Source: a virus
Taxonomy: Duplodnaviria > Heunggongvirae > Uroviricota > Caudoviricetes
Length of the DNA stretch: 64,000 nucleotides
Direction: 5' to 3' (one strand)
IMG/VR virus record: IMGVR_UViG_2721755712_000001
The stretch's first letter is position 1. The number at the start of each line of letters is the position of its first letter. The translations under genes and the position numbers were made by a program. Of the stretch, positions 1 through 64,000 are shown piece by piece. The notes beneath the pieces were generated by a model. It saw only the letters and a program-made list of their open reading frames with translations, had not been told where the DNA came from and searched no databases.

Positions 1-717
1 AAGCTCTGTGACATGATTGGTGGCGTATGATTTGGCCTCTTGCTCTATCATCGGTAATTCGTTAGCAATCCTGACCACCTTCCAAGCAAATTCCGCCATT
101 ACGCCATCACATGCCTTCCCAGCATCAATAACGATATGCACCAGATCCAACTGGCTTTTGCACATGTCGCAAAGAGACGCATACTCACTCTCTCTGATTA
201 CATTTACGGCATCATTAGCCCCTTTATTAAGCAAGACTTCCAACAGATTTTTCGGGGTAACGAAATCTGCTTTCAGAGATAATGTCTTTTCACCACTTAT
301 CGAACGCAAGTACTCTTCGTAGTTATTCTTCATCAAACCGCTGCTGCGCATTGCTAGAACTGCTTCTTGAATGGCCGCTTCAATAGTTTCGTCGTTTGAA
401 AGACAAAAAACGGTATTTGTGTAGATCACTTTTCCATCCATCCATGCACCAACCTGCACTTTAAGACTGAGCGGGTTTTCTTTGCTAATAAAAACAACTA
501 ATGCAGAACGCCGTGAACAAGAAGGTTCACCCCATACGTGTAACTCAACTTTCAGATAAGGTAGCCCTGGTAGCGGGATCTCGACCAAACGAGTGGCGAT
601 ATGATCCATTGCTGTTTTTACGGCTTTTTCAATGATGTCTAGCCGATTGCTCTCGCTGATTTCTAAACCAGTTTTATCAATGATGTCGCAGGCTAATTTC
701 TGAATTTCGTCTTTCAT
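1..717 (-). CDS. hypothetical protein, N-terminal portion only (C-terminus lies beyond window start)
   Basis: Open minus-strand frame from ATG at 715-717 (MKDEIQKLACDII...), GGAG ~8 nt upstream; no stop inside window. Plus-strand ORF 17..322 is its antisense shadow. Confidence 0.45.
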   Translation of the reverse strand, partial: MKDEIQKLACDIIDKTGLEISESNRLDIIEKAVKTAMDHIATRLVEIPLPGLPYLKVELHVWGEPSCSRRSALVVFISKENPLSLKVQVGAWMDGKVIYTNTVFCLSNDETIEAAIQEAVLAMRSSGLMKNNYEEYLRSISGEKTLSLKADFVTPKNLLEVLLNKGANDAVNVIRESEYASLCDMCKSQLDLVHIVIDAGKACDGVMAEFAWKVVRIANELPMIEQEAKSYATNHVTEL

Positions 718-795
718 ACCAACTCCTAGCTAACAGATGAAAGTATTCTCACAGAAAGATAAGTAATCATCTACTTATTTTAAAGGTGATTGTTA

Positions 796-1974
796 TCATA
801 GAGCCTTAATGCCCAAAACCTTGCTTTGTAACTCCAACTGCTTGGTATACGGTTTTGCCCGATAATAGGCTTTGATGATTTGCTCTGGCGTTGCATCGCC
901 CGGGTCGAGTCCTTCCTCGCCCAAACACGCCACTTTGACATTAAGACCAATACTGGTCAGTCGCCTGGCTGCGGCCATCGTATTACGTATAGCTTGCTTT
1001 TCACTATCCCACATCATGATCACATTACGTAACCCACGCGCCTTGAGCGTCAGGAACGCGCCTAACTGATCTTCTGCATCCTGAGTGGTGTTACCAGATA
1101 GATGCATCCCGAACGTTCCTATTGGTTCCACGTAATCACGTAATGTTTCTTCGTCAAAAATAGCTCGTTTAACCCCCATAACATCGAACGCCCCCTCACA
1201 GACAACTACAGTCTGTTTGCCGACTGCATTATGGCCGTTGTAGAGAAACTTACCTGAAGCTGGAAGCTGCATAGGAAAGAGGTAGCGGCGTTCTGCTGTA
1301 CCGGTAATGTCTCGTCCCTGAAATGTCTTCATTACCCCATCCAGATCGTAAACCGGTATCAGTATTCGCATATCGAATATCTGTCCTTTAACCTGATCTG
1401 TATACGGATCTACATAGGCGTGCTTACCTTCGACGCAGTATCGTAGGTCAAAATACTTTGCCATTTCAGGCGATATGTTTCGTTCAACCAGATAGTCTGG
1501 AAGACGGCCATCTATAGGAAGTTCGTAATGACGAGGGAGTGCAAGTGGTCCCTCTAACTCGACTGTGCTTGCAAGCACTATCTCTTCTTTCTTTGGTGCC
1601 CACCCCTGGGAAAGAAGGGCGTTCTGCACATATTCCTCGAACTGTCGTCGTGATTTGCCGCTGTAGTGCTTGAGGAAGACCAGCTTATTGAACTGAATCT
1701 CTTCGGGATGATCACCAGCGAAGCATTTACCGACGCCACTGGTCAGATTGAAATATACCTTCCAGTTGGAGCTGCCGCATACCGGACACTCCTTGATATT
1801 CACTTCACGACCGCGAGCACTCACGCCTCCACGTCGATAAACGATACCTTCAGTGTCCAACCATTGTTCAAAATCTAATTCGGTAATTAGCTCTTTCAGC
1901 TCGCTCACGATAATTCCACTTTTAATAGGCAATATTGTGACCAACCTAAATGTTGATATAACATAAAGGCTCAT
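796..1974 (-). CDS. DNA primase (Cys-rich zinc-binding region + TOPRIM domain)
   Basis: CPVCGSSNW...CFAGDH zinc-ribbon-like motif, then TOPRIM-like VVVCEGAFDVMG. Start uncertain: ATG at 1974, or GTG at 2046 (track start). Directly downstream of the helicase gene. Confidence 0.7.
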   Translation of the reverse strand: MSLYVISTFRLVTILPIKSGIIVSELKELITELDFEQWLDTEGIVYRRGGVSARGREVNIKECPVCGSSNWKVYFNLTSGVGKCFAGDHPEEIQFNKLVFLKHYSGKSRRQFEEYVQNALLSQGWAPKKEEIVLASTVELEGPLALPRHYELPIDGRLPDYLVERNISPEMAKYFDLRYCVEGKHAYVDPYTDQVKGQIFDMRILIPVYDLDGVMKTFQGRDITGTAERRYLFPMQLPASGKFLYNGHNAVGKQTVVVCEGAFDVMGVKRAIFDEETLRDYVEPIGTFGMHLSGNTTQDAEDQLGAFLTLKARGLRNVIMMWDSEKQAIRNTMAAARRLTSIGLNVKVACLGEEGLDPGDATPEQIIKAYYRAKPYTKQLELQSKVLGIKAL

Positions 1975-2055
1975 GTGTTTTTCTTTTGTGGTTTGGCAAA
2001 AGAAAAGTTGTTTCACCAATGAATCAAGCGTGGAGGTGTTCTCCACGCTTATTTT

Positions 2056-3396
2056 TTAGGTAACGTCTAAGATTCGCTCAATGAAGCGCATTTGTTCGAG
2101 GTTTTGTTTAACGCGAATGCTGATCCCTCCCTGCTGGTTACGTGAACCAGCAAAGTAGAGACGAGCCTCTCCTTTCGCTTCTTCTTCTTCTGTTTTGTTG
2201 ATCGTTATTACCAGGTCAGCAATACGTACTTTTTCGATGTTGTCGGCAGCGTGCATCATTGTGGCAACTTCTGACGCGCCACCTTCACGGTTTGTTTGCG
2301 ATGCTGTGATACCAGCAACGTTGTGTTTGTCATAAAGAGCACGTAAGTCGGTATAGATACTACGTATGTTGGCGCGATCATCACGAAGGTCATAACTGGC
2401 ACGCATCAAATCTGCATAGTCGACAACAACCATGTCAGGCACCATGCCATTGGCTTTCATGCTGTTAAGCATACGATCCAGATCTGCCGGTGACATACTT
2501 CCTGACGGACGCTCAACAACCCACAAACTACCAATCCCCTTCGTGGCTCCCAACTCTGCCAACTTACGATGAACCTCATCGCGCCGTTCCACCAGCTTGG
2601 ACATTTCTGTCTCCGACAATCTTGCATCAAAACGGTCGGATAAAATGGTGGTGTGAACCTCCAGCGAGAGATACAGAACATTGTAGCCAGCAAGCGTTGC
2701 GTTTATGGAAAACTCACCCATTGCGGTCGATTTACCGGATTTAGCGAACCCCATGAAGAGCACCATTTCACGCTTCGCCCAGCCTTTTTGGTACAGCAAC
2801 CTATCGAGCAGAGGGAGTCCAGTTGTAATGCTGTTTGGCACATACTCCTCTGAAGCCTCATATTCACGCGCTTTCAATCGCTCACTTGCGGAGGTGTAGT
2901 AGTCATAGATTCCGGTCGCTTCGTTCGATCCAATCTGCTGAACCTTGGCCATGATTGCCATCGCCCCCTGAAAGTCGCCCTTCTCTTTCAGTTCAGCAGC
3001 CTTAATCAGAGCATCATCAAACGCTACGCTTTTTGCGAAGGTTGATACCTGGTCAACCATGTACGAGGTATCAGACAATTTTTCTGCAAGGATGCGCTTA
3101 AACGCAGCAACAACATCGGCGAATAGTTCCTCACGGATAGTCTTATCGCGTTTCGCACGCTTAAGCATATCCAGAATCGCAGATGAAGAGGGCGCGCTCT
3201 TGTACATACGGTAATAGCCCGAAACCATATTAACCAATATGGCATTGGCCGCATTGGCAAATTGGCTAGGTACAACCAGATCTCCAGCACGAGTAAGAAA
3301 CTCGTGATCACGACAAAAATAGGCCGTCAATCTGTTCTGAAAATCTTCATCAAACTCTTCGGACAGCCCGCGTCCTGTATGGCAAAGTTCGGTCAT
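2056..3396 (-). CDS. DnaB-like replicative DNA helicase
   Basis: ATG at 3394-3396; Walker A GFAKSGKST; RecA-like C-terminal helicase architecture typical of DnaB/T7 gp4 helicase domains. Confidence 0.8.
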   Translation of the reverse strand: MTELCHTGRGLSEEFDEDFQNRLTAYFCRDHEFLTRAGDLVVPSQFANAANAILVNMVSGYYRMYKSAPSSSAILDMLKRAKRDKTIREELFADVVAAFKRILAEKLSDTSYMVDQVSTFAKSVAFDDALIKAAELKEKGDFQGAMAIMAKVQQIGSNEATGIYDYYTSASERLKAREYEASEEYVPNSITTGLPLLDRLLYQKGWAKREMVLFMGFAKSGKSTAMGEFSINATLAGYNVLYLSLEVHTTILSDRFDARLSETEMSKLVERRDEVHRKLAELGATKGIGSLWVVERPSGSMSPADLDRMLNSMKANGMVPDMVVVDYADLMRASYDLRDDRANIRSIYTDLRALYDKHNVAGITASQTNREGGASEVATMMHAADNIEKVRIADLVITINKTEEEEAKGEARLYFAGSRNQQGGISIRVKQNLEQMRFIERILDVT

Positions 3397-3660
3397 GTGC
3401 TTTCCTTTGTTTTTTAAACAAATTGTTTTCTAGTATTAGTTAATTAGATAGGGGATCAATAAACCGCCGTGCTTCTTCCAGTTCTTCTGGAAAGTGGGCG
3501 GAAATAAGGCGCTCTGGAACGATTTCCATTAGCCAGATAGCGGAGAAAATTGCGCGTATGCGCTTGCTGCGGGGGATGGTGCGTAAACGCTCCAGAATCC
3601 ACTCAAAATAGCTTTCCTGAATCGGGTTGAACTGCATGTCTCCCATATGCTTAAAGCTAA

Positions 3661-5728
<2,068 letters not shown>

Positions 5729-6255
5729 CCGTCGTGCAGCTGCGGAAAGAACGGTGGAGATAAAGTAGTCGTATGAGCAGCAATAGCGGTCAGCAAACTG
5801 GCGTGCTTTCCATAGAGACGTTTTATTGGCAGTCGACAACTCCTGATAAGGCAGGCGTTTTAACCCGGTGGTGAACGGAGCTGTTTCAAAGTGTTCGCGA
5901 CCGTGCGTCAGCATGATATTTGAGTACTGACGTTTGTATGCCTCCGTAAAAAGACAGGTGGCCATGAGAGGATGCATGTCGCGGTAATCAAACCACTTCG
6001 TCTCGAAGAGTTCAGCCTCATCTTTACAGCGCGACAAACCAATGTTTTCAGCAACCCACTTGTCCATAACAGCGGTATTCCACTCTGTCATGAAGTCGTA
6101 CTGGTTGTTGTCGATGGTATCGAAAAAGATTTGGCTCATGTGGCTCACCTGGTAGGTAGTTACTTACTTATCACGATGAGCGGATGATAGCGACTGGTGG
6201 CAGTTTTTGGAAGTGGAAACGGAAGGGAGTTGTTCTGGTGGTGTCTTTTAAAAGA

Positions 6256-6310
6256 CCTGCTTCCGTATATATTTAATAAGTTACTTATTATTTATATATA
6301 CAGAAGCAGG
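6256..6310. repeat. 55-bp AT-rich palindromic element, copy 1 (identical copy at 37562..37616)
   Basis: CCTGCTTCCGTATATATTTAATAAGTTACTTATTATTTATATATACAGAAGCAGG, identical at both sites; GC clamp arms CCTGCTTC/GAAGCAGG; centre TAAGTTACTTA. Confidence 0.85.
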
Positions 6311-6421
6311 CATAACTTGTCGTCTTAGACGCCCAGAAGCTCTACACTTTGAGCCTGTTAAATTGATTAAAAACTTATGTGTAAAATAGAACGCATTAGT
6401 CAGTAGCAAAGAGATGCAATA

Positions 6422-7189
6422 ATGGACGATTTATCGGTATACGCGAGATCATTGGATAAGGCTAAATACTATGTTTACTGCCTCTATGATACAGAAGACA
6501 AGATGAAAAGACCGTTTTACATAGGAAAAGGCAAATCGACTCGTTGTCTCGATCACATCAAGTATCCCGATGACTCTCCCAAATCCATGCGGATCAAAGA
6601 ACTTTTGGCTAATAAAAAATTAGGCATAGATATTCTTCGTCATGGTATGGATGAAACCACAGCCAAACTTGTTGAGGCGACATGCATCGACCTTATGGGG
6701 GTCGGAGAGCTTACGAATAAGGTACGAGGAAGTGGTTCCATGATGGGCAGAATATCACTGGACGCCTACCATCACTTAGTGCTGCAAGAGGAAACTGAAA
6801 TTGCTCCTGAGCACGCCGGTCTTGCCTTCCTGCTAAACAGCACCTACAAGTCAGGAATGTCCGCTCTGGCATTATATGAAGCTACGCGTGGCGTATGGGC
6901 AAAGGTTCCAAGAGACGAGAATCTCAAATATGCCTACGCTACATATGGTGGGCTAATAATGGAAGTTTATCAGATTGAATGCTGGGTCAAAGCCGGTTCT
7001 CAGCAGTACTTTACAAGGGATATAGCTCTTGGCCCCGACACAAAACGTTATGAATTTGTTGGCAGAATAGCCGATGAGCATATTAGAAAACTGTATGTAG
7101 GCAAATTAATCAAGAAGCCACCAAGCTACGGTAGCCCTTTTGTGAAGGTTGGGGTGGTTAGGACTGAACATAGTGTTAGCGCGGCATAA
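6422..7189 (+). CDS. GIY-YIG domain nuclease (possible homing-endonuclease-like protein) with uncharacterised C-terminal domain
   Basis: N-terminus YYVYCLYD...PFYIGKGKSTRCLDH fits the GIY-YIG motif; only plus-strand gene in a minus-strand neighbourhood; bounded by the 55-bp palindrome and a bidirectional terminator. Confidence 0.65.
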   Translation: MDDLSVYARSLDKAKYYVYCLYDTEDKMKRPFYIGKGKSTRCLDHIKYPDDSPKSMRIKELLANKKLGIDILRHGMDETTAKLVEATCIDLMGVGELTNKVRGSGSMMGRISLDAYHHLVLQEETEIAPEHAGLAFLLNSTYKSGMSALALYEATRGVWAKVPRDENLKYAYATYGGLIMEVYQIECWVKAGSQQYFTRDIALGPDTKRYEFVGRIADEHIRKLYVGKLIKKPPSYGSPFVKVGVVRTEHSVSAA

Positions 7190-7204
7190 AGCTGACACTG
7201 TAGT

Positions 7205-7237
7205 TATGCATTGGCGCAATGTACGCGCCAATGCATA
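7205..7237. terminator. bidirectional stem-loop terminator between GIY-YIG gene and partition operon
   Basis: Perfect 13-bp inverted repeat TATGCATTGGCGC / GCGCCAATGCATA, 7-nt loop, flanked by A/T runs. Confidence 0.6.
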
Positions 7238-7241
7238 ATTT

Positions 7242-7601
7242 TTAACCTTTCTTCATCAACTCTCGTTTGATTTCATCGGTACGCATCGTGACATCGGCAG
7301 CGGTGATCGCCTCATTCAATTTCACGATGTCCTCGATTTCCTGCGGTGACTTCTCTGCCAGATGGAAAATGGCTGCTCGAATCACGTCAGAACGAGTGAA
7401 CTTCTCGAAGCGAGGGATGAACTTCATCATCTCCAGCAGTTCGAAGTATTCGTCCTCCAGTGACATTGTGCGGCTTTTAATTTTCTCTTTGCCACGAGTC
7501 GGGCGTCCCTGTGGTCTGACTGGTTGGCGCAAAGGAGTTGTGTTCTTAGCCGGTGCATCAGGCTCTTTGCGCTTTGCTAGGTCACCCATTTTCATGGACA
7601 T
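7242..7601 (-). CDS. small partition-associated protein (ParG/ParB-like centromere-binding candidate)
   Basis: 119 aa, basic N-terminus; start ATG overlaps parA stop (ATGA coupling); GGAGG RBS. Confidence 0.45.
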   Translation of the reverse strand: MSMKMGDLAKRKEPDAPAKNTTPLRQPVRPQGRPTRGKEKIKSRTMSLEDEYFELLEMMKFIPRFEKFTRSDVIRAAIFHLAEKSPQEIEDIVKLNEAITAADVTMRTDEIKRELMKKG

Positions 7602-8269
7602 TATTCTTCTTCCTCCAGACTCAACAGATAATCTACAAATTCTTCAAACTCGGCTTCCGCCTTTTTGTCGCGCTCGCTACCGGTCATTTCAAAGATAGAA
7701 CGACCAGACTCTTCCGCATCATCATAGACGTTGCGGTTATATAGATTGACTGGCGCAGACTCGATTCCAAACGTCTCAACAATCTCTTTAGCCGCCAGAA
7801 TGCGAGACACTTGTGATGGCAAAGCCGGGCACTGGTTCATGACCGCGCGGACCTTCACTTTATCGTTTACATTGCGAACATTGTCGATAATAGGATCGAT
7901 GTCACGTAAAGATTTCAAATCACGACGCTTAGGACGCAGCGGGATAATGATAACGTCAGCCATCAGCATCGCTTGTCGCTGAATTTCGGAGTCGAAGCCA
8001 CCAGCATCTACCACTACAAACTCAGCTCTACCCTGAAGCGATTTTAGGTGCTTAATGATGTCATCCTGAACGTATGCAAAAGGAATCAGCTCAAGGTCTT
8101 CGTTCTGTCGACGGTCTTCACACCAGCTCGTTGTCGTGCGCTGAATATCTATATCGGTAATATAAACCTTCTTCTTCTTTTTGACTTTCAGGCAAACGGC
8201 AATTTGCTGGGCAACGGTGGATTTGCCAGGCCCGCCCTTTGTGCCGCCAACCACAAAGATCTTGGTCAT
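7601..8269 (-). CDS. parA: ParA/ParF-type partition ATPase
   Basis: Deviant Walker A GGTKGGPGKST near N-terminus; 222 aa, size of type Ib ParA. Confidence 0.85.
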   Translation of the reverse strand: MTKIFVVGGTKGGPGKSTVAQQIAVCLKVKKKKKVYITDIDIQRTTTSWCEDRRQNEDLELIPFAYVQDDIIKHLKSLQGRAEFVVVDAGGFDSEIQRQAMLMADVIIIPLRPKRRDLKSLRDIDPIIDNVRNVNDKVKVRAVMNQCPALPSQVSRILAAKEIVETFGIESAPVNLYNRNVYDDAEESGRSIFEMTGSERDKKAEAEFEEFVDYLLSLEEEE

Positions 8270-8300
8270 TGGAGAGTTCCCTTTGCGTATATAATTATCG

Positions 8301-8320
8301 TCTGAAACAACTTGTTTTCT
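8301..8320 (-). promoter_or_regulatory. class I operator-like palindrome (AAACAACTTGTTTTCTT) upstream of parA, next to a GATAAT -10-like hexamer
   Basis: Member of a recurrent AACAA-N-TTGTT motif family; here the ATTATCG element lies on the other side of the core than at the other sites. Confidence 0.4.
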
Positions 8321-8448
8321 TATATGTGATATAGCCTAAATGCCTACGGCTGCGGTGTAAAGGTTAAATGGTAGGTTGTGATTAACAATTGGCAATCATA
8401 GCTTGTATTTGTCTGTTGAAAAAAGTAACAATGACCTCTATATTACAA

Positions 8449-8467
8449 GTACGGTGATATGCCGTAC
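8449..8467. promoter_or_regulatory. palindrome GTACGG-N7-CCGTAC upstream of the TA operon (candidate antitoxin operator)
   Basis: Perfect 6-bp arms ~80 bp upstream of the antitoxin start; TA promoters are commonly autoregulated via such palindromes. Confidence 0.3.
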
Positions 8468-8548
8468 ACAATTTGATAATGCACACGTAATGGGCTATAG
8501 CCTTTTAAAGTAATTTTTGAGTCGAAAACTCAGTTTGAACAGAGGAGA

Positions 8549-8857
8549 TTGATGGCCTTCCTACATCACGGCCATCAGGAGGAATACATGTCAGCACTAA
8601 AAAAGCAGCGCATCGATTTGAGATTAACCGATGACGATAAAAGCATCATCGAGGAAGCTGCCGCAATGTCTAACCAGAGCATTACTCAGTTTATGGTTAG
8701 CAGTGCATCTGAACGTGCCGTGAAAGTTATAGAGCAACACCGTAGACTAGTTCTGAATGAAGAATCCTGGAATCTGGTTATGGACGCTATAAGCAATCCT
8801 CCGGCACCGAACGACAAGCTGAAACGAGCTGCTGATCGTCTGAAAAGCATGGAGTAG
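8549..8857 (+). CDS. DUF1778-type (TacA/AtaR-like) antitoxin
   Basis: Small protein directly upstream of the GNAT toxin; alternative starts at 8552 (AGAGGAG RBS) or 8588 (AGGAGG RBS). Confidence 0.7.
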   Translation: MMAFLHHGHQEEYMSALKKQRIDLRLTDDDKSIIEEAAAMSNQSITQFMVSSASERAVKVIEQHRRLVLNEESWNLVMDAISNPPAPNDKLKRAADRLKSME

Positions 8858-8864
8858 TTTACTC

Positions 8865-9386
8865 GTGAGCAATACAACGATAGAGATTTTCTCTGGAGAG
8901 AAAGATTATGATCTAAACGGTTTTGATTGCGGCGAAGAGTCACTAAACGCCTTTTTAGCCAACCACTTAAAAAGGCAGCATGAGGGAAAAATTCTTCGTG
9001 CTTATGTGCTTTGCACTCAAGAAGAAAGGCCAAAAGTGTTAGGATATTACACTTTGTCAGGTAGTTGTTTTGAAAAGGAGTCCTTACCTTCAAGAAGCAA
9101 ACAAAAGAAGGTTCCTTATCGGAATGTTCCAAGTGTCACTTTGGGTAGGCTGGCTTTGGACAAGTCCCTTCAAGGTCAAGGATTTGGCTCAATGCTTGTA
9201 ACACATGCAATGCGCGTTGTGTACAATGCATCTCTTGCTGTAGGCATTCATGGGCTTTTCGTTGAGGCGTTAAATGACAAAGCCAAGGCGTTTTATAAAA
9301 GTTTAGGCTTTATCCAGCTGGTTGGTAACAACGAGCGTTCTTTGTTCTATCCTACAAAATCTATCGAAAAATTGTTCGAAGAATAA
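8865..9386 (+). CDS. GNAT acetyltransferase toxin (TacT/AtaT-like)
   Basis: 173 aa; resembles AtaT/TacT as recalled (YDLxxFDCGEE, ILRAYVLC, SVTLGRLA, GIHGLFVEALN); GTG start with GGAG RBS. Confidence 0.8.
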   Translation: MSNTTIEIFSGEKDYDLNGFDCGEESLNAFLANHLKRQHEGKILRAYVLCTQEERPKVLGYYTLSGSCFEKESLPSRSKQKKVPYRNVPSVTLGRLALDKSLQGQGFGSMLVTHAMRVVYNASLAVGIHGLFVEALNDKAKAFYKSLGFIQLVGNNERSLFYPTKSIEKLFEE

Positions 9387-9418
9387 TGTGTTCCCCTCAT
9401 TTGAGGGGAACTTCGACA

Positions 9419-9634
9419 TCACCAACCACAAACCCTCTCTCCCATCGTATTGTGAAAAAGGATTTGGCGTTCGGTTTCTTCAGTCATTACATCATTATTG
9501 CTGATATAGATAGGCTCAGCCCCATCGCAGAACAACACGCTGGCTGTTTGTGGTTTAATGACGCACCCACTTATCATACAACTCACGATGAACGGCAGAA
9601 GCATCTTTCTGACGTATTTTACTGCTCGTCTCAT
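9419..9634 (-). CDS. o-spanin (Rz1-like outer-membrane lipoprotein), overlapping the i-spanin gene
   Basis: Lipobox-like ...FIVSCMISGC; ORF overlaps the 3' end of the Rz-like gene in another frame, the classic overlapped spanin arrangement. Confidence 0.5.
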   Translation of the reverse strand: MRRAVKYVRKMLLPFIVSCMISGCVIKPQTASVLFCDGAEPIYISNNDVMTEETERQILFHNTMGERVCGW

Positions 9635-9806
9635 TCACCACTTTCACTGTGTTTTGAAGTCGTTTTCTGTCTTCCTGTTTTGCCTTCTCTTCCATTGCTC
9701 GTCGCGCCGCATTCCCGCCCATCGTGTAAGCGCCGACAAGAACGAAAAGAACGGCAGCCAGCGTAATCAAAGCAACTTTTAGCTTTGTCATCAGGCTGCC
9801 TAGCAT
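9555..9806 (-). CDS. i-spanin (Rz-like) with N-terminal transmembrane segment
   Basis: 83 aa; N-terminal hydrophobic helix LKVALITLAAVLFVLVGAY then charged region; sits after the lysis enzyme gene. Confidence 0.55.
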   Translation of the reverse strand: MLGSLMTKLKVALITLAAVLFVLVGAYTMGGNAARRAMEEKAKQEDRKRLQNTVKVVNETSSKIRQKDASAVHRELYDKWVRH

Positions 9807-9807
9807 A

Positions 9808-10527
9808 TTAGACCATCCCTTTCTGGTGTTTTCTTACCTGCGACCAGGCAATGAATCCTGCCACAACAATAGTGGCAATACCGAAGATGATGCGTACTGT
9901 ATCCCCGCTAGAGATATGACCTTGTGCTTTATCCATAGCAGCGGAAACCTGCGGCATAACATCGGCCAGCTGCGCCAGACCAATACCTGCTGTAACAGTT
10001 GCGCCTGCGGTTTCTTTAGTTACAGGAACAGCCTTCACGGTTTTCACCGGCTTAACAACGCCAGCTCGACGCAGACCTTCCTCAATAACTTCTGCCGCAT
10101 ACCAGGTGTTCAGCGTTTTTAGCGGGCCTCGGCCATTCTCGTGGCGAATGATTGCCTCAACCAAAGGTCGAAGGATGTCGTAATCATGCAGATCGATGAT
10201 CATGTCTGCGGTTACACCAACGGCTTTAGACACCTCATTAATGTAGGCGTCAGTATTGTTTTCATTCGGCGGTGCCCAGCGTTCAATAACTTCACGAATG
10301 GTATCGATACTTGTGCCGTCTTTTGCGCGACGTTTGTCGTGGTAGGTAATTAGAGTCACCGCCAGCGCACGAATCCCCCAAACAGGGTCTTTAAACGTGC
10401 AAAAGCGCGGTTCGTCTGGATTCGCAACCAGACCTTGCCACGGTGATCCTTTATCAAGATTACCGGGGTTATTATTACGAATGCCTCTCGGAGTCTTCAT
10501 CCTTGATCTCCTGTTATTGCAGTCCAT
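9808..10527 (-). CDS. putative lysis enzyme / peptidoglycan hydrolase-like protein with C-terminal membrane anchor
   Basis: Position between holin-like and spanin genes; conserved-looking IRNNNPGNL...DPVWGIRA N-terminus; C-terminal hydrophobic segment IIFGIATIVVAGFIAW. Catalytic class not determined. Confidence 0.4.
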   Translation of the reverse strand: MDCNNRRSRMKTPRGIRNNNPGNLDKGSPWQGLVANPDEPRFCTFKDPVWGIRALAVTLITYHDKRRAKDGTSIDTIREVIERWAPPNENNTDAYINEVSKAVGVTADMIIDLHDYDILRPLVEAIIRHENGRGPLKTLNTWYAAEVIEEGLRRAGVVKPVKTVKAVPVTKETAGATVTAGIGLAQLADVMPQVSAAMDKAQGHISSGDTVRIIFGIATIVVAGFIAWSQVRKHQKGMV

Positions 10528-10837
10528 TTTTTACGCCATACGCGGCTAACCCCAAAAGCAGTGCAGTAATAATGAACGACGTTATTTTAGAAACAATGCC
10601 GCCAAAGAACCCACTGGAGATGGAATCTAACCGGTTAAGGAGTTTGTCCAGATTGGAGTGTTGAATACTATGTTGCGCCGGGGTCATATCACCAAAGTAG
10701 GTTTTCAGCTGATCATTGACCTCCTGGCCAATTTCTTCACGTAGCTCTTTACCTAATTTACCAACAACCTCCCGAGCAACGATCGCGGCAATACGCTCAA
10801 CTTGCTCTGTTGTAACGCCCGCCATCTCGTTCGACAT
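10514..10837 (-). CDS. putative holin / small membrane protein
   Basis: ATG at 10835-10837 with GGAGG 5 nt upstream; C-terminal hydrophobic stretch FFGGIVSKITSFIITALLLGLAAYGV; first gene of the lysis block. Confidence 0.4.
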   Translation of the reverse strand: MSNEMAGVTTEQVERIAAIVAREVVGKLGKELREEIGQEVNDQLKTYFGDMTPAQHSIQHSNLDKLLNRLDSISSGFFGGIVSKITSFIITALLLGLAAYGVKNGLQ

Positions 10838-11039
10838 GTTTTCCTCCATGAAAAGTCAAATCGGGATGGCGGATTTATATCACATTTCACCCTTTTGTTG
10901 TAGGTGTGTACTTACCTATCTATGTATATACCGTTTAACGGCTGTTCAAATTCGTATCTAGTAACTCACTAATATATCCCTATGATTGCGGCTGTGAGAT
11001 CGCATTTTAAACCTCACAGCCATATAAATAATGTCTAAA

Positions 11040-14000
11040 TCAGTTACTTGTTGCCCCAACAGTACCGGCAAATTTCAGCCATTGACCTGACGGACTTCTA
11101 TTACTGCGGTAGTGATAAACGAGGATTGCGTTTGTCACTCCACCGTAATCAGCTTTATGTGACGTTGTTAAACGAATTGTATAATCACCGTTAGGTAGAT
11201 TAAAAACTTCGATTATAGATTCTGCTAATTCTACAGCACCAAATCCCGTTATATTGTTGATACTGCCAGCATTGAATCCCATAGCATCGCCAAAGCCAAT
11301 CCAATATCTTTTGCTAAACGCCCCATTTGATTTAAGGTGGCTAATGAATGTGGACAAACTCATGCCCATATCCCCACCTGAAATAGAGGAAGTTCGCACA
11401 GTCATGCTTGGAAGAGCACTGCTCTTCACATAGGAACTTAGAAGATTCGTTACCTCTGTTTTCGTATAAGCATTAAGGTTAGCCGCAGTCAAAGTAATAT
11501 CGGCAGAGCCATCAAACGCCACACCAGCAATTTTCCTTGCTGTCTGCAATTTTGTGGCGGTTGCTGCATTGCCAGTTGTATTCTGATTGCCAGTGGCATT
11601 CACACCAGGAATGGAGTCCCTTGATGTATATACCTGCGCCCACGCTGACCATGCCGCATCTGTGGTATCTCTTCGTGAGCGAATGAAAACTGGCGCATGT
11701 GCACCGCTCGTACCACTCCAGCCAATAAGCAACTCGCCCTCACCAGCAGCACTCGCACCTTTCATGTGCAATACGTTGCCATACGTGGTCGGGTAGCTAG
11801 TGCTGTACGCCTCGTACATTTGAATGCCAGCAGTGCCTTGAGTAGAGCCGCTTAACGCCGTAACTCGGCCACGAGATACCAATGTATTAATATTGATATC
11901 GCCTGAACCATCAAACTTAACACCATTGATGTTTCTCGCTGTTTGCAACTTCGTAGCAGTAGCCGCGTTGCCCGTTGTATTCTGATTACCTGCCGTATTT
12001 ACACCAGGCAAATTTATGTTCGCAGATCCATCGAAGGCCACGCCGCCGATAGTTCTTGCAGTCTGCAATTTCGTTGCTGTAGCAGCATTTCCTGAAAGAC
12101 TTGAAATAAATGGATGTGAACAGTAATAACCTCGTCCATTTTTAAAGTCCAAAATTATCTGTGCATTCGTACTTTCTGATAAAGGATCAGTTGCCCCCCA
12201 CTTATAAGTGGTTTGACCAACTGCATAATCAGCCGTTGGAACAATTACGTTCAAGCCCTCCTCAGCAAATATCTTGATAGGGAATGCTCTGGCTTCAACG
12301 TAAAATACACTACACAAATCGTCATCTTTCACACTTGAAATAATCGAGTGTATAGCTCGCTCAGCAGTAGAATATATTGAGAAAAAACCAGCCGCATATG
12401 AACCGCGATCAGACCAACCGCCAGGCATAACAAACCCATTAAATTCACAATTATTCATGGCGTATCCGCCAACTGAGGAACCAGTAGTTATCACAACTCG
12501 TGAGGCTAATTCATCGGTACTGCCTCTAGATCGGCGAAAGACTATAGGATACCACTTACCGCTTACTGCATTTGCAGGCGCTGAAAAAGTGTATTTTCTC
12601 ATCCCTTTTTTATTGTCTATTTCGCTTTTGCTGTATACGTCAAGGTTCGCAGGAGTCAGCGTTATGTCCGCAGAACCATCAAACTTAACACCGTTGATTG
12701 TACGCGCTGTCTGTAGTTTTGTAGCGGTTGCAGCATTGCCGGTAGTGCTCTGATTACCAGCCGTATTAACACCTGGCAAATTAATATTCGCAGTACCATC
12801 AAAGCTCACGCCGCCGATAGTTCTTGCCGTCTGAAGTTTTGTAGCAGTTGCAGCATTACCAGTGGTGTTCTGATTACCCGTAGTATTTACACCTGGAAGG
12901 TTGATATTTGCAGAACCGTCGAAACCAACTCCACCGATAGATCTTGCCGTCTGCAATTTCGTTGCTGTACTTGCATTACCATTTAATGTTCCGGTGATAC
13001 CACCAGTAACAGACAACGGACCTGAAACTGTTCCTCCGGTTGTTGGCAGTGCTCCAATATCTAACGGCGTCGGTTTCTGATGTGTGCTATACATCGTATA
13101 AACAACACCATCGGTAACGCTGGAAGGCTTACTCGCTGAATATGTTGGCGATGTATAAATAGAAACTGACGCATTTGCAGTACAATCCCAATGGATATTT
13201 ACACTCGTCGCATAATTGCCAATTTCAACGTAAATATCATATGTATCGCCGGATGTGTTGATCCAGGCGAAATTCGCTAATCCGACAGCTGTACGCTTCC
13301 ACAAAGCACCTGTAATTCCTTTGGGGTTTCCATTGCCTGCTCGTAGAACCAGTTCTGAAATGCCTGCCTGATGTGGGGAACCGACGTTGTAACCAGCGCC
13401 ACCAATCAATGCGATGTAAACGATGGAACTCGCTTGTGGCATGGTAACCGTAGCCAGTTTGAACCACCCTGCCCCGCCAGAGAAAGACATCGTTACTGAA
13501 TTTAAAGTACCAATATCTTTCGGCGTTAATGTGATATCCGCAGTCAGTGCTTTTCCGTTAACTTTTCGGTTAGATGGCACCCTGCTATTCGCATTGTCAT
13601 TGGCTGCTTTAACTGCTTTTGGCGTTGCGGCCAGCGATTCACTGGTGCTGTCGACAGCACTGCTAAGTTTCACAACACCTTTAGTTGTAAGGCTTGCGTC
13701 TTCCATCGCAACTGCACCGGCAATCTCTTCAGCACGATCAGCAGCAGCTTCCGCACGGGTCGCAGCGGATTCAGCAGCAGTTTTGCTCTGAGATGCTGCC
13801 GTCGCACTGCCTGCCGCCTCTGTTGCTTTCGTGGATGCCGTCGTGGCGCTGCCCTTCGCTGCTGACGCCTGTCTGGTCGCCTCATCTTTTGAAGCAGACG
13901 CCGATGATGCCGATGACGCCGCCGAACTGGCGGACGATGCGGCTGCCGTTTTTGAGGATTCTGCACGGTTTTCCGACGCTTTCGCGTTCGTTTCGGATGT

Positions 14001-15068
14001 CTTCGCTGCGGAAGCAGACCTCGCTGCTGCGCTGGCCTGTTCAGTGGCTTGGCCAGCCTTCGTTGTGGCTGTTGAAGCAGACGATGCGGCACTTTCTGCC
14101 GATTTTCCGGCGGCGGTGGCACTGGCTGAGGCCTGCCCGGCACTTGTTGACGCGGCACTGGCAGACGACGCAGCCGCTGTTTTTGAGCCTGCCGCAGCCG
14201 AGGCGCTCTGTCCCGCTGCCGTTTCAGAAGACCTGGCGTTCGTCTCGGACGTTTTTGCCGCCTTCGCGGAATTTCCTGCCGCCGTTGCCGAGGAAGCGGC
14301 ATTACTGGCGCTCGAGGCTGCGCTCGTTTCTGATGATTTCGCTGCCTCTTTTGAGGCCGCCGCATCCCGGGCTGAGGTGGCAGCTTCTGACGCCTTCGTG
14401 GTCGCGGTGGATGCAGAAGTGGCTGCAGATTTTTGTGACGCTGCAGCATTCGTTTCAGATTTTTTCGCAGCAGTTGCACTCGCACTTGCGGCACTTTGTG
14501 AGGATGCCGCAGCGGATGCACTTTGAGACGCTTGAGAGGCTTTTTCTCCAGCGGCATTGGCGCTTTTTGCTGCTGCGGCAGCACTGGCCGCCGCCTCACG
14601 AGCTTTGTCGCCAGCAGCATCAATCGCGTCAGTGTTATTTTTATACCACTCAACGTTTTCGTTGTGCTCGTTGACGATCTGCATTAGCGGCTTAACGGTC
14701 ACTTCTGTACCGTCTTCACGCTCGATTGTCACCTCATCCAGCGCAGTCAACCAACTGCGTATGGACTTGGAATCAGCCGACATACGCGACATTAGCGCAG
14801 TAAAGCGCGCGCTAAACTGTGTTAAGTCGCCTTCATAGGTCGTAATGATTCGGCACGGAACCTCAGACTGAGTTTCGCCGGTATAAGGTTCTGAGAGAAC
14901 AATATTCGTATCGCTTATTACGCGCTTGATCTCGTACAGCTTATTGTCGGGGCCAATGACGATCATCCCCGGCAACACACCATTAGCTGTTACGTTCCAG
15001 GCTGTCCCTGCCCCAACCAGAGTATTGCTACCCTGTGTAAATGTGATAGTACCTTCCCTGTACCACAT
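11040..15068 (-). CDS. side tail fibre protein (lambda Stf-like) with Ala/Ser-rich region and tandem Phage_fiber_2-type repeats
   Basis: 1342 aa; long Ala/Ser-rich tract resembling the lambda Stf conserved region (as recalled); at least 5 copies of GN.ATATKLQTAR.I.GV.FDGS..I.LPGVNT. Confidence 0.85.
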   Translation of the reverse strand: MWYREGTITFTQGSNTLVGAGTAWNVTANGVLPGMIVIGPDNKLYEIKRVISDTNIVLSEPYTGETQSEVPCRIITTYEGDLTQFSARFTALMSRMSADSKSIRSWLTALDEVTIEREDGTEVTVKPLMQIVNEHNENVEWYKNNTDAIDAAGDKAREAAASAAAAAKSANAAGEKASQASQSASAAASSQSAASASATAAKKSETNAAASQKSAATSASTATTKASEAATSARDAAASKEAAKSSETSAASSASNAASSATAAGNSAKAAKTSETNARSSETAAGQSASAAAGSKTAAASSASAASTSAGQASASATAAGKSAESAASSASTATTKAGQATEQASAAARSASAAKTSETNAKASENRAESSKTAAASSASSAASSASSASASKDEATRQASAAKGSATTASTKATEAAGSATAASQSKTAAESAATRAEAAADRAEEIAGAVAMEDASLTTKGVVKLSSAVDSTSESLAATPKAVKAANDNANSRVPSNRKVNGKALTADITLTPKDIGTLNSVTMSFSGGAGWFKLATVTMPQASSIVYIALIGGAGYNVGSPHQAGISELVLRAGNGNPKGITGALWKRTAVGLANFAWINTSGDTYDIYVEIGNYATSVNIHWDCTANASVSIYTSPTYSASKPSSVTDGVVYTMYSTHQKPTPLDIGALPTTGGTVSGPLSVTGGITGTLNGNASTATKLQTARSIGGVGFDGSANINLPGVNTTGNQNTTGNAATATKLQTARTIGGVSFDGTANINLPGVNTAGNQSTTGNAATATKLQTARTINGVKFDGSADITLTPANLDVYSKSEIDNKKGMRKYTFSAPANAVSGKWYPIVFRRSRGSTDELASRVVITTGSSVGGYAMNNCEFNGFVMPGGWSDRGSYAAGFFSIYSTAERAIHSIISSVKDDDLCSVFYVEARAFPIKIFAEEGLNVIVPTADYAVGQTTYKWGATDPLSESTNAQIILDFKNGRGYYCSHPFISSLSGNAATATKLQTARTIGGVAFDGSANINLPGVNTAGNQNTTGNAATATKLQTARNINGVKFDGSGDININTLVSRGRVTALSGSTQGTAGIQMYEAYSTSYPTTYGNVLHMKGASAAGEGELLIGWSGTSGAHAPVFIRSRRDTTDAAWSAWAQVYTSRDSIPGVNATGNQNTTGNAATATKLQTARKIAGVAFDGSADITLTAANLNAYTKTEVTNLLSSYVKSSALPSMTVRTSSISGGDMGMSLSTFISHLKSNGAFSKRYWIGFGDAMGFNAGSINNITGFGAVELAESIIEVFNLPNGDYTIRLTTSHKADYGGVTNAILVYHYRSNRSPSGQWLKFAGTVGATSN

Positions 15069-15090
15069 GTTGAATATGCTCCTTGATTTG

Positions 15091-15109
15091 GCGGGCTATC
15101 CTTGCCCGC
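15091..15109 (-). terminator. GC-rich hairpin between gene J stop and fibre gene start
   Basis: GGCGGGC-N5-GCCCGCC on the minus-strand transcript, between a class II motif and the fibre RBS (AAGGAG); no clear U-tract. Confidence 0.35.
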
Positions 15110-15112
15110 CAT

Positions 15113-15133
15113 TAAGTAATTACTTACCTATTC
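15113..15133 (-). promoter_or_regulatory. class II motif (TAAGTAATTACTTA palindrome; minus-strand ATAGGTAAGTAATTA) upstream of fibre gene
   Basis: One of ~11 instances of an ATAAGTA/TACTTAT inverted-repeat family placed 15-60 nt upstream of minus-strand gene starts. Confidence 0.45.
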
Positions 15134-15161
15134 TTACCGATATAAAATTTTTTTTCCACCA

Positions 15162-18100
15162 TCACAGACGGCCAATTCTTACTCGTAAGACGTTGTTATC
15201 GTCATAAACGTCAATCCGCTGACCATTTATAACCAATCGCCCATTGCCGCCGCTATTACCGTTGATCTCAAGCGTTCCATTTTTGCCGAACCGCCATCCA
15301 GATCTACCGCTAACAAAATTGGTAGATTGCAGATCGCCTACTTTTGCATTGGTGATTGTGCCATCCTTGATATACGCTCCATTCATATAGGCGATACTGT
15401 TTTCGATAACAAATGGCGTTGTGATCTTCCCGTTAACAGAGTTGACCAAACCAAACCTGTCCGCCTGAACCAAAAACTGAGATAGCCCAGTGGTGTCAAT
15501 ACCAAGCGCAATACCGGCAACATACTTCTGCCCTCCGCTCGTTGAAGTCTCCATTTTCAACGTCCACGCGGTTGATACTTTTTTGTTGGTATCAGCAATA
15601 GCTGTTGCCTGCTGTTGAATTGTCGCGGTATTTCCATCCACCTCTGCTTTCAGAGTATCGATTCGCCCACTCAGAGCATTATCTGCCTGCGTTCTCGCTG
15701 TCGTTTCAGTTGTTACCGCCGCGGAAATGTTGGCTGCCGTTTGAGACTCTAAGTTTGTGATTTGAGTCGCCAGTGCCGCATCTTGCTCTGTACGCGTTTT
15801 CGTTTCGGTTGCTACAGCCGCTTTAATATCCTCTTTGTATTGAGAGGTCAGCTTGGTGATCTGAGACGACAACGCCGAGTCAGCATCAGTTCGAGCCTGC
15901 GTTTCAACTGCAACGGCCGCACTAATATCTTTCGCAGTCTGTGCTTTTAAACTTGAAACCTCTTTTGTTAAAGCGGTATCACCATCTGCACGAGCCGTTG
16001 TTTCTCTGGCAAGAGATGCCTCAAGATCATTAGCTTTTGCTGTAAGAGACGTAATCTGAGTGGACAATGCACTATCGGCATCAGTCCTTGCTTTTGTCTC
16101 TACAGCAACCGCTGCGGCAATATCAGTTCCGGTTTGTGCTCGCAGGCTGTTAATTTCTCGTGAGAGCGCCTGGTCAGCACTTGCTCTGGCCTCCTGCTCC
16201 TGAGTGATGGCAGCGGATATATCACCGTCAACCTTTGACTGAAGCTGGTTTATTTGTTTGGCTAACGCAGAGTCCCCGCTTGCTCGGGCCTCCTGCTCAC
16301 TACGTATTGCAGCAGAAATATCATCATCAACCTTTGCCTGAAGTTGGGTGATCTGGCTTGCCAGAGCCGAATCTTCCGTTGCTCGGGCTTCTTGCTCTTC
16401 CTTAATAGCTGCGACGATATCGTTGCTTACTTTCGACTCAAGCTGAGTGATCTGTGTCGTCAGAGCTTCATCGGCAGATGTACGAGCCTCCTGCTCTGTA
16501 CTAATCGCCGCGCTGATATCTCCTTCAAACTTAGATTGCAGCTGAGTGACACGCTTTGCCAACGCTTCATCGCCATCGGCACGAGCGGTGGACTCTTCCA
16601 GAATACTGGCCTTAATGTCTTCGCCAATTTCTACGCGAATTTCCTCAACCTTCGTGGCCATTGCAGACATATCATCAGCAAAGGTTTTCTGTGTTGTTGC
16701 GATCTTCGCGTTATTGACCATCTGCTTGTGCTGGTCTTCATCTTGACGAAGAGCCAGGTCAATATTTGTTTTGGCCAACGCCTCAATGTTCGTAGTCAGT
16801 TCTGCACTGGCACGATCGACCTCTGCAACCGTCTTTTTCATTTCTTCAACGGCAGCGGAGCTTTCCTCTACCGTTGACTGCAACACTTCCAGTTGTTTAG
16901 CGTTTGCAGCATCGCCTTCAACACGAGCCTCGCTTTCCTTAGCAATAAGAGCCGCCGCTTCATCTCTTGCAGCCTTTATTGCCTCGACTGTATTAGCGAG
17001 AGCTTTATCGTGTTCAGATACGGTGTTTTCGATTTCAACAATTGCAGCATCAGTAGCATCAATTTTTTCAAACGCTTCATTGACCTTGTCGATCGTTGCC
17101 GAAACCTCACCTTTAAGCTCGGTTTGTGCGTTCTCCAAAGCATCGCTACGCTCGTTGAATTTTATTTCAAAATCCGCGAGGTTATCGCTGAACTGCTTAT
17201 CTAATTCAGCTATATCTTCCTTAACGTCGTTTACCGACCCCTCCAAAGATTCGACGCTCTGGTTGATATGCTCATTTAACTCGTCAACTGCTTCTTGAGA
17301 GGCTTTGCTGTTGATGTCCTCAAGCAGAGCCTGACCAAGCTCGGAAGATGTAATTTTGCCAGTCAGGAACGACAGTACATCGCGAGTTGTCGCCTCTGTA
17401 CCCAAGTTTGAGTTCGGAGGACTTAACATACCTCGCTTGTTCGATGCTCGAACCCAGTAATACCACGTTTCGCTATCCCCAAGACCAGCATGTGTAAAGG
17501 TGGTGCTTGCAGACTCTGCGATCAGTTTCGCCGTATCCAGATTGTTGGTCTGGGATGCGTAAACATTAATGTGATCAAGGTCCACCGAATCTGGATTAAC
17601 CCAATTCAGTATCACATTACGATAGTCTCCAACGGCCGTTAATGACGTTGGTGCATCCGGCGGTGTCATTGTGCCCAGCACCTGATAAACGGTACTGATA
17701 ATTTCTGTTTTTTTACCGTTGAATGAAACCGCATACAGTTGGAAGTCGTAGCGTCCATTCTCCGCGACATTAACGATTTCGTATTGCTCTTCGGTTACAC
17801 GCGCCGATTGCCAGTTCGATACATTGTTTTCATCAGAACGTCGCCAACTGATCCAATACTCTGGAGATTTCCCTTCCCATGTTGCAGTCAGTTTTACTGA
17901 CAGGTTGCCAGGGCTTGAGAGATAAGTCCCTTCGGTGATTTGCAAATTAGACGGCTTGGAGTAAGTCGGGTCCAATACCGTCGTATTTTGCGGGATAAGC
18001 GTTGCACCATTGTCGATCGCCTCATATTTAGACGGATTGTTCTCAACAGCGGTGATGTCAAAGCTACCCGGCGTTTCCCCCTGCGCGATGTTAACGATGC

Positions 18101-19895
18101 GAACGCGCATAGGTTCGAGGTCTGGTTCTGTAATAGTCCAGACGCCGTTCAAAACAGGCGTTTCAGCCGAAGACAGGGATTTTGAAAACGTAACTTTTGT
18201 TATATTTTCGCCAGTTTCAAGAACATCGCGTTCAACGATTTTGCCTTCCTGATTCAGTATTCGAATAAAGCAGCCGCCTTTGGCTAACGACACCGGCGCA
18301 TCGAGTGTGACGCTGTTTTTGGTAAACGCCACAATTCGACCTGAGTTACGTTTGCCTGCGCGATATTTGTTCTGAATCAGAACGGTTTCACCAGGCATCA
18401 GAAATGACGCGTCTAAGCCGGCAGTAAATGTAATTACATCCGACTCCATTCTGGCGGTATATAAAAGCCACAAACCAACTCGGTGAGCCTGCCCTCGGCT
18501 TGTACAGCCAAATGCTACGACTTCTGTCTTACGCTCACCATAACGGCGCATTGCGTCCTGATCTTCAACGTACTCGATGTTTTGCTTATAACCGTCCTCC
18601 TTGTTGTTGTAGGTTACGAGCGCAACGGATGGGCGATCTTTACGCGCAGAACCTTTATAGGTAAACAATCCATCTTTGACGTTAGAGTTGGTAAACATCA
18701 TTACCGGATCTGATGGGCTATCCTGCATGATGTTAACCATCCCACCAGCCCAAAACACCATGCCGCGGAATGCTCCAGCAATATCCTGAATTAGTCGGTA
18801 TGCGTCCTGTCGACTGGTGATCTGCGTATTGATTGCAAAGCGTTTCTCTTTGCCACCAAAGCCATCATCGACCTCTTCGTCACAATATCGACCAATCTGG
18901 TACAACTGGCCAAGGTCAATCATAGATTCCGACACATACTGACCAAGGCCATATCGAGCATTGGTCAGCAAATCAAAGAGAATCCACGCGGGGTTCGAAG
19001 AAGACAACAGCTTAAAAGTGCCATCCCATACCCCAGCGTAAGTGTTACTGGACTCGTTATAGTTTGAAGGTACTCGAATTTTTAGGCCACGCACCAGATA
19101 AGAGCGAGATGGCATGGTGCTGCCGAATTGCTCAGAGTTTACCTTCAATCCAACTAAAACAGAGTTTGGATAGTTCATCGGTGTATCGACAATTTCCCCG
19201 ATTGAATCCACCCATGTATCGTTATAGAGATACTGGCTACTGTTATCATCGGTAATACGGACTACACGAACCTTGTATGCGCGTCCAGGCTTAGGCAGCT
19301 TCAGCTCGTAGCTACGGTAATAAACGCCGGTCTTCTTTGCTGTTAGCTTAATGCCAACGCTTTTTTCACCTTCCGCGACCACATCTACAAATGTTGAGTC
19401 GCCATTTGCTATCTGGAACTTGTACTCAACAGTCGTACCGTTCGTGTCACCAGTTTTTTTATCTATGCTTCGCAAAGAAGGAAACTTCATGATGACACGA
19501 ACCCGATCAGCTTCATCGTTATCGATTGAAACCGTTACATAATGTGTTTTTTTTAACTGGATATTGACGGATTTAGGCGTTTCAACGAAATCAAAGCCAG
19601 ACATTGGAGTTTGGTCTTGCGAACCGTCGCGAAAATCCCATGTGATTCCGCTGAAGTTGGAGGAACCGTCTTCATTTACAATCGGCAGATCGTCGATAAA
19701 AATAGATCTTGCGCCATTTACTAAGCCGCCAATTACCCCTTCCCCAAGAAGATCGAGGATAGCGGCCATTGCACGAGAATTTACGGTATCGTCGGCTTCA
19801 ACCGGTGTACGGCTGGAGCTTTTGCTGCTTTTTTTACCACCCGCACCGGCAATAAACAGCGGTAGCTTTTTCTTCTTGAACTGTTCCATGTTCAA
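15162..19895 (-). CDS. host specificity / central tail fibre protein (lambda gpJ-like)
   Basis: 1577 aa; follows gpI-like gene in lambda order; long block of ~30-aa coiled-coil-like repeats (EQEARxxADxALxxQIxxLxSKVxxDIxAAI). Confidence 0.8.
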   Translation of the reverse strand: MNMEQFKKKKLPLFIAGAGGKKSSKSSSRTPVEADDTVNSRAMAAILDLLGEGVIGGLVNGARSIFIDDLPIVNEDGSSNFSGITWDFRDGSQDQTPMSGFDFVETPKSVNIQLKKTHYVTVSIDNDEADRVRVIMKFPSLRSIDKKTGDTNGTTVEYKFQIANGDSTFVDVVAEGEKSVGIKLTAKKTGVYYRSYELKLPKPGRAYKVRVVRITDDNSSQYLYNDTWVDSIGEIVDTPMNYPNSVLVGLKVNSEQFGSTMPSRSYLVRGLKIRVPSNYNESSNTYAGVWDGTFKLLSSSNPAWILFDLLTNARYGLGQYVSESMIDLGQLYQIGRYCDEEVDDGFGGKEKRFAINTQITSRQDAYRLIQDIAGAFRGMVFWAGGMVNIMQDSPSDPVMMFTNSNVKDGLFTYKGSARKDRPSVALVTYNNKEDGYKQNIEYVEDQDAMRRYGERKTEVVAFGCTSRGQAHRVGLWLLYTARMESDVITFTAGLDASFLMPGETVLIQNKYRAGKRNSGRIVAFTKNSVTLDAPVSLAKGGCFIRILNQEGKIVERDVLETGENITKVTFSKSLSSAETPVLNGVWTITEPDLEPMRVRIVNIAQGETPGSFDITAVENNPSKYEAIDNGATLIPQNTTVLDPTYSKPSNLQITEGTYLSSPGNLSVKLTATWEGKSPEYWISWRRSDENNVSNWQSARVTEEQYEIVNVAENGRYDFQLYAVSFNGKKTEIISTVYQVLGTMTPPDAPTSLTAVGDYRNVILNWVNPDSVDLDHINVYASQTNNLDTAKLIAESASTTFTHAGLGDSETWYYWVRASNKRGMLSPPNSNLGTEATTRDVLSFLTGKITSSELGQALLEDINSKASQEAVDELNEHINQSVESLEGSVNDVKEDIAELDKQFSDNLADFEIKFNERSDALENAQTELKGEVSATIDKVNEAFEKIDATDAAIVEIENTVSEHDKALANTVEAIKAARDEAAALIAKESEARVEGDAANAKQLEVLQSTVEESSAAVEEMKKTVAEVDRASAELTTNIEALAKTNIDLALRQDEDQHKQMVNNAKIATTQKTFADDMSAMATKVEEIRVEIGEDIKASILEESTARADGDEALAKRVTQLQSKFEGDISAAISTEQEARTSADEALTTQITQLESKVSNDIVAAIKEEQEARATEDSALASQITQLQAKVDDDISAAIRSEQEARASGDSALAKQINQLQSKVDGDISAAITQEQEARASADQALSREINSLRAQTGTDIAAAVAVETKARTDADSALSTQITSLTAKANDLEASLARETTARADGDTALTKEVSSLKAQTAKDISAAVAVETQARTDADSALSSQITKLTSQYKEDIKAAVATETKTRTEQDAALATQITNLESQTAANISAAVTTETTARTQADNALSGRIDTLKAEVDGNTATIQQQATAIADTNKKVSTAWTLKMETSTSGGQKYVAGIALGIDTTGLSQFLVQADRFGLVNSVNGKITTPFVIENSIAYMNGAYIKDGTITNAKVGDLQSTNFVSGRSGWRFGKNGTLEINGNSGGNGRLVINGQRIDVYDDNNVLRVRIGRL

Positions 19896-19906
19896 AAAAT
19901 CCTTGT

Positions 19907-20500
19907 TTACATTAGCTGGTCAATCGTGATTGAAGAACTCACAACCTGTGAGCCAACCAGAATTTCCTCGCCATAGATAAGTTGTACTGGGTTGCCCTGG
20001 TTTTCTGTATTTTGAGGGCCGTCGAAATAATAAGAGTTCGAGTTATCTGCCTGTCTCACACTTTCGTTAGTGGCTTGCGGCGATATGATTTGTGATATGC
20101 CGCCCATCATCAGTGACAAACCGAGAGGTGCTAAAGCAGGCATCACTACCGCCGATACAACCAACAAAGCGGCCCCTACTACCGTCTGAAACCACCCAAA
20201 AGCAGATCCACCGCTTCCTCGCGGAACAGGTGTAATGCGGATTTTGGCAATGTTGTCAGACTGCCCCATCATCTGATATTCACTTTCGTCAACAGACCAC
20301 TTGTGGCCCTGTTTATTGGTGATCTGGATGTGGTAACGGTCATAGGTTTTGATATTGCGCTTCATCCATGCTTTAAACCCAGGCTTGTTGGCCTCAATTA
20401 AATCCAGAGCCTGTTTTGTATTGCGCACCTTTAGATGCCAGTGGCGGCCAAAATGTTTGGCCATAGGGCCGCCAAGCTGCACATGAACTAACTCAGACAC
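19907..20500 (-). CDS. tail assembly protein (lambda gpI-like)
   Basis: 197 aa; C-terminal LIYGEEILVGSQVVSS resembles lambda I C-terminus as recalled; hydrophobic central segment; position between K-like and J-like genes. Confidence 0.7.
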   Translation of the reverse strand: MSELVHVQLGGPMAKHFGRHWHLKVRNTKQALDLIEANKPGFKAWMKRNIKTYDRYHIQITNKQGHKWSVDESEYQMMGQSDNIAKIRITPVPRGSGGSAFGWFQTVVGAALLVVSAVVMPALAPLGLSLMMGGISQIISPQATNESVRQADNSNSYYFDGPQNTENQGNPVQLIYGEEILVGSQVVSSSITIDQLM

Positions 20501-21312
20501 GTCTCATCTCCCTTGAGCAAGTCTCTGTGACGCAAGTGATGCGTCGTATGTTTCTGATACATTCCGCCGTAATAAGCACGACAACTAAGGCGGTCGATCT
20601 GGTGATGAAGAATCATTCCATCGCCGATATAAACCGCGCAGTGGTCAGGCATTTTCCCGTATTGGATAAAGAAGATGTCCCCACGTTGAGGCTCTGTTCC
20701 GGGCGCAAGACGCACCAATCCCTCGTTACGGTAGTTCTGATCGAGAATGTCGTTATCGCCGGTGTACCACGATGGAATATGCAGGTGTGCGTTCGGGTTT
20801 AGTTCGACGTTAAACTCACGCTTCAAATAGTCCCGACACAACATCCAGCAATCGAATACGCCAAATACATACGGTCTGCCCAGGTATGGCATTTCGAAAC
20901 CATCAGGTGTGATCACATTCATCTCGCTAAAATGGAAAGGGGCATCTCCCTCAACATTCTTGCGAATAGCCAGAATCATCCACGGAACTTCCGTCGCTTC
21001 GCAGCCTGCACGATCGGCATCAGATGCTTCTGCTGATTCATCAGTATGTGAATGCCAGATTGCGATAACATCACCCGCATCCTCTGCCGCCATAATGTCG
21101 TCAACGTGCATTACAAAAGTGTTCTGCGGGTTCTCCGAAACATTCCGCGCTTCCATAAAGCGATATTTGTCGCCATTAGTTCTAACCAGAAAGCCACACG
21201 CTTCATTAGGGTAGCGATTTATGGCGCAGAGATAGATTTGCTGCATAACGTCAGAGCCAAGCTCAGGGATTGCTTTATTACCCATACCGCGTAGCTCCAA
21301 TAAATCCGCCAA
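20488..21312 (-). CDS. tail assembly protein (lambda gpK-like; JAMM/MPN + NlpC/P60 domains)
   Basis: JAMM motif EACG...HSHTDESAEASDAD, then a Cys/His NlpC/P60-like region (GVFDCWML...H). Confidence 0.8.
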   Translation of the reverse strand: MADLLELRGMGNKAIPELGSDVMQQIYLCAINRYPNEACGFLVRTNGDKYRFMEARNVSENPQNTFVMHVDDIMAAEDAGDVIAIWHSHTDESAEASDADRAGCEATEVPWMILAIRKNVEGDAPFHFSEMNVITPDGFEMPYLGRPYVFGVFDCWMLCRDYLKREFNVELNPNAHLHIPSWYTGDNDILDQNYRNEGLVRLAPGTEPQRGDIFFIQYGKMPDHCAVYIGDGMILHHQIDRLSCRAYYGGMYQKHTTHHLRHRDLLKGDETCLS

Positions 21313-22009
21313 AATGGATCACACCGTCGGCAAAATAATTCCGACGCGCATTACAGGCGTCATAACGTTTTGTGCAGTAATCCGCACCAGACATAGACGT
21401 CTGCTGGTTATTTTTGTCGAAATATGGACCGGTATAGCCGCATTCTGGCCCTCGGTATTTCCACGGGCAGGTGTTTTTAATGATCTGACGATACGGCAGT
21501 TGCACCCCCATCAAATCGAACACACTAGACAATTCAAACTCGACAACCTGATGAGTTTCGAGAGTTTTCTGTTCGATAAACCACATTTCATCCGGGAAAT
21601 GTTGGTTTGGATCTGCTGTTGGGTTGCCGTCTTTAAAATTAACGGCATCGAGGAAGCGAGCCAGCGTCATCTTGCGAATAATGCGGCAGCCAACAAGATC
21701 GTCGTTTGCCTGAACTTCCGCAGAGACAGTTCCGGCAAAGTTCGATACCTGAATTTTTGGACGTGGCAACGTTCCCTGGCCAGTTTTGTCAAAGCCTGAT
21801 GCTTTGATTGGCCACGGCTCGTATGTCACTCCTTGCCAGACGACCGGTTGCATCAGTTCGTTTGTTCCGGCGTGGAAGAATAGCTTCCCCCCTGAAGTTG
21901 TGTTCGACATATCCAGTACGAACAACTCAATGAGTGCAGAGGGAGATAAGCTCTGAATATCAGCTTTAATTCCCATTGTTTCATCCTTGAAATAAGTAGG
22001 CGCTAACAT
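21278..22009 (-). CDS. minor tail protein (lambda gpL-like)
   Basis: 243 aa; Cys cluster CPWKYRGPECGYTG typical of gpL-family proteins; lambda order M-L-K-I-J preserved. Confidence 0.8.
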   Translation of the reverse strand: MLAPTYFKDETMGIKADIQSLSPSALIELFVLDMSNTTSGGKLFFHAGTNELMQPVVWQGVTYEPWPIKASGFDKTGQGTLPRPKIQVSNFAGTVSAEVQANDDLVGCRIIRKMTLARFLDAVNFKDGNPTADPNQHFPDEMWFIEQKTLETHQVVEFELSSVFDLMGVQLPYRQIIKNTCPWKYRGPECGYTGPYFDKNNQQTSMSGADYCTKRYDACNARRNYFADGVIHFGGFIGATRYG

Positions 22010-22058
22010 CCTGTCAGCGCCACAATGATAGTAAATTAGTACTTACTTATCCAGATGC

Positions 22059-22394
22059 TTAAGCCTCAAATACTTGTCTGAATGTAGCAGTTAAGACACA
22101 GTACCCCTGATATCGCTTGACCGTATGACTGTCACATACAACTACAATCCGTTTTCCTCTTTGATTAACCCAATAGAACGACTCAACGCCTGCTCGCTCA
22201 GTCAGGAAGTCATCGATTGCATTAATTTCGTTGTATGATCTGGTAAAGGTTAACGACCATTCTTCTTTAATACGATTAAGACCTTGAGCCTGTCGCTGCT
22301 CGTAGTCATCACCAAAATTAAGTATCGTTACATTCGGTTTTACGCTTTTTTCAGATTCGTAATCTGGATACCAATTAAACGTTTGTCTTTCCAT
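22059..22394 (-). CDS. minor tail protein (lambda gpM-like)
   Basis: 111 aa, immediately after the tape measure gene, as in lambda. Confidence 0.7.
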   Translation of the reverse strand: MERQTFNWYPDYESEKSVKPNVTILNFGDDYEQRQAQGLNRIKEEWSLTFTRSYNEINAIDDFLTERAGVESFYWVNQRGKRIVVVCDSHTVKRYQGYCVLTATFRQVFEA

Positions 22395-22436
22395 CTCACA
22401 TCCTTGTGAGACTGCCCCGGTCGGGGCAGTCGATAG

Positions 22437-25400
22437 TTAGTTACGTTGAGTGTTTGGGTTGAGTGATCCGCCAGGGCGTTTCTCTTGAGCGATAGTCTCA
22501 AGCGCGATTGCTTTCATCCGTTGAGCGGCATTGTTCCATATGCTTTCTGTATCGCCGGATTCAGTTGTGCTACCGTCACTATGGACGTTGATCTCAATTG
22601 ATACCGGAGAAAGAACATTTCCTCCTCCACTCATACCATCGGTACTGAGCGTTACAGGGATTGTTCGACCATCAGGCAATGGAACATACGCCTCATTCAT
22701 ATCGCCTTCCCCAAACAACGCCAATTGAGGTGAGTTGGCGATACCGCCTTTCTGGTATGCCCGGAGCGGGATCACGCCGTCTTTTCCGAATATGCCACCA
22801 TTTGCAAACTTCGGAATTGCAGGAATACCATTCGTGCCATCGGCAGCAGAACTGGTCAGATTGTTGAACCCGGAAGTTGAACCAGAAGAACCGGACATCA
22901 ATCCATCGAATCCACCACTAGCCCATACTGAAACCAAACCAGATGCAACTGTCGCGCCGAAATTCAACCACTTATTACCAGAGCCGGAAGCATTAGCTCC
23001 AAGCATTGCAAACGCGGCAGACAGCGCGCCGGTAACAGAACTGAGGTTCTGCATCGAGAAGATGGAGTCCTTCACGGCTTTTGTCTCGGCATCTTTGGCT
23101 TCAGTGCTATCAAATAGCCCTGATACCCAGCTACCAATCGCATTTGTTGCAGTGCCAATTGCGCTGGTGGTCTGCTGTGTTGTTTGCCCCAATCCAGTTA
23201 CCGAACTGGACGTCTCCTTCGTGGCTTCTCCTACCGACTTGTCGCCATTAACAGTGTTGCTTATGCGCACACCTTGATTGGCAACTGCGGAAGCAACCCC
23301 GGTGAGCAAATTACCACTCTGTGAACTACCAGCTGCGGTGGCTCCCATCCCCAACATGTTCATTAGAGGCAGCGTGATTTGCGACTTCACGACCATATTG
23401 GTGATATCTTTCAAAATGGACTGAGACAGGCTGGAGAAGCTCATCTTCCCGTTAATAACGAAATCAGTCAGGACATCAGTTAAGCCACTAAACAAATCAG
23501 TCCAGGTGCTTTCGATCTGCTCTGCCAGGTTTTCGTATTCCAGTGCCAACTTCTGCGTCGCAGTCCCCGTCTCTTTAATAAGCGCGGTATTGCCAGCAGC
23601 AATCAGTTGATTGATTTTCTTTGTATAAAGCGCCACAACTTTAGGATCAGACGCCTTATCACGAAGTTCTATCAACGCTTTGAGATTGCGGTTGTAGGTG
23701 TCTTCGAAATCAGCAACTTTATCTTCGCGAGACGGCGTATAGCCAGCACTAATAATGGAATCCGCCTTCGGTGCCCAAGTGGAGATCATCTGCTCAACAT
23801 TGCGGCGATTAAACATCTCGCGATATTCAGGTGTCGCATTTTTGAGGTCTTCAAGACGTTTTTTCGCCTTGTCGATCATCTCTTGAGTGATGAACTCGTT
23901 AGGAACCGCATTAGCCAAATCTGTCAGCGATTTCGTTGTATCGCGAAGAGACTGATCAAACGATACCGTAGCCTTAGAGCTTTCACCCATTTGCCCCATA
24001 AGCTGATCGGCTTTGTCCAGAGCCTTCTGGTATCCGGCTGCCAGTTTCTGTTGCGCTGCCTGTTCCTTCTTGGCCGCACGCTGCGAGGCGTTAGCTGATC
24101 GTTGGGCTGCTTTCTCGGCAGCTGCTGCATCCTGTTCACGAGCTTTAGTCAGTGCAGCAATGGCTGCGGCACGCTCTTCATCGCTCATTTTCTCCAGAGA
24201 GCTGGCGCTGGATGCTTTCTGCAAATTAAGCTGCGTCTTGAGTTGTTTAGGCCCAATAATCGGCTTACCTTCGAAGTCCATCATCGGAGTGCCGTCAGGC
24301 AAAGTACGTTGATAAGTCGCAGAATCCATCTGGTTTCGCATATATTGCGCCAGCGCCTTCTGAGCAGCTTTATCAGTTGTACCTAACCCAAGAACATCTC
24401 CATTGATTGACACTAAGCCATTACCACTTTTGGCCGCGTTATCCCTCTTAAACTCTGCCTGAGTCAGTTCCTGAGCAACGACTTCCAAATGCTCCTGATA
24501 GCCACGAATACTTCCTTGCAGTTTCTGAATCTGCTCGGTATTTCCTTCCTTTTTCGCTTTTTCAAGCTGATCATTAAGAGTCGCGATTTGCTTCTCGGTC
24601 GCATTCTTACGAGAAGAAAGTGAATCAACCAGTTTTTGCGCAGGCTCCAGATAGCTTTTGTTTACCGTTTCACGTAACGGTGCCAATAGCTTGTTCTTTT
24701 CGTCATCCGAAAGTGAACCGTCATCCTTGATTTTCTGGATTTTCTCCAGAGCCTCCTGACGAGCTTTCACGAACGTTGCCGCAAAGTCTCTATTCTCTTC
24801 GAGTATTTTCTCTATCTGGGATTCTGCCGTCTCTTTTGCCAGACGTTTGGCTACAGCCAAATCCCCTCTGGCAATAGTTTCATTGGTTTCATCGCGTTTC
24901 TTACGAAGTTCATTTAGCTCATTTTCTATTCGCTTACGTTCATCATGATTAATCTTTACTGTAGTTCCGGCCATACCCGGCCCATAAACCACCTTTTCGC
25001 CAGATTTTAACTCTTGTTCCTTTTGCGTGATTTGTTGCTCAAGACGCGCTTTATACTCGGCCATCTGTGCACGTTTAGCCGCCGTCATCGCTTCTGGTAT
25101 TTTCCTAATCTCGTCAACGACCTTTGAAGTTTCGCTACGAAGCATGGTCATATACGTGATTAAGCCAGCAACAGCGGTCATTGCAGCAGTGAAAACAAAA
25201 CCTATCGGATTCGCCGCAATAAACGCAGTCAGGCCAGCAAAAGCGCCTTTAAGCCCCGTAATCGCCCCACGGATGGCGAAAATAAGAGAGGGGATCGGAG
25301 CCAGCCCCATACGTGCCGCACGATTGAATCGGGTTACTGCTGTAGCGCCGAGGTTAAATGGAGTCTGTATGGCGGTCGCCATCGTGGCAAAGGTGCTAAC

Positions 25401-27035
25401 CATCTGGCTGCCTGCGCCAACTACCCCCATGATCCCTGCTCGCATCAGTTTGAACGCAACCATCGCGGCCACGACCTTACCGAGATTAATCACCAGCTCT
25501 TGGTTCTTTGCTAACCATTGAGCAAGCTGACGCAACCCATCGATTGCCGTTGTTAACCCCGAACCTAAAGAATTGGCAAACGAAATCCCTTCGGCGCTAT
25601 TCATGATTGAAGCCAGTTCTTTCATCCCCTTCGATAGAGAATCCAGATATCCGGCCTGACCAACCCGATCAGCAAATAACGAGAATGACGTCTGAAGTTG
25701 CGCCAGCGCACCTGTGTAGGTTTGCATCATGTCTTTCGCTGCGTTCTCATTCTCCGCACGCAGACCAACAAACATCAGAGACAACGCCTGTTTTGCCTCA
25801 ACCATACCGCTGGCAACGGCTTTAGTCAGTTCCCCCATAGTGATGCCTGCGGCGTCTGCCATTGCCTGCATCGCGTTAGGAACGGCTTCACCTAATTGCT
25901 GACGTAGCTCTTCCATTGACACAACGCCCTTACCGGACATCTGCTGAACGGCCACAGCCGCACGTTTCAACAGCTCACTATCACCACCAAAACGAGCAAC
26001 GGAGTCCACCAGCGCCTTCAGAGAACCATCGGTTGGATCTAAGCCAGCAGAACGAAACTTCACGAAGGAGTCTGTTAACGCCTGCATCGCGAACGGCGCA
26101 TTTTGAGCCATGTCTACGATGTACTTCATATCATCAGCGGCAGCCTGGCCCGGGTTGGACTTCTCCTTATTCAACCCTCGAAGCATCACCCGCATACGTT
26201 CCATTTCGGCCGCAGCTTCAACAATAGGCTTCTGCCACCCAAACATGATGTCAGTAACCGTTCTGGCTGCATCTCCGATCTCGCCAAGCAGGAAAATGTT
26301 GCCACGAAGGCCAGAGAACATACCTCCTTCGTTACTTTTACCGCTATGGCCAGAAGCGCCGCTACGCCGCCCGCTACCACCATCGCCACTTCCAGATGTA
26401 CGAACGCGTACCGGCTTGCTAATCAGTTGCTGACGTCCGATAACTTCGTCCATCTGCTCACGAACCTTTTTCAGTCCCTCGGCAGCCTGACTCGTTGTGA
26501 CACCCCAATTACTGAGTCGCTTCGTCGTGGTATTAAGGCGCGTATTCATGCCACTCACGGACGCAGAGGCTTCTTTGACCTCCGTACCAAAGCGGCTTGC
26601 GCTTTTGCTTGCATAGGTCGCCCAATCAGAGAAATCATTTAGCTCTGATTGCACTTTACGTAATGACGCGGTGAGTTTATCTACTGAAGAAGTTGTCGTA
26701 TCGACGCGCTCAATCAGGGCTTTAAGACCAGAATTGAGGCTGGTGATGTTGCCACGCATTTTACGCGTAGCATCTGAAGCAAGCTCAAAACCGGCAGCTA
26801 CATCCTGTAGTTTATCTGCCGTAGAATCGAGCTTGCTTTCCAGAACGCCAATGATACGGGCGACCGAACCCAAAGAGCGTTCAAAGGTTTGGATTTTTTG
26901 AGCAGGCTTTGTTACCTGCTCACCAAATCGAGTAAGCAGTTTCCCCGCACGATCGATTGACGCTGTAAACTGTTTGTCTTCCAGCGACAGGATAAACTCT
27001 ACGTTTTGTGACATTCCCTTGTCATCCTCTGCCAA
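22437..27035 (-). CDS. tail tape measure protein
   Basis: 1532 aa; long coiled-coil-like and Gly/Ala/Ser-rich hydrophobic stretches; sits between the G/T-like chaperone genes and gpM-like gene. Confidence 0.85.
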   Translation of the reverse strand: MAEDDKGMSQNVEFILSLEDKQFTASIDRAGKLLTRFGEQVTKPAQKIQTFERSLGSVARIIGVLESKLDSTADKLQDVAAGFELASDATRKMRGNITSLNSGLKALIERVDTTTSSVDKLTASLRKVQSELNDFSDWATYASKSASRFGTEVKEASASVSGMNTRLNTTTKRLSNWGVTTSQAAEGLKKVREQMDEVIGRQQLISKPVRVRTSGSGDGGSGRRSGASGHSGKSNEGGMFSGLRGNIFLLGEIGDAARTVTDIMFGWQKPIVEAAAEMERMRVMLRGLNKEKSNPGQAAADDMKYIVDMAQNAPFAMQALTDSFVKFRSAGLDPTDGSLKALVDSVARFGGDSELLKRAAVAVQQMSGKGVVSMEELRQQLGEAVPNAMQAMADAAGITMGELTKAVASGMVEAKQALSLMFVGLRAENENAAKDMMQTYTGALAQLQTSFSLFADRVGQAGYLDSLSKGMKELASIMNSAEGISFANSLGSGLTTAIDGLRQLAQWLAKNQELVINLGKVVAAMVAFKLMRAGIMGVVGAGSQMVSTFATMATAIQTPFNLGATAVTRFNRAARMGLAPIPSLIFAIRGAITGLKGAFAGLTAFIAANPIGFVFTAAMTAVAGLITYMTMLRSETSKVVDEIRKIPEAMTAAKRAQMAEYKARLEQQITQKEQELKSGEKVVYGPGMAGTTVKINHDERKRIENELNELRKKRDETNETIARGDLAVAKRLAKETAESQIEKILEENRDFAATFVKARQEALEKIQKIKDDGSLSDDEKNKLLAPLRETVNKSYLEPAQKLVDSLSSRKNATEKQIATLNDQLEKAKKEGNTEQIQKLQGSIRGYQEHLEVVAQELTQAEFKRDNAAKSGNGLVSINGDVLGLGTTDKAAQKALAQYMRNQMDSATYQRTLPDGTPMMDFEGKPIIGPKQLKTQLNLQKASSASSLEKMSDEERAAAIAALTKAREQDAAAAEKAAQRSANASQRAAKKEQAAQQKLAAGYQKALDKADQLMGQMGESSKATVSFDQSLRDTTKSLTDLANAVPNEFITQEMIDKAKKRLEDLKNATPEYREMFNRRNVEQMISTWAPKADSIISAGYTPSREDKVADFEDTYNRNLKALIELRDKASDPKVVALYTKKINQLIAAGNTALIKETGTATQKLALEYENLAEQIESTWTDLFSGLTDVLTDFVINGKMSFSSLSQSILKDITNMVVKSQITLPLMNMLGMGATAAGSSQSGNLLTGVASAVANQGVRISNTVNGDKSVGEATKETSSSVTGLGQTTQQTTSAIGTATNAIGSWVSGLFDSTEAKDAETKAVKDSIFSMQNLSSVTGALSAAFAMLGANASGSGNKWLNFGATVASGLVSVWASGGFDGLMSGSSGSTSGFNNLTSSAADGTNGIPAIPKFANGGIFGKDGVIPLRAYQKGGIANSPQLALFGEGDMNEAYVPLPDGRTIPVTLSTDGMSGGGNVLSPVSIEINVHSDGSTTESGDTESIWNNAAQRMKAIALETIAQEKRPGGSLNPNTQRN

Positions 27036-27291
27036 ATATTTGCATCAGTTGCTCTTTGGCGTCAGGGTCTGCCTTATCCTGGCTTGGATCGTAGACTTTA
27101 TCTGTTACGACTGGTCTTCCAATCCTGAGTTGCAAACCCTCCATGAACGCCTTCACAGCCTCGCCATCCGCCTGGGACGCACGAGCGACTTGTAAGTTGC
27201 GGACATCCTCTTCCGCACGCAGACGGTCTATATTGCGACTGAGCATCCAGAACATCGTGAGAGGAACGTTCAGTAGCTCTAATGGCGACAC
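27022..27291 (-). CDS. tail assembly chaperone, gpT-like -1 frame ORF (probable G-T frameshift product)
   Basis: Open in the -1 frame relative to the G-like ORF and across its stop; overlaps the tape measure start; mirrors lambda G/GT. Confidence 0.5.
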   Translation of the reverse strand: MSPLELLNVPLTMFWMLSRNIDRLRAEEDVRNLQVARASQADGEAVKAFMEGLQLRIGRPVVTDKVYDPSQDKADPDAKEQLMQIFGRG

Positions 27292-27371
27292 GGCGTAGTG
27301 AGCAACTACACGACTGAAATAGAATCCGAGATCTATTGAGACGGTCCTTGTCCCGGATTCATCGCGGGAAA

Positions 27372-27689
27372 TTACTTTGCCCCTTCGCCAGCCGCTTTTT
27401 CGTTTTCTTCATCAATCACTTCCATAGCGAAGGTGAAGATCTGCTGGAGTTGCGGAACAGTCAGTTTTTCAAGAACTTCGTCAGGTACTGAAGGGATAAC
27501 CTTACGAACCAGATCTGCATAAGCTGTCACTTGCTCAACAGGAGACATGTTCATGAGATCTTTGCCTTCCATCTGCTTGATGGAAACGAACAGACCTACC
27601 GTCATTTCAACGATGGGATATTCCTGACCGCCAAATTTGATGCTTTTCTTCGGAGGCAGAATGGAATCGAGATCGAGTAATTTGGTCAT
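27372..27689 (-). CDS. tail assembly chaperone (lambda gpG-like)
   Basis: 105 aa acidic protein between the major tail protein and tape measure genes. Confidence 0.6.
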   Translation of the reverse strand: MTKLLDLDSILPPKKSIKFGGQEYPIVEMTVGLFVSIKQMEGKDLMNMSPVEQVTAYADLVRKVIPSVPDEVLEKLTVPQLQQIFTFAMEVIDEENEKAAGEGAK

Positions 27690-27744
27690 TGGTTAAAATC
27701 CTTTTAAAAGAGAGGCCCATCCTGAGCCTCTGCTTAATTACTGA

Positions 27745-28527
27745 TTAATCTGCGGGGTTAATCGTTACTGACTTAGTTGCCTTCTTACCACCGCTATTGC
27801 TGGTGAAGGAAATATTTGTAGAACCCTGCGCCACACCACGTACCAGACCCGTTTGATCTACCGTGGCCTTTTCCTGGTCTTCGGATTCCCAAACACCGGT
27901 TTTGTCTGCGGCATCAGCTGGAGTGATTTCGGCTGTCAGTTGCACAGTTTCTCCAGCTTTTACGGTTGGAGATTCCGGTGAGATCGACACAGTTTTTACC
28001 GGTTTAGGACCGCTCATTTTGCCCAGAACGCCTTCATCATCCGGGTATGCGCTGAACTGAACAGAGAACACACGAACATCATCAGACTGGTAGGTCATAG
28101 TGAAGTTGCCCGCGGTTGCCGCTTTCGGGATGGTCAACACATAGTCGGTGGTGTCCTGCGGAGTCAGAACCAGCTCCTTCGCCACATCAATCAGGTTAAC
28201 GCCCTGTGCAGATGTGATCGTGACAGAGTTGTCATCTTCGCTCAGAGTAGAACCAGGCATCAGGTCAACCATGTTTTGGAGTACAGACTCAGCCAGAGGC
28301 GCGGTGATGGTAATGTTGCGCCCCTGAACTAATTCGGAAATTACGGTCTGCCCCAACTGATCGACGGTGACTTTCAGCGTTTCAGTGGCTACTTCAACCT
28401 GAACACCACCTTTGGTGTAACCCAAATCCACACCACCAAACGACACCTTACAGGCACCAAGTTTGATGTTTTTTACATGGGTATTAGACATTGATGGAAA
28501 ACTCCTTTTTCCGTTAATTCTACGCAT
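27745..28527 (-). CDS. major tail protein with C-terminal Ig-like (Big_2) domain (lambda gpV-like)
   Basis: 260 aa; C-terminal Ig-like region (TVSISPESPTVKAGETVQLTAEITPADA...); position before the G/T chaperones. Confidence 0.7.
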   Translation of the reverse strand: MRRINGKRSFPSMSNTHVKNIKLGACKVSFGGVDLGYTKGGVQVEVATETLKVTVDQLGQTVISELVQGRNITITAPLAESVLQNMVDLMPGSTLSEDDNSVTITSAQGVNLIDVAKELVLTPQDTTDYVLTIPKAATAGNFTMTYQSDDVRVFSVQFSAYPDDEGVLGKMSGPKPVKTVSISPESPTVKAGETVQLTAEITPADAADKTGVWESEDQEKATVDQTGLVRGVAQGSTNISFTSNSGGKKATKSVTINPAD

Positions 28528-28540
28528 TCATTGCGCTAAT

Positions 28541-28558
28541 AGTAAGTATATACTTACT
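28541..28558 (-). promoter_or_regulatory. class II motif, perfect palindrome AGTAAGTATATACTTACT, upstream of major tail gene
   Basis: 18-bp perfect dyad ~15 nt upstream of the major tail protein start. Confidence 0.45.
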
Positions 28559-28565
28559 AATTGAG

Positions 28566-28922
28566 TTAATTCAATAAATAGCCAGCAAATTCAACAGGAA
28601 TGCCTGCTTCTATTAATGCCCCATCATTTTTGGGATAAATGATTGGCATCGCCATCGGTCGTACAAGTCGAAAATAAACACCACCAGATTCCGTTTCCTC
28701 TACTGGAAACATCTCAATGATTTTATTGGCTTTCTCAACCGTCGTAGTAATTGACGAACCACGCACAATGATTGTGAATGATTCGAGATAAAAGCCCTGT
28801 AGCTCATGATCGATGCTGATACCGGTATTTGGGTTAATAAGCAGGACGCCAGATTTCACATTGGCAGGCAAGTAGTGACAGAAAATGTCAGTCCCGACCG
28901 TGCCAATCTTTGCCTTCTGCAT
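28566..28922 (-). CDS. head-tail joining / tail terminator-like protein
   Basis: Start set at the internal ATG to avoid a 120-nt overlap with the upstream gene; size and position fit a gpU/gpZ-like joining protein; no diagnostic motif. Confidence 0.35.
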   Translation of the reverse strand: MQKAKIGTVGTDIFCHYLPANVKSGVLLINPNTGISIDHELQGFYLESFTIIVRGSSITTTVEKANKIIEMFPVEETESGGVYFRLVRPMAMPIIYPKNDGALIEAGIPVEFAGYLLN

Positions 28923-28950
28923 CAAACTTGCAAACGCTTCAATAAACACA

Positions 28951-29424
28951 TTAACCTCTCGTAAATCCGGCTTTTCTGGCAGCCTCAAGAATCGCTTCTG
29001 AGAACTGCTTCTCGCTAATTTCCACCGCTCTTTCCAGAAAGTGTGGCCCAACACGGGGTTTAACACCGGCAATTGGTGGGTTTGTCACGTTCTTCATTCG
29101 AGAAAGATAACCGAGTCGGTATTTACCCAGCTCCATGTACTTAGCATAGTCACCTACTTCTACGCCCGGATGCCCCTGACGTGGTTTTGCTCCAGACACA
29201 GAAAGCTCAATACGCAGCCCTGAATAACCTTCTTTAATCACCCTGGCAAAGATGGCTGTCTCCAGAGATCCGGTTTCCAGCGGGGCCATTGCACGGCTGA
29301 GACGCTCAACCAAACGCGCCAGCTTTTCCATGTCCCGAATAAGATATCGCTTAAATGCTTTCTGGCTGTTGTTGAGTCGATTCCCCGCACGTTTGAACTG
29401 ATGCGCATCGTATTTCAGACCCAT
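28951..29424 (-). CDS. head-tail joining protein (hypothetical)
   Basis: 157 aa ORF in the head-tail connector block; overlaps neighbours by a few nt. Confidence 0.35.
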   Translation of the reverse strand: MGLKYDAHQFKRAGNRLNNSQKAFKRYLIRDMEKLARLVERLSRAMAPLETGSLETAIFARVIKEGYSGLRIELSVSGAKPRQGHPGVEVGDYAKYMELGKYRLGYLSRMKNVTNPPIAGVKPRVGPHFLERAVEISEKQFSEAILEAARKAGFTRG

Positions 29425-29855
29425 ATATTCGCCCCTACTTCAAGATGCCCAGGTCTTCCTCGTAGCCCCCAGCGGCGATGAACACTGGACACCTTTAATT
29501 TTTGACCTTCAAGGATCAGTACATCATCAAGTTGTACAGCCGCTTCCAAAGGGACAACTAACACAGCATCAAACAGCTCCAGACTCGCCTTACCACGACT
29601 ACCAGAGCTATCAGCACGAACTGACGATTTCTCATTACTCTGTTCGAACTTAACCACGCCGACATTCGTCTTCCTGACGAATTGTAATTGCGCCTCACCG
29701 TAAACGTTCTTTGCGCCAAAGCGGTAGATCGCAATTTCTGTTTGCCATGAAATATTCATGCTCTCTCCCTGTTGTTGTCGGTCGCTCTCATTACTGGCCA
29801 AAAACCCTTTAGACCAAAAGTAAATAATGCGACTGGCGTTACGCACGGCGAACAA
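29415..29855 (-). CDS. head-tail joining protein (hypothetical)
   Basis: Track ORF; true start may be the internal ATG near 29758; packed between structural genes. Confidence 0.3.
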   Translation of the reverse strand: MFAVRNASRIIYFWSKGFLASNESDRQQQGESMNISWQTEIAIYRFGAKNVYGEAQLQFVRKTNVGVVKFEQSNEKSSVRADSSGSRGKASLELFDAVLVVPLEAAVQLDDVLILEGQKLKVSSVHRRWGLRGRPGHLEVGANIWV

Positions 29856-30672
29856 TCATACGGTTGTTGATGTAACTGACCAGCAAGCGCCAGGTACTAC
29901 GAGCCACATGCACGTTTGCAGCTTTACCGGTACGGTACATGTTGGTTGTTTCACCGATTGACTCTGACAAAATACCATCCTCTCGTGCTGCGGCAACATC
30001 ATTGCCATTTGCGATCTCACACGCTTCGTTGACAACGGCAAGCATCAACGCTTCTTTGAAGTAGTCAGGGAACTCTTCAAACTTCTCCTGCGTCATCTTT
30101 TCCCAATCGACTAAATCATGCCGGTACGCTCCATCTGCTCCCCACGGAATGTCATACACATTCAGCATATTTTGAGGGCGATCGTATCGGTCAAAGTCGA
30201 TACGTAGAATTTTGCGGATTGAGAACGGTAAAGTTTTAATACGTCTGGTAGCCTCAATGAGACGCTTGCGCATTAAGCCTTCACCATCCGACAGCAAAGT
30301 GTCCCCATTCAGCATATCGATCGCCTGCATTTGAGCATCAGCGACAGTTGCAAACGACTGTTCTGGTATCGACAGTTCAAAAGTATTCAGCAGAACATAC
30401 ATTTGACGCTCTTCATGCGTCAGGCCCGATGCAACAGCCTTCACAATGACGTACCGCAGATCTCGCTCTTTCTCAGAGAGCTGGTTATATTCAGCCGACA
30501 CGACAACCGGAATCGACATTTGACCGTTGGTAATTTCTAGCGGCTCGCCATCAACGAGAATAGCCCCGGTACTGTCCTTTACTGTGTAGGTGGCAGATTC
30601 GATATCCAGCACGTTGAAGGCAAATGAAAGAGAAACAGCTTCACCGCTACGATACGAGTCGATCTGCGCCAT
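29839..30672 (-). CDS. structural protein (hypothetical, head completion/connector candidate)
   Basis: 277 aa, coupled to flanking structural genes; no recognisable catalytic motif. Confidence 0.35.
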   Translation of the reverse strand: MAQIDSYRSGEAVSLSFAFNVLDIESATYTVKDSTGAILVDGEPLEITNGQMSIPVVVSAEYNQLSEKERDLRYVIVKAVASGLTHEERQMYVLLNTFELSIPEQSFATVADAQMQAIDMLNGDTLLSDGEGLMRKRLIEATRRIKTLPFSIRKILRIDFDRYDRPQNMLNVYDIPWGADGAYRHDLVDWEKMTQEKFEEFPDYFKEALMLAVVNEACEIANGNDVAAAREDGILSESIGETTNMYRTGKAANVHVARSTWRLLVSYINNRMIVRRA

Positions 30673-31106
30673 TACTCACCACCTTGTGCTTTCAGGATGC
30701 CGTCAATCATTTCGACAATTCCTTTCGCTTTGACACCAACCTGATTACCAATAACTCGTAGACCGGCAATACCTTCGTTGTCTGCAATTGACTCCAGTTC
30801 TTCTCGTGTGAAAGTCTGGATCTGTTTGGCCGGTTCATCTGGTGTCCCACGTTTCATTGGCACAATGTCAGGCGCTGCTGGCTCGGTAATCAGGTCTGCT
30901 GTCAATTCACCACGATCACTGTATGCGGCAGACGGAGAAACATTTTTGCCCTCTACTGTTGACGCTCGCATTGAAGCACAAATCCTCTGCTGATCGATAA
31001 AAGGCAACTCCGCTACGGATACCCCGTTCTCGAACTGAACGCCACACAGCATTCCCGAATAACCGGAAAATTGCGGTTCTAATAAAACAATTTTTGCTGG
31101 TTTCAT
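30672..31106 (-). CDS. structural protein (hypothetical)
   Basis: 144 aa, immediately after the Ig-like decoration gene. Confidence 0.35.
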   Translation of the reverse strand: MKPAKIVLLEPQFSGYSGMLCGVQFENGVSVAELPFIDQQRICASMRASTVEGKNVSPSAAYSDRGELTADLITEPAAPDIVPMKRGTPDEPAKQIQTFTREELESIADNEGIAGLRVIGNQVGVKAKGIVEMIDGILKAQGGE

Positions 31107-31150
31107 AACGCTTTCTCTCCACTTGGGCGGCGAAAGCCGCCCAATATCAG

Positions 31151-32071
31151 TTATTCCTGTGCGGCAGTAACTTCTACAGTTGCTGTCGCTTTGTGGCTAC
31201 CATCTTGGGTAGTAACCTCGATTGTGGCAGTACCAGCCGCAACGCCAGTTACAACACCGGTTTCGCTATCCACCGTTGCAAACTCGGTATTTTTGGATTC
31301 CCAAGTAACGGTTTTATTTGTTGCTCCTGCCGGCTCGACATTTGCGGTCAGCTGAACAGTTTTGTTTGCCTCAACGGTTGTGCTATTTGGGTCGATTTCG
31401 ACGCCGGTAACAGCCACAACAGGCGCAGTTACTTCCACCGTTGCAGTTGCCTTTTTGCTGCCATCTTGGGAAACGATCTCAATCGTCGCAGTGCCAACTT
31501 CTACACCAGTAACGTTCCCGCTCTGGTCTACCGTTGCCTTATCTTCATTTTTTGAAGACCAGGTAACAGCCTTATTCGTCGCATTTGACGGCTGAACATT
31601 CACTTTCAGACTGACTGATTTCCCTTTCTCAACAGAGGTTGAGTCTGGCGTTACCGTTACGGATTGAACGGCTACCGGATTTACGGTGACTTCCACTGAC
31701 GCGGAAAGCTGGGTTTCCTGATCAGTTGCAGTAATTTTTACTTTGCCTGGTGATACGCCAGTTACTAATCCAGTGCCGTTAACGGTTGCAATTTGATCAT
31801 TCGCTGACTTCCAGGTGAATGAACTGGCACTCTTACCCATACTAATACCTGCACTAAGTTGAACAGTTTTCCCAACCAAAACTGACGGTGAAGCCGGGGT
31901 TATGTTTACGGATTGGGAGAGGGGAACCGCCTGCAAACAAGCAGATAGCTGACTTTGTTGCCGCTCGGTTAAAGGTTCATCGGAGATAGAATTGGTAAAT
32001 CCGGCGCGGCACATATGCCCCGTAAAATCCGAAAATGCCTCTTCCGTAATCTTCATCTTTTGTTCTGGCAT
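31151..32071 (-). CDS. Ig-like (Big_2 repeat) capsid decoration-type protein
   Basis: 306 aa; at least three Ig-like repeats (VTxVxVxPxSxTVxxGKxVQLxAxVxPxxATNKxVTWxS); follows the capsid gene after a terminator. Confidence 0.5.
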   Translation of the reverse strand: MPEQKMKITEEAFSDFTGHMCRAGFTNSISDEPLTERQQSQLSACLQAVPLSQSVNITPASPSVLVGKTVQLSAGISMGKSASSFTWKSANDQIATVNGTGLVTGVSPGKVKITATDQETQLSASVEVTVNPVAVQSVTVTPDSTSVEKGKSVSLKVNVQPSNATNKAVTWSSKNEDKATVDQSGNVTGVEVGTATIEIVSQDGSKKATATVEVTAPVVAVTGVEIDPNSTTVEANKTVQLTANVEPAGATNKTVTWESKNTEFATVDSETGVVTGVAAGTATIEVTTQDGSHKATATVEVTAAQE

Positions 32072-32083
32072 TTCTTGCTCCTA

Positions 32084-32113
32084 CAAAAAGGGTGGGCGTA
32101 TAGCCCACCCTTT
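32084..32113 (-). terminator. rho-independent terminator after the major capsid gene
   Basis: Minus-strand RNA AAAGGGUGGGC-UAUAC-GCCCACCC-UUUUU, just upstream of the decoration gene RBS (AGGAG). Confidence 0.6.
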
Positions 32114-32117
32114 AACA

Positions 32118-32135
32118 TAGATAATTACTTATCTA
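32118..32135 (-). promoter_or_regulatory. class II motif, perfect palindrome TAGATAAGTAATTATCTA, between capsid stop and terminator
   Basis: 7-bp arms TAGATAA/TTATCTA around GTAA; same family as other structural-gene upstream motifs. Confidence 0.45.
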
Positions 32136-32144
32136 CTGCACTGA

Positions 32145-33020
32145 TTAAATTTTTACATTGGTCAGTGCAGCGATAGCCTTATCGTGCTTATTCGCCAGAG
32201 AGCAGTACCACTTCACACGGGTACGTACTGCGTCTTTGTTCTGTACAGTGCCAATGTTTTCAACAACGATACCTGCGTTGTCGCCGCCATACAGACCAGT
32301 AACGCCGTTCTCTTCTGACAGGTGCAGGCAGTAGATGCTTGCTTTGCCAGAATCGGTCGGGATGAAGTCGTTGATGATGAACGGAACGCCGTTATGACAC
32401 AGCATCGGACGACCAAAGTTCTCCATCATGATTTCAGACGGACCTACGTTTACTGTACGCAGCAGCGCACGATAAGCACGCAGGTGCTCTGAACGCATCA
32501 TGATGCAGTCAGCACCAAGATCTTTCACCGCATCGACCAGTTCGTCGAACATAGAGAAAGTCATAGATGCACCGGCGATATCGATCTTCTGATCTGCGTG
32601 CATCAGGCGTGGAATGCCGTCAAACGCCTTGTTGTTGGAGCTGGAGTCACCCAAAATCAGGTTGCGACGGAACGCACGAGCCAGACCTTTAACTTTCTGA
32701 CGAACCTGAATAGCCAACTGGTTGTTGGTGTCGGCCATAGTGGTCGCCAGGAATTTATCAACGTCTACGTCACCAGCCAGAATACGCAGTTTCGCAACGC
32801 ATTCTTCGAAGGTTGCTGCACCTTCAGGGATGGTGTCGTTAACGTCGATGAAGGTAGCTTCACTCAGCGTTTTTTCACGGTTGTACAGATATGCCTTTGA
32901 ATTAATTTTCATAAAAGGCAGGATGGCAAACAGGTCATCGCGATCGATGATAGTTTCGATCACACCCTGTTCAAGTTCGTTGTTAGACAGCTTTTCAGCT
33001 TCTTCACGCAGTAATGGCAT
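32145..33020 (-). CDS. major capsid protein
   Basis: 291 aa; position after scaffold and before decoration gene; strong downstream terminator consistent with high expression. Fold not verified. Confidence 0.6.
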   Translation of the reverse strand: MPLLREEAEKLSNNELEQGVIETIIDRDDLFAILPFMKINSKAYLYNREKTLSEATFIDVNDTIPEGAATFEECVAKLRILAGDVDVDKFLATTMADTNNQLAIQVRQKVKGLARAFRRNLILGDSSSNNKAFDGIPRLMHADQKIDIAGASMTFSMFDELVDAVKDLGADCIMMRSEHLRAYRALLRTVNVGPSEIMMENFGRPMLCHNGVPFIINDFIPTDSGKASIYCLHLSEENGVTGLYGGDNAGIVVENIGTVQNKDAVRTRVKWYCSLANKHDKAIAALTNVKI

Positions 33021-33045
33021 CTATCAATTCCCTTTGATTTAGATG

Positions 33046-33933
33046 TTACTTAAGTCCAATTTTCCCCAGACCGGAGGCCAACTTATCCATAGTCGACTTG
33101 TTCTTCGGTCGGGATATTGTGTAGGTCGATTTGGAATGTGAGCCTACACCCTGCTTGGCTTCGCTACGCATCAATGCGTCAGCTTCCGGATCTGCCCGCA
33201 CAATGCGTTCAATCGCGGATTCAAACGGCAACGGCTTACCTTCACCGTCAACCAGAACAGCTCGTTCTTTGTGACCTGCCGGTTTGTCATAACCCACTAC
33301 GCTACCGTCTTCACCCACTTCAAAATGAGAACCGTAGATCACGCGGGCTTTTGCCGGGGTCATCAGAACTTTGTCACGTAGGAAGAGAGAGTTACTGAAG
33401 GAAGCGCCCACGGTCATCTCGACTAATTGAGATTTCAGTGATGCGTTTTCACTTTCCAGTGCTGCATAACGTTCGTCACGCTGTGCCAGCTCTGCCTGGT
33501 GTGCTTCGATCATCTGTTTTTTAACAGCATCGAACTCACCACGACGCTCCAGTTCAGCTTGCTCCGCCTCACGACGTGCGTTTTCTGCGGCTTGTTCAGC
33601 TTCTAAAAGCTGGCGAGCACGAGCCGGATCGATATCACCGTACTGAGCAAGCTGATCGGCCAATGTGCGCTCTTTCTCTTTGCGCTTCATGTTCTCCTTC
33701 AGCAGTTCAGCACCAGCTTTCTTGGTTTTACGAAGTTCGGCCAGTAACTCTTCCTGAGTCATGCCAGCGTATTCGTCATCGCCCTTCGGCTGCTCTTTTT
33801 GTTCACCCTGTTTGTCAGGATCTTGTGTACTCTGCTCATTATCAGCAGCTACACCGCCAGCGCCTCCACGCTCATGCGCTTCAGCGACATCCATCAGACC
33901 ACGACGGGCCAAAAGCATTTGCCACAGATTCAT
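33046..33933 (-). CDS. scaffolding protein
   Basis: 295 aa, highly charged alpha-helical/coiled-coil composition; between portal and capsid genes. Confidence 0.55.
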   Translation of the reverse strand: MNLWQMLLARRGLMDVAEAHERGGAGGVAADNEQSTQDPDKQGEQKEQPKGDDEYAGMTQEELLAELRKTKKAGAELLKENMKRKEKERTLADQLAQYGDIDPARARQLLEAEQAAENARREAEQAELERRGEFDAVKKQMIEAHQAELAQRDERYAALESENASLKSQLVEMTVGASFSNSLFLRDKVLMTPAKARVIYGSHFEVGEDGSVVGYDKPAGHKERAVLVDGEGKPLPFESAIERIVRADPEADALMRSEAKQGVGSHSKSTYTISRPKNKSTMDKLASGLGKIGLK

Positions 33934-33954
33934 AAAAATTCCTTTTGTTACTTA

Positions 33955-35529
33955 TCACTCGTTCTCTTGAGTAGATGAGTCCCCATTCCCTCGGGGTTGA
34001 TCTTGCCCGCTTTCTTGGGCTGCACCACGATCATAAGTAAGTACTGACTTATTTTCAAGGGTATTTAGATCATTTTTTGGAGGAAAATTCAAGAGATCTT
34101 TATCAAATTCCTTTTTCATCGCCTCAGTAATGTTCGGGAAAATCTTCTCAATAAGCATTTCCATCTGGTGACGACGTACAGAGTCCGGTGCCTGAAGTAA
34201 TGACAGTTTCTCGGCAACAGAAAATTCATCAGTAAGGCCACGAATATCGAAACTTTCTGGATACGCAATTAAAGAGTGGTCTTCGTCCAGATCTACCCCC
34301 ATCCATTTCGCAACCAGTAGCATGATTTGGCGTTCAGCCCTTTCCAGACGCTCTGCTTTTGTGACAAGCAAGCTATTTACACGCTGGAAGTCATACATTT
34401 TTGCGGCACCAGATGAGTTATCGATTCCCTGTGCGTTGTCCTGCTTCGTTCGCTCACCAGCTACACCAACTGAATGGTAGATTTCGTTAATCACCGTCTT
34501 AATCGTAGTGATGATCATCTGAGCTTGTTTCGGGTCTGGTGACAGATAAAACGGCTGGTTTCCACCTTCAGAATCGTAGGTGAAGACTCGCTTTGTGCCC
34601 ATTTCAAGCACTTTAGTGTGGTTTTCATCACCAGGTAAAAGCGACTGTACCGGTATAGCCAACTGGCTAAATGTCTGATCCTGAATAATGGCATCAAGGT
34701 TTGACAGATAGTTTGCAACCGCACGATCAAGATAAGCGATATCATCGATCAACGATGGGCTGAAATACGGTGATTCACTTTCTCCAATACAATCAACAGG
34801 AAATACAGGAACTACGCCGAGATTATGCGCGCCGCTGTCCTCTAAAATAACTTTTGCCTGACGACGACCTGCTCCACCAGCGCCCTTCTTCACTTCCTCA
34901 CGGAACAGATACCACTCGTTTTGTGTCCACAGACGATAACGTTGGTATTCCTGACCTGTAGAAGTAAAAGGATCTGCGTCATCGCGAGCGACTTCCACAA
35001 TTAACGCCCATAACATATTCCCGTCGTCGTCCCATGCCACATCCAGCATTTGCTGAGGTGAAATCCAGTAGGCGTAGGCGCGAGCATCTTTCTTTTTCTC
35101 GTCAGCTACTGACTCAACATCACCACTCATCGTGCTATCGACAACAACCCATATGCGACCGTAAATAGACGACTGCAAATCAATAGCGGCCATAAATGAG
35201 TCAATAGAGGCATTCTGGCGAGTCGCACGTTTCCAGAAATTGCGGATCTGCTCTGGTGCCTCTTCGATATTTCTATGAATGTCTTCTTTAAAGAGATATT
35301 TGTTGATGAGGTTTACCACCTCACGAGTGTGGTTGAAGCGATAAGCACGTTCAACTCGCTCCTTAAACTCCTGATCTCCCTCTTTAAAGTAACGAAAGAT
35401 ATTGTCTGTAAACCAACCACGCCCGCCAGCGTAAGTGCTGGCGAGGAAGTCCCAATGTTCTTTTTTCTTTTCGTATTCCGGGTGGCGTCGCGCCACCAGA
35501 TCCTTAATTTGTTTGTCGTTCAATTCCAT
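33955..35529 (-). CDS. portal protein
   Basis: 524 aa, immediately downstream of terL and upstream of scaffold, the canonical portal position. Confidence 0.6.
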   Translation of the reverse strand: MELNDKQIKDLVARRHPEYEKKKEHWDFLASTYAGGRGWFTDNIFRYFKEGDQEFKERVERAYRFNHTREVVNLINKYLFKEDIHRNIEEAPEQIRNFWKRATRQNASIDSFMAAIDLQSSIYGRIWVVVDSTMSGDVESVADEKKKDARAYAYWISPQQMLDVAWDDDGNMLWALIVEVARDDADPFTSTGQEYQRYRLWTQNEWYLFREEVKKGAGGAGRRQAKVILEDSGAHNLGVVPVFPVDCIGESESPYFSPSLIDDIAYLDRAVANYLSNLDAIIQDQTFSQLAIPVQSLLPGDENHTKVLEMGTKRVFTYDSEGGNQPFYLSPDPKQAQMIITTIKTVINEIYHSVGVAGERTKQDNAQGIDNSSGAAKMYDFQRVNSLLVTKAERLERAERQIMLLVAKWMGVDLDEDHSLIAYPESFDIRGLTDEFSVAEKLSLLQAPDSVRRHQMEMLIEKIFPNITEAMKKEFDKDLLNFPPKNDLNTLENKSVLTYDRGAAQESGQDQPRGNGDSSTQENE

Positions 35530-35540
35530 TTGAATAACCT

Positions 35541-35560
35541 TAGATAATTACTTACCTATC
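35541..35560 (-). promoter_or_regulatory. class II motif (minus-strand GATAGGTAAGTAATTATCTA) overlapping terL stop, 15 nt upstream of portal start
   Basis: Shares the core ATAGGTAAGTAATTA with the fibre-gene upstream site. Confidence 0.45.
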
Positions 35561-36812
35561 GAGAACCACCAAGAATAACACGGTTTTTGACTGGATACCT
35601 ACGATGTACTGGATAGCCCAATGCGTCTGCACTATGCTCAATGCCACCTGTCTTATCCATATCTCGTGTTCCAGGCTTGTAGATGACTTTTTCCAGTGAA
35701 TCAATCAAATGCTTGCACTTCGGATCGATATACAGCCGGATATCTCCAGATGCGGTCATCAGCATTCGGTTAACAGCATTAACACGATCCGCAATTGGCG
35801 GGTGCTTTTTCGAATAATCGACACGTAAGAATCCCTTCTCTTTGAATATGTCGACGTCAGACTCCCCGCGAGCATGTTGGCGATAAGCACCTGCCGGATC
35901 TGGAAATACCGTTATCTGTGATTTCCAGCGCCAGAAGCGTCTCTCAAGCTCATCACAAACCTCTGCCGTGTTAGAGGAAAAGAGCACCAATTCATCAATT
36001 GCCCATAGCTCACCATTTGGCTGAGGTTGCAAAATTACGGAAGACATCGGGTCAATGTTGAAGTCCTGCCCTACCCATATAGGCAACCGAGGGTTGAACT
36101 GAAGCGGTTTTACATGCACGTTACGATCAAACGGGTAGTAAACGCGCCCGGACATGTTCTCAAAGCTGGCCAGGTACTCCTGAGCGAACGATTTGGGGTC
36201 CATATCGTTCTTAGCAGCTTCAATTTCCGCCGTAGGTACAAACGGAGAATCGGCAGTTACAAACTGCCAGCTCTTCCACTGTCCCTTTCTTTGCAGCTCT
36301 ACGTTCTGGCCTATAGTCCACAGTTTGTGAAATTCCGAGAAGCCTTTTGGCGTACCAATGATCAGTGCACCGCCGCGTGTCGATGAAAGAGTAGGTCGTA
36401 ACACCTTGTACCAGGTGTCAGCCTTCATATCCTGAAATTCATCAAGCACTACAAAATGCAACGCTACGCCGCGCAGAGTGTCAGGCTTATCAGCACCTTT
36501 GAGGGCGATCTCCGAACCGTTCTTCAACACGATTGTCATCGTGGTGTCGTTCTTTTTCCTAACCCACTTACGAGGCAGAACTTCCTGTAGATCGTCCCAC
36601 AAAATCTGGCGAGCCATTTGGTAAGTAGGAGCGACATACCAGACCCTTTGCTTTTTTTCCTTTGCCGCCGCACGAATAATAGTGGAGATCGACAACCGGG
36701 ATTTTCCCCAGCGTCGACCAGCACAAACAACTTTAAATCGATGCGGAGACTGGAAGACTTTCATCTGTCCAGAATGCAGTTGCACAAGACTGAGCGAGGA
36801 CGGGATTGCCAT
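35556..36812 (-). CDS. terminase large subunit
   Basis: 418 aa; Walker A-like VVCAGRRWGKS near N-terminus, acidic nuclease-like C-terminal half; start overlaps terS stop. Confidence 0.8.
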   Translation of the reverse strand: MAIPSSLSLVQLHSGQMKVFQSPHRFKVVCAGRRWGKSRLSISTIIRAAAKEKKQRVWYVAPTYQMARQILWDDLQEVLPRKWVRKKNDTTMTIVLKNGSEIALKGADKPDTLRGVALHFVVLDEFQDMKADTWYKVLRPTLSSTRGGALIIGTPKGFSEFHKLWTIGQNVELQRKGQWKSWQFVTADSPFVPTAEIEAAKNDMDPKSFAQEYLASFENMSGRVYYPFDRNVHVKPLQFNPRLPIWVGQDFNIDPMSSVILQPQPNGELWAIDELVLFSSNTAEVCDELERRFWRWKSQITVFPDPAGAYRQHARGESDVDIFKEKGFLRVDYSKKHPPIADRVNAVNRMLMTASGDIRLYIDPKCKHLIDSLEKVIYKPGTRDMDKTGGIEHSADALGYPVHRRYPVKNRVILGGSR

Positions 36813-37444
36813 TATTCGTCCTCCTCTTCACTTCCATCATCTGTCGCATCAAATTCGCTTAGAGCTTCTTCTTCCAACGTCTCAAGCAATTCGTCATCGA
36901 TGATTTCAGGCTCGTCGTCTTCCTGACGTAATTTCGCCACCTGGGAAGGCGTAAGCTCACCAAATACCAGGTTCGGAATTTCTTCCTCGTCATTTTCCGC
37001 ATGATCCATGCCCAATGCTTTGGACGAAACTTCAAAGCATTTTGCAAGGGTATTACTGGCTCTCTGTAAGCTCTTGAGAGAATCCTCAATCGCCCCTAAA
37101 GGCTTACCCTCACGTTTGGCCGTAGTGACTTCGACCATCACCATCTGCCCCAACGCATACGCCCAGCCGTCATAACGTGTACGACGTTCTTCTATCTTTT
37201 CCGCACGGGCTTTAGCGCGAAGCTCTGCGTCAGATTTAAGAGACTCACGAACCATCTTCCCAACAGAGTCCGCACCTTTCTCTAATCCTCGCTTTTTGAA
37301 ATGTCTGGAGAGTGTTTCACGACGAATGCCGTACTCTTCCTCCAGCTTTGAGAGTGTATATTCGCCTGACGTCCATTTGGCTTCAGCTTCGGCCCACTCC
37401 GCTGGTGTCAGGCGAGTTTTTACCTCGTCTTTTTCGACCGTCAT
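36812..37444 (-). CDS. terminase small subunit (putative)
   Basis: 210 aa, HTH-like N-terminus, very acidic C-terminal tail, coupled to terL. Confidence 0.55.
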   Translation of the reverse strand: MTVEKDEVKTRLTPAEWAEAEAKWTSGEYTLSKLEEEYGIRRETLSRHFKKRGLEKGADSVGKMVRESLKSDAELRAKARAEKIEERRTRYDGWAYALGQMVMVEVTTAKREGKPLGAIEDSLKSLQRASNTLAKCFEVSSKALGMDHAENDEEEIPNLVFGELTPSQVAKLRQEDDEPEIIDDELLETLEEEALSEFDATDDGSEEEDE

Positions 37445-37454
37445 AGATCCCTCT

Positions 37455-37480
37455 AAAACACACAGAGCGCGTCCATGCGC
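37455..37480 (-). terminator. hairpin (AGAGCGC-ATGGAC-GCGCUCU then GUGUGUUUU) between promoter/operator region and terS start
   Basis: 7-bp GC-rich stem followed by a U-rich tract immediately upstream of the terS RBS (AGAGGGA); candidate attenuator/antitermination target. Confidence 0.4.
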
Positions 37481-37535
37481 TCTAAAACAACTTGTTTACT
37501 GAATCTGCTAACCAACTTGTTTTCTGGGGTGTTTA
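37481..37535 (-). promoter_or_regulatory. two adjacent class I operator-like palindromes upstream of terS
   Basis: AAAACAACTTGTTTAC and AACCAACTTGTTTTCTGG, followed by GGGGTGTTTAATTAG (minus strand CTAATTAAACACCCC), matching the class I leader consensus. Confidence 0.45.
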
Positions 37536-37561
37536 ATTAGGTCTGGGCATGTCTTATTAAG

Positions 37562-37616
37562 CCTGCTTCCGTATATATTTAATAAGTTACTTATTATTTA
37601 TATATACAGAAGCAGG
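37562..37616. repeat. 55-bp AT-rich palindromic element, copy 2 (identical to 6256..6310)
   Basis: Identical over 55 bp to copy 1, with similar imperfect flanks; lies between the wHTH gene and the terS regulatory region. Confidence 0.85.
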
Positions 37617-37640
37617 TCTTTAAATAAGCTCCCAGACCGA

Positions 37641-37907
37641 TTACATCACCAGTAACTTCGCTTTGGCTCGACCTAAAGTGGTTAACCCAAGAGTTCGGCG
37701 GTGATAGCGATTGTCACTGCGTTGGCGCGTATGCCCTTTCTCCACCAGCCCCTTTTTTATCAGAGCGCGAATTGAGAACTGGATACTTTGCTTGGTTGTC
37801 TTGTACGGCAAAACTTCAAGCAATTCGTCCAGATCAAGTAAATGACCTCGCTCATAACCGAGATTGAGCGTTTTGATGATGTCCTTTTGTTTATCGGTTA
37901 ACGTCAT
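37641..37907 (-). CDS. small winged-helix-like DNA-binding protein (putative regulator), last gene of the ParB/ATPase cassette
   Basis: 88 aa, basic C-terminus; AAGGA RBS 9 nt after the stop of the upstream gene. Confidence 0.4.
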   Translation of the reverse strand: MTLTDKQKDIIKTLNLGYERGHLLDLDELLEVLPYKTTKQSIQFSIRALIKKGLVEKGHTRQRSDNRYHRRTLGLTTLGRAKAKLLVM

Positions 37908-37916
37908 GGCAAATCC

Positions 37917-38807
37917 TTATGCCGGTAAAGCAATTTCTAACGGTTTATCCAAAGGTTGTTTGTCGAATGCCAGCAGTGGCAGCGTGTCAGGCAGCCGACG
38001 ACCAAAGTCAGGGTTTCGGTACACACCATACAACGGAGACGTAAAGCTCAGGTTGTGAATGTCCTTGAGCAGCTTCACAATGCTGGCCTCGTCCACCAGA
38101 CTGTCGGCAATGTCCTGAATCGTCGTGCCACGATTCCGCCCAGCTTTTGCCAGGGAACTGTTCTTGTGGTAGTCCGCTACCAGATCACGCAGTGCACGGC
38201 GACGACGAGACTCGCTCATTGCGAACAACTCTTTGACGATCGCCTCGTTATCACCCGGGTCGGAACGGAAATGGCGCTGGAATACACGCAGTGCACTTTC
38301 ATAGCTCTTCGGTCGCTCAGGGCGGATGAACTTAAACCCTGCTTTCATGGCGAAGGGATTGTATTTGCTCATCGAGGACTGGATCTCAATGATTGGCCGG
38401 TCATGCATCCTGCTAACCAGGTTAATCATTCGATAAGAGACGCCTACGCCACGATACTGAGTATCCACAACTGAGCGACTGATCACCGCAAAGTTGTTAT
38501 TCACGTACCGACCCCAGTACTGGTTAGCCACGGTGGTATTAGTGGTTGGTTTCAACTTAGGAAACATGCGGTGGCGAGGTGCCAACAGTAGTTTCGGGTA
38601 AGCCATAACCACGACGCCCACCAGACGGTCATCAAGTTCGCAGCGATAGTAAGTTGGCGCGAAAGGTTTGCCGTCTGTTTTGTAGTGAAGCGACTTAAGA
38701 GCGTGCCAGTCCTCTACAGTTCCCTTTGTGACAGTCATTCGCTCCAGAAAGTCCAGATGACGCGGAAACTCTTCAGGGCGGTAGCGTTTAATGATGATGT
38801 CCGTCAT
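37917..38807 (-). CDS. GNAT-fold acetyltransferase-like protein
   Basis: 296 aa; motif VVDTQYRGVGVSYRMINLV resembles GNAT motif A; start overlaps the ATPase stop (ATGA). Confidence 0.45.
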   Translation of the reverse strand: MTDIIIKRYRPEEFPRHLDFLERMTVTKGTVEDWHALKSLHYKTDGKPFAPTYYRCELDDRLVGVVVMAYPKLLLAPRHRMFPKLKPTTNTTVANQYWGRYVNNNFAVISRSVVDTQYRGVGVSYRMINLVSRMHDRPIIEIQSSMSKYNPFAMKAGFKFIRPERPKSYESALRVFQRHFRSDPGDNEAIVKELFAMSESRRRRALRDLVADYHKNSSLAKAGRNRGTTIQDIADSLVDEASIVKLLKDIHNLSFTSPLYGVYRNPDFGRRLPDTLPLLAFDKQPLDKPLEIALPA

Positions 38808-39469
38808 AAATGAACCTCATCATGACTACCATTGTGATATTCCACCTTCACGCGTTCTTTGTAGTGCTTGGTGATCTGCATATCCGGGCGCAGCGCGTTC
38901 TTCAGGTCTTCGTGAGTCGTCGCCACCATTACCGTCGCACCAACCTTTCGAGCGGCACGCTGGAGGTTAGATGCCACAACCTGAGCGGTTACACGGTCTA
39001 GAACAGCCCCGAACTCGTCAGCAGCCCACACTTTAGCGCCTGACTCAATCAGTTTGGCAATCTTGAGACGATATTTCTGGCCGTCTGACATTTCAGAAGG
39101 CTTGCGAACAAACAGATATGCATCGTTCAGACCAGCCATAGATAACAACCCAAGCGCATCACTGGTCGTTTTGCCCAACTGATCGATGACGTTAACCTCA
39201 TTATCGAAGGTAAAATCATCGATGGAGGCTACAGACAGCCCTTCATCCTTCATCTGTCGTTGCAACTCGCGCAGCACAACGGATTTGCCGGATCCGGATT
39301 GGCCGGTGATGTACACCACATCGCCCTGCTTCACTTCCAGCTCCAGATTGTCGTAAAGCGTCCACTCTTTTTCGTCCAGGCCAAGCCCGAACGACTCAGC
39401 GATTTCCAACGTGCGCGTGGTTTTATTTACGCGTGTCTGAAACGATACGTTGATGATGTATTTGCTCAT
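38804..39469 (-). CDS. ABC-type ATPase (soluble, no membrane domain)
   Basis: Walker A GQSGSGKS, signature-like MSDGQKYRL, Walker B VWAADEF, H-loop-like ATTHE; 221 aa; start overlaps upstream stop. Confidence 0.65.
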   Translation of the reverse strand: MSKYIINVSFQTRVNKTTRTLEIAESFGLGLDEKEWTLYDNLELEVKQGDVVYITGQSGSGKSVVLRELQRQMKDEGLSVASIDDFTFDNEVNVIDQLGKTTSDALGLLSMAGLNDAYLFVRKPSEMSDGQKYRLKIAKLIESGAKVWAADEFGAVLDRVTAQVVASNLQRAARKVGATVMVATTHEDLKNALRPDMQITKHYKERVKVEYHNGSHDEVHL

Positions 39470-40134
39470 GCAGCCATCTCCCCGGAAGAGATCTTCTCCG
39501 CATATGCCACAAATGCGTCTACCCCGCTTTCTCCTGTCATTTCTTCCATGTGGGCAAGCAAATCACCAACAACAATGGCAGAGCCAGCAGGGAGCGTTTT
39601 AAAGCCCAATACGTCGACAACACGTACTTCTTCCGCTGCAACTTCACGACTGATCTCGGTGTGTTCATCCTTCTGTCGTTTAGTTTCTTCGCCAAGATCG
39701 ATAACTAGCGAGTCGGTGTCCATTTCTTCTGTCATACTGCCAACGAGAACATTCAACTCACGCTCTTCAAAGCCGAAAACCTCGATATCGTCCAGAACAA
39801 GCGACTCAAGCTCTTTCTGTAGCTTAATTGCATCGTAATCAATGCTGGCTAGTCGGTTATCTTCAAGGCGCTTCGCACGAACCTCGTCATCACTGAGATC
39901 ATCGCGAACAATAACCGGTACGCGCTCAAGTCCAGCAAAAATTGCAGCCTCACGGCGGCCGTGGCCAGTAATAATTACGTCGTTCTTATCGACCGTAATT
40001 GGCTGGTCAAATCCGCGCTTTTTAATGGCTGCGGCCAGATCTCGGATCTGCTGTTCATCATGCTTTTTGGCATTCATCTCATAGGGAATAAGATCTGCCG
40101 GGTCGCGATATACGATTTCAAACTTTTTGGTCAT
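39466..40134 (-). CDS. ParB-like nuclease domain protein (paralogue 2)
   Basis: ParB/Srx-type motif IITGHGRREAA; acidic C-terminal half; TAATG overlap with upstream gene. Confidence 0.6.
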   Translation of the reverse strand: MTKKFEIVYRDPADLIPYEMNAKKHDEQQIRDLAAAIKKRGFDQPITVDKNDVIITGHGRREAAIFAGLERVPVIVRDDLSDDEVRAKRLEDNRLASIDYDAIKLQKELESLVLDDIEVFGFEERELNVLVGSMTEEMDTDSLVIDLGEETKRQKDEHTEISREVAAEEVRVVDVLGFKTLPAGSAIVVGDLLAHMEEMTGESGVDAFVAYAEKISSGEMAA

Positions 40135-40814
40135 TACATACGCTCCTTGTAGTAGTCGACCAGCCACACCAGAGCCTCACCAGCGTTCTCCATTTCATTA
40201 CCGGTGTTAATAGCCTGCTCTTTGATGATGTTTTTTATGGTTTCTGCAACGCGATCTGACGCATCGAAGGTTACTTTGAAGCGCATGGTCTGATGTTCCG
40301 CACCGACACGTTCGGTTTTCTCTCGTTTGTCGGTATCGACAGGCTCGTCACCGCCACGAGACAACGCCTCCAGTGCTTCAAGGTCGATTGCAGCCTCTTT
40401 TGCTAAAACCATCGAGATTTCGTCGTCATACGGGGCGATTTCAGACAGTTGATAGTCAAGTTCTGACTGAATTTCTTCAATGAAGCGTTGCAATGCGATT
40501 TGGTCGTCTTCACCGTATCGCTCGTTGTCCACCAGTGACATCTGTTTAGCTACGACATCGCTAATTTTGCCCACAGAAAGCACCGGAACCGTTGAAATTC
40601 CTTGCTCAATAGCAGCACGCCAGCGATGTTCGCCGCCGAGGATTTCAAAAAATCCATCTTCAAGTTCACGAGCCAAAATTGGCTTAAAAAAGCCCAATTT
40701 TTCGATAGAACCTTTCAGTTTTTCAAAATTCTGCGCACCAACCGAATTGGTGTTCCAGGTATTCGGGCGAAGGTTGGCAACATCAACCTGCAAAATCGTG
40801 ATTTTTACATCCAT
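40134..40814 (-). CDS. ParB-like nuclease domain protein (paralogue 1)
   Basis: ParB-box-like ILGGEHRWRAA; first gene of a five-gene coupled cassette; ATG at 40812-40814 preferred over the GTG at 40832. Confidence 0.6.
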   Translation of the reverse strand: MDVKITILQVDVANLRPNTWNTNSVGAQNFEKLKGSIEKLGFFKPILARELEDGFFEILGGEHRWRAAIEQGISTVPVLSVGKISDVVAKQMSLVDNERYGEDDQIALQRFIEEIQSELDYQLSEIAPYDDEISMVLAKEAAIDLEALEALSRGGDEPVDTDKREKTERVGAEHQTMRFKVTFDASDRVAETIKNIIKEQAINTGNEMENAGEALVWLVDYYKERM

Positions 40815-40833
40815 TTTATTGCTACAATCCACT

Positions 40834-40859
40834 AAGTAATCACTTACTTATTATAATAG
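40834..40859. promoter_or_regulatory. divergent promoter region: class II palindrome TAAGTAA-TCAC-TTACTTA plus TATAAT hexamers
   Basis: Between the ParB-like cassette (minus) and the SF2 helicase gene (plus); TATAAT readable on both strands at 40850-40857. Confidence 0.45.
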
Positions 40860-40896
40860 CCAAATAACATACAAAAGGCACTAAGGAAAGAGGTTT

Positions 40897-42456
40897 ATGA
40901 CTGTTCGGATTGTATCTAACGCAGTAAATGCGCTTATTTCTGGCGCAGATGACAAGGTAAAGCAAATGGTGCAACAGATGTTGAGCTACGAAGTCGAGAC
41001 TGGCGACTGGAAGGGCACAAGCACGATGTTCAACTGGAGTAAAAACTCGTTCCCTGCTGGCTTTGCCAAGCCTGTAGCGGCGAACTTGAACAAGGCGGGC
41101 ATCAAATGTGTTCATATCCGCAAAGACAAAGCCCCGGCGCTTGGTAAACCAAATCCGGCGGTTAACCCATTCCCATACAATCCTGATTATGCGTATCAGG
41201 ATCAGACTGTGGAAACACTGGTTCGAGAGGGAATGATGATTGCGCAGATCGCTACTGGTGGCGGGAAATCTAATGTTGCCTGCAAAGCAGCTGCACGTAT
41301 CGGTCGAATGACATTATTTTTAACAACCCGCTCTGTTCTGATGTTTCAAATGGCCGAAAACTTCCAGAGATCCATCGACTACCGCGCCAAAAATGGCGAA
41401 CCGTGGTTAAAAGACCAAAAGGTTGGAGTCATTGGCTCGGGTGAGTTCCAGGTATCACGACATATCAACGTCGCTACAGTTCAAACTCTTGCAAGTTTCC
41501 TCGAAGAACCACCACGCGATGCAACACCAGATAAGAAAAGCTACCACCTCAAACGTCGGGACTTGGTGAAACGCTTCCTTTCAAGTGTGTCTCTGCTTAT
41601 TCTGGAAGAGGCGCATGAGTCTTCAGGTTCTAATTTCTATGACATTGCCAGATTATGTGTGAACGCAGACTATCGTCTGGCACTTACGGCCACGCCGTTC
41701 ATGAAGGATTCTACAGAAGCCAACATGCGTCTGATGGCTGTGGCTGGGCGAATTGAAATCAAAGTCACAGAAAAGTACCTGATTGATCGAGGCATTCTGG
41801 CAAAACCGTACTTCCTTTATCATAAAGTTGCCTACAAGCCAGACGAGGCCAGAATCAAGGCCGAACTTGCCAACAAACACCTCAATTTTAGAGTTGGTAT
41901 GAGCACCGCCTACCAAAAGGCTTATCAGTTGGGGATCGTGTATAATTTGGGACGTAACGAGGCCATTGTGCGCGAAGCATTGCTCTATAAGCAACATTCT
42001 CTCAATTGCATGACTCTGGTTCGTCTTAAACGCCACGGGCAAATCCTGATGGAAATGATGAAAGAGTCCGGCCTTAGAGTTGACTTCATTTATGGGGAAT
42101 CGAACCAGTCGACAAGGCAAGCAAAGCTGAACAGTTTAGCGTCTGGTGAAATAGATGTTTTAATAGGCTCGACTATTCTGGATGTTGGTGTTGATGTGCC
42201 AAGCGTTGGTGCGGTCATTCTTGCTGGTGGTGGGAAAGCAGAAGTTGAAATGAGACAGCGTGTCGGTCGTGGCTTACGAGCCAAGAAGAATCAGGCAAAC
42301 GTGTGTTTTATCACTGATTTCATTGACATTAGCAACAAATACCTGTTGTCTCACTCTTATGAGCGAAAACACATCATCGACACCACACCTGGCTTTGCAG
42401 AAGGTGTATTGCCTATTGATGGCGCATTCGATTTTGGAGTTCTGAAACGAGATTAG
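40897..42456 (+). CDS. superfamily 2 DEAD/DEAH-box DNA helicase (UvsW-like)
   Basis: Walker A ATGGGKS, DEAH-like LILEEAH, motif III LTATP, C-terminal helicase-domain motifs (GSTILDVGVDVP, RQRVGRGLR). Confidence 0.75.
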   Translation: MTVRIVSNAVNALISGADDKVKQMVQQMLSYEVETGDWKGTSTMFNWSKNSFPAGFAKPVAANLNKAGIKCVHIRKDKAPALGKPNPAVNPFPYNPDYAYQDQTVETLVREGMMIAQIATGGGKSNVACKAAARIGRMTLFLTTRSVLMFQMAENFQRSIDYRAKNGEPWLKDQKVGVIGSGEFQVSRHINVATVQTLASFLEEPPRDATPDKKSYHLKRRDLVKRFLSSVSLLILEEAHESSGSNFYDIARLCVNADYRLALTATPFMKDSTEANMRLMAVAGRIEIKVTEKYLIDRGILAKPYFLYHKVAYKPDEARIKAELANKHLNFRVGMSTAYQKAYQLGIVYNLGRNEAIVREALLYKQHSLNCMTLVRLKRHGQILMEMMKESGLRVDFIYGESNQSTRQAKLNSLASGEIDVLIGSTILDVGVDVPSVGAVILAGGGKAEVEMRQRVGRGLRAKKNQANVCFITDFIDISNKYLLSHSYERKHIIDTTPGFAEGVLPIDGAFDFGVLKRD

Positions 42457-42458
42457 TT

Positions 42459-42737
42459 ATGAGCGAAAAGAAAACAACTTATTGCCAGGTGGCATTGTCT
42501 GATAAGGCCAATGAAAAACTTGGAAAATTCCAAATAAAACTCAAAGAGAAAAAAATCAAGATGTCTAAGGCTGAAGTTATCAATGCCATTCTGGAGACGA
42601 TGACTATGGCTGAATTTGACAAAGTCACATCTGCCGTTGGGGTTTCCGCTAAGACGCGTGAGAAAATCATGCGCATCTATGAAAACTCCAATATGACAAA
42701 AAAAGATCTAGAGGAAATACTGAGCAGGTTGCCGTAA
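42459..42737 (+). CDS. hypothetical protein
   Basis: 92 aa, ATG 3 nt after the helicase stop (operon); Lys-rich. Confidence 0.4.
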   Translation: MSEKKTTYCQVALSDKANEKLGKFQIKLKEKKIKMSKAEVINAILETMTMAEFDKVTSAVGVSAKTREKIMRIYENSNMTKKDLEEILSRLP

Positions 42738-42802
42738 CATTTCATATTTACCCCCTATCTACTAATTCTATGATGTGCTCACTTGTTAGAAAGGAGCACA
42801 TC

Positions 42803-43369
42803 ATGAGTTGGTTAAAAGAATTATCATTTGTTGACACCACTGGCGCTAAGAAAAATCATTCTTTCTGGAAAGTCAGCGATCCTTCTGATTTTCTTGTTGG
42901 TGCTAATGCTGCTTTTGAATTGCTTAACTTTTATCAACGTTATCCAGAAATGAAACACAGTCCACTCCTGTACAGAATAACAAACGATATGAATAGGTCT
43001 GGTTTATTATCAAGTGAGTCAGCGAAAGGCTTTTTTAGCAAAATTACGCCTCACATATCATTCGATGCAACAAACGAAATTGATTATCTATCCACGAAAT
43101 CTCAAGAACAATTATCTGTACCACCTGAGAAAAAAGAAAGACGAATTGCCAGCATTGAAAATATATCGAAAGAGCTTCGCACAACAACGTTGAGGCTGCT
43201 GAACTTTCTTACGCTGCTTAATTGGATAGATGATCAAACATTGATTCCATCAACAGATGCGTTGGATAACAGAGTCCTTAGGCTGAACAAAAAATCGCAA
43301 TTTGGTTTTGTGTTCACCAAAAAAGGTGAAGATTTAATCAAAAGAAAATATAGATTATTGAATGATTAA
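42803..43369 (+). CDS. hypothetical protein
   Basis: Start at ATG 42803 with AAGGAG RBS; the RBS lies inside a perfect 9-bp hairpin (42772-42802); strong terminator hairpin at 43378-43406. Confidence 0.4.
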   Translation: MSWLKELSFVDTTGAKKNHSFWKVSDPSDFLVGANAAFELLNFYQRYPEMKHSPLLYRITNDMNRSGLLSSESAKGFFSKITPHISFDATNEIDYLSTKSQEQLSVPPEKKERRIASIENISKELRTTTLRLLNFLTLLNWIDDQTLIPSTDALDNRVLRLNKKSQFGFVFTKKGEDLIKRKYRLLND

Positions 43370-43508
43370 TAGTCTACATGCAGGTGTATGAGAGCACCTG
43401 CATGTGACATTCATCACATTTTTGAATGTATATACCTTCGGCTGAAAAAGATCTTGATAGGCTGAATGATATTTGTAGGCTTCGCCTCCGAAGAAATTCG
43501 GAGGATAT

Positions 43509-43607
43509 ATGCGACAATTTATAAAAACGTGTGACCTAAGAAATATAGTAGATGATATTGCATGTGATGAAATTAGCAAAAAAGAGAAGAACAAAAACGC
43601 CAATTAA
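43509..43607 (+). CDS. small ORF (32 aa) with GGAGG RBS sequestered in a hairpin
   Basis: ATG 43509 five nt after GGAGG; RBS lies in the 3' arm of CCTCCGAA-GAAA-TTCGGAGG; coding status uncertain. Confidence 0.25.
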   Translation: MRQFIKTCDLRNIVDDIACDEISKKEKNKNAN

Positions 43608-43753
43608 CGCTATCTACCTATAAATCTGAAGAGTTCAATAGGATGCATATCTGAAACACGCCCTCGACAATACCAAAAAGATTTGTCGAGGGCGTCGGGC
43701 TTTCCCTATGTCTGAACGATTAAATTTTACAGCAATTAAATATTTTGTATATG

Positions 43754-44554
43754 TTATTCTTCTGGTGGCACGACAAAATCATCGAGCTTATTCTTTTCGT
43801 CTCGAAGCAACTTGATTTCTTCTTCTGTTATACATTTGTCATAATCTGTTTGTTCAGAATGGCACAGTGTAACCGCGAATGGATAGCCGGTATAAGACAG
43901 TCCCCTAACAGGTTCTAGTTCACCGTTGTCTTTTTTCCTAAATTTGTAAAAGTCAGGAGTGTCATAATTGGTGACGCTAACAAGAGCATATTTATCATTT
44001 TCTCTTGCATACACTTCACTAACACCTCTCGATTCGCCCAACTCTCTACTCACATATGTCGAATCACTTGCAGCATCAAACACAGCCTGACCTAATGGAG
44101 TTTTTTTTAAATCATCTATTTTCTCTTTTTCCTTCCTGATTTTAGATTCGTTTTCCAGATAAAGTTTCACACCGTTTTCTTTGCATGCTAGATTTTGGCG
44201 TTCAAAACGTAATCGTTCTCTTGCCGAGTTGGTACTTTTATCCATTGTAACGAATACAATCGGGTTACGTTCACGAACATCAAAGATGTGCGCATTGAAT
44301 GCGGTCGCACCTGTATAGGCATTCAAGACGTTTTTGCCATTCACCTCTCCACATACCATATATGAATAGCTATTTTCACCTAACTGAATAGCTCGCATAT
44401 TCGTGAACCGACCAGCATCAGGATCTAGCAGTGTAGAGCGAATATCCTTTTCAACTAGATCTATGGCTCGCTCTTCGTCAGAATCACAACCTGTTAATAG
44501 TAAAGCCGCTATTAACAATGCTAATGAGTATTTTTTATTCACCCCATTCTTCAT
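43754..44554 (-). CDS. lipoprotein (signal peptide + lipobox LLTGC)
   Basis: MKNGVNKKYSLALLIAALLLTGCDSDE...: basic n-region, hydrophobic core, lipobox; 12-bp-stem terminator downstream at 43661-43700. Confidence 0.6.
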   Translation of the reverse strand: MKNGVNKKYSLALLIAALLLTGCDSDEERAIDLVEKDIRSTLLDPDAGRFTNMRAIQLGENSYSYMVCGEVNGKNVLNAYTGATAFNAHIFDVRERNPIVFVTMDKSTNSARERLRFERQNLACKENGVKLYLENESKIRKEKEKIDDLKKTPLGQAVFDAASDSTYVSRELGESRGVSEVYARENDKYALVSVTNYDTPDFYKFRKKDNGELEPVRGLSYTGYPFAVTLCHSEQTDYDKCITEEEIKLLRDEKNKLDDFVVPPEE

Positions 44555-44656
44555 GAAACTTATTCCATAATCAATTTTTGGTGGAATGTACGGTTAGTCT
44601 GTCTACGCATCATAGAGATGTATATAATGACCAAAAAAGACTTAAAAAGGTAGACT

Positions 44657-45178
44657 ATGGTTAAAGACATCACCTACGGCATACCGGCTGAAGTCTGGCC
44701 GCGAGACTACGAACATGCTGAAAACATACTTATGTTCTGGCGGAAGAACAACATTCCTGTAAGAGTCACGCTTGAAGACGGTCAGGTGTTTTGCATGTAC
44801 GTTCAGGGGACAATGCCTTCCCGCAATAAGCTAGATTTATGCCCGCTTCCATATGATAAAGAAAATCGTATAAGACTCCCACTTGAGCGCATTAGCACAA
44901 TTGAATCAGGTGTAATCGATGGCATTGCTCGCGAGTTCAAAGGTAGGCTAACAATACATCCAGACTATGTTGACAATCAGCCATCACGCCGTGACTTTTT
45001 TGCGATATGTCGCAAGGCTTATCAAAACGACCAATCTATAAGGGTCTACATGACAGACGGTCGTGAAATAGAAGGGGTGTCAAGAGGCGTTGATGCTTGC
45101 CAGGTCACTCTTAAGTTAGAAGACGGCAGAAAAATACTTGTTTTCTTCGATTGGGTTGAACGAATCCTTCCATTTTAA
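44657..45178 (+). CDS. hypothetical protein (internal duplication of a ~45-aa segment)
   Basis: 173 aa; two related segments (VRVTLEDGQVFCMYVQG / VTLKLEDGRKILVFFDW). Confidence 0.4.
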   Translation: MVKDITYGIPAEVWPRDYEHAENILMFWRKNNIPVRVTLEDGQVFCMYVQGTMPSRNKLDLCPLPYDKENRIRLPLERISTIESGVIDGIAREFKGRLTIHPDYVDNQPSRRDFFAICRKAYQNDQSIRVYMTDGREIEGVSRGVDACQVTLKLEDGRKILVFFDWVERILPF

Positions 45179-45473
45179 ATCTATAAGGGTAATAACCGGC
45201 TAAGCCCGGTTATTATTTTACATGCCATTCGTTTAAAACTCTTTCAATGTCACTCTGTATAAATATATAAGGTTAAAAGCCCGAATTGATTATTTATTTA
45301 GGGAACACCTTCGACGATCTCGCTTTTATTTCTAGGACTTTCATCCCTGCAGAAAATTTAAAAAAAATACTTGCAATCTTTTTTCACGTATCGATAATTG
45401 AACTCGTCGAAAGCGAGCTAGCTAACGACAGTAAAAAATAAATTCATTTTAATTTTTCGTAAGGATGTCCATC

Positions 45474-46124
45474 ATGACTAACATTATCATTTCTAAAAAG
45501 TCCATCATTGAAGCTGCTGCCATTGTATCCGACGAGCTGCGCGAAAAAGCAGATCTGGCAACTCAAACATATAACGAACATTATAAAAATGGTACGCACA
45601 CAAAAGCAGACAAAGCAAATATGCAAGCTGCAACCACTAAACTTGCTTACTTCATCAACAACGTTGTAAACGCTGTAGAAGACGAAAAATTGTGCTCTGT
45701 TTTCTACTATGCGATCAAAGCAAGCAAACAAGCGCCAGAAGTATTTTTCCGTGATGCAATGACTAATAGTTATTCTCTGGAAAAACTGGTTTATCTGGTT
45801 AAATCCATTAAAGCTGGAAAGTGTGTTTATTCCGTCGCTGATATGTCCGGATCTCGTGTATTCGCATTAATCGATATGATTAACGACGAGATCGACACGT
45901 TCACCAATGGCGCTGTTTTCGATTTAATGAATGAAGCGAAAAAAGCGTGCGAAATTAAATTGGACGCTGGCTATACTCAAGCCAACCAGTTGATCAATCT
46001 TTGCGAACGTCTTGGACTTGTTGAAAAAGTCAAAGGAGCTGGGAGCGCGAAAGCTGGTACTCAGCAATATCGCTTCATTAAAAATGATTTCTATAACTAT
46101 CTGGCTGATGCTTTCAAAGCGTAA
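45474..46124 (+). CDS. hypothetical protein
   Basis: ATG 45474 with AAGGA RBS; sigma70-like promoter upstream (TTGCAA ... CGATAAT near 45370-45395); AT-rich codon usage. Confidence 0.4.
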   Translation: MTNIIISKKSIIEAAAIVSDELREKADLATQTYNEHYKNGTHTKADKANMQAATTKLAYFINNVVNAVEDEKLCSVFYYAIKASKQAPEVFFRDAMTNSYSLEKLVYLVKSIKAGKCVYSVADMSGSRVFALIDMINDEIDTFTNGAVFDLMNEAKKACEIKLDAGYTQANQLINLCERLGLVEKVKGAGSAKAGTQQYRFIKNDFYNYLADAFKA

Positions 46125-46137
46125 TTAATGGAATCTT

Positions 46138-46158
46138 GCGCCCACTATGGGCGCTTTT
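46138..46158 (+). terminator. hairpin terminator GCGCCCA-CTA-TGGGCGC + T-tract (copy 1 of 2 identical)
   Basis: Identical 17-bp hairpin recurs at 46409-46431; the two copies bracket the small gene 46172..46402. Confidence 0.55.
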
Positions 46159-46171
46159 AAGGAGCTTAATC

Positions 46172-46402
46172 ATGTTTATTCTTATCGCTGGCGTTAACGT
46201 ACGTAATGAATATTTTGTCAATCGCATCGCTGGGATCGCTGGTTACGCTGGGCGCGCAGTCGAGTTTATCGATGAAACGACGCGCAAAATTGACTTATTG
46301 AGCGACCAGGAGCGAAAAAAAGCAGACGTGAATGACGCTGATATATTTTTAATGTTAAAAGCGTTTGTAGAAATGGGATTTGAAATCAGTTTACATAAAT
46401 AA
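46172..46402 (+). CDS. small hydrophobic/charged protein (hypothetical)
   Basis: ATG 46172 with AAGGAG RBS; N-terminal hydrophobic segment MFILIAGV; flanked by identical terminators. Confidence 0.35.
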   Translation: MFILIAGVNVRNEYFVNRIAGIAGYAGRAVEFIDETTRKIDLLSDQERKKADVNDADIFLMLKAFVEMGFEISLHK

Positions 46403-46408
46403 AATCGA

Positions 46409-46431
46409 GCGCCCACTATGGGCGCTTTTTT
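46409..46431 (+). terminator. hairpin terminator GCGCCCA-CTA-TGGGCGC + T6 (copy 2)
   Basis: Identical to the 46138-46158 hairpin; further terminator-like hairpins follow at ~46447-46480 and ~46511-46545. Confidence 0.55.
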
Positions 46432-46893
46432 CGTTTCCAATACTTCCACCATAACGCGCCAATGATGGCGCTTTTTTTATTGTCTTTGACTCAAGCCAAC
46501 AACATAAAAATAAGCGCCAAAATAACGCCATAGACGCGCTTTTATATCCTTACCAGTACATACCCATTACTTAGCGCATTAACGCGCTTAAATCGCGTTA
46601 TATTGCGTTATGGTGTATGGTTAATCATTGGCTTTTATTCTTGCTATGTGATCCGCGTTTAATTGTCGGCTCGGATCGGCATTTTGTTTTGTTCCGTATC
46701 CGCTCGCGTATTATGTGCGCGTGATTTTTCACATAATCACACCACTTAATCACATATGTGATTACGCTACGAAAGAAATCTGGATGTCTCAGGCGACGAA
46801 AGTCATCATAATTTTCCCCGCTCACCTGTCCGACAACCGCTGGTTGGATTCCACCAGCTTCCCGATGTTTTTTCTATATAAAGGCGAATGCAG

Positions 46894-47009
46894 CCGTTTC
46901 CCGAAAAAATCCTGGCCGTTTCCCGTCGGCTCATGAATACGTTCCTCGCCGTTTCTGAAAATTTCCCTGCGGCAGCTGGTTGCTATATAGAAAGGGCCGT
47001 TTCTGGCCC
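46894..47009. repeat. iteron-like direct repeat cluster A (CCGTTTCCCGAAAA-type units, ~4 copies)
   Basis: CCGTTTCCCGAAAAAATCC, CCGTTTCCCGTCGG, CCGTTTCTGAAAATTTCCC, CCGTTTCTGGCCC; same unit family as cluster B at 50311-50640. Confidence 0.6.
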
Positions 47010-47018
47010 TCTTCTCAG

Positions 47019-47501
47019 TTACACGCCATCAAGGATGTGGATGCGGTTGCTGGCGTATACATTCAGCATAAAGTTAGCGCAAAACAGTTTCCATGTATCA
47101 ACGCCAGCGGTATACGTAATGTTTTTGCATTTAATCGCATTGTTGGCGATCCGCATCCCCTGCGATACTGCTTCATCGTCGGAAAATTTGAACGACGATT
47201 GAGTTTTAATCCAGACAGAAATCTGCGTAGCGAACTCAATCAGCTTGGACTGGCAGAATCGCCCGGAGCGCACCGGAAAGACGAACGTTCCGAATCCAGA
47301 ATTTACCACATACGCTTTCTCAAATACCCGCGAGTAACGACGATTGCCAATGATGTCGCGTGCAATAATGCATTTTTCTTGTGCTGACAGTTCTACCGTC
47401 TCATTGTCGCGCCATGCACCAAGTACTCGTTTTTCAATGTCAGAGAACGTTACAGCGATATTGCCATGTGCGGGTGCGTTTACAGTAGCGATAAAATTCA
47501 T
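47019..47501 (-). CDS. hypothetical early protein
   Basis: 160 aa; class I promoter/operator upstream; iteron cluster A just downstream. Confidence 0.45.
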   Translation of the reverse strand: MNFIATVNAPAHGNIAVTFSDIEKRVLGAWRDNETVELSAQEKCIIARDIIGNRRYSRVFEKAYVVNSGFGTFVFPVRSGRFCQSKLIEFATQISVWIKTQSSFKFSDDEAVSQGMRIANNAIKCKNITYTAGVDTWKLFCANFMLNVYASNRIHILDGV

Positions 47502-47520
47502 GATTATTTCCTTATCGTAA

Positions 47521-47555
47521 ATAACAAATTGTTTTCTTGTTGGTGTTAATTATCG
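47521..47555 (-). promoter_or_regulatory. class I promoter/operator (minus strand CGATAAT-TAACACCAACAAGAAAACAATTTGTT)
   Basis: -10-like GATAAT with TTGACG 15 nt upstream, then a conserved leader ending in the AACAA-A-TTGTT palindrome. Confidence 0.5.
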
Positions 47556-47705
47556 TTGTACGAATAAGGCGTCAAAGTGGAAAGTTGCGGTAGCCGGACG
47601 AGAACAGGTGGGTTTGTCGGTTGCCTGGAGGTAAGAGGTTGGTGTTTTTAGCCTGCGGGAAACAGGATGGTCATTTAAGGCCACCAGCATTGGTGGCCTT
47701 AGTCT

Positions 47706-47993
47706 TTAGTGGAGCAGACCGATGTCGATGGTATCCCCTGAATCATCCACACGGATCATCAGCATGGCGAAGGCGTTTAGTGGATAGCTTGCGTGCCATT
47801 CAGGGAAGCGGTCATCTCGCATGAAGTCGGCAATGTCGTAAACGCAGCCCTCAAAGTGGAAGAATCGCGTGCTTACCTGCTCGTCATATTCCACATGATC
47901 CATTTCTTGCTGTTCTGTTTCCGGCAAGTCCAGCCATGATTCAAGGAATACATTTTGTGCTTTAGGGGTAATGGTGAAATCAGTCATGAGCAT
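47706..47993 (-). CDS. small acidic early protein (hypothetical; anti-defence/DNA-mimic candidate)
   Basis: ATG 47991-47993 with GAGGA RBS; 95 aa, strongly acidic; class I promoter upstream. Function is speculative. Confidence 0.45.
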   Translation of the reverse strand: MLMTDFTITPKAQNVFLESWLDLPETEQQEMDHVEYDEQVSTRFFHFEGCVYDIADFMRDDRFPEWHASYPLNAFAMLMIRVDDSGDTIDIGLLH

Positions 47994-48006
47994 ATCCTCA
48001 CTGCGT

Positions 48007-48040
48007 AAACATATTGTTTTCTTGTTGGTGTAATTATCGC
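48007..48040 (-). promoter_or_regulatory. class I promoter/operator (CGATAAT-TACACCAACAAGAAAACAATATGTTT)
   Basis: Same architecture as the 47521-47555 site. Confidence 0.5.
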
Positions 48041-48322
48041 AGTGTAGATAAGGCATAAAAGAAGTTAATACAGGCTGAATACACAAGAAAGGTTCTGGAA
48101 GTTGATAGCCAGGTTTCAAACTAACCTTCGGTTATTAAAAGTCATTTAAGACCACCAATGCTGGTGGCCTTAATAATTATCGCCCGATTACGCTAAGGAT
48201 CTTTTCCTCAACTGATTTGTTGTTGCGACTAAACTGCCTTGCGTATCTGATGACAGAAGAGGCGTTTTGCTTTCTGACCATCTCGGCTCTTTCCTTCAGG
48301 CGTTTCTTGAAATCGCCCATAT

Positions 48323-48697
48323 TTACCACCAGGCGCAGAAGGTCAGTCTGTTATTGTGAAAGTCGTGGTTCTTAATCAGATCTTCCACAAGCTCTTTCAA
48401 CTCCCCCACATCATGCCAGTAACCTTCATCGTACTCCTGACTGCCGAAGAAAAAACCTTCCCGGGTAGGCAAGTACTCTTCGCAATTACTTTCGTTTATG
48501 TGCATCAAATGAGCCTTCAGAAAACAAATGTCATTCATCGTTAATTCTAAAAGCTCACAATTTTCGACTTCACCTACGTTGCGCTCCATCCACCCAACGA
48601 GCGCATTGAACTTACGGAAGTAAGCAACCTGCTTTCTGGATGCCTCGTTATTCAGATCGTTTTTAGGCTGTGTCTCGATATAGATATCAAGTCCCAT
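48323..48697 (-). CDS. hypothetical early protein
   Basis: ATG 48695-48697 with AAGGAAA RBS; 124 aa; class I-like palindrome upstream at 48757-48773. Confidence 0.45.
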   Translation of the reverse strand: MGLDIYIETQPKNDLNNEASRKQVAYFRKFNALVGWMERNVGEVENCELLELTMNDICFLKAHLMHINESNCEEYLPTREGFFFGSQEYDEGYWHDVGELKELVEDLIKNHDFHNNRLTFCAWW

Positions 48698-48814
48698 GAT
48701 GGTTTCCTTATTAAGTTGCTTCAGTGAAATCATTTTCACAAATCAGATAAGGCAGAAAACAAATTGTTATCGGGTATAAGAAAATGGCGCGGTTTACGCG
48801 CCATTTAAAGAGGA

Positions 48815-49210
48815 TTAAGCGAATACGCTTTCAGGGATTAAGGTGTCGGCAGGAATGCCAGAGGTAATGCGCAGACCGTACTGGCCAATCCAGGTGGTGC
48901 TGGTGTTCAGGCTGGAGGCGAATACGGTGTTAACCATATTCATCATGGTTTCAAACACCTCTTCATCAACCTGGCGGAAGTAGTTCTCGATTTTCAGCAG
49001 CAGAGGGTCAGTTGCATCGAGAATGGACTGGTATTGAGTCGCGTACTCGCCGCCGGAGGCATCACCTTTACGCACGATCGTACTGGCCTGGACTTCGGCA
49101 CCAGTTTCGGTGTTGTACGTAACAACGGTGATTTTTGCCACATTCTTACCTTCGGCGGTTTCAGAGGCATAGTAAACATCAACTGTCAGTTTTTCGCGTT
49201 TAACGGTCAT
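48815..49210 (-). CDS. hypothetical protein
   Basis: ATG 49208-49210 with GGAGAG RBS; 131 aa; class II motif upstream at 49253-49269. Confidence 0.45.
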   Translation of the reverse strand: MTVKREKLTVDVYYASETAEGKNVAKITVVTYNTETGAEVQASTIVRKGDASGGEYATQYQSILDATDPLLLKIENYFRQVDEEVFETMMNMVNTVFASSLNTSTTWIGQYGLRITSGIPADTLIPESVFA

Positions 49211-49336
49211 TTCACTCTCCGTAGTGTATTGGTTATTTTTATATTCTATGATCGTAAGTATGTACTTACAATACAAAAAAGCCCCGTAAGGATGGCGGGG
49301 CTGTCGTACTGTCGACTAATTACCACTTGCACATTA

Positions 49337-49648
49337 TCAGGCTATTGCCATCACTGATGCTCTCTGAATTTCTTGCTGGGCCACGCGGTTAACTTCCATC
49401 AAGGCCAGTTCGAGCTGATGTTCCGGCCACATTCTTTGAAATGCCACCCATCCTTTTCCACGCTGGCGACGAACATTCATTACATAACGAGTAAAGGTGT
49501 TTTTATCGAAAGACACCGCTGTTTCACGGAACAGACGAATAGAAGTTCCATTGGCAACGATGTCTAGCAAAGTTAATTGAGCAACCAGTGCAGGCTTCTC
49601 TTTTCTCTTCTGGTCTTTGTCCAGACCAAGAACCAATGATTTTTTCAT
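49337..49648 (-). CDS. hypothetical early protein
   Basis: ATG 49646-49648 with GGAG RBS; 103 aa; class I palindrome AACAACTTGTTTTC at 49661-49674. Confidence 0.4.
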   Translation of the reverse strand: MKKSLVLGLDKDQKRKEKPALVAQLTLLDIVANGTSIRLFRETAVSFDKNTFTRYVMNVRRQRGKGWVAFQRMWPEHQLELALMEVNRVAQQEIQRASVMAIA

Positions 49649-49801
49649 CACAACTCCGTAAACAACTTGTTTTCTCAATGGCGTAAATAATACCAGTAAG
49701 AAAACGGCTACAAAGCATAATGATCAGGTGCATGATCGATATGCAGGTTCCTCCCAGCGGCTATAGAGAAATTAAGCCAGCAATGCTGGCTTTGGTTGGG
49801 A

Positions 49802-50131
49802 TTACGCGAATACCTCAAGAAACTCCTGAACGTCCCAATGCTGGACGAGGTGAAGATAGACCTTAGAAATCACGTCATTTTCGCTATCGCATGTGAAGTA
49901 GTACTTCTGGCTGCGGTTGTATGTGTCCACACAAAATTCGCTCATATCCATAAAGTCAGCATCTTCACCCATGTCGCAAATCATCAAAGCAGGTGCGTCA
50001 TCACGAGTCATCAGCTCAAGCACCCACCGCGAATTGATCAGAGTGGAAGACCAACCTTCTAACTCATAAAACTGATCAAACTCTTTTTGAGTTAATTTCT
50101 TGATTTGGTTGATGTCGATATTTGCAAACAT
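49802..50131 (-). CDS. small acidic early protein (hypothetical; anti-defence candidate)
   Basis: ATG 50129-50131 with AAGGA RBS; 109 aa acidic; class I promoter/operator at 50144-50177 (the track's upstream ATG lies inside the operator). Confidence 0.45.
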   Translation of the reverse strand: MFANIDINQIKKLTQKEFDQFYELEGWSSTLINSRWVLELMTRDDAPALMICDMGEDADFMDMSEFCVDTYNRSQKYYFTCDSENDVISKVYLHLVQHWDVQEFLEVFA

Positions 50132-50310
50132 AAAGCAATCCTTAAACAACATGTTTTCTTGATGGTGTTATTATCGCAATAACGCACAGGCGAAAAAGGA
50201 TTTTATTCCGGTGAATGTGGTTTTGGCAGTGAGTTTTCAGGTTCAGTACCGAGTACACTTTTTACATTATTCTGATTTAGTGGCCGAAAGTGGCTGGTGG
50301 GCAGAATAAT

Positions 50311-50640
50311 CCTCTCCCCGAAAACCTACTGAAATCGATTGTGACCCGTTGGCTGTCTGGCACAATTACGCTGTAGCTGGGCATTCAGAGGGAATCCAGC
50401 GGTAAGCAAGTCCGCCTACGTGAGCGCCTCTCTTCTTCCCGCACATTACAGGTGGGTAGCCGCAACTCTCCCTCTCGCTATACCGGTACGCCACCGTTCC
50501 TGAACCGGCATCGAGCCTTCTCCCGAAATCCACACAGGCAACTCGACCGTTTCCCTGAAAACCTCCAGCCGTTCCCCGAAGGCAACCCAGCCGTTTCTGT
50601 AGCGGGATGCAGCCTTTTCCCTGTATGGACCGAAGGCTGA
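50311..50640. repeat. iteron-like direct repeat cluster B (~7 degenerate 22-bp units, consensus CCGTTTCCC-GAAAA...CAGC)
   Basis: e.g. CGTTTCCCTGAAAACCTCCAGC / CGTTCCCCGAAGGCAACCCAGC / CGTTTCTGTAGCGGGATGCAGC in register at 22-bp spacing; non-coding (track ORFs here are low-complexity artefacts). Confidence 0.6.
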
Positions 50641-50779
50641 CCGTAGGGGTGTTACGGGGGATAAAATCAGGAGTTGAATAAATACGAAAAAGGAGGCGAC
50701 ACCCCTCCTTCCCTCTCCACTTATACATACCTGGCTTCTTCGCTATACATGTTGTGTTTTCTTCGTGTTTTATCTGTCT

Positions 50780-51570
50780 CAACCTCTCTATAGGCGTTAA
50801 TGCTCACTCCTTCCAGAACGTTCTATACGGCGACTATTTCTGTTGGTGAATTGGGTGTGTTGTTTTCTCTGTCGGTGTATGTGGTTTCGTTAGTTTTGCG
50901 GTGATTCTTCTATGGGGTGTTCTCGTCGTTTTGGTGATTGTTCTTCTCCGTGTATGGAGTAATGGCAGGTGGGCGATTGCTTTCGTTATTGTGTTTGAGT
51001 TGTTTGTCTGGAGTGTGTGAAAGGCTTTTGTAGTTATTCGTGTATTGGGTAATGGCGTTTCCCGTGATTGTTACGCTTCGTGTCTTTTGGGATTGAGAGA
51101 AACCTTGCGGTTACAGGCTTCGTTGGGGTTTCAGCGGTTCAGGTGTTTCTTCGCTGTTTGGGTAATGGCGTGTCGTGGGTATCGCGCGTATGAATGTTTT
51201 CGGATTGCCTGTGAAAGTTAGGTTGGTTGTCCGGTAGCCTGAGAAGAAGAGGTGGGTCTTTTCGGTAGCCTGCCATAAAGAGGTTGGTTGTTATGGGGAA
51301 TGGCATATGTGTTATTTAGTTGTTTTGTTATAGCTGAAAATAAGTTGTTTATATAGTTATGTAACGCAATGGGAGTGATTTTGAGCGTGTGTTTTTGTTG
51401 GTAGTGTGTTGGGTCGTCTGTGGTGAAAATTGGACGCTGTGGCGCTGTCTGCTGCGTAGAATTACGGGTATAAGAAGTGATGTGTGAATACGTCAATTTT
51501 TTAGACCAAATCGGGTGAAAGCGTTGACGTTTCGTTGATCTGTTATTTAGTTGTTTTCTTATTGGTATAA
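50780..51570. repeat. GT-skewed non-coding tract (~800 bp) with several degenerate direct-repeat families
   Basis: Plus strand almost only G/T; repeated GGGTAATGGCG-type units (50951, 51041, 51150, 51290), CGGTAGCCTG x2 (51230-51275), TGTTATTTAGTTGTTTT x2 (51311, 51541); no credible ORF. Confidence 0.6.
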
Positions 51571-51703
51571 ACAACGTTAACCTATTGATATTTAAAGGTG
51601 TGATTGCAGGTATGGAAGAAGAGTAGTGGCGATCAACGGATTCTTATAGAAAAGAATCAAATTGTGACCGCCATTATCAACTGATTGATTAAGCTAATTA
51701 CAC

Positions 51704-52894
51704 TCAAACATCCCCGTTCTTAATCCACTGCCTGACTTGCTCGTCTTGTGCGACTTCTTTCTCATGTTTGGCAATATACAAGTCTGGCAATAGGGGTGGA
51801 GCGAATTCAGGCTCTGTCGCACGCCACTTTTCATATGCGTCACGCATGGATTTCTCAACATTCCAATGCTCCAACTCTTGGTATTCAATCGGCCAGTTAT
51901 CCTGCAATCTCTTCACTGCATTAGCCAGGTCGTATCGGAAGTAAGGATTAAGACCAATGAAATTACCAGCCAGCATGTCATCAACCTCCTTCACTCTGGC
52001 AATCTTAGAAAACTTACCAATAGCAATGTTGAGGTCCCAATCTGACACGAACAACAAAAGTGCTGCAAATGCCAGAAACTTAGCTTCCCCGTATGCTCTG
52101 TCGCTAACCGTTTTTGTCTGAAACTCAATGTAATTGCCCATCACAAAACTAGTAAGCTTACAGGTCTTACTTATCTCGTCCTCCAAATGCGATGGATCGA
52201 GAATTGTGCGGTCACGATTATTGTTTATGTGTTCTAAGATTACAGCAATGTCTCTATGTGAGACTGAAATTTCACGCAATTGCTGGAGAGTCTTGATGTG
52301 AACTCTTAGCACCTCTTTGTCAATCGCACGCTTCCAAGAAAAACCAGGCACAGTAACCTGAATGGGCGCGAAAGGTAGAATATCAGGAGTTGTCCATGCT
52401 AGATATGCATCACGTAACCCACTAATATAATAAAGCCAGTCTAAATGCTCGCTTTCTAACCATATTTCAAATGTGGAATCCTTTCGCTTATTGAAGAACC
52501 ATTCCCTCATCTGCCACATTTTTTCTTGAGTAAATATCCCTTCCTGTATGCCGGCACAGACCAGCTTTCGTATTACCTGCGAATACTTTGTTCGATCTTT
52601 TGTGAATGAGACAAGGTGCTGCTTCACCTCAGATGTTAGTCTATCTCCATAGAAATCACATGATGGATGATGGCCTTGACCATCTTCACCGGTAAATCTG
52701 AAATGCGCCTTCTTGTGATAGCCACCATTCCTAGTGGCTCTAACGAACGAACCACCTCCAACTTTGCAAATGGGGCAGATGATATCGTCACGGGCAATAG
52801 CATGAACCGAGCTGTCATCTAAATTCTTTAGCGCCAAGTACTGCTCAGGATCGACTTCTTTTTGTAACGATTTTGAAAAAGCGGTATCAGTCAT
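51704..52894 (-). CDS. hypothetical protein with N-terminal Cys/His zinc-ribbon-like motif (candidate replication initiator or DNA-binding protein)
   Basis: CPICK...HHPSC cluster near N-terminus; ~396 aa from ATG 52892-52894 (GGAG RBS); directly adjacent to the iteron/GT-rich region. Function inferred from context only. Confidence 0.45.
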   Translation of the reverse strand: MTDTAFSKSLQKEVDPEQYLALKNLDDSSVHAIARDDIICPICKVGGGSFVRATRNGGYHKKAHFRFTGEDGQGHHPSCDFYGDRLTSEVKQHLVSFTKDRTKYSQVIRKLVCAGIQEGIFTQEKMWQMREWFFNKRKDSTFEIWLESEHLDWLYYISGLRDAYLAWTTPDILPFAPIQVTVPGFSWKRAIDKEVLRVHIKTLQQLREISVSHRDIAVILEHINNNRDRTILDPSHLEDEISKTCKLTSFVMGNYIEFQTKTVSDRAYGEAKFLAFAALLLFVSDWDLNIAIGKFSKIARVKEVDDMLAGNFIGLNPYFRYDLANAVKRLQDNWPIEYQELEHWNVEKSMRDAYEKWRATEPEFAPPLLPDLYIAKHEKEVAQDEQVRQWIKNGDV

Positions 52895-53064
52895 TCCAAG
52901 CTCCGAGCAAGGGGTTATTTGTTCAATTATCATTCGGAATTATTTACTGTCTCGCCCAGTTTCACGTCATTTTATTCCCTAGTCTAGCTTTTCTAGGGTA
53001 TACAGCTTATTACAAGCTCCTCATTATTAACTGTTTCCGTAACTCATTGATCCGCTTATACACT

Positions 53065-53364
53065 CTACCAACACCAGCACTCAAGCCCTTCAACGATCGG
53101 CGCACCACAATCAAAATGTACAGAGTCAAAGCCTACATCAAGTACTTTCTGAATGTTAGCAATCGCGCCTTCGGATATACCATATCGACGCAAGTCGTCT
53201 TTCCAGACATCATCCTGTAACCCGGCGTGGACAATACAACCGCCATCAATTTGTGAAACCCAATCCAGCTCATTGCTTGCGATCATGAATCGGCGAGCAT
53301 CTTCCTCTGATGTATGAGATGAACTGATCAATGCCACCTGGTAGGCTTGGGTAATGTTCAACAT
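53065..53364 (-). CDS. hypothetical protein (last element-type gene before the chromosomal junction)
   Basis: ATG 53362-53364 with GGAGTGG RBS; two class I palindromes upstream (53378-53392, 53427-53442). Confidence 0.4.
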   Translation of the reverse strand: MLNITQAYQVALISSSHTSEEDARRFMIASNELDWVSQIDGGCIVHAGLQDDVWKDDLRRYGISEGAIANIQKVLDVGFDSVHFDCGAPIVEGLECWCW

Positions 53365-53376
53365 TTCAACCACTCC

Positions 53377-53445
53377 GAAACAATTTGTTTTCTTATGTGG
53401 CTTATTATCTCAATCAACAAAAGGTAGAAAACAAATTGTTTTAGG
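53377..53445 (-). promoter_or_regulatory. tandem class I operator-like palindromes (GAAACAATTTGTTTTC and GAAAACAAATTGTTTT) with GAGATAAT -10-like element between
   Basis: Two copies of the AACAA-N-TTGTT dyad 35 bp apart upstream of gene 53065..53364. Confidence 0.5.
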
Positions 53446-53479
53446 GCTTGTGTAAATCAGGAGGGATTGTGTCTATATG

Positions 53480-53512
53480 AAAATGCCCAGCGTGTTGCCG
53501 GGCATTGCGAAC
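53480..53512 (-). terminator. metG terminator (stem-loop with one mismatch + T-run)
   Basis: Minus-strand ATGCCCGGCAACACGCTGGGCAT followed by TTTCAT, ~15 nt after the metG stop. Confidence 0.5.
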
Positions 53513-53525
53513 AGAGGTTGCTTAA

Positions 53526-55559
53526 TTACTTAACCTGGTGGCCAGGTTTAGCACCAGCATCCGGGCTTAACAGGAAGATATCTTTCCCGCCGGGGCCAGC
53601 AGCCATCACCATACCTTCGGAGATGCCGAAGCGCATCTTACGCGGAGCCAGGTTAGCCACCATAATGGTGTGACGACCAATCAGTGCCTGTGGGTCTGGA
53701 TAAGCAGAACGGATGCCTGAGAAGACATTGCGTTTTTCACCGCCGAGATCCAGCGTCAGGCGCAGCAGTTTGTCAGAACCTTCAACAAACTCTGCGTTTT
53801 CGATCAGTGCCACGCGCAGGTCAACTTTGGCAAAGTCGTCAAAGGTGATGGTTTCCTGAATCGGGTCGTCTGCCAGCGGGCCAGTAACTGGCGCGGCAGT
53901 AGCTTTCACTTCTTCTTTAGACGCTTCCACCAATGCTTCCACCTGTTTCATGTCGATACGGTTATACAGTGCTTTGAACGGATTCACTTTATGGCCCAGC
54001 AGCGGTTGCTGGATGCCATCCCAGGTCAGTTCCGTATTCAGGAATGCTTCCGCACGTTCTGTCAGTTTCGGCAGTACCGGTTTCAGGTAAGTCATCAGCA
54101 CGCGGAACAGGTTGATGCCCATTGAGCAAATCGCCTGCAGGTCAGCATCGCGACCTTCCTGTTTTGCGACTACCCAAGGAGCCTGCTCGTCGACATAGCG
54201 GTTAGCCAGGTCAGCCAGTGCCATGATTTCACGGATAGCTTTACCAAATTCGCGGCTTTCCCACGCTTCACCAATCACTTCAGCGGCATCAGTGAAGGTT
54301 TTGTACAACTGCGGGTCAGCCAGCTCGCTTGCCAGCACACCGTCAAAACGCTTATTGATAAAGCCAGCGTTACGGGACGCCAGGTTAACCACTTTGTTCA
54401 CGATATCGGCATTCACACGCTGAACGAAATCCTCCAGGTTGAGATCGATATCATCAATGCGCGAAGAGAGTTTCGCAGTGTAGTAGTAACGCAGGCTGTC
54501 AGCGTCAAAATGATTCAACCAGGTGCTGGCTTTAATAAAGGTGCCGCGAGACTTGGACATCTTCGCGCCGTTCACCGTCACATAGCCGTGAACAAACAGG
54601 TTGGTCGGCTTGCGGAAGTTGCTGCCTTCCAGCATGGCAGGCCAGAACAGGCTGTGGAAGTAAACGATATCTTTACCGATGAAGTGGTACAGCTCGGCGG
54701 TGGAGTCTTTCTTCCAGTATTCATCGAAGCTGGTAGTGTCGCCGCGCTTGTCGCACAGATTCTTGAAGGAACCCATGTAGCCAATCGGTGCGTCCAGCCA
54801 GACGTAGAAATATTTACCCGGCGCGTTCGGAATTTCAAAACCGAAGTAAGGTGCGTCGCGGGAGATATCCCACTGTTGCAGACCAGATTCAAACCACTCC
54901 TGCATTTTGTTTGCCACCTGCTCCTGCAACGCACCGCTGCGGGTCCATGCCTGCAACATTTCGCTGAAAGAGGGCAGATCAAAGAAGAAGTGTTCAGAAT
55001 CACGCATTACCGGGGTAGCACCAGAAACCACCGATTTCGGCTCGATCAGTTCAGTCGGGCTGTAGGTCGCGCCGCAAACTTCACAGTTATCGCCGTATTG
55101 ATCTGGCGCTTTACATTTCGGGCAGGTGCCTTTCACAAAACGATCCGGCAGGAACATGCCTTTTTCCGGGTCGTACAACTGAGAGATAGTGCGATTTTTA
55201 ATAAAACCGTTCTCTTTCAGGCGAGTATAGATAAGCTCAGACAACTGACGGTTCTCTTCGCTGTGCGTCGAGTGATAGTTGTCATAGCTGATGTTAAAGC
55301 CTGCGAAATCAGTCTGGTGTTCCTGACTCATTTCGCCAATCATCTGCTCCGGTGTGATACCAAGTTGCTGTGCTTTCAGCATGATCGGCGTACCGTGGGC
55401 ATCGTCGGCACAGATGAAATTAACCTCGTGGCCGCGCATTCGCTGGTAACGAACCCAGACATCAGCCTGGATGTGCTCCAGCATATGGCCGAGGTGGATT
55501 GAGCCGTTAGCGTACGGCAGCGCGCACGTCACCAGAATTTTCTTCGCGACTTGGGTCAT
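53526..55559 (-). CDS. metG: methionyl-tRNA synthetase
   Basis: 677 aa from ATG 55557-55559 ([29 protein letters not shown]...); HIGH-type and KMSKS motifs; matches Escherichia-type MetG as recalled. Confidence 0.97.
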
Positions 55560-55716
55560 AGTAGGCATTACTTCTTTGTAGTGAAAAGGGGCTTGATAGT
55601 AACAAAATGGCCTTATGTCTGCCATGTGATAACAGCATTTCTCATAAATGATTAAATGTCGCAGCTGGAGTACACTACAAGGCGACAATTGCGCAAATTA
55701 AAATAAAGGAGACGGG

Positions 55717-56817
55717 ATGAGCGAGTCCAAATCGCCGGATGCCCTGAGAGCAATGGTAGCCGGTACGCTGGCTAATTTTCAGCACCCAACCCTGAAACAC
55801 AACCTGACTACGCTTAAAGCGTTACACCATGTTGCGTTGATGGATGACACACTGCATGTCGAACTAATCATGCCTTTCGTGTGGAATAAGCCTTTTGAAG
55901 ACCTGAAAGAGCAATGTAGTGGTGATCTGCTCCGTATCACTGGCGCAAAGGCTATTGACTGGAAGCTGTCGTACAACATTGCCACGCTTAAGCGCGTCAA
56001 AAACCAACCAGGCATTAATGGTGTTAAGAATATTATCGCCGTAAGCTCAGGCAAGGGCGGTGTAGGCAAATCGTCCACAGCAGTAAACTTGGCACTGGCT
56101 TTGGCTGCTGAAGGTGCGAAAGTTGGTATTTTGGATGCCGATATCTATGGTCCATCAATTCCAACCATGCTGGGCGCGGAAAACCAACGTCCAACCTCAC
56201 CTGACGGTACTCACATGGCACCTATCATGTCTCATGGCCTGGCAACCAACTCTATTGGTTATCTGGTCACCGACGACAATGCAATGGTGTGGCGTGGACC
56301 GATGGCCAGCAAGGCGCTGATGCAGATGTTGCAGGAAACTCTATGGCCTGATCTGGACTATCTCGTTCTCGATATGCCGCCGGGCACTGGTGATATTCAG
56401 TTGACGCTGGCGCAGAACATTCCTGTAACTGGTGCGGTTGTGGTAACTACGCCGCAAGACATCGCGCTGATCGATGCGAAGAAAGGCATTGTGATGTTCG
56501 AAAAAGTCGAAGTGCCGGTACTGGGTATCGTCGAAAACATGAGTGTGCATATTTGCAGTAACTGCGGTCATCACGAGCCAATTTTTGGCACCGGTGGCGC
56601 ACAGAAACTGGCCGAGAAATACAACACGCAGTTGTTAGGCCAAATGCCACTTCATATCTCTCTTCGTGAAGATCTGGATAACGGAACACCAACCGTTATT
56701 AGTCGTCCAGATAGCGAATTTACGGCTATTTATCGTGACCTCGCAGATCGCGTTGCTGCCCAAATGTATTGGCAAGGTGAAGTAATACCTGGCGAAATCG
56801 CATTCCGCGCAGTGTGA
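55717..56817 (+). CDS. apbC: Fe-S cluster carrier ATPase ApbC/Mrp
   Basis: 366 aa; Walker A SGKGGVGKSS; C-terminal CxxC (CSNCGHHEP); divergent from metG as in enterobacterial chromosomes. Confidence 0.95.
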   Translation: MSESKSPDALRAMVAGTLANFQHPTLKHNLTTLKALHHVALMDDTLHVELIMPFVWNKPFEDLKEQCSGDLLRITGAKAIDWKLSYNIATLKRVKNQPGINGVKNIIAVSSGKGGVGKSSTAVNLALALAAEGAKVGILDADIYGPSIPTMLGAENQRPTSPDGTHMAPIMSHGLATNSIGYLVTDDNAMVWRGPMASKALMQMLQETLWPDLDYLVLDMPPGTGDIQLTLAQNIPVTGAVVVTTPQDIALIDAKKGIVMFEKVEVPVLGIVENMSVHICSNCGHHEPIFGTGGAQKLAEKYNTQLLGQMPLHISLREDLDNGTPTVISRPDSEFTAIYRDLADRVAAQMYWQGEVIPGEIAFRAV

Positions 56818-56820
56818 TAA

Positions 56821-56845
56821 AAAGGCGGTGCATTGCACCGCCTAA
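56821..56845. terminator. bidirectional terminator between apbC and the umuD'-like gene
   Basis: GGCGGTGCA-T-TGCACCGCC hairpin flanked by A-run and T-containing flank. Confidence 0.55.
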
Positions 56846-56854
56846 TCAGTTCTC

Positions 56855-57244
56855 CTACATCACGGGACAATCATCAAACTCGCCACTTCTTGCGTCGTTG
56901 ATAATGTGAGTGATCACACCAAACACGGCATTGCTGCTCGTGCATCCATCGTCATCCTTTGGCAATGCTTCCTTCTTACCGGTTCTTAAATCCTCCAGAT
57001 GCTGACGTGGATACTTCCGGTATCTTTTTACGCGATATTCCCCATCCAGAGCGCATACAAGCAGAGAACCATCAACCGGGGTAAGTGAGGAATCGACCAC
57101 CAGCAATGCACCCTGTAATATTCCCTCACGATGATGACTATCAGCTGCCCTCATGAAGTAGGTCGCTGAAGGATGTCTAATTATCTGCTGATCAAGAGAA
57201 ATACGGCTCTCAGCATAATCCGCCGCAGGAGAAGGGAAGCCCAT
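56855..57244 (-). CDS. UmuD'-like S24 peptidase-family protein (begins at the position equivalent to the UmuD autocleavage site; no umuC partner)
   Basis: MGFPSPAADY... aligns with UmuD from Gly25 onward as recalled; Ser (AADSH) and Lys (EYRVKRYRK) at the expected catalytic positions; LexA box 19 nt upstream; divergent extended C-terminus. Confidence 0.65.
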   Translation of the reverse strand: MGFPSPAADYAESRISLDQQIIRHPSATYFMRAADSHHREGILQGALLVVDSSLTPVDGSLLVCALDGEYRVKRYRKYPRQHLEDLRTGKKEALPKDDDGCTSSNAVFGVITHIINDARSGEFDDCPVM

Positions 57245-57262
57245 AGCGTTTTCACCTCAGAA

Positions 57263-57282
57263 TACTGTTTATCCATACAGTA
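57263..57282 (-). promoter_or_regulatory. LexA (SOS) box TACTGTATGGATAAACAGTA upstream of the umuD'-like gene
   Basis: CTGT-N8-ACAG matching the SOS-box consensus TACTGT(AT)4ACAGTA; GAGGTGA RBS between box and ATG. Confidence 0.7.
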
Positions 57283-57408
57283 TACATTAAAGATGCTTGA
57301 AGTGTGCAATAGCGCGATGCTTTGCGCTCGCCTGGTGGTGCGTTATTTTTTGGCTATATCTTCTTTCTGATATACCGGATCGTTTCCTTTTGGCAGCAGG
57401 AGGCTTAA

Positions 57409-57594
57409 CTACCGGTAGTGCCGTAGCCGTTCCATGAAATAGGTGCGCAGGTTCTCAGGTTGCTCACGGGCTAGCTGTTCCGCTATGACGGGTATGTTCA
57501 ATCGCTCTTTGTAGGCAACCCCCCTGGCAGCCAGGTCAACGTTAACTTTATTCCTTTCTTCCTGGCTTTTGGCTGCTATGTTCCAGTTGCTCAT
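57409..57594 (-). CDS. hypothetical small protein (61 aa)
   Basis: ATG 57592-57594, 2 nt after the stop of the upstream small ORF; charged/helical composition. Confidence 0.3.
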
Positions 57595-57596
57595 GT

Positions 57597-57812
57597 TTAA
57601 GGCTCACATTTCCAGATGGTATTCTGAACACCCGAACCGGGCGTAAGATGAGGGTTAGCGTTCGCACTATGCTGATATACAGCTTTGGACTTTCCATATT
57701 GCTGACAGGCTTTATCTGCGGTTTTTTGCAGGCAGTCCAGCCCATACCAGCCATCTGACTGGATGCTAACATTTTCGCCGTCATTGTATTGCACCATCGC
57801 ACACCCAGACAT
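57597..57812 (-). CDS. hypothetical small Cys-rich protein, possible lipoprotein remnant
   Basis: In-frame upstream extension encodes a signal-peptide-like stretch ([16 protein letters not shown]) with no in-frame start, suggesting a damaged lipoprotein gene. Confidence 0.25.
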
Positions 57813-57945
57813 AGCTAAAATCGCACCGACAATACCGCTTTTACAAAAAGCTCTAATTAGGTCATTCGTTACCTAATGTCCGAACTGCTAAAGCATCCAA
57901 GTTGCTGTAGAATCACATCCAATTACTTAAACCTGAAATAAGTGG

Positions 57946-59508
57946 ATGAAAATGACAAGTATTCAACAACGTGCAGAGCTTCATCGCCAGATCTGGCAAA
58001 TTGCTAACGATGTCAGGGGTTCAGTCGATGGATGGGATTTTAAGCAGTACGTTTTGGGCGCGCTTTTTTACCGTTTTATCAGCGAAAATTTTTCCAGTTA
58101 TATTGAAGCCGGTGATGACAGTATCTGTTATGCGAAACTGGATGACAGCGTAATTACTGATGACATTAAAGACGATGCCATCAAAACTAAAGGCTACTTC
58201 ATCTACCCCAGTCAGCTTTTCTGCAACGTAGCTGCGAAAGCAAATACTAATGACAGACTGAATGCAGATTTAAACAGCATCTTCGTTGCTATCGAAAGTT
58301 CTGCTTACGGTTATCCTTCAGAAGCTGACATCAAAGGTTTGTTTGCTGATTTCGATACCACCAGTAACCGCCTGGGTAACACCGTTAAAGATAAAAATGC
58401 CCGCTTGGCTGCGGTTCTGAAAGGGGTTGAAGGGCTAAAACTTGGTGACTTCCATGAACATCAGATTGACCTGTTCGGTGACGCCTATGAGTTCCTGATT
58501 TCTAACTATGCGGCGAATGCCGGTAAGTCCGGCGGCGAGTTCTTTACACCGCAGCACGTCTCTAAGCTGATTGCACAACTGGCTATGCACGGGCAGACCC
58601 ACGTTAACAAAATCTACGACCCGGCAGCAGGCTCCGGTTCGCTGTTGTTGCAGGCGAAAAAACAGTTTGATGACCATATCATCGAAGAAGGTTTTTTTGG
58701 TCAGGAAATCAACCATACGACCTATAACCTGGCGCGTATGAACATGTTTTTGCACAACATCAACTACGACAAGTTTGATATCAAGCTGGGTAATACACTG
58801 ACTGAGCCGCACTTCAGAGATGAAAAACCGTTTGATGCCATCGTTTCTAACCCGCCGTATTCGGTGAAATGGATTGGCAGCGATGACCCGACGCTGATTA
58901 ACGATGAACGTTTTGCCCCGGCTGGCGTTCTGGCCCCCAAATCCAAAGCTGACTTTGCGTTTGTATTACATGCGCTGAACTATCTTTCGGCCAAAGGTCG
59001 CGCTGCGATTGTCTGCTTCCCAGGCATTTTTTACCGTGGCGGCGCGGAGCAGAAAATCCGTCAGTATCTGGTCGACAATAACTATGTCGAAACCGTGATT
59101 TCACTGGCACCGAATCTGTTCTTTGGCACCACTATTGCCGTCAATATTCTGGTGCTGTCTAAACATAAAACGGATACCAAAGTTCAGTTTATTGATGCCA
59201 GCGAACTGTTCAAAAAAGAGACTAACAACAACATTCTGACCGATGCTCATATCGAACAGATTATGCAGGTATTTGCCAGCAAGGAAGATGTTGCTCATCT
59301 GGCGAAATCTGTTGCGTTTGAGACTGTTGTCGCGAATGACTATAACCTGTCGGTGAGCAGCTATGTGGAAGCGAAAGATACTCGCGAAATTATCGATATC
59401 GCTGAGCTGAATGCTGAGCTGAAAACCACGGTCAGCAAAATCGACCAGTTGCGTAAAGATATTGATGCGATTGTTGCTGAGATTGAAGGTAGCGAGGTAC
59501 AGGCATGA
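57946..59508 (+). CDS. hsdM: type I restriction-modification system methyltransferase subunit (type IC, EcoR124-like)
   Basis: 520 aa, [26 protein letters not shown]...; N6-adenine MTase motifs (NPPY in SNPPYS, AdoMet motif DPAAGSGS); near-identical to EcoR124I HsdM as recalled. Confidence 0.95.
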
Positions 59509-60752
59509 GCGAGCTGAGTTATCTGGAAAAACTGCTGGATGGGGCTGAGGTTGAGTGGGTAGCATTAAATAAATTAGCAACTTTTTTAAAAGGGAAGTCT
59601 TTACCTAAAGAAAAAATAACTCCAGATGGCAATAGATATTGTATTCATTACGGTGAGCTTTTCACTCATTATGGTCCCATAATTGACAAAGTATGCTCAA
59701 AAACAAACCAAGCAATCAATGAGTCAATTCTATCTGAAAAAAATGATGTTCTAATGCCAACGTCAGACGTTACACCAAGAGGTTTGGCTACAGCTAGTTG
59801 CATTCAAGAAAGTGGCGTTATTTTAGGCGGCGATATTTTGATTATTAGATGCTCTGGTGTTGATGGTAGATATCTAAGTAATTTCATAATAAATAACAAA
59901 AAAAAGATATTGCAAATGGTTAAAGGTTCTACTGTTTATCATTTGTATGCTAAAGATATAGGTAAATTACTTATCCCCATCCCTTGCCCCAACAACCCGG
60001 AAAAGTCGCTGGCTATCCAGTCTGAAATCGTCAGGATTCTGGATAAATTTACTGCGCTTACCGCTGAGCTTACCGCTGAGCTTAGCATGCGTAAAAAACA
60101 ATACAACTACTATCGCGACCAGTTGTTGAGTTTTAAAGAGGGTGAGGTTGAGTGGAAAGCTTTGGGGGAAATTGGTGAAGTTCGTATGTGTAAACGAATC
60201 CTAAAATCACAAACATCTTCTGAGGGAGAGATTCCATTTTATAAAATTGGGACATTTGGTAAGGAACCCGATTCCTATATATCTAGAAAACTATTTAATG
60301 AATTTAAAGAAAAATATAGTTATCCTAAAGTTGGCGAAGTATTGATTTCTGCCAGTGGGACCATCGGCAGGACTGTTATATTTGATGGTAGGGAATCATA
60401 TTTCCAGGATAGCAATATTGTCTGGATTGAAAATAATGAAAAAATAGTTTTAAATAAATATTTATTCTATTTCTATAAAATAGCAAAATGGGGAATATCT
60501 GAAGGTGGAACTATTAAAAGACTTTATAATGATAACTTAAGAAAACTTATGATACCAGTACCATTTCCTGATTCTCCTGAAAGATCGCTAGTTGAACAAC
60601 AAAAAATAGTGAAATTACTGGATAAATTTGATGCTTTGACCAATTCCATCACCGAAGGTCTTCCGCGTGAAATCGAGTTGCGCCAGAAACAATACGAGTA
60701 CTATCGTGATTTACTGTTCAGTTTTCCCAAACCTGAAACTATCAGTAACTAA
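59505..60752 (+). CDS. hsdS: type I R-M specificity subunit (type IC) with two TAEL repeats in the central spacer
   Basis: 415 aa; two target-recognition domains with AT-rich codon usage; central conserved region with LTAELTAEL (12-bp tandem repeat at 60056-60079); ATGA overlap with hsdM. Confidence 0.9.
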
Positions 60753-60873
60753 TTGACCATTGCTACCGACCGGATCACCTTAACATCCGGTCTATATAGA
60801 GACTATTTTTTACACGCCGGAAGTCGCCCTTAAAGCCCTTCCGGCCCTTGCCAGACGGCACAAAGGATGCGCT

Positions 60874-63800
60874 ATGACTCATCAGACACACACCATTGCT
60901 GAATCCAATAACTTTATCGTTCTTGATAAGTACATCAAAGCCGAGCAAACAGGCGACAGCTACCAGAGCGAATCGGACCTGGAACGTGAACTGATTCAGG
61001 ATCTGCGGAATCAGGGCTATGAATTTATTTCCGTAAAATCTCAGTCGGCGATGCTGGCCAACGTTCGGGAACAGCTTCAGAACCTCAATGGTGTGGTGTT
61101 TAATGACAGCGAATGGCGGCGTTTCACGGAGCAGTATCTGGATAACCCGAGCGATGGCATCCTGGATAAGACCCGTAAAATCCATATCGACTATATTTGC
61201 GACTTTATTTTTGATGACGAGCGTCTTGAGAACATCTATTTGATAGATAAAAAGAATCTCATGCGCAACAAGGTGCAGATTATCCAGCAGTTTGAACAGA
61301 CGGGTTCTCATGCTAACCGTTATGACGTCACGATCCTGGTTAATGGCTTACCGCTGGTACAAATCGAACTGAAAAAGCGCGGCGTGGCGATTCGTGAGGC
61401 CTTTAACCAGATACATCGTTACAGCAAAGAGAGTTTTAACAGCGAAAATTCTCTGTTTAAGTATCTGCAACTGTTTGTCATTTCCAACGGCACCGATACC
61501 CGTTACTTTGCCAACACGACAAAGCGCGATAAAAACAGTTTTGACTTCACCATGAATTGGGCGAAATCAGACAACACGCTGATTAAAGACCTCAAAGACT
61601 TTACCGCCACCTTTTTCCAGAAACATACCCTGCTTAATGTCTTAGTGAACTACAGCGTATTCGATGTTAGCCAAACGCTACTGGTGATGCGACCGTACCA
61701 GATTGCCGCCACTGAGCGCATTCTGTGGAAAATTAAGAGTTCCTTTACAGCGAAGAACTGGTCAAAACCGGAAAGCGGTGGGTATATCTGGCACACTACC
61801 GGTTCAGGTAAAACCCTCACCAGCTTTAAAGCCGCGCGTCTGGCAACAGAGCTGGACTTTATTGATAAAGTCTTCTTCGTGGTCGACAGGAAAGACCTCG
61901 ATTACCAGACCATGAATGAATATAAGCGTTTTTCGCCAGACAGCGTCAACGGCTCGGAAAATACCGCAGGTCTTAAACGCAATCTGGATAAGGACGATAA
62001 CAAAATTATCGTCACCACTATTCAGAAACTTAATAACCTGATGAAAGCAGAAAGCGACCTGCCTGTATACAATCAGCAAGTGGTGTTTATATTTGATGAA
62101 TGTCACCGCAGCCAGTTTGGAGAAGCGCAGAAAAACCTGAAGAAGAAATTCAAACGCTATTATCAGTTTGGTTTTACCGGCACACCTATTTTCCCGGAAA
62201 ACGCCTTAGGCTCAGAAACGACCGCCAGCGTATTTGGTCGTGAATTGCATTCGTATGTAATTACCGATGCGATTCGTGATGAAAAAGTGCTCAAATTCAA
62301 GGTGGACTACAACGATGTGCGGCCACAGTTTAAATCTTTAGAGACAGAAACCGACGAGAAAAAACTGAGTGCGGCTGAAAATCAGCAGGCATTTCTTCAT
62401 CCCATGCGTATACAGGAAATTACGCAATATATTCTGAATAACTTCCGCCAGAAGACCCACCGTACTTTCCCAGGTTCCAAAGGCTTTAATGCCATGCTGG
62501 CAGTGAGTAGCGTGGATGCCGCGAAAGCCTATTACGCGACGTTTAAACGGTTACAAGAGGAAGCAGCTAATAAATCGGCTACCTATAAACCGCTGCGTGT
62601 TGCAACAATCTTCTCCTTTGCCGCCAATGAAGAACAAAATGCCATTGGTGAAATTTCCGATGAAACTTTTGATACCAGCGCAATGGACAGCAGTGCTAAA
62701 GAGTTTCTTGACGCTGCAATTCGTGAGTATAACAGCTATTTTAAAACTAACTTCAGCACCGACAGTAACGGTTTTCAGAACTACTATCGTGATTTAGCCC
62801 AACGGGTTAAAAATCAGGATATCGATCTGTTAATTGTCGTTGGGATGTTTTTAACCGGCTTCGACGCTCCAACATTGAACACGCTATTCGTCGATAAAAA
62901 CTTGCGTTTTCACGGCCTGATGCAGGCATTCTCCCGTACCAACCGCATTTATGACGCTACTAAAACCTTCGGTAACATCGTCACTTTTCGGGATCTGGAA
63001 CGCTCAACCATTGATGCCATAACGCTGTTTGGTGATAAAAATACTAAAAATGTGGTGTTAGAAAAGAGTTATGCTGAGTATATGGAAGGCTTTACAGATG
63101 CTGCCACTGGTGAAGCTAAACGCGGCTTTATGGCAGTAGTTTCAGAACTGGAACAACGGTTCCCTGACCCTGCCAGTATTGAAAGTGAAAAAGAGAAGAA
63201 AGACTTCGTAAAACTGTTTGGTGAATACCTGCGTGCCGAGAACATCCTGCAAAACTATGATGAATTTGCCACGCTGAAAGCCCTGCAACAAATCGATCTT
63301 AGCGATCCTGTTGCGGTAGAAAAATTCAAAGCAGAACATTATGTGGATGATGAAAAGTTCGCTGAATTGCAAACAATTCGTCTCCCTGCTGAACGCAAGA
63401 TTCAGGATTATCGTTCTGCCTATAACGATATTCGCGACTGGCAGCGCCGTGAGAAAGAAGCTGAGAAAAAAGAGAAATCAACCACTGACTGGGATGACGT
63501 AGTTTTTGAGGTCGATTTGCTGAAGTCTCAGGAAATAAACCTGGATTATATCCTTGGACTGATTTTCGAACACAACAGACAAAATAAAGGCAAGGGCGAA
63601 ATGATCGAAGAGGTCAAACGCTTAATTCGTTCAAGCCTGGGGAACCGGGCGAAAGAGGGCCTGGTGGTCGATTTTATTCAGCAAACGAACCTGGATGATT
63701 TACCAGACAAAGCCAGTATCATTGAGGCATTCTTTACGTTTGCTCAACGCGAACAGCAACGTGAAGCAGAAGCATTGATAAAAGAAGAAAATCTCAATGA

Positions 63801-63990
63801 AGAGGCGGCGAAACGCTATATTCGCACGTCTTTAAAACGCGAATACGCCACCGAAAATGGCACAGAATTAAACGAGACATTACCAAAACTTAGTCCGTTA
63901 AACCCGCAATATAAAACGAAAAAACAGACCGTTTTCCAGAAAATCGTCACGTTTATTGAAAAGTTCAAAGGAGTAGGTGGACAGATATAG
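60874..63990 (+). CDS. hsdR: type I R-M restriction endonuclease/translocase subunit (type IC, EcoR124-like)
   Basis: 1038 aa; SF2 motor motifs (GSGKT Walker A, DECHRSQ DEAH-like) and N-terminal nuclease region; length and sequence match EcoR124I HsdR as recalled. Confidence 0.95.
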
Positions 63991-64000
63991 TGTATTAATC

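Follow-up and report, generated by a model that had tools for sequence, protein, structure and literature searches.

Among the closest described counterparts of the locus analysed here are the rut regions of Rho-dependent terminators, such as lambda tR1 and those in long untranslated leaders. Like them, the tract would yield RNA that is untranslated, C-rich, G-poor and free of structure, it is co-directional with the upstream genes, RNA is lost past an expressed gene, and a hairpin comes after it. It differs from them in its length (∼8–10 times that of a typical rut region), its conserved oriented motifs, the rigid control block upstream of it and its conservation as a discrete cassette; the role of Rho is one that we infer here, as are the role as an insulator and any role of the motif arrays. 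The sponge RNAs CsrB/CsrC, RsmY/Z and CrcZ/CrcY resemble the tract as a long non-coding RNA candidate with a short repeated motif in an accessible context, and CrcZ is likewise CA-rich, but the motifs of the tract are GCCAUUAC and CAGGCUACCG rather than GGA or AAnAAnAA and are borne on a phage-plasmid. P1 c4, P4 CI and the N15 CA RNA are RNA immunity or antisense loci of phage-plasmids and satellites, and these RNAs are small (∼70–80 nt), structured and complementary to their targets. The tract is also a non-coding phage-plasmid locus with repeats shared with mRNA leaders elsewhere, but its leader-like elements have the same orientation as the leaders and its candidate RNA is ∼0.8 kb and unstructured. 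With iteron origins and incompatibility loci (P1 incA, F incC, lambda ori) the region shares 22-bp direct repeats at two-turn spacing, the absence of genes, further repeat families, T-rich 17-mers and inverted repeats; it differs in that no initiator gene adjoins it, its iterons do not resemble those of RepA and DnaA boxes are not conserved, and a 700-bp strand skew is not known from origins. The core CGGTAG..TG of the ops/JUMPStart element (RfaH) is identical in two tandem units of the tract (B units) and conserved across clades, although these units lack the first two G's, no upstream promoter was found and no plus-strand operon follows here. The unit TTCGGTAGCCTG matches the ops 12-mer GGCGGTAGnnTG at 9 of 12 positions, with G5, T6, G8 and T11 kept, and the count of CGGTAGNNTG is within the range of shuffles.

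The window, the whole stretch of 64,000 nucleotides that was analysed, is a phage-plasmid of the SSU5/pECOH89 type with almost all of its genes on the minus strand. The skewed tract lies inside a 1.55-kb gap without genes, between minus-strand genes. This gap is present in more than 800 plasmids of six genera, and the non-coding locus, ∼1.4% of the genome, is kept in every member examined. The region to the right is a cargo hotspot that varies between relatives, in some of which the cargo is a plus-strand operon encoding DUF262 and a type I R-M system. The phage-plasmid encodes its own helicase, primase, Pol III alpha, ligase and RNase H, and a 64-kb derivative without virion still carries the tract. 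The repA gene (101–1315 of pECOH89) is ∼35 kb away around the circle and the RepA iterons are TATGCTGTCAGCGGT. Six kb from the tract, at 44657–45178, is a full-length gene of the FljA family of post-transcriptional repressors (PF03614, E 1e-80; C-terminus weakly Hfq-like), kept in all relatives including those from Klebsiella; the post-transcriptional mode of action of FljA is documented (PMC2652032). Elements of the SSU5/pHCM2/pKPHS2 type are common in clinical E. coli, Salmonella, Klebsiella, Enterobacter and Citrobacter, and bear resistance and defence cargo. In the searchable literature we found no description of lysogeny control or hotspot insulation in these elements, literature searches found no described RNA or origin for SSU5, pHCM2 or pKPHS2, and no earlier description of the tract was found. 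Among the candidate relatives, a 49-kb Klebsiella "plasmid" was merely a partial contig, the partial tract copies on 200-kb Klebsiella plasmids were IS-truncated fragments travelling with DUF262/R-M cargo, and a contig search with the 116-aa protein of the flank gave a single locus, which was uninformative.

The wider skewed zone extends over ∼50780–51570, where the plus strand contains 310 T, 241 G, 137 A and 103 C. A strong G+T skew had been proposed here in a sequence-only reading, and it is real, although the description of the plus strand as "almost only G and T" was overstated, the actual content being 69.7%. Across the 64 kb the mean G+T content of 200-nt windows is 49.9% (sd 4.6), while the best window (start 50851) reaches 79.5%, ∼6 SD above the mean, and every one of the top 13 lies within 50751–51550, an exceptional strand asymmetry. 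The skew calculation proposed in that reading gave a GC skew of +0.31 to +0.56 and an AT skew of −0.27 to −0.56 in the core. The cumulative GC skew of the whole plasmid has no turning point at the tract. As the plus strand is rich in G+T, a transcript of the minus strand would be rich in C and A: the 691-nt minus-strand RNA would contain 269 A, 218 C, 111 U and 93 G (C/G 2.34), and every 78-nt minus-strand window from 51622 down to 50843 has 17–29 C versus 4–14 G.

The tract is non-coding. Its ORFs (58 aa on the plus strand, 118 aa on the minus strand) are driven by composition only and a Pfam search with them returned no match. The substitution rate in the homologue alignment is flat over codon phases, and gaps are mostly 1-nt indels (184 with a length of 1 mod 3, 60 of 2 mod 3 and 84 of 0 mod 3). 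The longest open frame shifts in frame and length even between close relatives, and depositors have called ORFs that differ from one another and lie on different strands. Start codons and SD motifs are few. Stop trinucleotides are depleted in all three minus-strand frames, which we attribute to the locking of TA in the motifs TTAC, ATAC and CTAC and not to coding. Some Salmonella-type copies have open frames of 217–227 codons; these do not stay open in close relatives and were rejected as genes. With no 3-nt periodicity, frame-preserving indels, conserved ORF or protein homologues, we rejected a gene, whether intact or degraded, in agreement with the earlier view that the tract has no ORF of normal composition; the "hypothetical proteins" that annotation pipelines currently place on it, inconsistently, are probably spurious.

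The same tract was found in related elements, uninterrupted in ∼100 loci, so that it is not a peculiarity missing from near relatives. There is no insertion inside it in any locus, and the seeming insertions in some loci were artefacts of secondary BLAST hits to paralogous motifs. The G+T skew is kept in 12–21 homologues plus distant relatives, with 63–78% G+T per 100 nt in all homologues at 60–72% identity. Variable alignment columns are 67% G+T, and 60 columns exchange G and T versus 4 that exchange A and C. One relative, with a flanking protein of only 51% identity, still has the skew, although its motifs have diverged. The length between anchors varies by more than 100 bp (497–608 bp). The base composition of the tract is thus under constraint, and it is more faithfully conserved than the sequence.

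The repeats claimed in the sequence-only reading, a four-copy family, a unit found twice and an exact 17-mer pair, are all present. The four-copy family consists of GGGTAATGGCG, exact at 51047 and 51160, and the variants GGAGTAATGGCA (50956) and TGGGGAATGGCA (51294). The unit CGGTAGCCTG is exact at 51232 and 51263 with a degenerate third unit at 51202, at a spacing of 30–31 bp, and two exact copies of the 17-mer TGTTATTTAGTTGTTTT lie 231 bp from each other, at 51310 and 51541. An oriented A motif, GTAATGGC, occurs 4–6 times per tract, at distances of 41–52 bp or multiples thereof (a ∼45-bp lattice), and the B motif, CGGTAGCCTG-N6-AGAGGTGGGT, occurs 2–3 times, ∼31 bp or three helical turns apart in all clades. 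Summed over seven diverged tracts, TAATGGC is ∼83-fold above first-order Markov expectation. The A motif has drifted in the most distant relative, while the third B unit (TTTTCGGTAGCCTG) is invariant across all homologues, and the B units have a paralogous copy at 47588–47650. A third element, the C motif of cassette leaders, is also found upstream of leftward genes at 8312, 47529, 48014 and 50151 (six matches versus 0.06 expected, all on the plus strand). Tandem Repeats Finder found nothing in the tract, and Chi-like octamers, considered as a sign of a recombination hotspot, are at shuffle level only. The A and B arrays suggest that a sequence-specific factor may also bind at the tract.

Features of the skewed tract and its surroundings (positions within the window).
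Feature	Position	Strand	Basis or remark
Paralogous mini-locus: C motif, three B-type units (47588–47650), Chi-containing hairpin (47675–47702)	47529..47705		
Promoter/leader of next leftward cassette, TTTTCG-15-GATAAT then leader CACCATCAAGAAAACA	50151..50205	-	
Six direct repeats of ∼22 bp (CAGCCGTTYCCCTGAAAACC type), the "iterons" beside the tract	50494..50634	+	
Hairpin then UUUUUCGUAUUUAUU, intrinsic-terminator-like 3' boundary of minus-strand unit	50686..50713	-	Terminator scan
Core, G+T-skewed (plus) / C+A-rich (minus), non-coding	50837..51425	-	Maximal-scoring G+T segment, 73.9% G+T
A-motif copy 1 (TTCTCCGTGTATGGAGTAATGGCAGGTG)	50938..50971	+	Direct-repeat family D2/D4; kept in all clades
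A-motif copy 2 (…GTGTATTGGGTAATGGCGTTTC)	51028..51061	+	
A-motif copy 3 (…GCTGTTTGGGTAATGGCGTGTC)	51141..51174	+	
B units, three in tandem, 30–31 bp, (C)GGTAGCCTG-N6-A(A/G)AGGT(G/T)GGT	51202..51288	+	Family D3
A-motif copy 4, short form (TATGGGGAATGGCATAT)	51290..51306	+	
17-mer TGTTATTTAGTTGTTTT copy 1, degenerate copy of cassette-leader C motif	51310..51326	+	
Rigid conserved control block	51465..51700		Alignments; right edge is boundary with variable cargo
Second copy of the 17-mer, continuous with C motif TTGTTTTCTTATTGGTA	51541..51567	+	
409-aa cargo gene, next gene right of tract	52933→51704	-	

The sequence-only reading had also raised a structured non-coding RNA, and this did not hold up. 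An Rfam search of 48000–54000 on both strands found no family at E ≤ 1, and the fold analysis on homologues that had been proposed (RNAalifold in sliding windows, both strands) found no consensus structure in the tract body, with an SCI of 0.00–0.38. The predicted folding energy of 150-nt windows has a mean of −37.3 kcal/mol (sd 8.0), and the windows with the least structure anywhere in the 64 kb are those of minus-strand tract RNA (−6.7, −7.6, −15.4 and −16.4 kcal/mol); plus-strand tract RNA has ordinary foldability. Neither YC nor CC dinucleotides are enriched beyond composition, AAnAAnAA occurs in 2–5 copies versus 1–2.8 in shuffles, and (ARN)4 is no more frequent than shuffling predicts.

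Structure-like signals are confined to the 3' hairpin and the right-hand block. The left hairpin has the G+C-rich stem and U tract of an intrinsic terminator and is present at the same position in all clades, its U tract being weaker outside the clade of the window. Most of its 9 predicted pairs change between G·U and G·C or A·U on one side, and the helix is therefore favoured on the minus-strand RNA. At the other end, the control block contains GTATAAGA, the inverted repeat ACGTCAA-N28-TTGACGT, a loop-like CTTATAGAAA, nested inverted GTTGAY sites (51523, 51534 / 51632, 51676) and two GATC sites (51537, 51631). All clades have the same spacings of 53, 26 and 82 bp in this block, and in its candidate nested helices 90% of cells are paired versus 39–52% in slid controls. 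No convincing conserved sigma-70 promoter was found at the tract on either strand. The candidate TTGACG-18-TATACC (51496–51468) was rejected: its hexamers are conserved, its spacer is variable and the final T of the −10 hexamer is missing. Only the promoter of the downstream leftward cassette qualifies, as the one promoter-like site predicted consistently (at least 8 of 11 homologues). The leaders of the leftward cassettes are CACCAACAAGAAAACAA, and the layout of the tract resembles that of these neighbours: leader motif, body, hairpin. The six ∼22-bp repeats, spaced by 22, 31, 22, 22 and 22 bp, adjoin the G+T tract and are not within it; even the most distant relative has their motif CCGTTTCCC. 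Their sequence differs from that of the RepA iterons, and we rejected them as such.

In published strand-resolved RNA-seq of LF82 carrying Cyrano (GEO GSE154648), the upstream cargo gene CYRAN_102 is expressed at ∼57 FPKM in LB, with log2 values of up to 9.2 in other LF82 conditions (PMC9928086 S1 Table). CYRAN_103, which lies inside the tract 110 nt downstream of CYRAN_102 on the same strand, has an FPKM of 0 in the LB lysogen and at most ∼14 in the other listed LF82 conditions (PMC9928086 S1 Table). The CYRAN_103 counts appear to refer to its own (minus) strand.

Our preferred reading, to which we give a probability of roughly 0.3, is that the tract is an extended Rho-loading insulator cassette, an untranslated transcription stop. 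The tract would be the body of a minus-strand non-coding cassette, on the gene-bearing strand of the phage-plasmid. RNA polymerase leaving the cargo region leftward would transcribe ∼0.8 kb of untranslated RNA that, being C/A-rich, G-poor and unfoldable, would repeat the signature of a rut region many times over. Rho would load on this RNA and terminate transcription, and the hairpin at 50713–50686 would catch the polymerases that escape. In this way expression of the hotspot cargo would be kept from entering the conserved leftward cassettes, each with a promoter and leader of its own. This reading is consistent with the identity of the element and the minus-strand genes on either side, with a tract that is non-coding (flat codon phases, non-triplet gaps, no Pfam match), and with an excess of C over G that extends over 691 nt, versus the at least 80 nt of a rut region. 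The minus-strand RNA is the least folded of the 64 kb, composition is constrained, the G·U hairpin is conserved at the minus-strand 3' end, the cassette layout is shared with the neighbours, a variable hotspot lies on the right, and signal drops from CYRAN_102 to the co-oriented CYRAN_103. A giant Rho-loading insulator, if true, would illustrate how a hotspot of gene swaps is kept transcriptionally safe on mobile elements. On the other side, a typical rut region is ∼80–100 nt and the insulator has no need of 700 nt; it leaves unexplained the 4–6 oriented GTAATGGC copies on their ∼45-bp lattice and the three B units at 31 bp, and does not account for the rigidly spaced upstream control block or the neighbouring 22-bp repeats. 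YC dinucleotides are at the level expected from composition, the drop in RNA-seq signal could equally come from a terminator in the 3' end of the cargo gene or from RNA instability, and the variable length fits an RNA spacer without proving one. The link of Rho to the region comes from inference rather than experiment.

In a second, doubtful reading, the minus strand would encode a lytic-phase long non-coding sponge or scaffold RNA. Repressed in the lysogen, it would on derepression give a 0.75–0.85-kb unfolded CA-rich RNA that displays repeated GCCAUUAC(C)C and ACCCACCUCUU-N6-CAGGCUACCG motifs and titrates an RNA-binding protein; candidate partners are the element's own FljA-like/Hfq-like protein, Rho and GU-rich host sRNAs (GcvB-type seeds). 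Over-represented, oriented motifs in an unstructured context are the architecture of CsrB and CrcZ, the minus-strand 5' end has a conserved promoter- or operator-like block and the 3' end a hairpin, the minus strand is silent in the lysogen, and the nearby FljA-family repressor is conserved in all relatives. Set against this, the LF82 values for CYRAN_103 are not those of an abundant transcript, a convincingly conserved sigma-70 promoter is missing, the known sponge motifs are not enriched (GGA is rare) and the A motif drifts in the most distant relative. Any likeness to the fliC leader, a known FljA target, is not significant, and we rejected mimicry of that leader (best match 9 nt, equalled by 77% of shuffles). 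The stronger version, a dedicated 0.8-kb unfoldable C/A-rich motif array that is switched on at induction as a sink for Rho, for the FljA/Hfq-like repressor or for GU-rich sRNAs and flips the leader-controlled cassettes from lysogenic to lytic, is improbable; if true, an RNA that soaks up Rho would be a phage anti-termination strategy built from RNA, not protein. The arrays could also act at the level of DNA, where A, B, the GTTGAY cluster and the 22-bp repeats would be oriented sites to which a protein of the phage-plasmid binds; the locus could be a lytic replication origin, serve copy control or handcuffing, be a centromere or act as a hub for global regulators. A protein-binding array and an origin-associated region next to the iterons had both been suggested in the sequence-only reading. 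The G+T skew would then be a by-product, either of G+T-rich sites that lie densely together or of an unwinding step that exposes single-stranded DNA on one particular strand. We consider such a nucleoprotein site unlikely as well. The two-turn spacing of the six 22-bp repeats, the regular distances of the B units and A motifs and the exactly conserved spacing of the nested inverted repeats argue for it. So do the AT-rich 17-mers on the T strand, the E. coli-clade form of which, GATCTGTTATTTA, resembles the oriC 13-mer consensus GATCTnTTnTTTT. B units recur directly upstream of another cassette promoter, the element has replication proteins of its own, and the virion-less derivative retains the tract. 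However, the bias also holds at variable positions between the motifs and in the relative with changed motifs, the asymmetry in foldability indicates a single-strand property, and the hairpin prefers the RNA of one strand. The body length differs by more than 100 bp, RepA and its distinct iterons are elsewhere, DnaA boxes and IHF sites are not conserved (the window has no perfect DnaA box) and cumulative skew does not turn at the tract. A sponge RNA or an origin, if true, would identify the missing regulator or the lytic origin of the family.

That the foldability of the plus strand is unremarkable weighs against a GU-rich RNA of that strand as the product, a quite improbable reading in which 2–3 copies of the anti-leader UUGUUUUCUUGUUGGUG would be antisense to the CA-rich cassette leaders, the ops-like B units might attract RfaH, and a long nested hairpin at 51522–51685 would form the end of the RNA. 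CGGTAGCCTG has the 9/12 match to ops noted above, including the four positions G5, T6, G8 and T11 at which substitutions are most damaging (PMC5995543). Plus-strand copies of the C motif could pair with the cassette leaders, the right-block consensus has many exchanges of U·G and U·A that are workable on the plus strand alone, the CYRAN_103 counts are apparently for the minus strand only, and some relatives have the plus-strand DUF262 and type I R-M operon to the right. Yet neither a promoter nor a terminator is predicted for the plus strand within the tract or to its left, the next gene rightward is here on the opposite strand, the three occurrences of CGGTAGNNTG in the window are reached by 12 of 100 shuffles, and U·G-rich helices are readily over-predicted in GU-rich sequence. 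The tract could lastly be evolutionary debris, decayed tandem duplications of the intergenic regulatory DNA of the cassettes (leader C motif and B units) with no function of its own. Its promoter-less copies of the C leader and B units, known from a working cassette junction, are what such debris would contain, but this is highly unlikely for a locus that can be aligned over its full length, with no interruption, in more than 800 plasmids of six or more genera at 60–70% identity, with the skew preserved at variable sites and sub-blocks that are invariant.

The 1.55-kb non-coding locus is very likely a central control element, and under either kind of reading it is a defined and easily deleted experimental target. 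The paralogous mini-locus to its left is placed between two leftward cassettes and is kept in all clades.

The tract lies inside a 1.55-kb gene-free gap (50153-51703) flanked by two minus-strand genes, the minus strand carrying nearly all genes of the element. Between 50780 and 51570 the plus strand contains 310 T, 241 G, 137 A and 103 C. The sequence-only reading had the skew and the rest of its description right and overstated the case only in calling the strand almost exclusively G and T (69.7% G+T); the repeats it listed were all present at their positions. The peak 200-nt window (start 50851) reaches 79.5% G+T as compared to a mean of 49.9% (sd 4.6) window-wide, the top 13 G+T windows of this size in the 64 kb all fall within 50751-51550, and the G+T segment with the maximal score is 50837-51425.

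The tract is 95-98% identical to that of the SSU5-family E. coli phage-plasmids pECOH89, phage Cyrano (pLF82) and PhiR41_1. In a sensitive search the gap was recovered from 838 plasmid records, spanning Klebsiella, Escherichia, Enterobacter, Salmonella, Citrobacter and Cronobacter; most copies are 60-80% identical and of similar length. Depositors either left the gap unannotated or placed small ORFs on one strand or the other that do not agree between records. No insertions were found inside the tract in ∼100 loci examined, and a 64-kb E. albertii derivative without virion genes still carries it.

Base composition itself is conserved. Every homologue maintains 63-78% G+T per 100 nt over ∼700 bp at just 60-72% identity to the window. 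Within 50837-51425, G+T is 76% in invariant and 67% in variable columns, with 60 columns varying between G and T and four between A and C. In the most divergent relative found, whose flanking 160-aa protein is 51% identical, a syntenic ∼900-bp tract has 63-70% G+T; the motif GTAATGGC is changed to GATGGCAGGTA, while the neighbouring repeats retain their CCGTTTCCC core and the GTTGAY cluster is kept.

The proposal that the tract is non-coding held up. Across 21 representatives (pairwise identity <97%), variability shows no codon-phase periodicity, alignment gaps have lengths of 1 mod 3 in 184 cases vs 0 mod 3 in 84, the longest open frame shifts in frame and length even between close relatives, and the tract ORFs have no Pfam match; these results mark the tract as non-coding. 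The stop trinucleotides TAA, TAG and TGA are depleted in all three minus-strand frames of 50790-51465 and its homologues in most clades, relative to dinucleotide-preserving shuffles (8-12 seen vs ∼23 expected in Salmonella, Enterobacter and Cronobacter types), so that non-conserved open frames as long as 227 codons arise by chance. The suggestion of a structured RNA found no support, with no Rfam match at E<=1 and a structure conservation index (SCI) of 0.00-0.38 in RNAalifold sliding windows on both strands.

Features in and around the gap and related sites elsewhere in the window
Feature	Position	Strand	Remarks
C motif TTGTTTTCTTRTKGGTG	8312, 47529, 48014, 50151, 51551	+	weaker match at 42886, inside an ORF
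Mini-locus	47529-47705		C motif, three B-type units, hairpin; between two cassettes; conserved in all clades
116-aa ORF	49802-50152	-	left flank of gap
Promoter and leader	50151-50205		next leftward cassette
Chi site GCTGGTGG	50293-50300		conserved beside the 22-bp repeats in most clades
Six direct repeats, ∼22 bp	50494-50634		CAGCCGTTYCCCTGAAAACC type; spacings 22, 31, 22, 22, 22
Hairpin	50686-50713		left of G+T tract
A motifs	within G+T tract		core GTAATGGC; four copies in window
B units	51202-51288		three, 30-31 bp
17-mer	51310 and 51541		two copies, second continues into C motif
Rigid control block	51465-51700		internal spacings 53, 26, 82 bp, identical in every clade
409-aa ORF	51704-52933	-	right flank of gap; protein of unknown family

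Three lines of evidence favour the minus strand. Its predicted transcript (A 39%, C 32%, U 16%, G 13%; C/G 2.34) contains the least foldable 150-nt windows of the 64 kb (-6.7, -7.6, -15.4 and -16.4 kcal/mol vs a mean of -37.3, sd 8.0), and this exceptional lack of structure is confined to that strand, plus-strand folding being unremarkable (-29 to -39 vs a mean of -35.4). The hairpin at 50713-50686 is found in all clades and is followed in this window by UUUUUCGUAUUUAUU; at most of its nine pairs G·U alternates with G·C or with A·U, exchanges that are compatible only with minus-strand RNA. The order of leader-like motif, body and hairpin is that of the neighbouring minus-strand cassettes. There is a slim chance that the functional product is instead a GU-rich plus-strand RNA. 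The B-unit core CGGTAGCCTG shares 9 of 12 positions with the RfaH ops element, among them the four most critical (PMC5995543), although the number of such cores is inside the chance range. On the plus strand, the control block at the right end is compatible with nested helices rich in U·G pairs (paired cells 90% vs 39-52% in slid controls), but its inverted repeats might equally be DNA binding sites, and neither a promoter nor a terminator is predicted on that strand.

The physical property with the strongest support is a long untranslated, C-rich, G-poor, structure-free predicted RNA on the strand transcribed throughout the genome, a signature shared with Rho-loading regions. A hairpin bounds the candidate RNA, and the cargo slot immediately upstream of it is variable and expressed. 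This signature favours an insulator cassette, to which we give a probability of roughly 0.3: Rho-dependent termination would act on leftward transcripts entering the tract, the intrinsic hairpin would serve as a backup, and the conserved downstream cassettes would be protected. This region is covered by published strand-resolved RNA-seq data for the Cyrano-carrying E. coli strain LF82 (PMC9928086, S1 Table). The cargo gene immediately upstream on the minus strand, CYRAN_102, is expressed at ∼57 FPKM in LB (log2 <=9.2 in other conditions), while CYRAN_103, an ORF call within the tract starting 110 nt downstream, sits at the floor of the scale (FPKM 0), which applies to the minus strand only as the per-gene counts appear strand-specific. 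Low signal continues across CYRAN_104 and CYRAN_105, indicating that no stable minus-strand tract RNA is present in the lysogen and that upstream transcription is not carried in.

The insulator reading accounts neither for the motif arrays nor for the rigid control block or the tract length, so three rivals stay live. An RNA acting as sponge or scaffold in the lytic phase and a DNA nucleoprotein array or origin are equally unlikely, and the GU-rich plus-strand RNA is less likely still; decay debris is very unlikely. Literature searches turned up no account of this locus, and for SSU5-type elements none of an RNA or a lytic origin. If true, the insulator would be an unusually large and elaborate form of a known mechanism, and an RNA sink would be considerably more novel.

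Other clades have as many as six A motifs, arranged on a ∼45-bp lattice, TAATGGC is ∼83-fold above expectation summed across seven clades, and the tract body between anchors measures 497-608 bp. The fixed elements of the control block are GTATAAGA, ACGTCAA-N28-TTGACGT, the C motif and GCGATCAACG; candidate roles for the block are operator complex, recombination core and RNA element. Inverted GTTGAY repeats are nested inside it, and it contains CTTATAGAAA, which is invariant and lies between inverted arms that differ from clade to clade (GATTCTT/AAGAATC in E. coli; for the distant relative L113, TCAACCTCTC/GAGAGGTTGA). All six C-motif occurrences in the window are on the plus strand (expected number 0.06), and four sites (8312, 47529, 48014 and 50151) are directly upstream of a leftward gene. 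Its minus-strand reading, CACCAACAAGAAAACAA, directly follows a GATAAT -10 hexamer and precedes the start codons of leftward genes by 25-35 nt; it looks like a common CA-rich leader or regulon signal. In the mini-locus, the B-type units are GCGGTAGCCGG… and GTCGGTTGCCTGG…AAGAGGTTGGT; a predicted plus-strand promoter-like site (47479-47507) and terminator (47675-47702) would yield a ∼190-nt antisense RNA against the 160-aa gene's leader. The cassette terminator hairpins at 47675-47702 and 48146-48173 are built of Chi and its complement (GGCCACCAGCATTGGTGGCC). The iterons of RepA (TATGCTGTCAGCGGT) are unrelated to the 22-bp repeats and, like RepA itself, lie ∼35 kb from the tract. The short A motif of Salmonella/Cronobacter-type loci, TGTGGGTAATGGC, reads TTACCCACA on the other strand, one mismatch from a DnaA box; a Cronobacter copy (L044 3245) is a perfect TTATCCACA, and copies in this window do not fit.

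From 51704 rightward of the conserved block the DNA is a swap hotspot whose contents differ by element (including L039-L047 and L110): the 409-aa protein, a coiled-coil protein, small ORFs, a GIY-YIG nuclease, DUF6602, or DUF262 with type I R-M. The cargo junction directly follows CTTATAGAAAT in two loci. An IS-truncated right half of the tract accompanies DUF262/type I R-M cargo in a 263-kb K. pneumoniae plasmid (L048 3719-4466) and similar 200-kb plasmids; such copies in large non-phage plasmids point to exchange between phage-plasmids and conventional plasmids. Farther right (∼53.5-57 kb; pECOH89 80165-83456) the element carries genes on opposite strands for a methionyl-tRNA synthetase and a MinD/ParA-like ATPase; the latter, annotated ApbC, is expressed in the LF82 lysogen (CYRAN_99, ∼92 FPKM).

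At 44657-45178 the plus strand encodes a full-length member of the FljA family (repressor of phase-1 flagellin; PF03614, E 1e-80, profile 1-170 of 170). FljA proteins act post-transcriptionally on fliC mRNA (PMC2652032). Residues 122-164 have a weak, sub-threshold Hfq-like match. The gene is kept at the same position in all relatives examined, Klebsiella contigs included, and since Klebsiella is normally without flagella, this conservation suggests a target within the phage-plasmid itself.

Follow-up and report, generated by a model that had tools for sequence, protein, structure and literature searches.

The 64,000-nt stretch of viral DNA analysed here (hereafter the window) carries, by sequence comparison, an orthologue of phage P1 humD, an ordinary copy of a gene whose family is already known and has been named by the NCBI annotation pipeline. 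The coding sequence, taken from the list of open reading frames, occupies positions 56855–57244 on the minus strand and comprises 129 codons plus a stop; the product, which begins MGFPSPAADY, is a UmuD′-like protein of the S24 fold without an N-terminal arm. The gene lies on an SSU5-like phage-plasmid, and we judge it likely, with a probability of about 0.85 and by analogy with P1, that its product would act as an SOS-induced, ready-made UmuD′ working with the UmuC of the host.

Control region of humD

A 20-bp LexA (SOS) box, recognised by its match to the consensus and by comparison with P1, lies at positions 57263–57282. The box, which is not assigned to a strand and reads TACTGTATGGATAAACAGTA on the minus strand, is palindrome-like and shares 17 of its 20 positions with the consensus TACTGTATATATATACAGTA. 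No other such match occurs in the 64-kb window, where 100 dinucleotide-preserving shuffles give an expectation of 0; the looser core CTGT-N8-ACAG is found four times (0.77 expected), with the full flanks present only at the humD site. The initial annotation had already pointed to an SOS box, placing it 19 nt upstream of the gene; the box stands, and the gap between its end and the humD ATG is corrected to 18 nt. In E. coli umuD, the LexA box likewise precedes the start codon by 18–19 nt.

A σ70 promoter is predicted at positions 57279–57308 (minus strand), composed of the −35 element TGCACA (57308–57303), an 18-nt spacer and the −10 element TATACT (57284–57279), with 9 of 12 consensus matches in a consensus scan. 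The last four nucleotides of the −10 element fall within the LexA box, and such an overlap is the usual geometry for LexA repression. A DNA alignment indicates that the promoter region is conserved in P1 and D6, and the putative LexA operator sits within it, as the HumD family leads one to expect. In addition, a Shine-Dalgarno sequence, GAGGTG, can be read at positions 57253–57258 (minus strand), 8 nt 5′ of the ATG. The 60 nt 5′ of the ATG contain three in-frame stop codons, so no N-terminal extension can be read, and an upstream in-frame start that would restore a UmuD arm is absent.

On the other side of the gene, a terminator scan detected an intrinsic-terminator-like hairpin at positions 56823–56843 (minus strand), with nine pairs, seven of them G-C, followed by TTTTTAT on the humD strand. 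The scan scores this hairpin on the minus strand only. The gene had been described as followed by a bidirectional terminator and apbC; the hairpin and apbC are both there, the latter convergent with humD and ending at position 56817, but the scan lends no support to a bidirectional terminator.

HumD resembles UmuD′ rather than UmuD or LexA

The humD product matches the NCBIfam equivalog NF051876, ‘HumD family translesion DNA polymerase’, with 220.9 bits (cut-off 120) over positions 1–129 of 129, and Pfam identifies it as Peptidase_S24. The UmuD subfamily model (NF007621 / PRK10276) gives 87.6 bits, under its cut-off of 110, and the LexA model TIGR00498 gives 27.3 bits against a cut-off of 110.95, over model positions 91–166 only. 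The best structure match is UmuD′ (PDB 1UMU; residues 2–118, E = 5e-23), and the fold is assigned on the ground that the sequence matches solved UmuD′ structures. An AlphaFold2 model built from a shallow alignment of 102 homologues reached a mean pLDDT of 44.5 and a pTM of 0.31 and was discarded; the alignment is too shallow for AlphaFold2 because all 102 sequences are at least 67% identical.

Aligned to UmuD from the annotated E. coli K-12 genome, HumD is 44% identical over 115 residues. Specifically, HumD residues Gly2, Ser36 and Lys73 correspond to UmuD residues Gly25, Ser60 and Lys97, verifying the earlier observations that the product starts at the glycine of the UmuD cleavage site and retains serine and lysine at the catalytic positions. 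RecA-mediated self-cleavage of UmuD leaves Gly25 as the first residue of UmuD′. HumD further shares the GFPSPAADY and VFGV.xH motifs with E. coli UmuD and UmuD′ (PDB 1UMU, 1I4V and 1AY9). The C-terminus had been described as longer than that of UmuD and divergent over 40 residues. It is indeed longer, with 10 residues extending past the UmuD end, but the divergence is restricted to residues ~77–105, which include a 4-residue insertion; the HumD segment VFGVITHIIN aligns to VFGVVIHVVK of UmuD, so that the motif VFGV(I/V)xH is retained.

E. coli UmuD differs from HumD in having a 24-residue N-terminal arm and in being encoded in an operon with umuC. The features of UmuD proper that are missing from humD here are thus the arm with its Cys/Ala-Gly cleavage site, the umuC operon and a score above the subfamily cut-off. 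With no N-terminal arm, HumD would have no RecA-dependent activation step.

The Peptidase_S24 match, together with Ser36 and Lys73 at the catalytic positions, could also be taken to indicate an active self-cleaving S24 peptidase or a LexA-like repressor. We assign this reading a negligible probability, since the 129-aa protein corresponds to the C-terminal domain only, with neither a helix-turn-helix DNA-binding domain nor a cleavage-site arm, and since the LexA model score falls far short of its cut-off. The family itself argues in the same direction. Among 102 members, the residue at the protease serine position is Ser 58 times, Thr 42 times and Ala twice, and the G-D-S-M motif is degenerate, reading A-D-S-H in HumD here; the catalytic-position lysine is kept in 101 of the 102. 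The Ser/Thr/Ala variation and the degenerate motif fit a nucleophile that is no longer needed, and the retained Ser and Lys of HumD are probably vestigial. Domain absence, model scores and Ser/Thr variation thus refute both a LexA-like repressor and an active peptidase.

Stand-alone humD is a family trait under purifying selection

Full-length tblastn matches to the humD product were found in the genomes of phages Cyrano (99.2% identity), PhiR41_1 (97.7%), P1, P7 and SJ46 (91.5% each), D6 (89.9%), phiKO2 (71%) and HK140 (66%), with 11 of the 129 residues differing between HumD here and P1 HumD. The Nei-Gojobori dN/dS ratio of humD is 0.054 against P1 and 0.081 against D6, at a synonymous divergence of 0.6–0.8, which indicates strong purifying selection on a stand-alone gene and not a remnant. 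For the surroundings of the gene, we compared 17 other loci, namely those of P1, D6, Cyrano, phiKO2 and HK140 and 12 from Salmonella, Citrobacter and Klebsiella assemblies. A LexA box lies 5′ of the humD homologue in all 17 loci, and a Y-family polymerase gene adjoins it in none (within 4 kb for the 12 assembly loci); the majority of these loci have a divergent dinI there. Moreover, 107 of the 120 best database homologues start with M-G-F-P-S-P.

These data bear on the proposal in the initial annotation that the gene might be a remnant left when an hsd island inserted, and on the reading of humD as a decaying umuDC operon truncated at both ends by insertion of hsd and of apbC-metG. The mosaic flanks would suit such a history: lxr of P1 is missing, hot is interrupted by an amber codon, and apbC-metG was captured from a chromosome. 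The low dN/dS, the open reading frame that is intact and matched over its full length by the family model, the gene's own Shine-Dalgarno sequence and ATG with a conserved LexA box, the shared M-G-F-P-S-P start and the stand-alone layout that is the norm in the family all oppose it, and umuC adjoins humD in no related locus inspected, nor did the 17 loci contain a truncated umuDC operon. A decaying remnant is therefore scarcely credible, and selection, the intact full-length frame and the family-wide layout refute it as an explanation of humD.

Database homologues of 148–167 aa were considered as longer true proteins and rejected as start-codon miscalls, in which translation of the LexA box yields the additional residues (MYIQYLYC...). 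Among entries of 148 aa, this extension reads MDIQYLYC, MYIQYLYC or MNIQYLYC and is followed by Met-Gly-Phe-Pro, except in P0062, where it is followed by Thr-Gly. The miscalled ‘HumD/S24 peptidase’ entries, 148–162 aa in length, are P0022, P0023, P0027, P0060, P0062 and P0073, and P0023 alone represents 1430 member sequences. Several HumD family members are named ‘LexA family transcriptional regulator’ in databases.

Comparison with P1 and other UmuD-like systems

The P1 and P7 proteins agree with HumD here in length (129 aa), Met-Gly start and C-terminal tail, at the 91.5% identity given above, and their genes likewise have hot upstream and no adjoining umuC. P1 humD also has the same layout of LexA box, spacer, Shine-Dalgarno sequence and ATG, with an identical GAGGTGAAAACGCT-ATG, and the box coincides with the annotated LexA site of P1. 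The DNA of P1 and the window have two pieces in common, one comprising humD, its box and its Shine-Dalgarno sequence (86% identity), the other hot (89%). P1 differs in that a 573-bp divergent gene, lxr (‘LexA regulated function’), separates hot from the LexA box; lxr is absent here, and the gap between hot and the box is only ~125 bp (57283–57408). P1 further differs in carrying phd-doc downstream of humD, where the terminator and captured apbC-metG are found here, and in lacking the amber codon that truncates hot here. It is also a different kind of element, humD here being located on an SSU5-like phage-plasmid whose relative pYLMB30c encodes its own DnaE. Because the element is unlike P1 in these respects (SSU5-like, own DnaE, no lxr), the biological role could differ in detail.

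The UmuD-like proteins of the linear plasmid-prophages N15/phiKO2 (gp23) and of HK140 and BTP1, both lambdoid, also fall in the HumD clade, with 63–72% identity, and are encoded by stand-alone genes behind a LexA box; they have a Met/Val-Gly start and an EFDD..P tail. Their genes differ in being accompanied by a divergent dinI, whereas here hot lies upstream on the same strand and dinI is absent. Divergent dinI shares the LexA-box intergenic region with humD in N15/phiKO2-like, lambdoid and other prophages (Klebsiella, Salmonella, Citrobacter). In Citrobacter and HK140, an 80-aa open reading frame with no assigned function directly precedes humD. A further set of relatives, mucAB, impCAB, rumAB and samAB, comprises mobile-element-borne, LexA-controlled UmuD homologues for translesion synthesis (PMC7092418). 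These systems differ in combining a full-length cleavable UmuD homologue with their own Y-family polymerase, neither of which is present on this element.

The window is part of an SSU5-like phage-plasmid

The window is collinear with positions 26610–90308 of the 112-kb E. coli plasmid pYLMB30c, at ~98% identity and with 89% of the window covered, and its structural block shares 81% identity with Salmonella phage SSU5 and 99% with phage Cyrano. Plasmid pYLMB30c encodes RepA, ParB, terminase, portal, capsid and tail proteins, as well as DnaE, a 3′–5′ exonuclease, a DnaB-like helicase, NrdAB and thymidylate synthase. Judged by these comparisons, the window belongs to an SSU5-like phage-plasmid of E. 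coli, with apbC and metG as captured cargo. The collinearity with pYLMB30c and the similarity to SSU5 rule out a chromosomal context with an inserted hsd island.

In agreement with the initial annotation, no Y-family polymerase gene follows humD. A tblastn search of the window with E. coli UmuC gave no match (best E 0.27), and the pYLMB30c annotation contains no Y-family polymerase. Stretches of the window that are absent from pYLMB30c were considered as hiding places for such a gene and ruled out, as their open reading frames are either istA/istB of an IS21 element or have no Pfam match, and none matches a Y-family domain. In particular, an IS21-family element at positions 3861–5662, with istA (rve integrase domain) and istB (IstB_IS21 domain), is inserted relative to pYLMB30c, and three minus-strand open reading frames without a Pfam match, of 1342, 266 and 409 aa, occupy positions 11040–15068, 43754–44554 and 51704–52933 in stretches that differ from pYLMB30c. 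The 1342-aa frame adjoins DNA matching the tail-fibre region of pYLMB30c.

Upstream of humD, positions 57409–57594 (minus strand) encode hot, a homologue of the θ subunit of Pol III (Pfam DNA_pol3_theta, 1.3e-28). Codon 62, which is CAG in P1, is the amber codon TAG here, and the resulting stop at positions 57409–57411 leaves 61 aa instead of 83/87. The reading frame past the amber codon is still P1-like LSLLLPKGNDPVYQKEDIAKK, and pYLMB30c carries the same 186-nt hot CDS annotation. A 71-aa open reading frame without a match in Pfam or NCBIfam, at positions 57597–57812 (minus strand), stops 3 nt short of the hot start codon; pYLMB30c has no annotation for it.

Beside humD, positions 53526–56817 contain a complete pair of metG and apbC/mrp. 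The pair is 88.3% identical in DNA to K-12 mrp-metG over 3298 bp, with homology ending at the gene ends, and the MetG and ApbC/Mrp proteins are 98.8% and 94.8% identical to those of K-12. The phage-plasmid thus bears an additional, conserved copy of an essential aminoacyl-tRNA synthetase gene, apparently under purifying selection. The pair is also found in phage Cyrano and in pYLMB30c.

A type I restriction-modification locus spans positions 57946–64000 in the orientation opposite to hot and humD, with hsdM at 57946–59508, hsdS at 59505–60752 and then, by comparison with pYLMB30c, hsdR; hot lies between this locus and humD. According to the P1 record, the sequence that directly follows humD there (phd-doc) has 98% identity to the region upstream of the EcoDXXI hsd locus of a conjugative plasmid. 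Taken together with the hsd genes near humD here, this identity suggests a recurrent association of humD cassettes with type I hsd loci.

The C-terminal tail of HumD

In addition to the 4-residue insertion, HumD is set apart from UmuD by a 10-residue acidic tail. The family-specific segment DARSGEFDDCPVM, comprising HumD residues 117–129 (DNA positions 56858–56896), is absent from UmuD. Among the 102 homologues, residues 122–128 of the tail end, ...GEFDDCPVM-COOH, are 92–100% conserved, and 98% of the homologues end in a hydrophobic residue; EFDDCPVM is thus more conserved than the former catalytic serine position. The tail resembles the tip of E. coli SSB, DFDDDIPF, in register from the C-terminus. 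The SSB tip docks many genome-maintenance proteins. On the strength of this likeness, the HumD tail might be a linear motif that engages, or competes for, SSB-binding partners or replisome subunits, an idea that we hold to be rather improbable; if true, it would give phage HumD a function beyond replacing UmuD′. In the literature, nothing relevant was found on a link between SSB and the HumD or UmuD tail.

A related question is whether HumD works mainly with the replication proteins of its own element, DnaE, the 3′–5′ exonuclease and Hot, instead of UmuC, the acidic tail mediating the contact. The umuD gene products of E. coli are known to bind Pol III subunits, hot is a neighbour of humD in P1, in D6 and here, the relative pYLMB30c encodes both dnaE and the exonuclease, and the highly conserved tail is reminiscent of the SSB tip. 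However, hot is amber-truncated here, most family members reside next to dinI in lambdoid or N15-like prophages without hot or dnaE, and the SSB likeness is a short acidic motif that may be due to chance. We therefore regard a main role with the element's own replisome as very unlikely.

HumD as a probable partner of host UmuC

Cooperation of HumD with host UmuC is the reading that we favour. The GenBank record of P1 annotates humD with ‘DNA repair; functionally complements E. coli UmuD′’ and describes the LexA site as lying ‘in the regulatory region of lxr and humD’. The work of McLenigan et al. 1999 (J Bacteriol 181:7005), going by its title, reportedly identified P1 HumD as able to replace UmuD′ functionally in SOS mutagenesis. 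The same role of P1 HumD is cited elsewhere (PMC7092418). The function proposed here thus rests on the P1 GenBank note, the 1999 title, secondary citations, two later papers and the biology of UmuD′2C, and substitution for UmuD′ with host UmuC, known for the P1 orthologue only, is extended to this element by analogy. A partner is available, since 5422 of 5426 complete E. coli genomes contain umuC.

On this basis, we propose the following mechanism. In the undamaged cell, host LexA would occupy the 20-bp box, which overlaps both the −10 hexamer and the region where transcription starts, and keep humD silent. Upon DNA damage, RecA-stimulated cleavage of LexA would derepress humD, and HumD would be made directly in the UmuD′ form. 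Since it starts at the glycine that is exposed in UmuD only by RecA-mediated cleavage, no processing step should be needed. The earlier interpretation of HumD as a pre-processed, SOS-induced protein is upheld, given its start at the UmuD′ glycine behind a LexA box. By further analogy with P1 HumD and with UmuD′2C, HumD would dimerise and associate with chromosomal UmuC in a translesion polymerase of the Pol V type, which may assist the copying of damaged DNA, whether of phage-plasmid or host, and increase SOS mutagenesis.

The initial annotation had instead suggested that a protein of this kind, without a polymerase, could be a decoy or regulator. HumD would then activate no polymerase but titrate RecA filaments, host UmuD or LexA, for example through heterodimers with UmuD, and so tune the SOS response for the element. 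Heterodimers do form among the umuD gene products; the element carries no polymerase partner, and the divergent pairing with dinI, which encodes a modulator of RecA filaments, in many prophages suggests a small SOS-modulating module. We found no positive evidence for such a role. The characterised P1 orthologue, 91.5% identical, is described as a functional stand-in for UmuD′, recorded as complementing it and facilitating SOS mutagenesis, and the near-universal host umuC places a partner at hand. We thus consider a decoy function unlikely, while noting that the decoy and UmuD′-substitute roles are not mutually exclusive.

Discussion

Little in the gene itself is new, as the feature was described for phage P1 in 1999. 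The comparison adds that humD and hot are transferred jointly, as a cassette, among phage-plasmid families that are unrelated (P1-like, D6 and SSU5-like); the phage-plasmid survey of Pfeifer et al. contains no discussion of SOS or UmuD functions of SSU5-type elements. It also reveals that some database entries for HumD are mis-started, with the LexA box translated, or mis-named as LexA repressors.

Of 5426 complete E. coli genomes, 1384 have a match to the 1251-bp humD-hot stretch, in most cases on a plasmid. A damage-inducible UmuD′ exempt from the RecA cleavage checkpoint may therefore be present in many strains. Such a checkpoint-free UmuD′ could affect mutation supply under DNA-damaging antibiotics.

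Follow-up and report, generated by a model that had tools for sequence, protein, structure and literature searches.

Near the right end of the window (the whole stretch of DNA analysed, 64,000 nucleotides) lie the three genes of a type I restriction-modification (R-M) system, all on one strand and in the order hsdM-hsdS-hsdR:

57946–59508 (+): hsdM, intact ORF, type IC N6-adenine methyltransferase subunit, 520 aa
59505–60752 (+): hsdS, intact ORF, specificity subunit, 415 aa
60753–60873 (+): hsdS-hsdR intergenic gap, 121 bp, without ORF
60874–63990 (+): hsdR, intact ORF, restriction/translocase subunit, 1038 aa

The intervals that the original prediction had assigned to the three genes match the ORFs exactly, and each gene is full length. 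The start of hsdS overlaps the stop of hsdM by 4 nt, and RefSeq annotation of a 99.9%-identical plasmid places the start of hsdM at 57952. Pfam searches identified N6_Mtase (2.5e-121) and HsdM_N in HsdM, two Methylase_S domains in HsdS, and HSDR_N, SWI2_SNF2/ResIII, T1R_D3-like and EcoR124_C in HsdR, and PADLOC classed HsdM as MTase_I. HsdM displays the motifs DPAAGSG (225) and NPPY (302), and HsdR the nuclease motif region (from 149), GSGKT (310) and DECH (408). The predicted lack of a prrC-type anticodon nuclease between hsdS and hsdR was confirmed, as translation of the gap in all six frames yielded stops and short fragments only. The gap contains a hairpin with an 8-bp stem (60768–60792) and a single promoter-like site (60780–60809); the count of promoter-like matches across the region was not above the shuffled expectation. 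By analogy with known type I systems, hsdR would have its own promoter.

Family relationship and the specificity subunit

Comparison with the EcoR124 proteins bore out the proposed EcoR124-like type IC assignment: of 519 HsdM residues compared with the solved EcoR124 M protein (7bst_D), 5 differ, and HsdR matches EcoR124I HsdR (2w00) over the full 1038 aa (2274 bits) with ~16 substitutions, counted over ~970 residues. The system is thus of a known kind, an ordinary member of the EcoR124 family. EcoR124I and EcoR124II, the type IC prototypes of plasmids R124 and R124/3, share its hsdM-hsdS-hsdR order, whereas their carrier is a conjugative R plasmid and the carrier here is an SSU5-like phage-plasmid (see below). 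EcoprrI (prrABCD) is likewise type IC but has an embedded anticodon nuclease, and EcoDXXI (plasmid pDXX1) has the type IC scaffold in common with this system. The close resemblance to R124 that had been proposed holds for HsdM, HsdR and the conserved parts of HsdS but not for either target-recognition domain (TRD), since the alignment of HsdS with EcoR124 HsdS (7bst_A) is confined to the conserved regions at the N-terminus, in the centre and at the C-terminus. The gene is divided as follows:

59559–59975 (+): TRD1, approximate bounds, placed where the DNA ceases to match other type IC hsdS alleles
59976–60165 (+): central conserved region (D1, the first coiled-coil helix), matching EcoR124 HsdS residue for residue (PIPCP..LGEIG)
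60057–60080 (+): tandem pair of the 12-bp unit CTTACCGCTGAG, translated as (L)TAE(L)TAE(L) (TAEL x2), which determines spacer length
60166–60617 (+): TRD2, approximate bounds, not matching the P1-like phage allele at the DNA level
60618–60752 (+): distal conserved region (D2, the second coiled-coil helix), nearly identical to the C-terminus of EcoR124 HsdS

TRD1 is bounded on the left by the point where the match to the P1-like phage allele stops (59558) and on the right by the point from which alleles sharing no more than the 3′ two-thirds begin to match (hsdS nt 472, window 59976); the central conserved stretch is kept across ~1,150 E. coli records. A search of the PDB with TRD1 revealed no relative at E<=1, and the sole type I specificity-subunit match to TRD2 was marginal (1yf2, E=0.11). 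The two TRDs are 25% identical to each other, and both are unrelated to those of EcoR124I, whose half-sites are GAA and RTCG. Because both TRDs differ, the specificity is, judged from the sequence, not that of EcoR124I, and the half-sites here are predicted to be other than GAA and RTCG. Since HsdS combines the type IC scaffold with two different recognition domains, it would read another pair of half-sites than EcoR124I does.

Both TAEL units of the original prediction are present, one base downstream of the interval it gave (60056–60079). An incomplete third copy, CTTAGC, comes after them, and Tandem Repeats Finder reported 60052–60084 with period 12 and 2.8 copies. Sequence comparison argues that this is not a chance repeat, because TAELTAEL sits in the central conserved helix of 7bst_A with identical residues, the EcoR124 HsdS chain also having TAEL x2. 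The role attributed to the repeat in EcoR124I/II is documented: copy number sets the spacer length (PMC3874165), with two and three units giving N6 and N7 spacing, respectively (PMC3874165, PMC7383803). EcoDXXI and EcoprrI both have three units (PMC3874165). By analogy, the two units of this allele would place the half-sites at EcoR124I-type spacing, and a third unit would increase the spacing by 1 bp.

The carrier and its cargo slot

The system had been proposed to be chromosomally placed. This proved wrong, as the window runs colinear over its full length with the circular 112-kb E. coli plasmid pYLMB30c (98.3–98.8%), and circular plasmids of ~110 kb match 56800–64000 at 99.9% identity. PHROGs matches in the window include portal, large terminase, tape measure, tail fibre/J, DnaB and primase; pYLMB30c encodes portal, terminase, tape measure, tail fibres, ParB and DnaB, and phage Cyrano matches the window at 37579–57284. 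Because of this colinearity with a circular plasmid encoding phage genes together with ParB and DnaB, we assign the carrier by its sequence to the SSU5-like phage-plasmids of E. coli. The features to the left of and around hsdMSR are:

53526–55559 (−): plasmid-borne metG, annotated on pYLMB30c and phage Cyrano
55717–56817 (+): plasmid-borne apbC/mrp, annotated on pYLMB30c and phage Cyrano
56855–57244 (−): humD, UmuD′-like S24 peptidase of P1 type (Pfam Peptidase_S24), left anchor of the slot
57293–64000 (no strand): variable cargo slot (hot, an unannotated ORF and hsdMSR), running ~50 bp beyond the window end
57409–57594 (−): hot, P1 homologue of the DNA polymerase III theta subunit, 61 aa (Pfam DNA_pol3_theta, 1.3e-28)
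57847–63990 (+): hsdMSR cassette as common to several backbones, a ~100-bp upstream leader and the three genes

A chromosomal type IC island inserted by the metG-mrp locus would agree with the position of metG and apbC/mrp directly left of the cassette region, the two genes also being neighbours in the E. coli chromosome, and with the chromosomal location of the same hsdS allele in 8 other complete genomes (e.g. the tRNA-Ile-associated island of AR_0137). We regard it as extremely improbable, as chromosomal apbC is only ~82% identical to the window copy, the colinear window carries phage structural, packaging, partition and replication genes, and no chromosome junction occurs anywhere in the 64 kb. 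The metG and apbC/mrp genes, previously taken as chromosomal markers, are phage-plasmid backbone genes and paralogues of the chromosomal copies. The apbC-humD junction recurs in 205 records/genomes and the hot-hsdM junction in 57 genomes.

The UmuD′-like neighbour in an otherwise conserved region had been correctly noticed; it is named HumD in relatives and is common to phage Cyrano up to 57284, while the presumed island is the cargo slot of the phage-plasmid. In Cyrano, 5.9 kb of unrelated genes take the place of the pYLMB30c stretch equivalent to window 57293–~64051, with flanks 96–98% identical on both sides; the right edge of the slot was inferred from the 99.9%-identical plasmid, as the window stops 10 bp past hsdR. 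Both humD and hot are ~87% identical to their P1 counterparts. Codon 62 of hot is TAG (amber) here and CAG in relatives, which encode 83 aa. Phage-plasmids of SSU5 clade J are reported to carry R-M and PrrC systems, and PrrC-bearing type IC cassettes are reported from both these and P1-like phage-plasmids (bioRxiv 10.1101/2025.09.12.675607); the present cassette has no prrC.

Mosaic spread of the cassette

Homology of the cassette to P1-like phage vB_EcoM-673R5, a 64-kb plasmid and a 98-kb plasmid begins at 57847–57852 and extends to the hsdR stop, and the match to a chromosomal copy begins at 57929. The vB_EcoM-673R5 cassette is 95–97% identical outside the TRDs but has different TRDs. The entire humD-hot-hsdMSR block (56856–63990) matches the P1-like 93-kb plasmid of E. 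coli ECE228 at 96.45% over 7,135 bp without gaps. The ECE228 block adjoins phd/doc, c1 and terminase genes and stands in its native P1 context (c1, pac, phd/doc), whereas here it is grafted beside apbC; the ECE228 hsdS is a 99.0% match with a different protein accession. The cassette most likely entered by recombination from a P1-like phage-plasmid, as the humD-hot-hsdMSR block, a direction that we infer.

The hsdS DNA is the same in seven other backbones, barring one private synonymous SNP of the window and the number of repeat units. Between backbones there are 0 SNPs in hsdS but 52–189 SNPs in hsdM/hsdR, clustered in 5′ hsdM and in hsdR. By recombination, this hsdS allele has also reached diverged hsdM/hsdR backgrounds on replicons of several types. 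The natural mosaic pattern is the counterpart of the modularity of EcoDXXI and EcoR124I, whose TRDs are exchangeable while TAEL number sets spacing (PMC3874165). Two relatives have a disrupted hsdS, one by a 4-bp deletion and one by an IS1 insertion, and in view of these and the hot nonsense mutation the cassette is not always maintained.

Repeat number and role of the system

The prediction that the allele is poised to switch gained indirect support, as the same hsdS with identical TRDs has three TAEL units in three backbones (L004, L006 and L008), two of which have near-isogenic two-unit partners, mirroring EcoR124I and EcoR124II (PMC3874165). L004 and L005 differ over 41.3 kb by 6 mismatches, the 12-bp gap and one 7-bp gap, and L006 and L007 over 15.3 kb by 3 mismatches, the 12-bp gap and a 1-bp gap, with 0–1 SNPs across hsdMSR in the two pairs. 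If TAEL x2 were a fixed structural spacer and the rare three-unit alleles accidents or one gene-converted variant, with no switch, one would expect what is seen in part: two perfect units only, far below classic phase-variable tracts, three units in just 3 of 37 intact copies of this allele, and one and the same protein encoded by all three-unit alleles. Because hsdS is identical in every backbone, these alleles could have spread by gene conversion, which would be traceless, rather than arisen by three separate slippage events. Such a fixed spacer is nevertheless somewhat unlikely given the near-isogenic pairs, the 105–180 SNPs separating the three three-unit backbones from one another, the roughly equal halves that two-unit and three-unit type IC alleles make up among ~1,150 E. 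coli records, and the documented interconversion of EcoR124I and EcoR124II (PMC3874165). Type I systems with phase variation, whether by hsdS shufflons or by long simple-sequence repeats in hsdS or hsdM, share with this one an in-frame hsdS repeat whose copy number alters specificity (PMC7383803), but differ in that merely two 12-bp units are present here. Since there are two units only, no second hsdS copy within the 64-kb window and no recombinase seen at the hsdMSR locus, the sequence speaks for unequal crossing-over at low frequency and against programmed phase variation.

The amber codon in the adjacent hot, the frameshift and IS1 insertion in hsdS of relatives and the absence of a promoter that stands out could all belong to a silent or decaying cassette (methylase-only or inactive), a passenger heading for loss. 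This is very unlikely, as the three full-length ORFs retain their catalytic motifs, hsdS shows no SNP across the seven other backbones and a single synonymous one in the window, and of 39 copies of the allele 34 are intact with two units, a uniformity and integrity that fit recent spread of a working allele. The main beneficiary might also be the phage-plasmid, with the cassette stabilising the plasmid state or excluding competing near-identical phage-plasmids or other plasmids, and not serving host defence. The recurrence of the cassette in a mobile-element cargo slot and on P1-like, SSU5-like and other plasmids would suit this, as would the different methylation patterns expected of near-isogenic plasmids differing in repeat number. 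We consider it unlikely, as anti-phage defence is the classical role of type I systems and the allele also occurs on chromosomes, although the sequence evidence does not tell the beneficiaries apart.

We therefore favour, at a probability of about 90%, a complete and apparently functional EcoR124-family type IC R-M system carried as accessory cargo of an E. coli SSU5-like phage-plasmid. Following the EcoR124I paradigm, HsdMSR is probably enzymatically active: HsdM2-HsdS1 would methylate one adenine per half-site of a bipartite target, and HsdR would join it to form an ATP-driven translocase-nuclease cutting DNA that lacks this methylation. By the same analogy, restriction would shield the host-plus-plasmid unit against incoming phages and plasmids.

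The type IC genes and their carrier

Three intact plus-strand ORFs lie exactly where the original prediction had placed hsdM, hsdS and hsdR, with a 4-nt overlap between hsdM and hsdS and a 121-bp gap before hsdR; this is the type IC gene order, in which an intergenic region separates hsdR from the other two genes.

Genes of the restriction-modification locus
57946-59508, plus strand: hsdM, intact; Pfam N6_Mtase and HsdM_N; PADLOC type I MTase
59505-60752, plus strand: hsdS, intact; Pfam Methylase_S twice; PADLOC specificity subunit
60874-63990, plus strand: hsdR, intact; Pfam HSDR_N, SWI2_SNF2/ResIII, T1R_D3-like and EcoR124_C; PADLOC REase

Membership of a type I family is judged by similarity in sequence, by complementation and by cross-reacting antibodies. 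Compared with the solved EcoR124 HsdM (7bst_D, 1151 bits), HsdM has 5 changed residues among 519 aligned, and it carries DPAAGSG (AdoMet site) at 225 and NPPY at 302. HsdR can be aligned along its full 1038 residues with EcoR124I HsdR (2w00, 2274 bits), with ~16 substitutions seen among ~970 printed residues, and contains GSGKT (Walker A) at 310, DECH (DEAD-box) at 408 and a nuclease-motif region (PD-(D/E)xK). HsdS has the type IC layout, in which both ends of the protein belong to the distal conserved helix: its N-terminus, central helix with TAEL repeats and C-terminus all align to EcoR124 HsdS (7bst_A). Judged by the near-identity of HsdM and HsdR and the conserved HsdS segments, the locus is a type IC system of the EcoR124 family, as had been proposed, and identity to the solved proteins is enough to fix the family. 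Six-frame translation of the 121-bp gap revealed no ORF, so there is no prrC-type insert, again as predicted, which sets the system apart from the EcoprrI type, where the PrrC anticodon nuclease gene is embedded between hsdS and hsdR. The gap holds a hairpin with an 8-bp stem (60768-60792) and, at 60780-60809, a single weak promoter-like match, for which a promoter claim was dropped because such matches are no commoner than in shuffled sequence; the promoter/terminator scan gave fewer promoter-like sites than the shuffled mean and none between hot and hsdM.

The chromosomal placement in the original prediction was wrong. The whole window is colinear with the circular 112-kb E. coli plasmid pYLMB30c at 98.3-98.8% identity, a few variable spots excepted, and over 56800-64000 circular E. 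coli plasmids of ~110 kb match it at 99.9% identity. Large ORFs of the window match PHROGs for tape measure, J-like tail tip, tail fibre, portal, large terminase, DnaB-like helicase and primase, and ParB partition genes and a capsid protein are annotated on the plasmid as well, with rnhA, dfrA51, thyA and nrdAB outside the window. The phage Cyrano (108 kb) matches 37579-57284 at 97-99%; SSU5 itself shows only ~78% similarity over a few kb. SSU5-like elements are characterized as extrachromosomal circular replicons of ~100-115 kb in which genes for partition and replication are accompanied by head, tail and packaging genes of siphovirus type, and by gene content and literature grouping the carrier is an SSU5 supergroup phage-plasmid. 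A tRNA scan of the window found none, and therefore no tRNA-linked integration site.

The plasmid-borne metG and apbC/mrp (53526-56817) are divergent as on the chromosome. They were rejected as chromosomal markers, being backbone genes of SSU5-like elements: the plasmid-type apbC-humD junction occurs in 205 complete genomes, and E. coli chromosomal apbC is only ~82% identical to the window copy, which makes an old capture of the chromosomal locus the likeliest origin. Having metG and apbC beside a defence cassette is thus no proof of a chromosomal site, since SSU5-like phage-plasmids have their own copies.

Several other spots in the backbone stand out. An IS21-family element at 3775-5725 is absent from the otherwise colinear pYLMB30c; PADLOC matches its IstB protein to the "DrmD" model, which looks like a cross-match to IstB rather than a sign of DISARM. 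The stretch 51688-53073, a second variable spot, is common to neither pYLMB30c nor Cyrano. At 10883-13583 the window diverges from pYLMB30c, with only 333 bp matching at 91% identity, probably reflecting an exchange of host range between elements that are otherwise 98% identical. Annotation carried over by coordinate from pYLMB30c puts a TacA antitoxin/GNAT (TacT-like) acetyltransferase toxin pair at ~8587-9386 (ORF 8865-9386, plus strand), which would be a plasmid-maintenance module.

ORFs at variable spots of the backbone
3861-4883, plus strand: IstA-like rve integrase with HTH (IS21 family)
4880-5662, plus strand: IstB (Pfam IstB_IS21, 7.7e-112; IS21 family)
11040-15068, minus strand: tail fibre ORF, 1342 aa, containing the divergent stretch 10883-13583
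51704-52933, minus strand: ORF of 409 aa; PHROG 12525 (function unknown) as sole match, no Pfam match

Recognition domains and the TAEL tract

HsdS matches 7bst_A in three places only, namely the N-terminal segment, the C-terminal helix and the central helix, where the residues around TAELTAEL are identical; the two target-recognition domains (TRDs) differ from those of EcoR124 HsdS. Searched against PDB sequences, TRD1 (HsdS residues ~19-157) had no match at E≤1 and TRD2 (residues ~222-371) matched 7bst_A only at E=0.35. We therefore rejected the EcoR124I/II specificity (GAA N6/7 RTCG) for this enzyme: the TRDs are not homologous, and the conserved regions alone align well. Since the TRDs differ and the rest is near-identical, the alignments assign to the locus the EcoR124 enzyme machinery but not the EcoR124 DNA specificity, so that it is a member with new specificity in a very well known family. 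The accepted picture of type IC enzyme action stands unchanged. Regarding site prediction, the TRD-only searches of PDB sequences gave no informative relative among solved structures, the 120 type IC HsdS closest in a protein search carry generic names throughout and none has a characterised specificity, and a full-text literature search for RefSeq WP_001293038 returned no paper mentioning the accession.

The 12-bp unit CTTACCGCTGAG occurs twice at 60057-60080, followed by a partial third copy (Tandem Repeats Finder: 60052-60084, 2.8 copies of a 12-bp unit), and the tract is translated in frame as TAELTAEL; the two predicted tandem units are thus present, one base to the right of where they had been put. 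Directly 5′ of the first unit, position 60056 carries a private synonymous SNP (Ala184, GCA to GCG; GCA in the seven other copies aligned), and a 104-nt query across it found no match better than 99.0% in complete E. coli genomes. Phase-variable type I systems rely either on a simple-sequence repeat of some length or on a recombinase acting on multiple invertible copies of hsdS. Here tblastn of HsdS against the window found no second hsdS copy and the locus contains no recombinase; with 2.8 copies of the unit and no second hsdS, a phasevarion-type system was rejected. Because there are two units only, no second hsdS and no recombinase, the tract is a low-frequency evolutionary toggle rather than a programmed phase-variable locus.

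Natural two- and three-unit variants in a mosaic cassette

In EcoR124I and EcoR124II, two and three TAEL units correspond to GAA N6 RTCG and GAA N7 RTCG, respectively, and the switch arises from unequal crossing-over at the 12-bp repeat (PMC3874165; PMC7383803). The original prediction had suggested population sequencing for two- and three-repeat alleles, for which complete public genomes stood in. Full-length hsdS with the same TRDs was found in 39 E. coli records among complete genomes, comprising 34 intact genes of 1248 bp, three of 1260 bp, one with a 4-bp deletion and one interrupted by IS1. Several of the genomes with the identical allele are closed and probably long-read assemblies, e.g. 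AR_0137, the MRSN3463xx/352231 strains and D4/D9. Each of the three 1260-bp genes has exactly one additional CTTACCGCTGAG, i.e. three TAEL units, and two of them have a near-isogenic two-unit partner.

Plasmids with three-unit hsdS
SSU5-like plasmid pGD31-F25: against two-unit pEC17CM6_2, 6 mismatches, a 12-bp gap and a 7-bp gap in 41.3 kb
64.5-kb plasmid pYUSHP31-2: against two-unit pYUSHP6-3, 3 mismatches, a 12-bp gap and a 1-bp gap in 15.3 kb
97.8-kb plasmid

The idea of a specificity switch is partly supported by natural two- and three-unit variants on near-isogenic plasmids, and fails as programmed phase variation. The cassettes of the three three-unit backbones are 105-180 SNPs apart from one another, a pattern consistent with one unit having been gained or lost more than once, independently. 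Because hsdS is identical in all backgrounds, the three-unit gene may instead have passed between them via gene conversion.

Eight aligned copies of the cassette (hsdMSR with its leader) indicate that hsdS itself travels. Among the seven backbones other than the window, hsdS has 0 SNPs; over the same alignment, hsdM and hsdR differ by 52-189 SNPs, concentrated in hsdR and the 5′ half of hsdM. The identical tract reaches somewhat past hsdS in every comparison, with varying end points. A SNP-free hsdS with variable tract ends inside diverged hsdM and hsdR points to recent transfer of the hsdS allele via homologous recombination through the conserved flanking genes. TRD and module exchanges between EcoR124I and EcoDXXI have been made in vitro (PMC3874165), and the mosaic cassette is their natural counterpart. 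Taken together, that the TAEL copy-number toggle is used naturally on phage-plasmids and that one hsdS allele has recently swept through diverged hsdM/hsdR cassettes is a tentative reading, to which we give a probability of roughly 0.3.

The repeat number was also surveyed across type IC hsdS in complete E. coli genomes with synthetic two-unit and three-unit DNA queries. Roughly half each of ~1,150 records have two- and three-unit central regions: the three-unit query matched 611 records at ≥90% identity, some of them partial matches, and 537 in the 80-90% band, where sampled rows span 104 nt, corresponding to two units. These band counts are rough, and two-piece alignments blur the bands of the two-unit query. 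A census by protein matches was dropped as biased, since proteins with two units, like the query, rank higher for their length and clustering at 90% merges variants.

Two SSU5-like relatives, the HCP6S3_I1 plasmid and NZ_CP029421.1, carry this hsdS in inactivated form: a 4-bp deletion splits one copy, and IS1A has inserted into the other. An N-terminal half-HsdS left by truncation might in principle pair with itself and recognise a palindromic site, by analogy with the precedents EcoR124I(delta50) and NgoAV.

The cargo slot and its meaning

Comparison of pYLMB30c with Cyrano revealed conserved flanks around a cargo slot, in which the equivalent of window 57293 to ~64051, holding hot, an unannotated ORF and hsdMSR in pYLMB30c, is swapped for 5.9 kb of unrelated genes in Cyrano. 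Carriers were counted with junction-specific queries (apbC-humD and hot-hsdM); a count of 76 cassette-bearing SSU5-like elements at ≥80% coverage was rejected, the cassette alone making up 85% of that query. The hot-hsdM junction occurs in 57 complete E. coli genomes, a few of them P1-like, so that its carriers number no more than roughly one in four of the 205 genomes that have the apbC-humD junction.

Both humD and hot are phage P1 genes (~87% identical to P1). The block 56856-63990 aligns without gaps, at 96.45%, to a 93-kb P1-like plasmid, where it sits in native P1 context beside phd/doc, pdc, pac-type terminase genes and the c1 repressor. The cassette (57847-63990) is also found in the P1-like phage vB_EcoM-673R5, on a 64-kb plasmid beside phd/doc and a CBASS-like pair, on a 98-kb plasmid and in a tRNA-Ile-associated chromosomal island of strain AR_0137. 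We infer that hot-hsdMSR came into the SSU5-like lineage from a P1-like phage-plasmid, through recombination anchored in the humD that both have.

Within the P1-derived part of the slot, hot (57409-57594, minus strand), a homologue of the theta subunit, has an amber codon at position 62 (stop 57409-57411; CAG in relatives, TAG here), giving 61 aa compared with 83, and pYLMB30c annotates the same 186-bp gene. The unannotated 71-aa ORF between hot and the hsdM leader (57597-57812, minus strand) had no Pfam or PADLOC match and is perhaps not a real gene; run on this ORF together with hot and humD, PADLOC gave no defence-family matches. In pYUSHP31-2 and pYUSHP6-3 (4400-14500), hsdMSR lies inside a P1 fragment (partial pdcB, phd/doc) with IS elements at its bounds and adjoins a SMODS nucleotidyltransferase and S-4TM effector (a CBASS-like pair); from its gene content this locus looks like a small defence island built from phage-plasmid debris.

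Restriction cargo on this type of carrier is already known, since a 2025 preprint reports RM and PrrC systems in E. coli and Shigella phage-plasmids of SSU5 clade J (10.1101/2025.09.12.675607). The locus is one more example of a phage-plasmid with a restriction system in a swappable cargo slot, with one block common to the P1-like and SSU5-like families. The main gains are the corrected context and natural two-/three-unit pairs for a simple methylome test. By analogy with EcoR124I, the M2S1 enzyme would recognise a bipartite target and methylate one adenine per half-site, the complex with R would translocate on unmethylated DNA and cut it, as type IC enzymes do, at a distance from the site, and methylation would shield the element's own DNA, plasmid or packaged. 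The two-unit central helix should hold the two methylated adenines as far apart as in EcoR124I, and with three units the distance should grow by one base pair; the written number of N's would depend on the half-sites too, beyond the TAEL number. Near-identical backbones on which one set of recognition domains is combined with either two or three TAEL units constitute a natural experiment, suited to testing outside EcoR124I/II the rule that an extra helical turn lengthens the spacer by 1 bp. If true, the sweep of one hsdS allele would span P1-like and SSU5-like phage-plasmids, other plasmids and chromosomes, sibling elements would impose and enforce methylation patterns of their own and restrict one another, and type IC hsdS would be a fast-moving specificity module common to phage-plasmid families.
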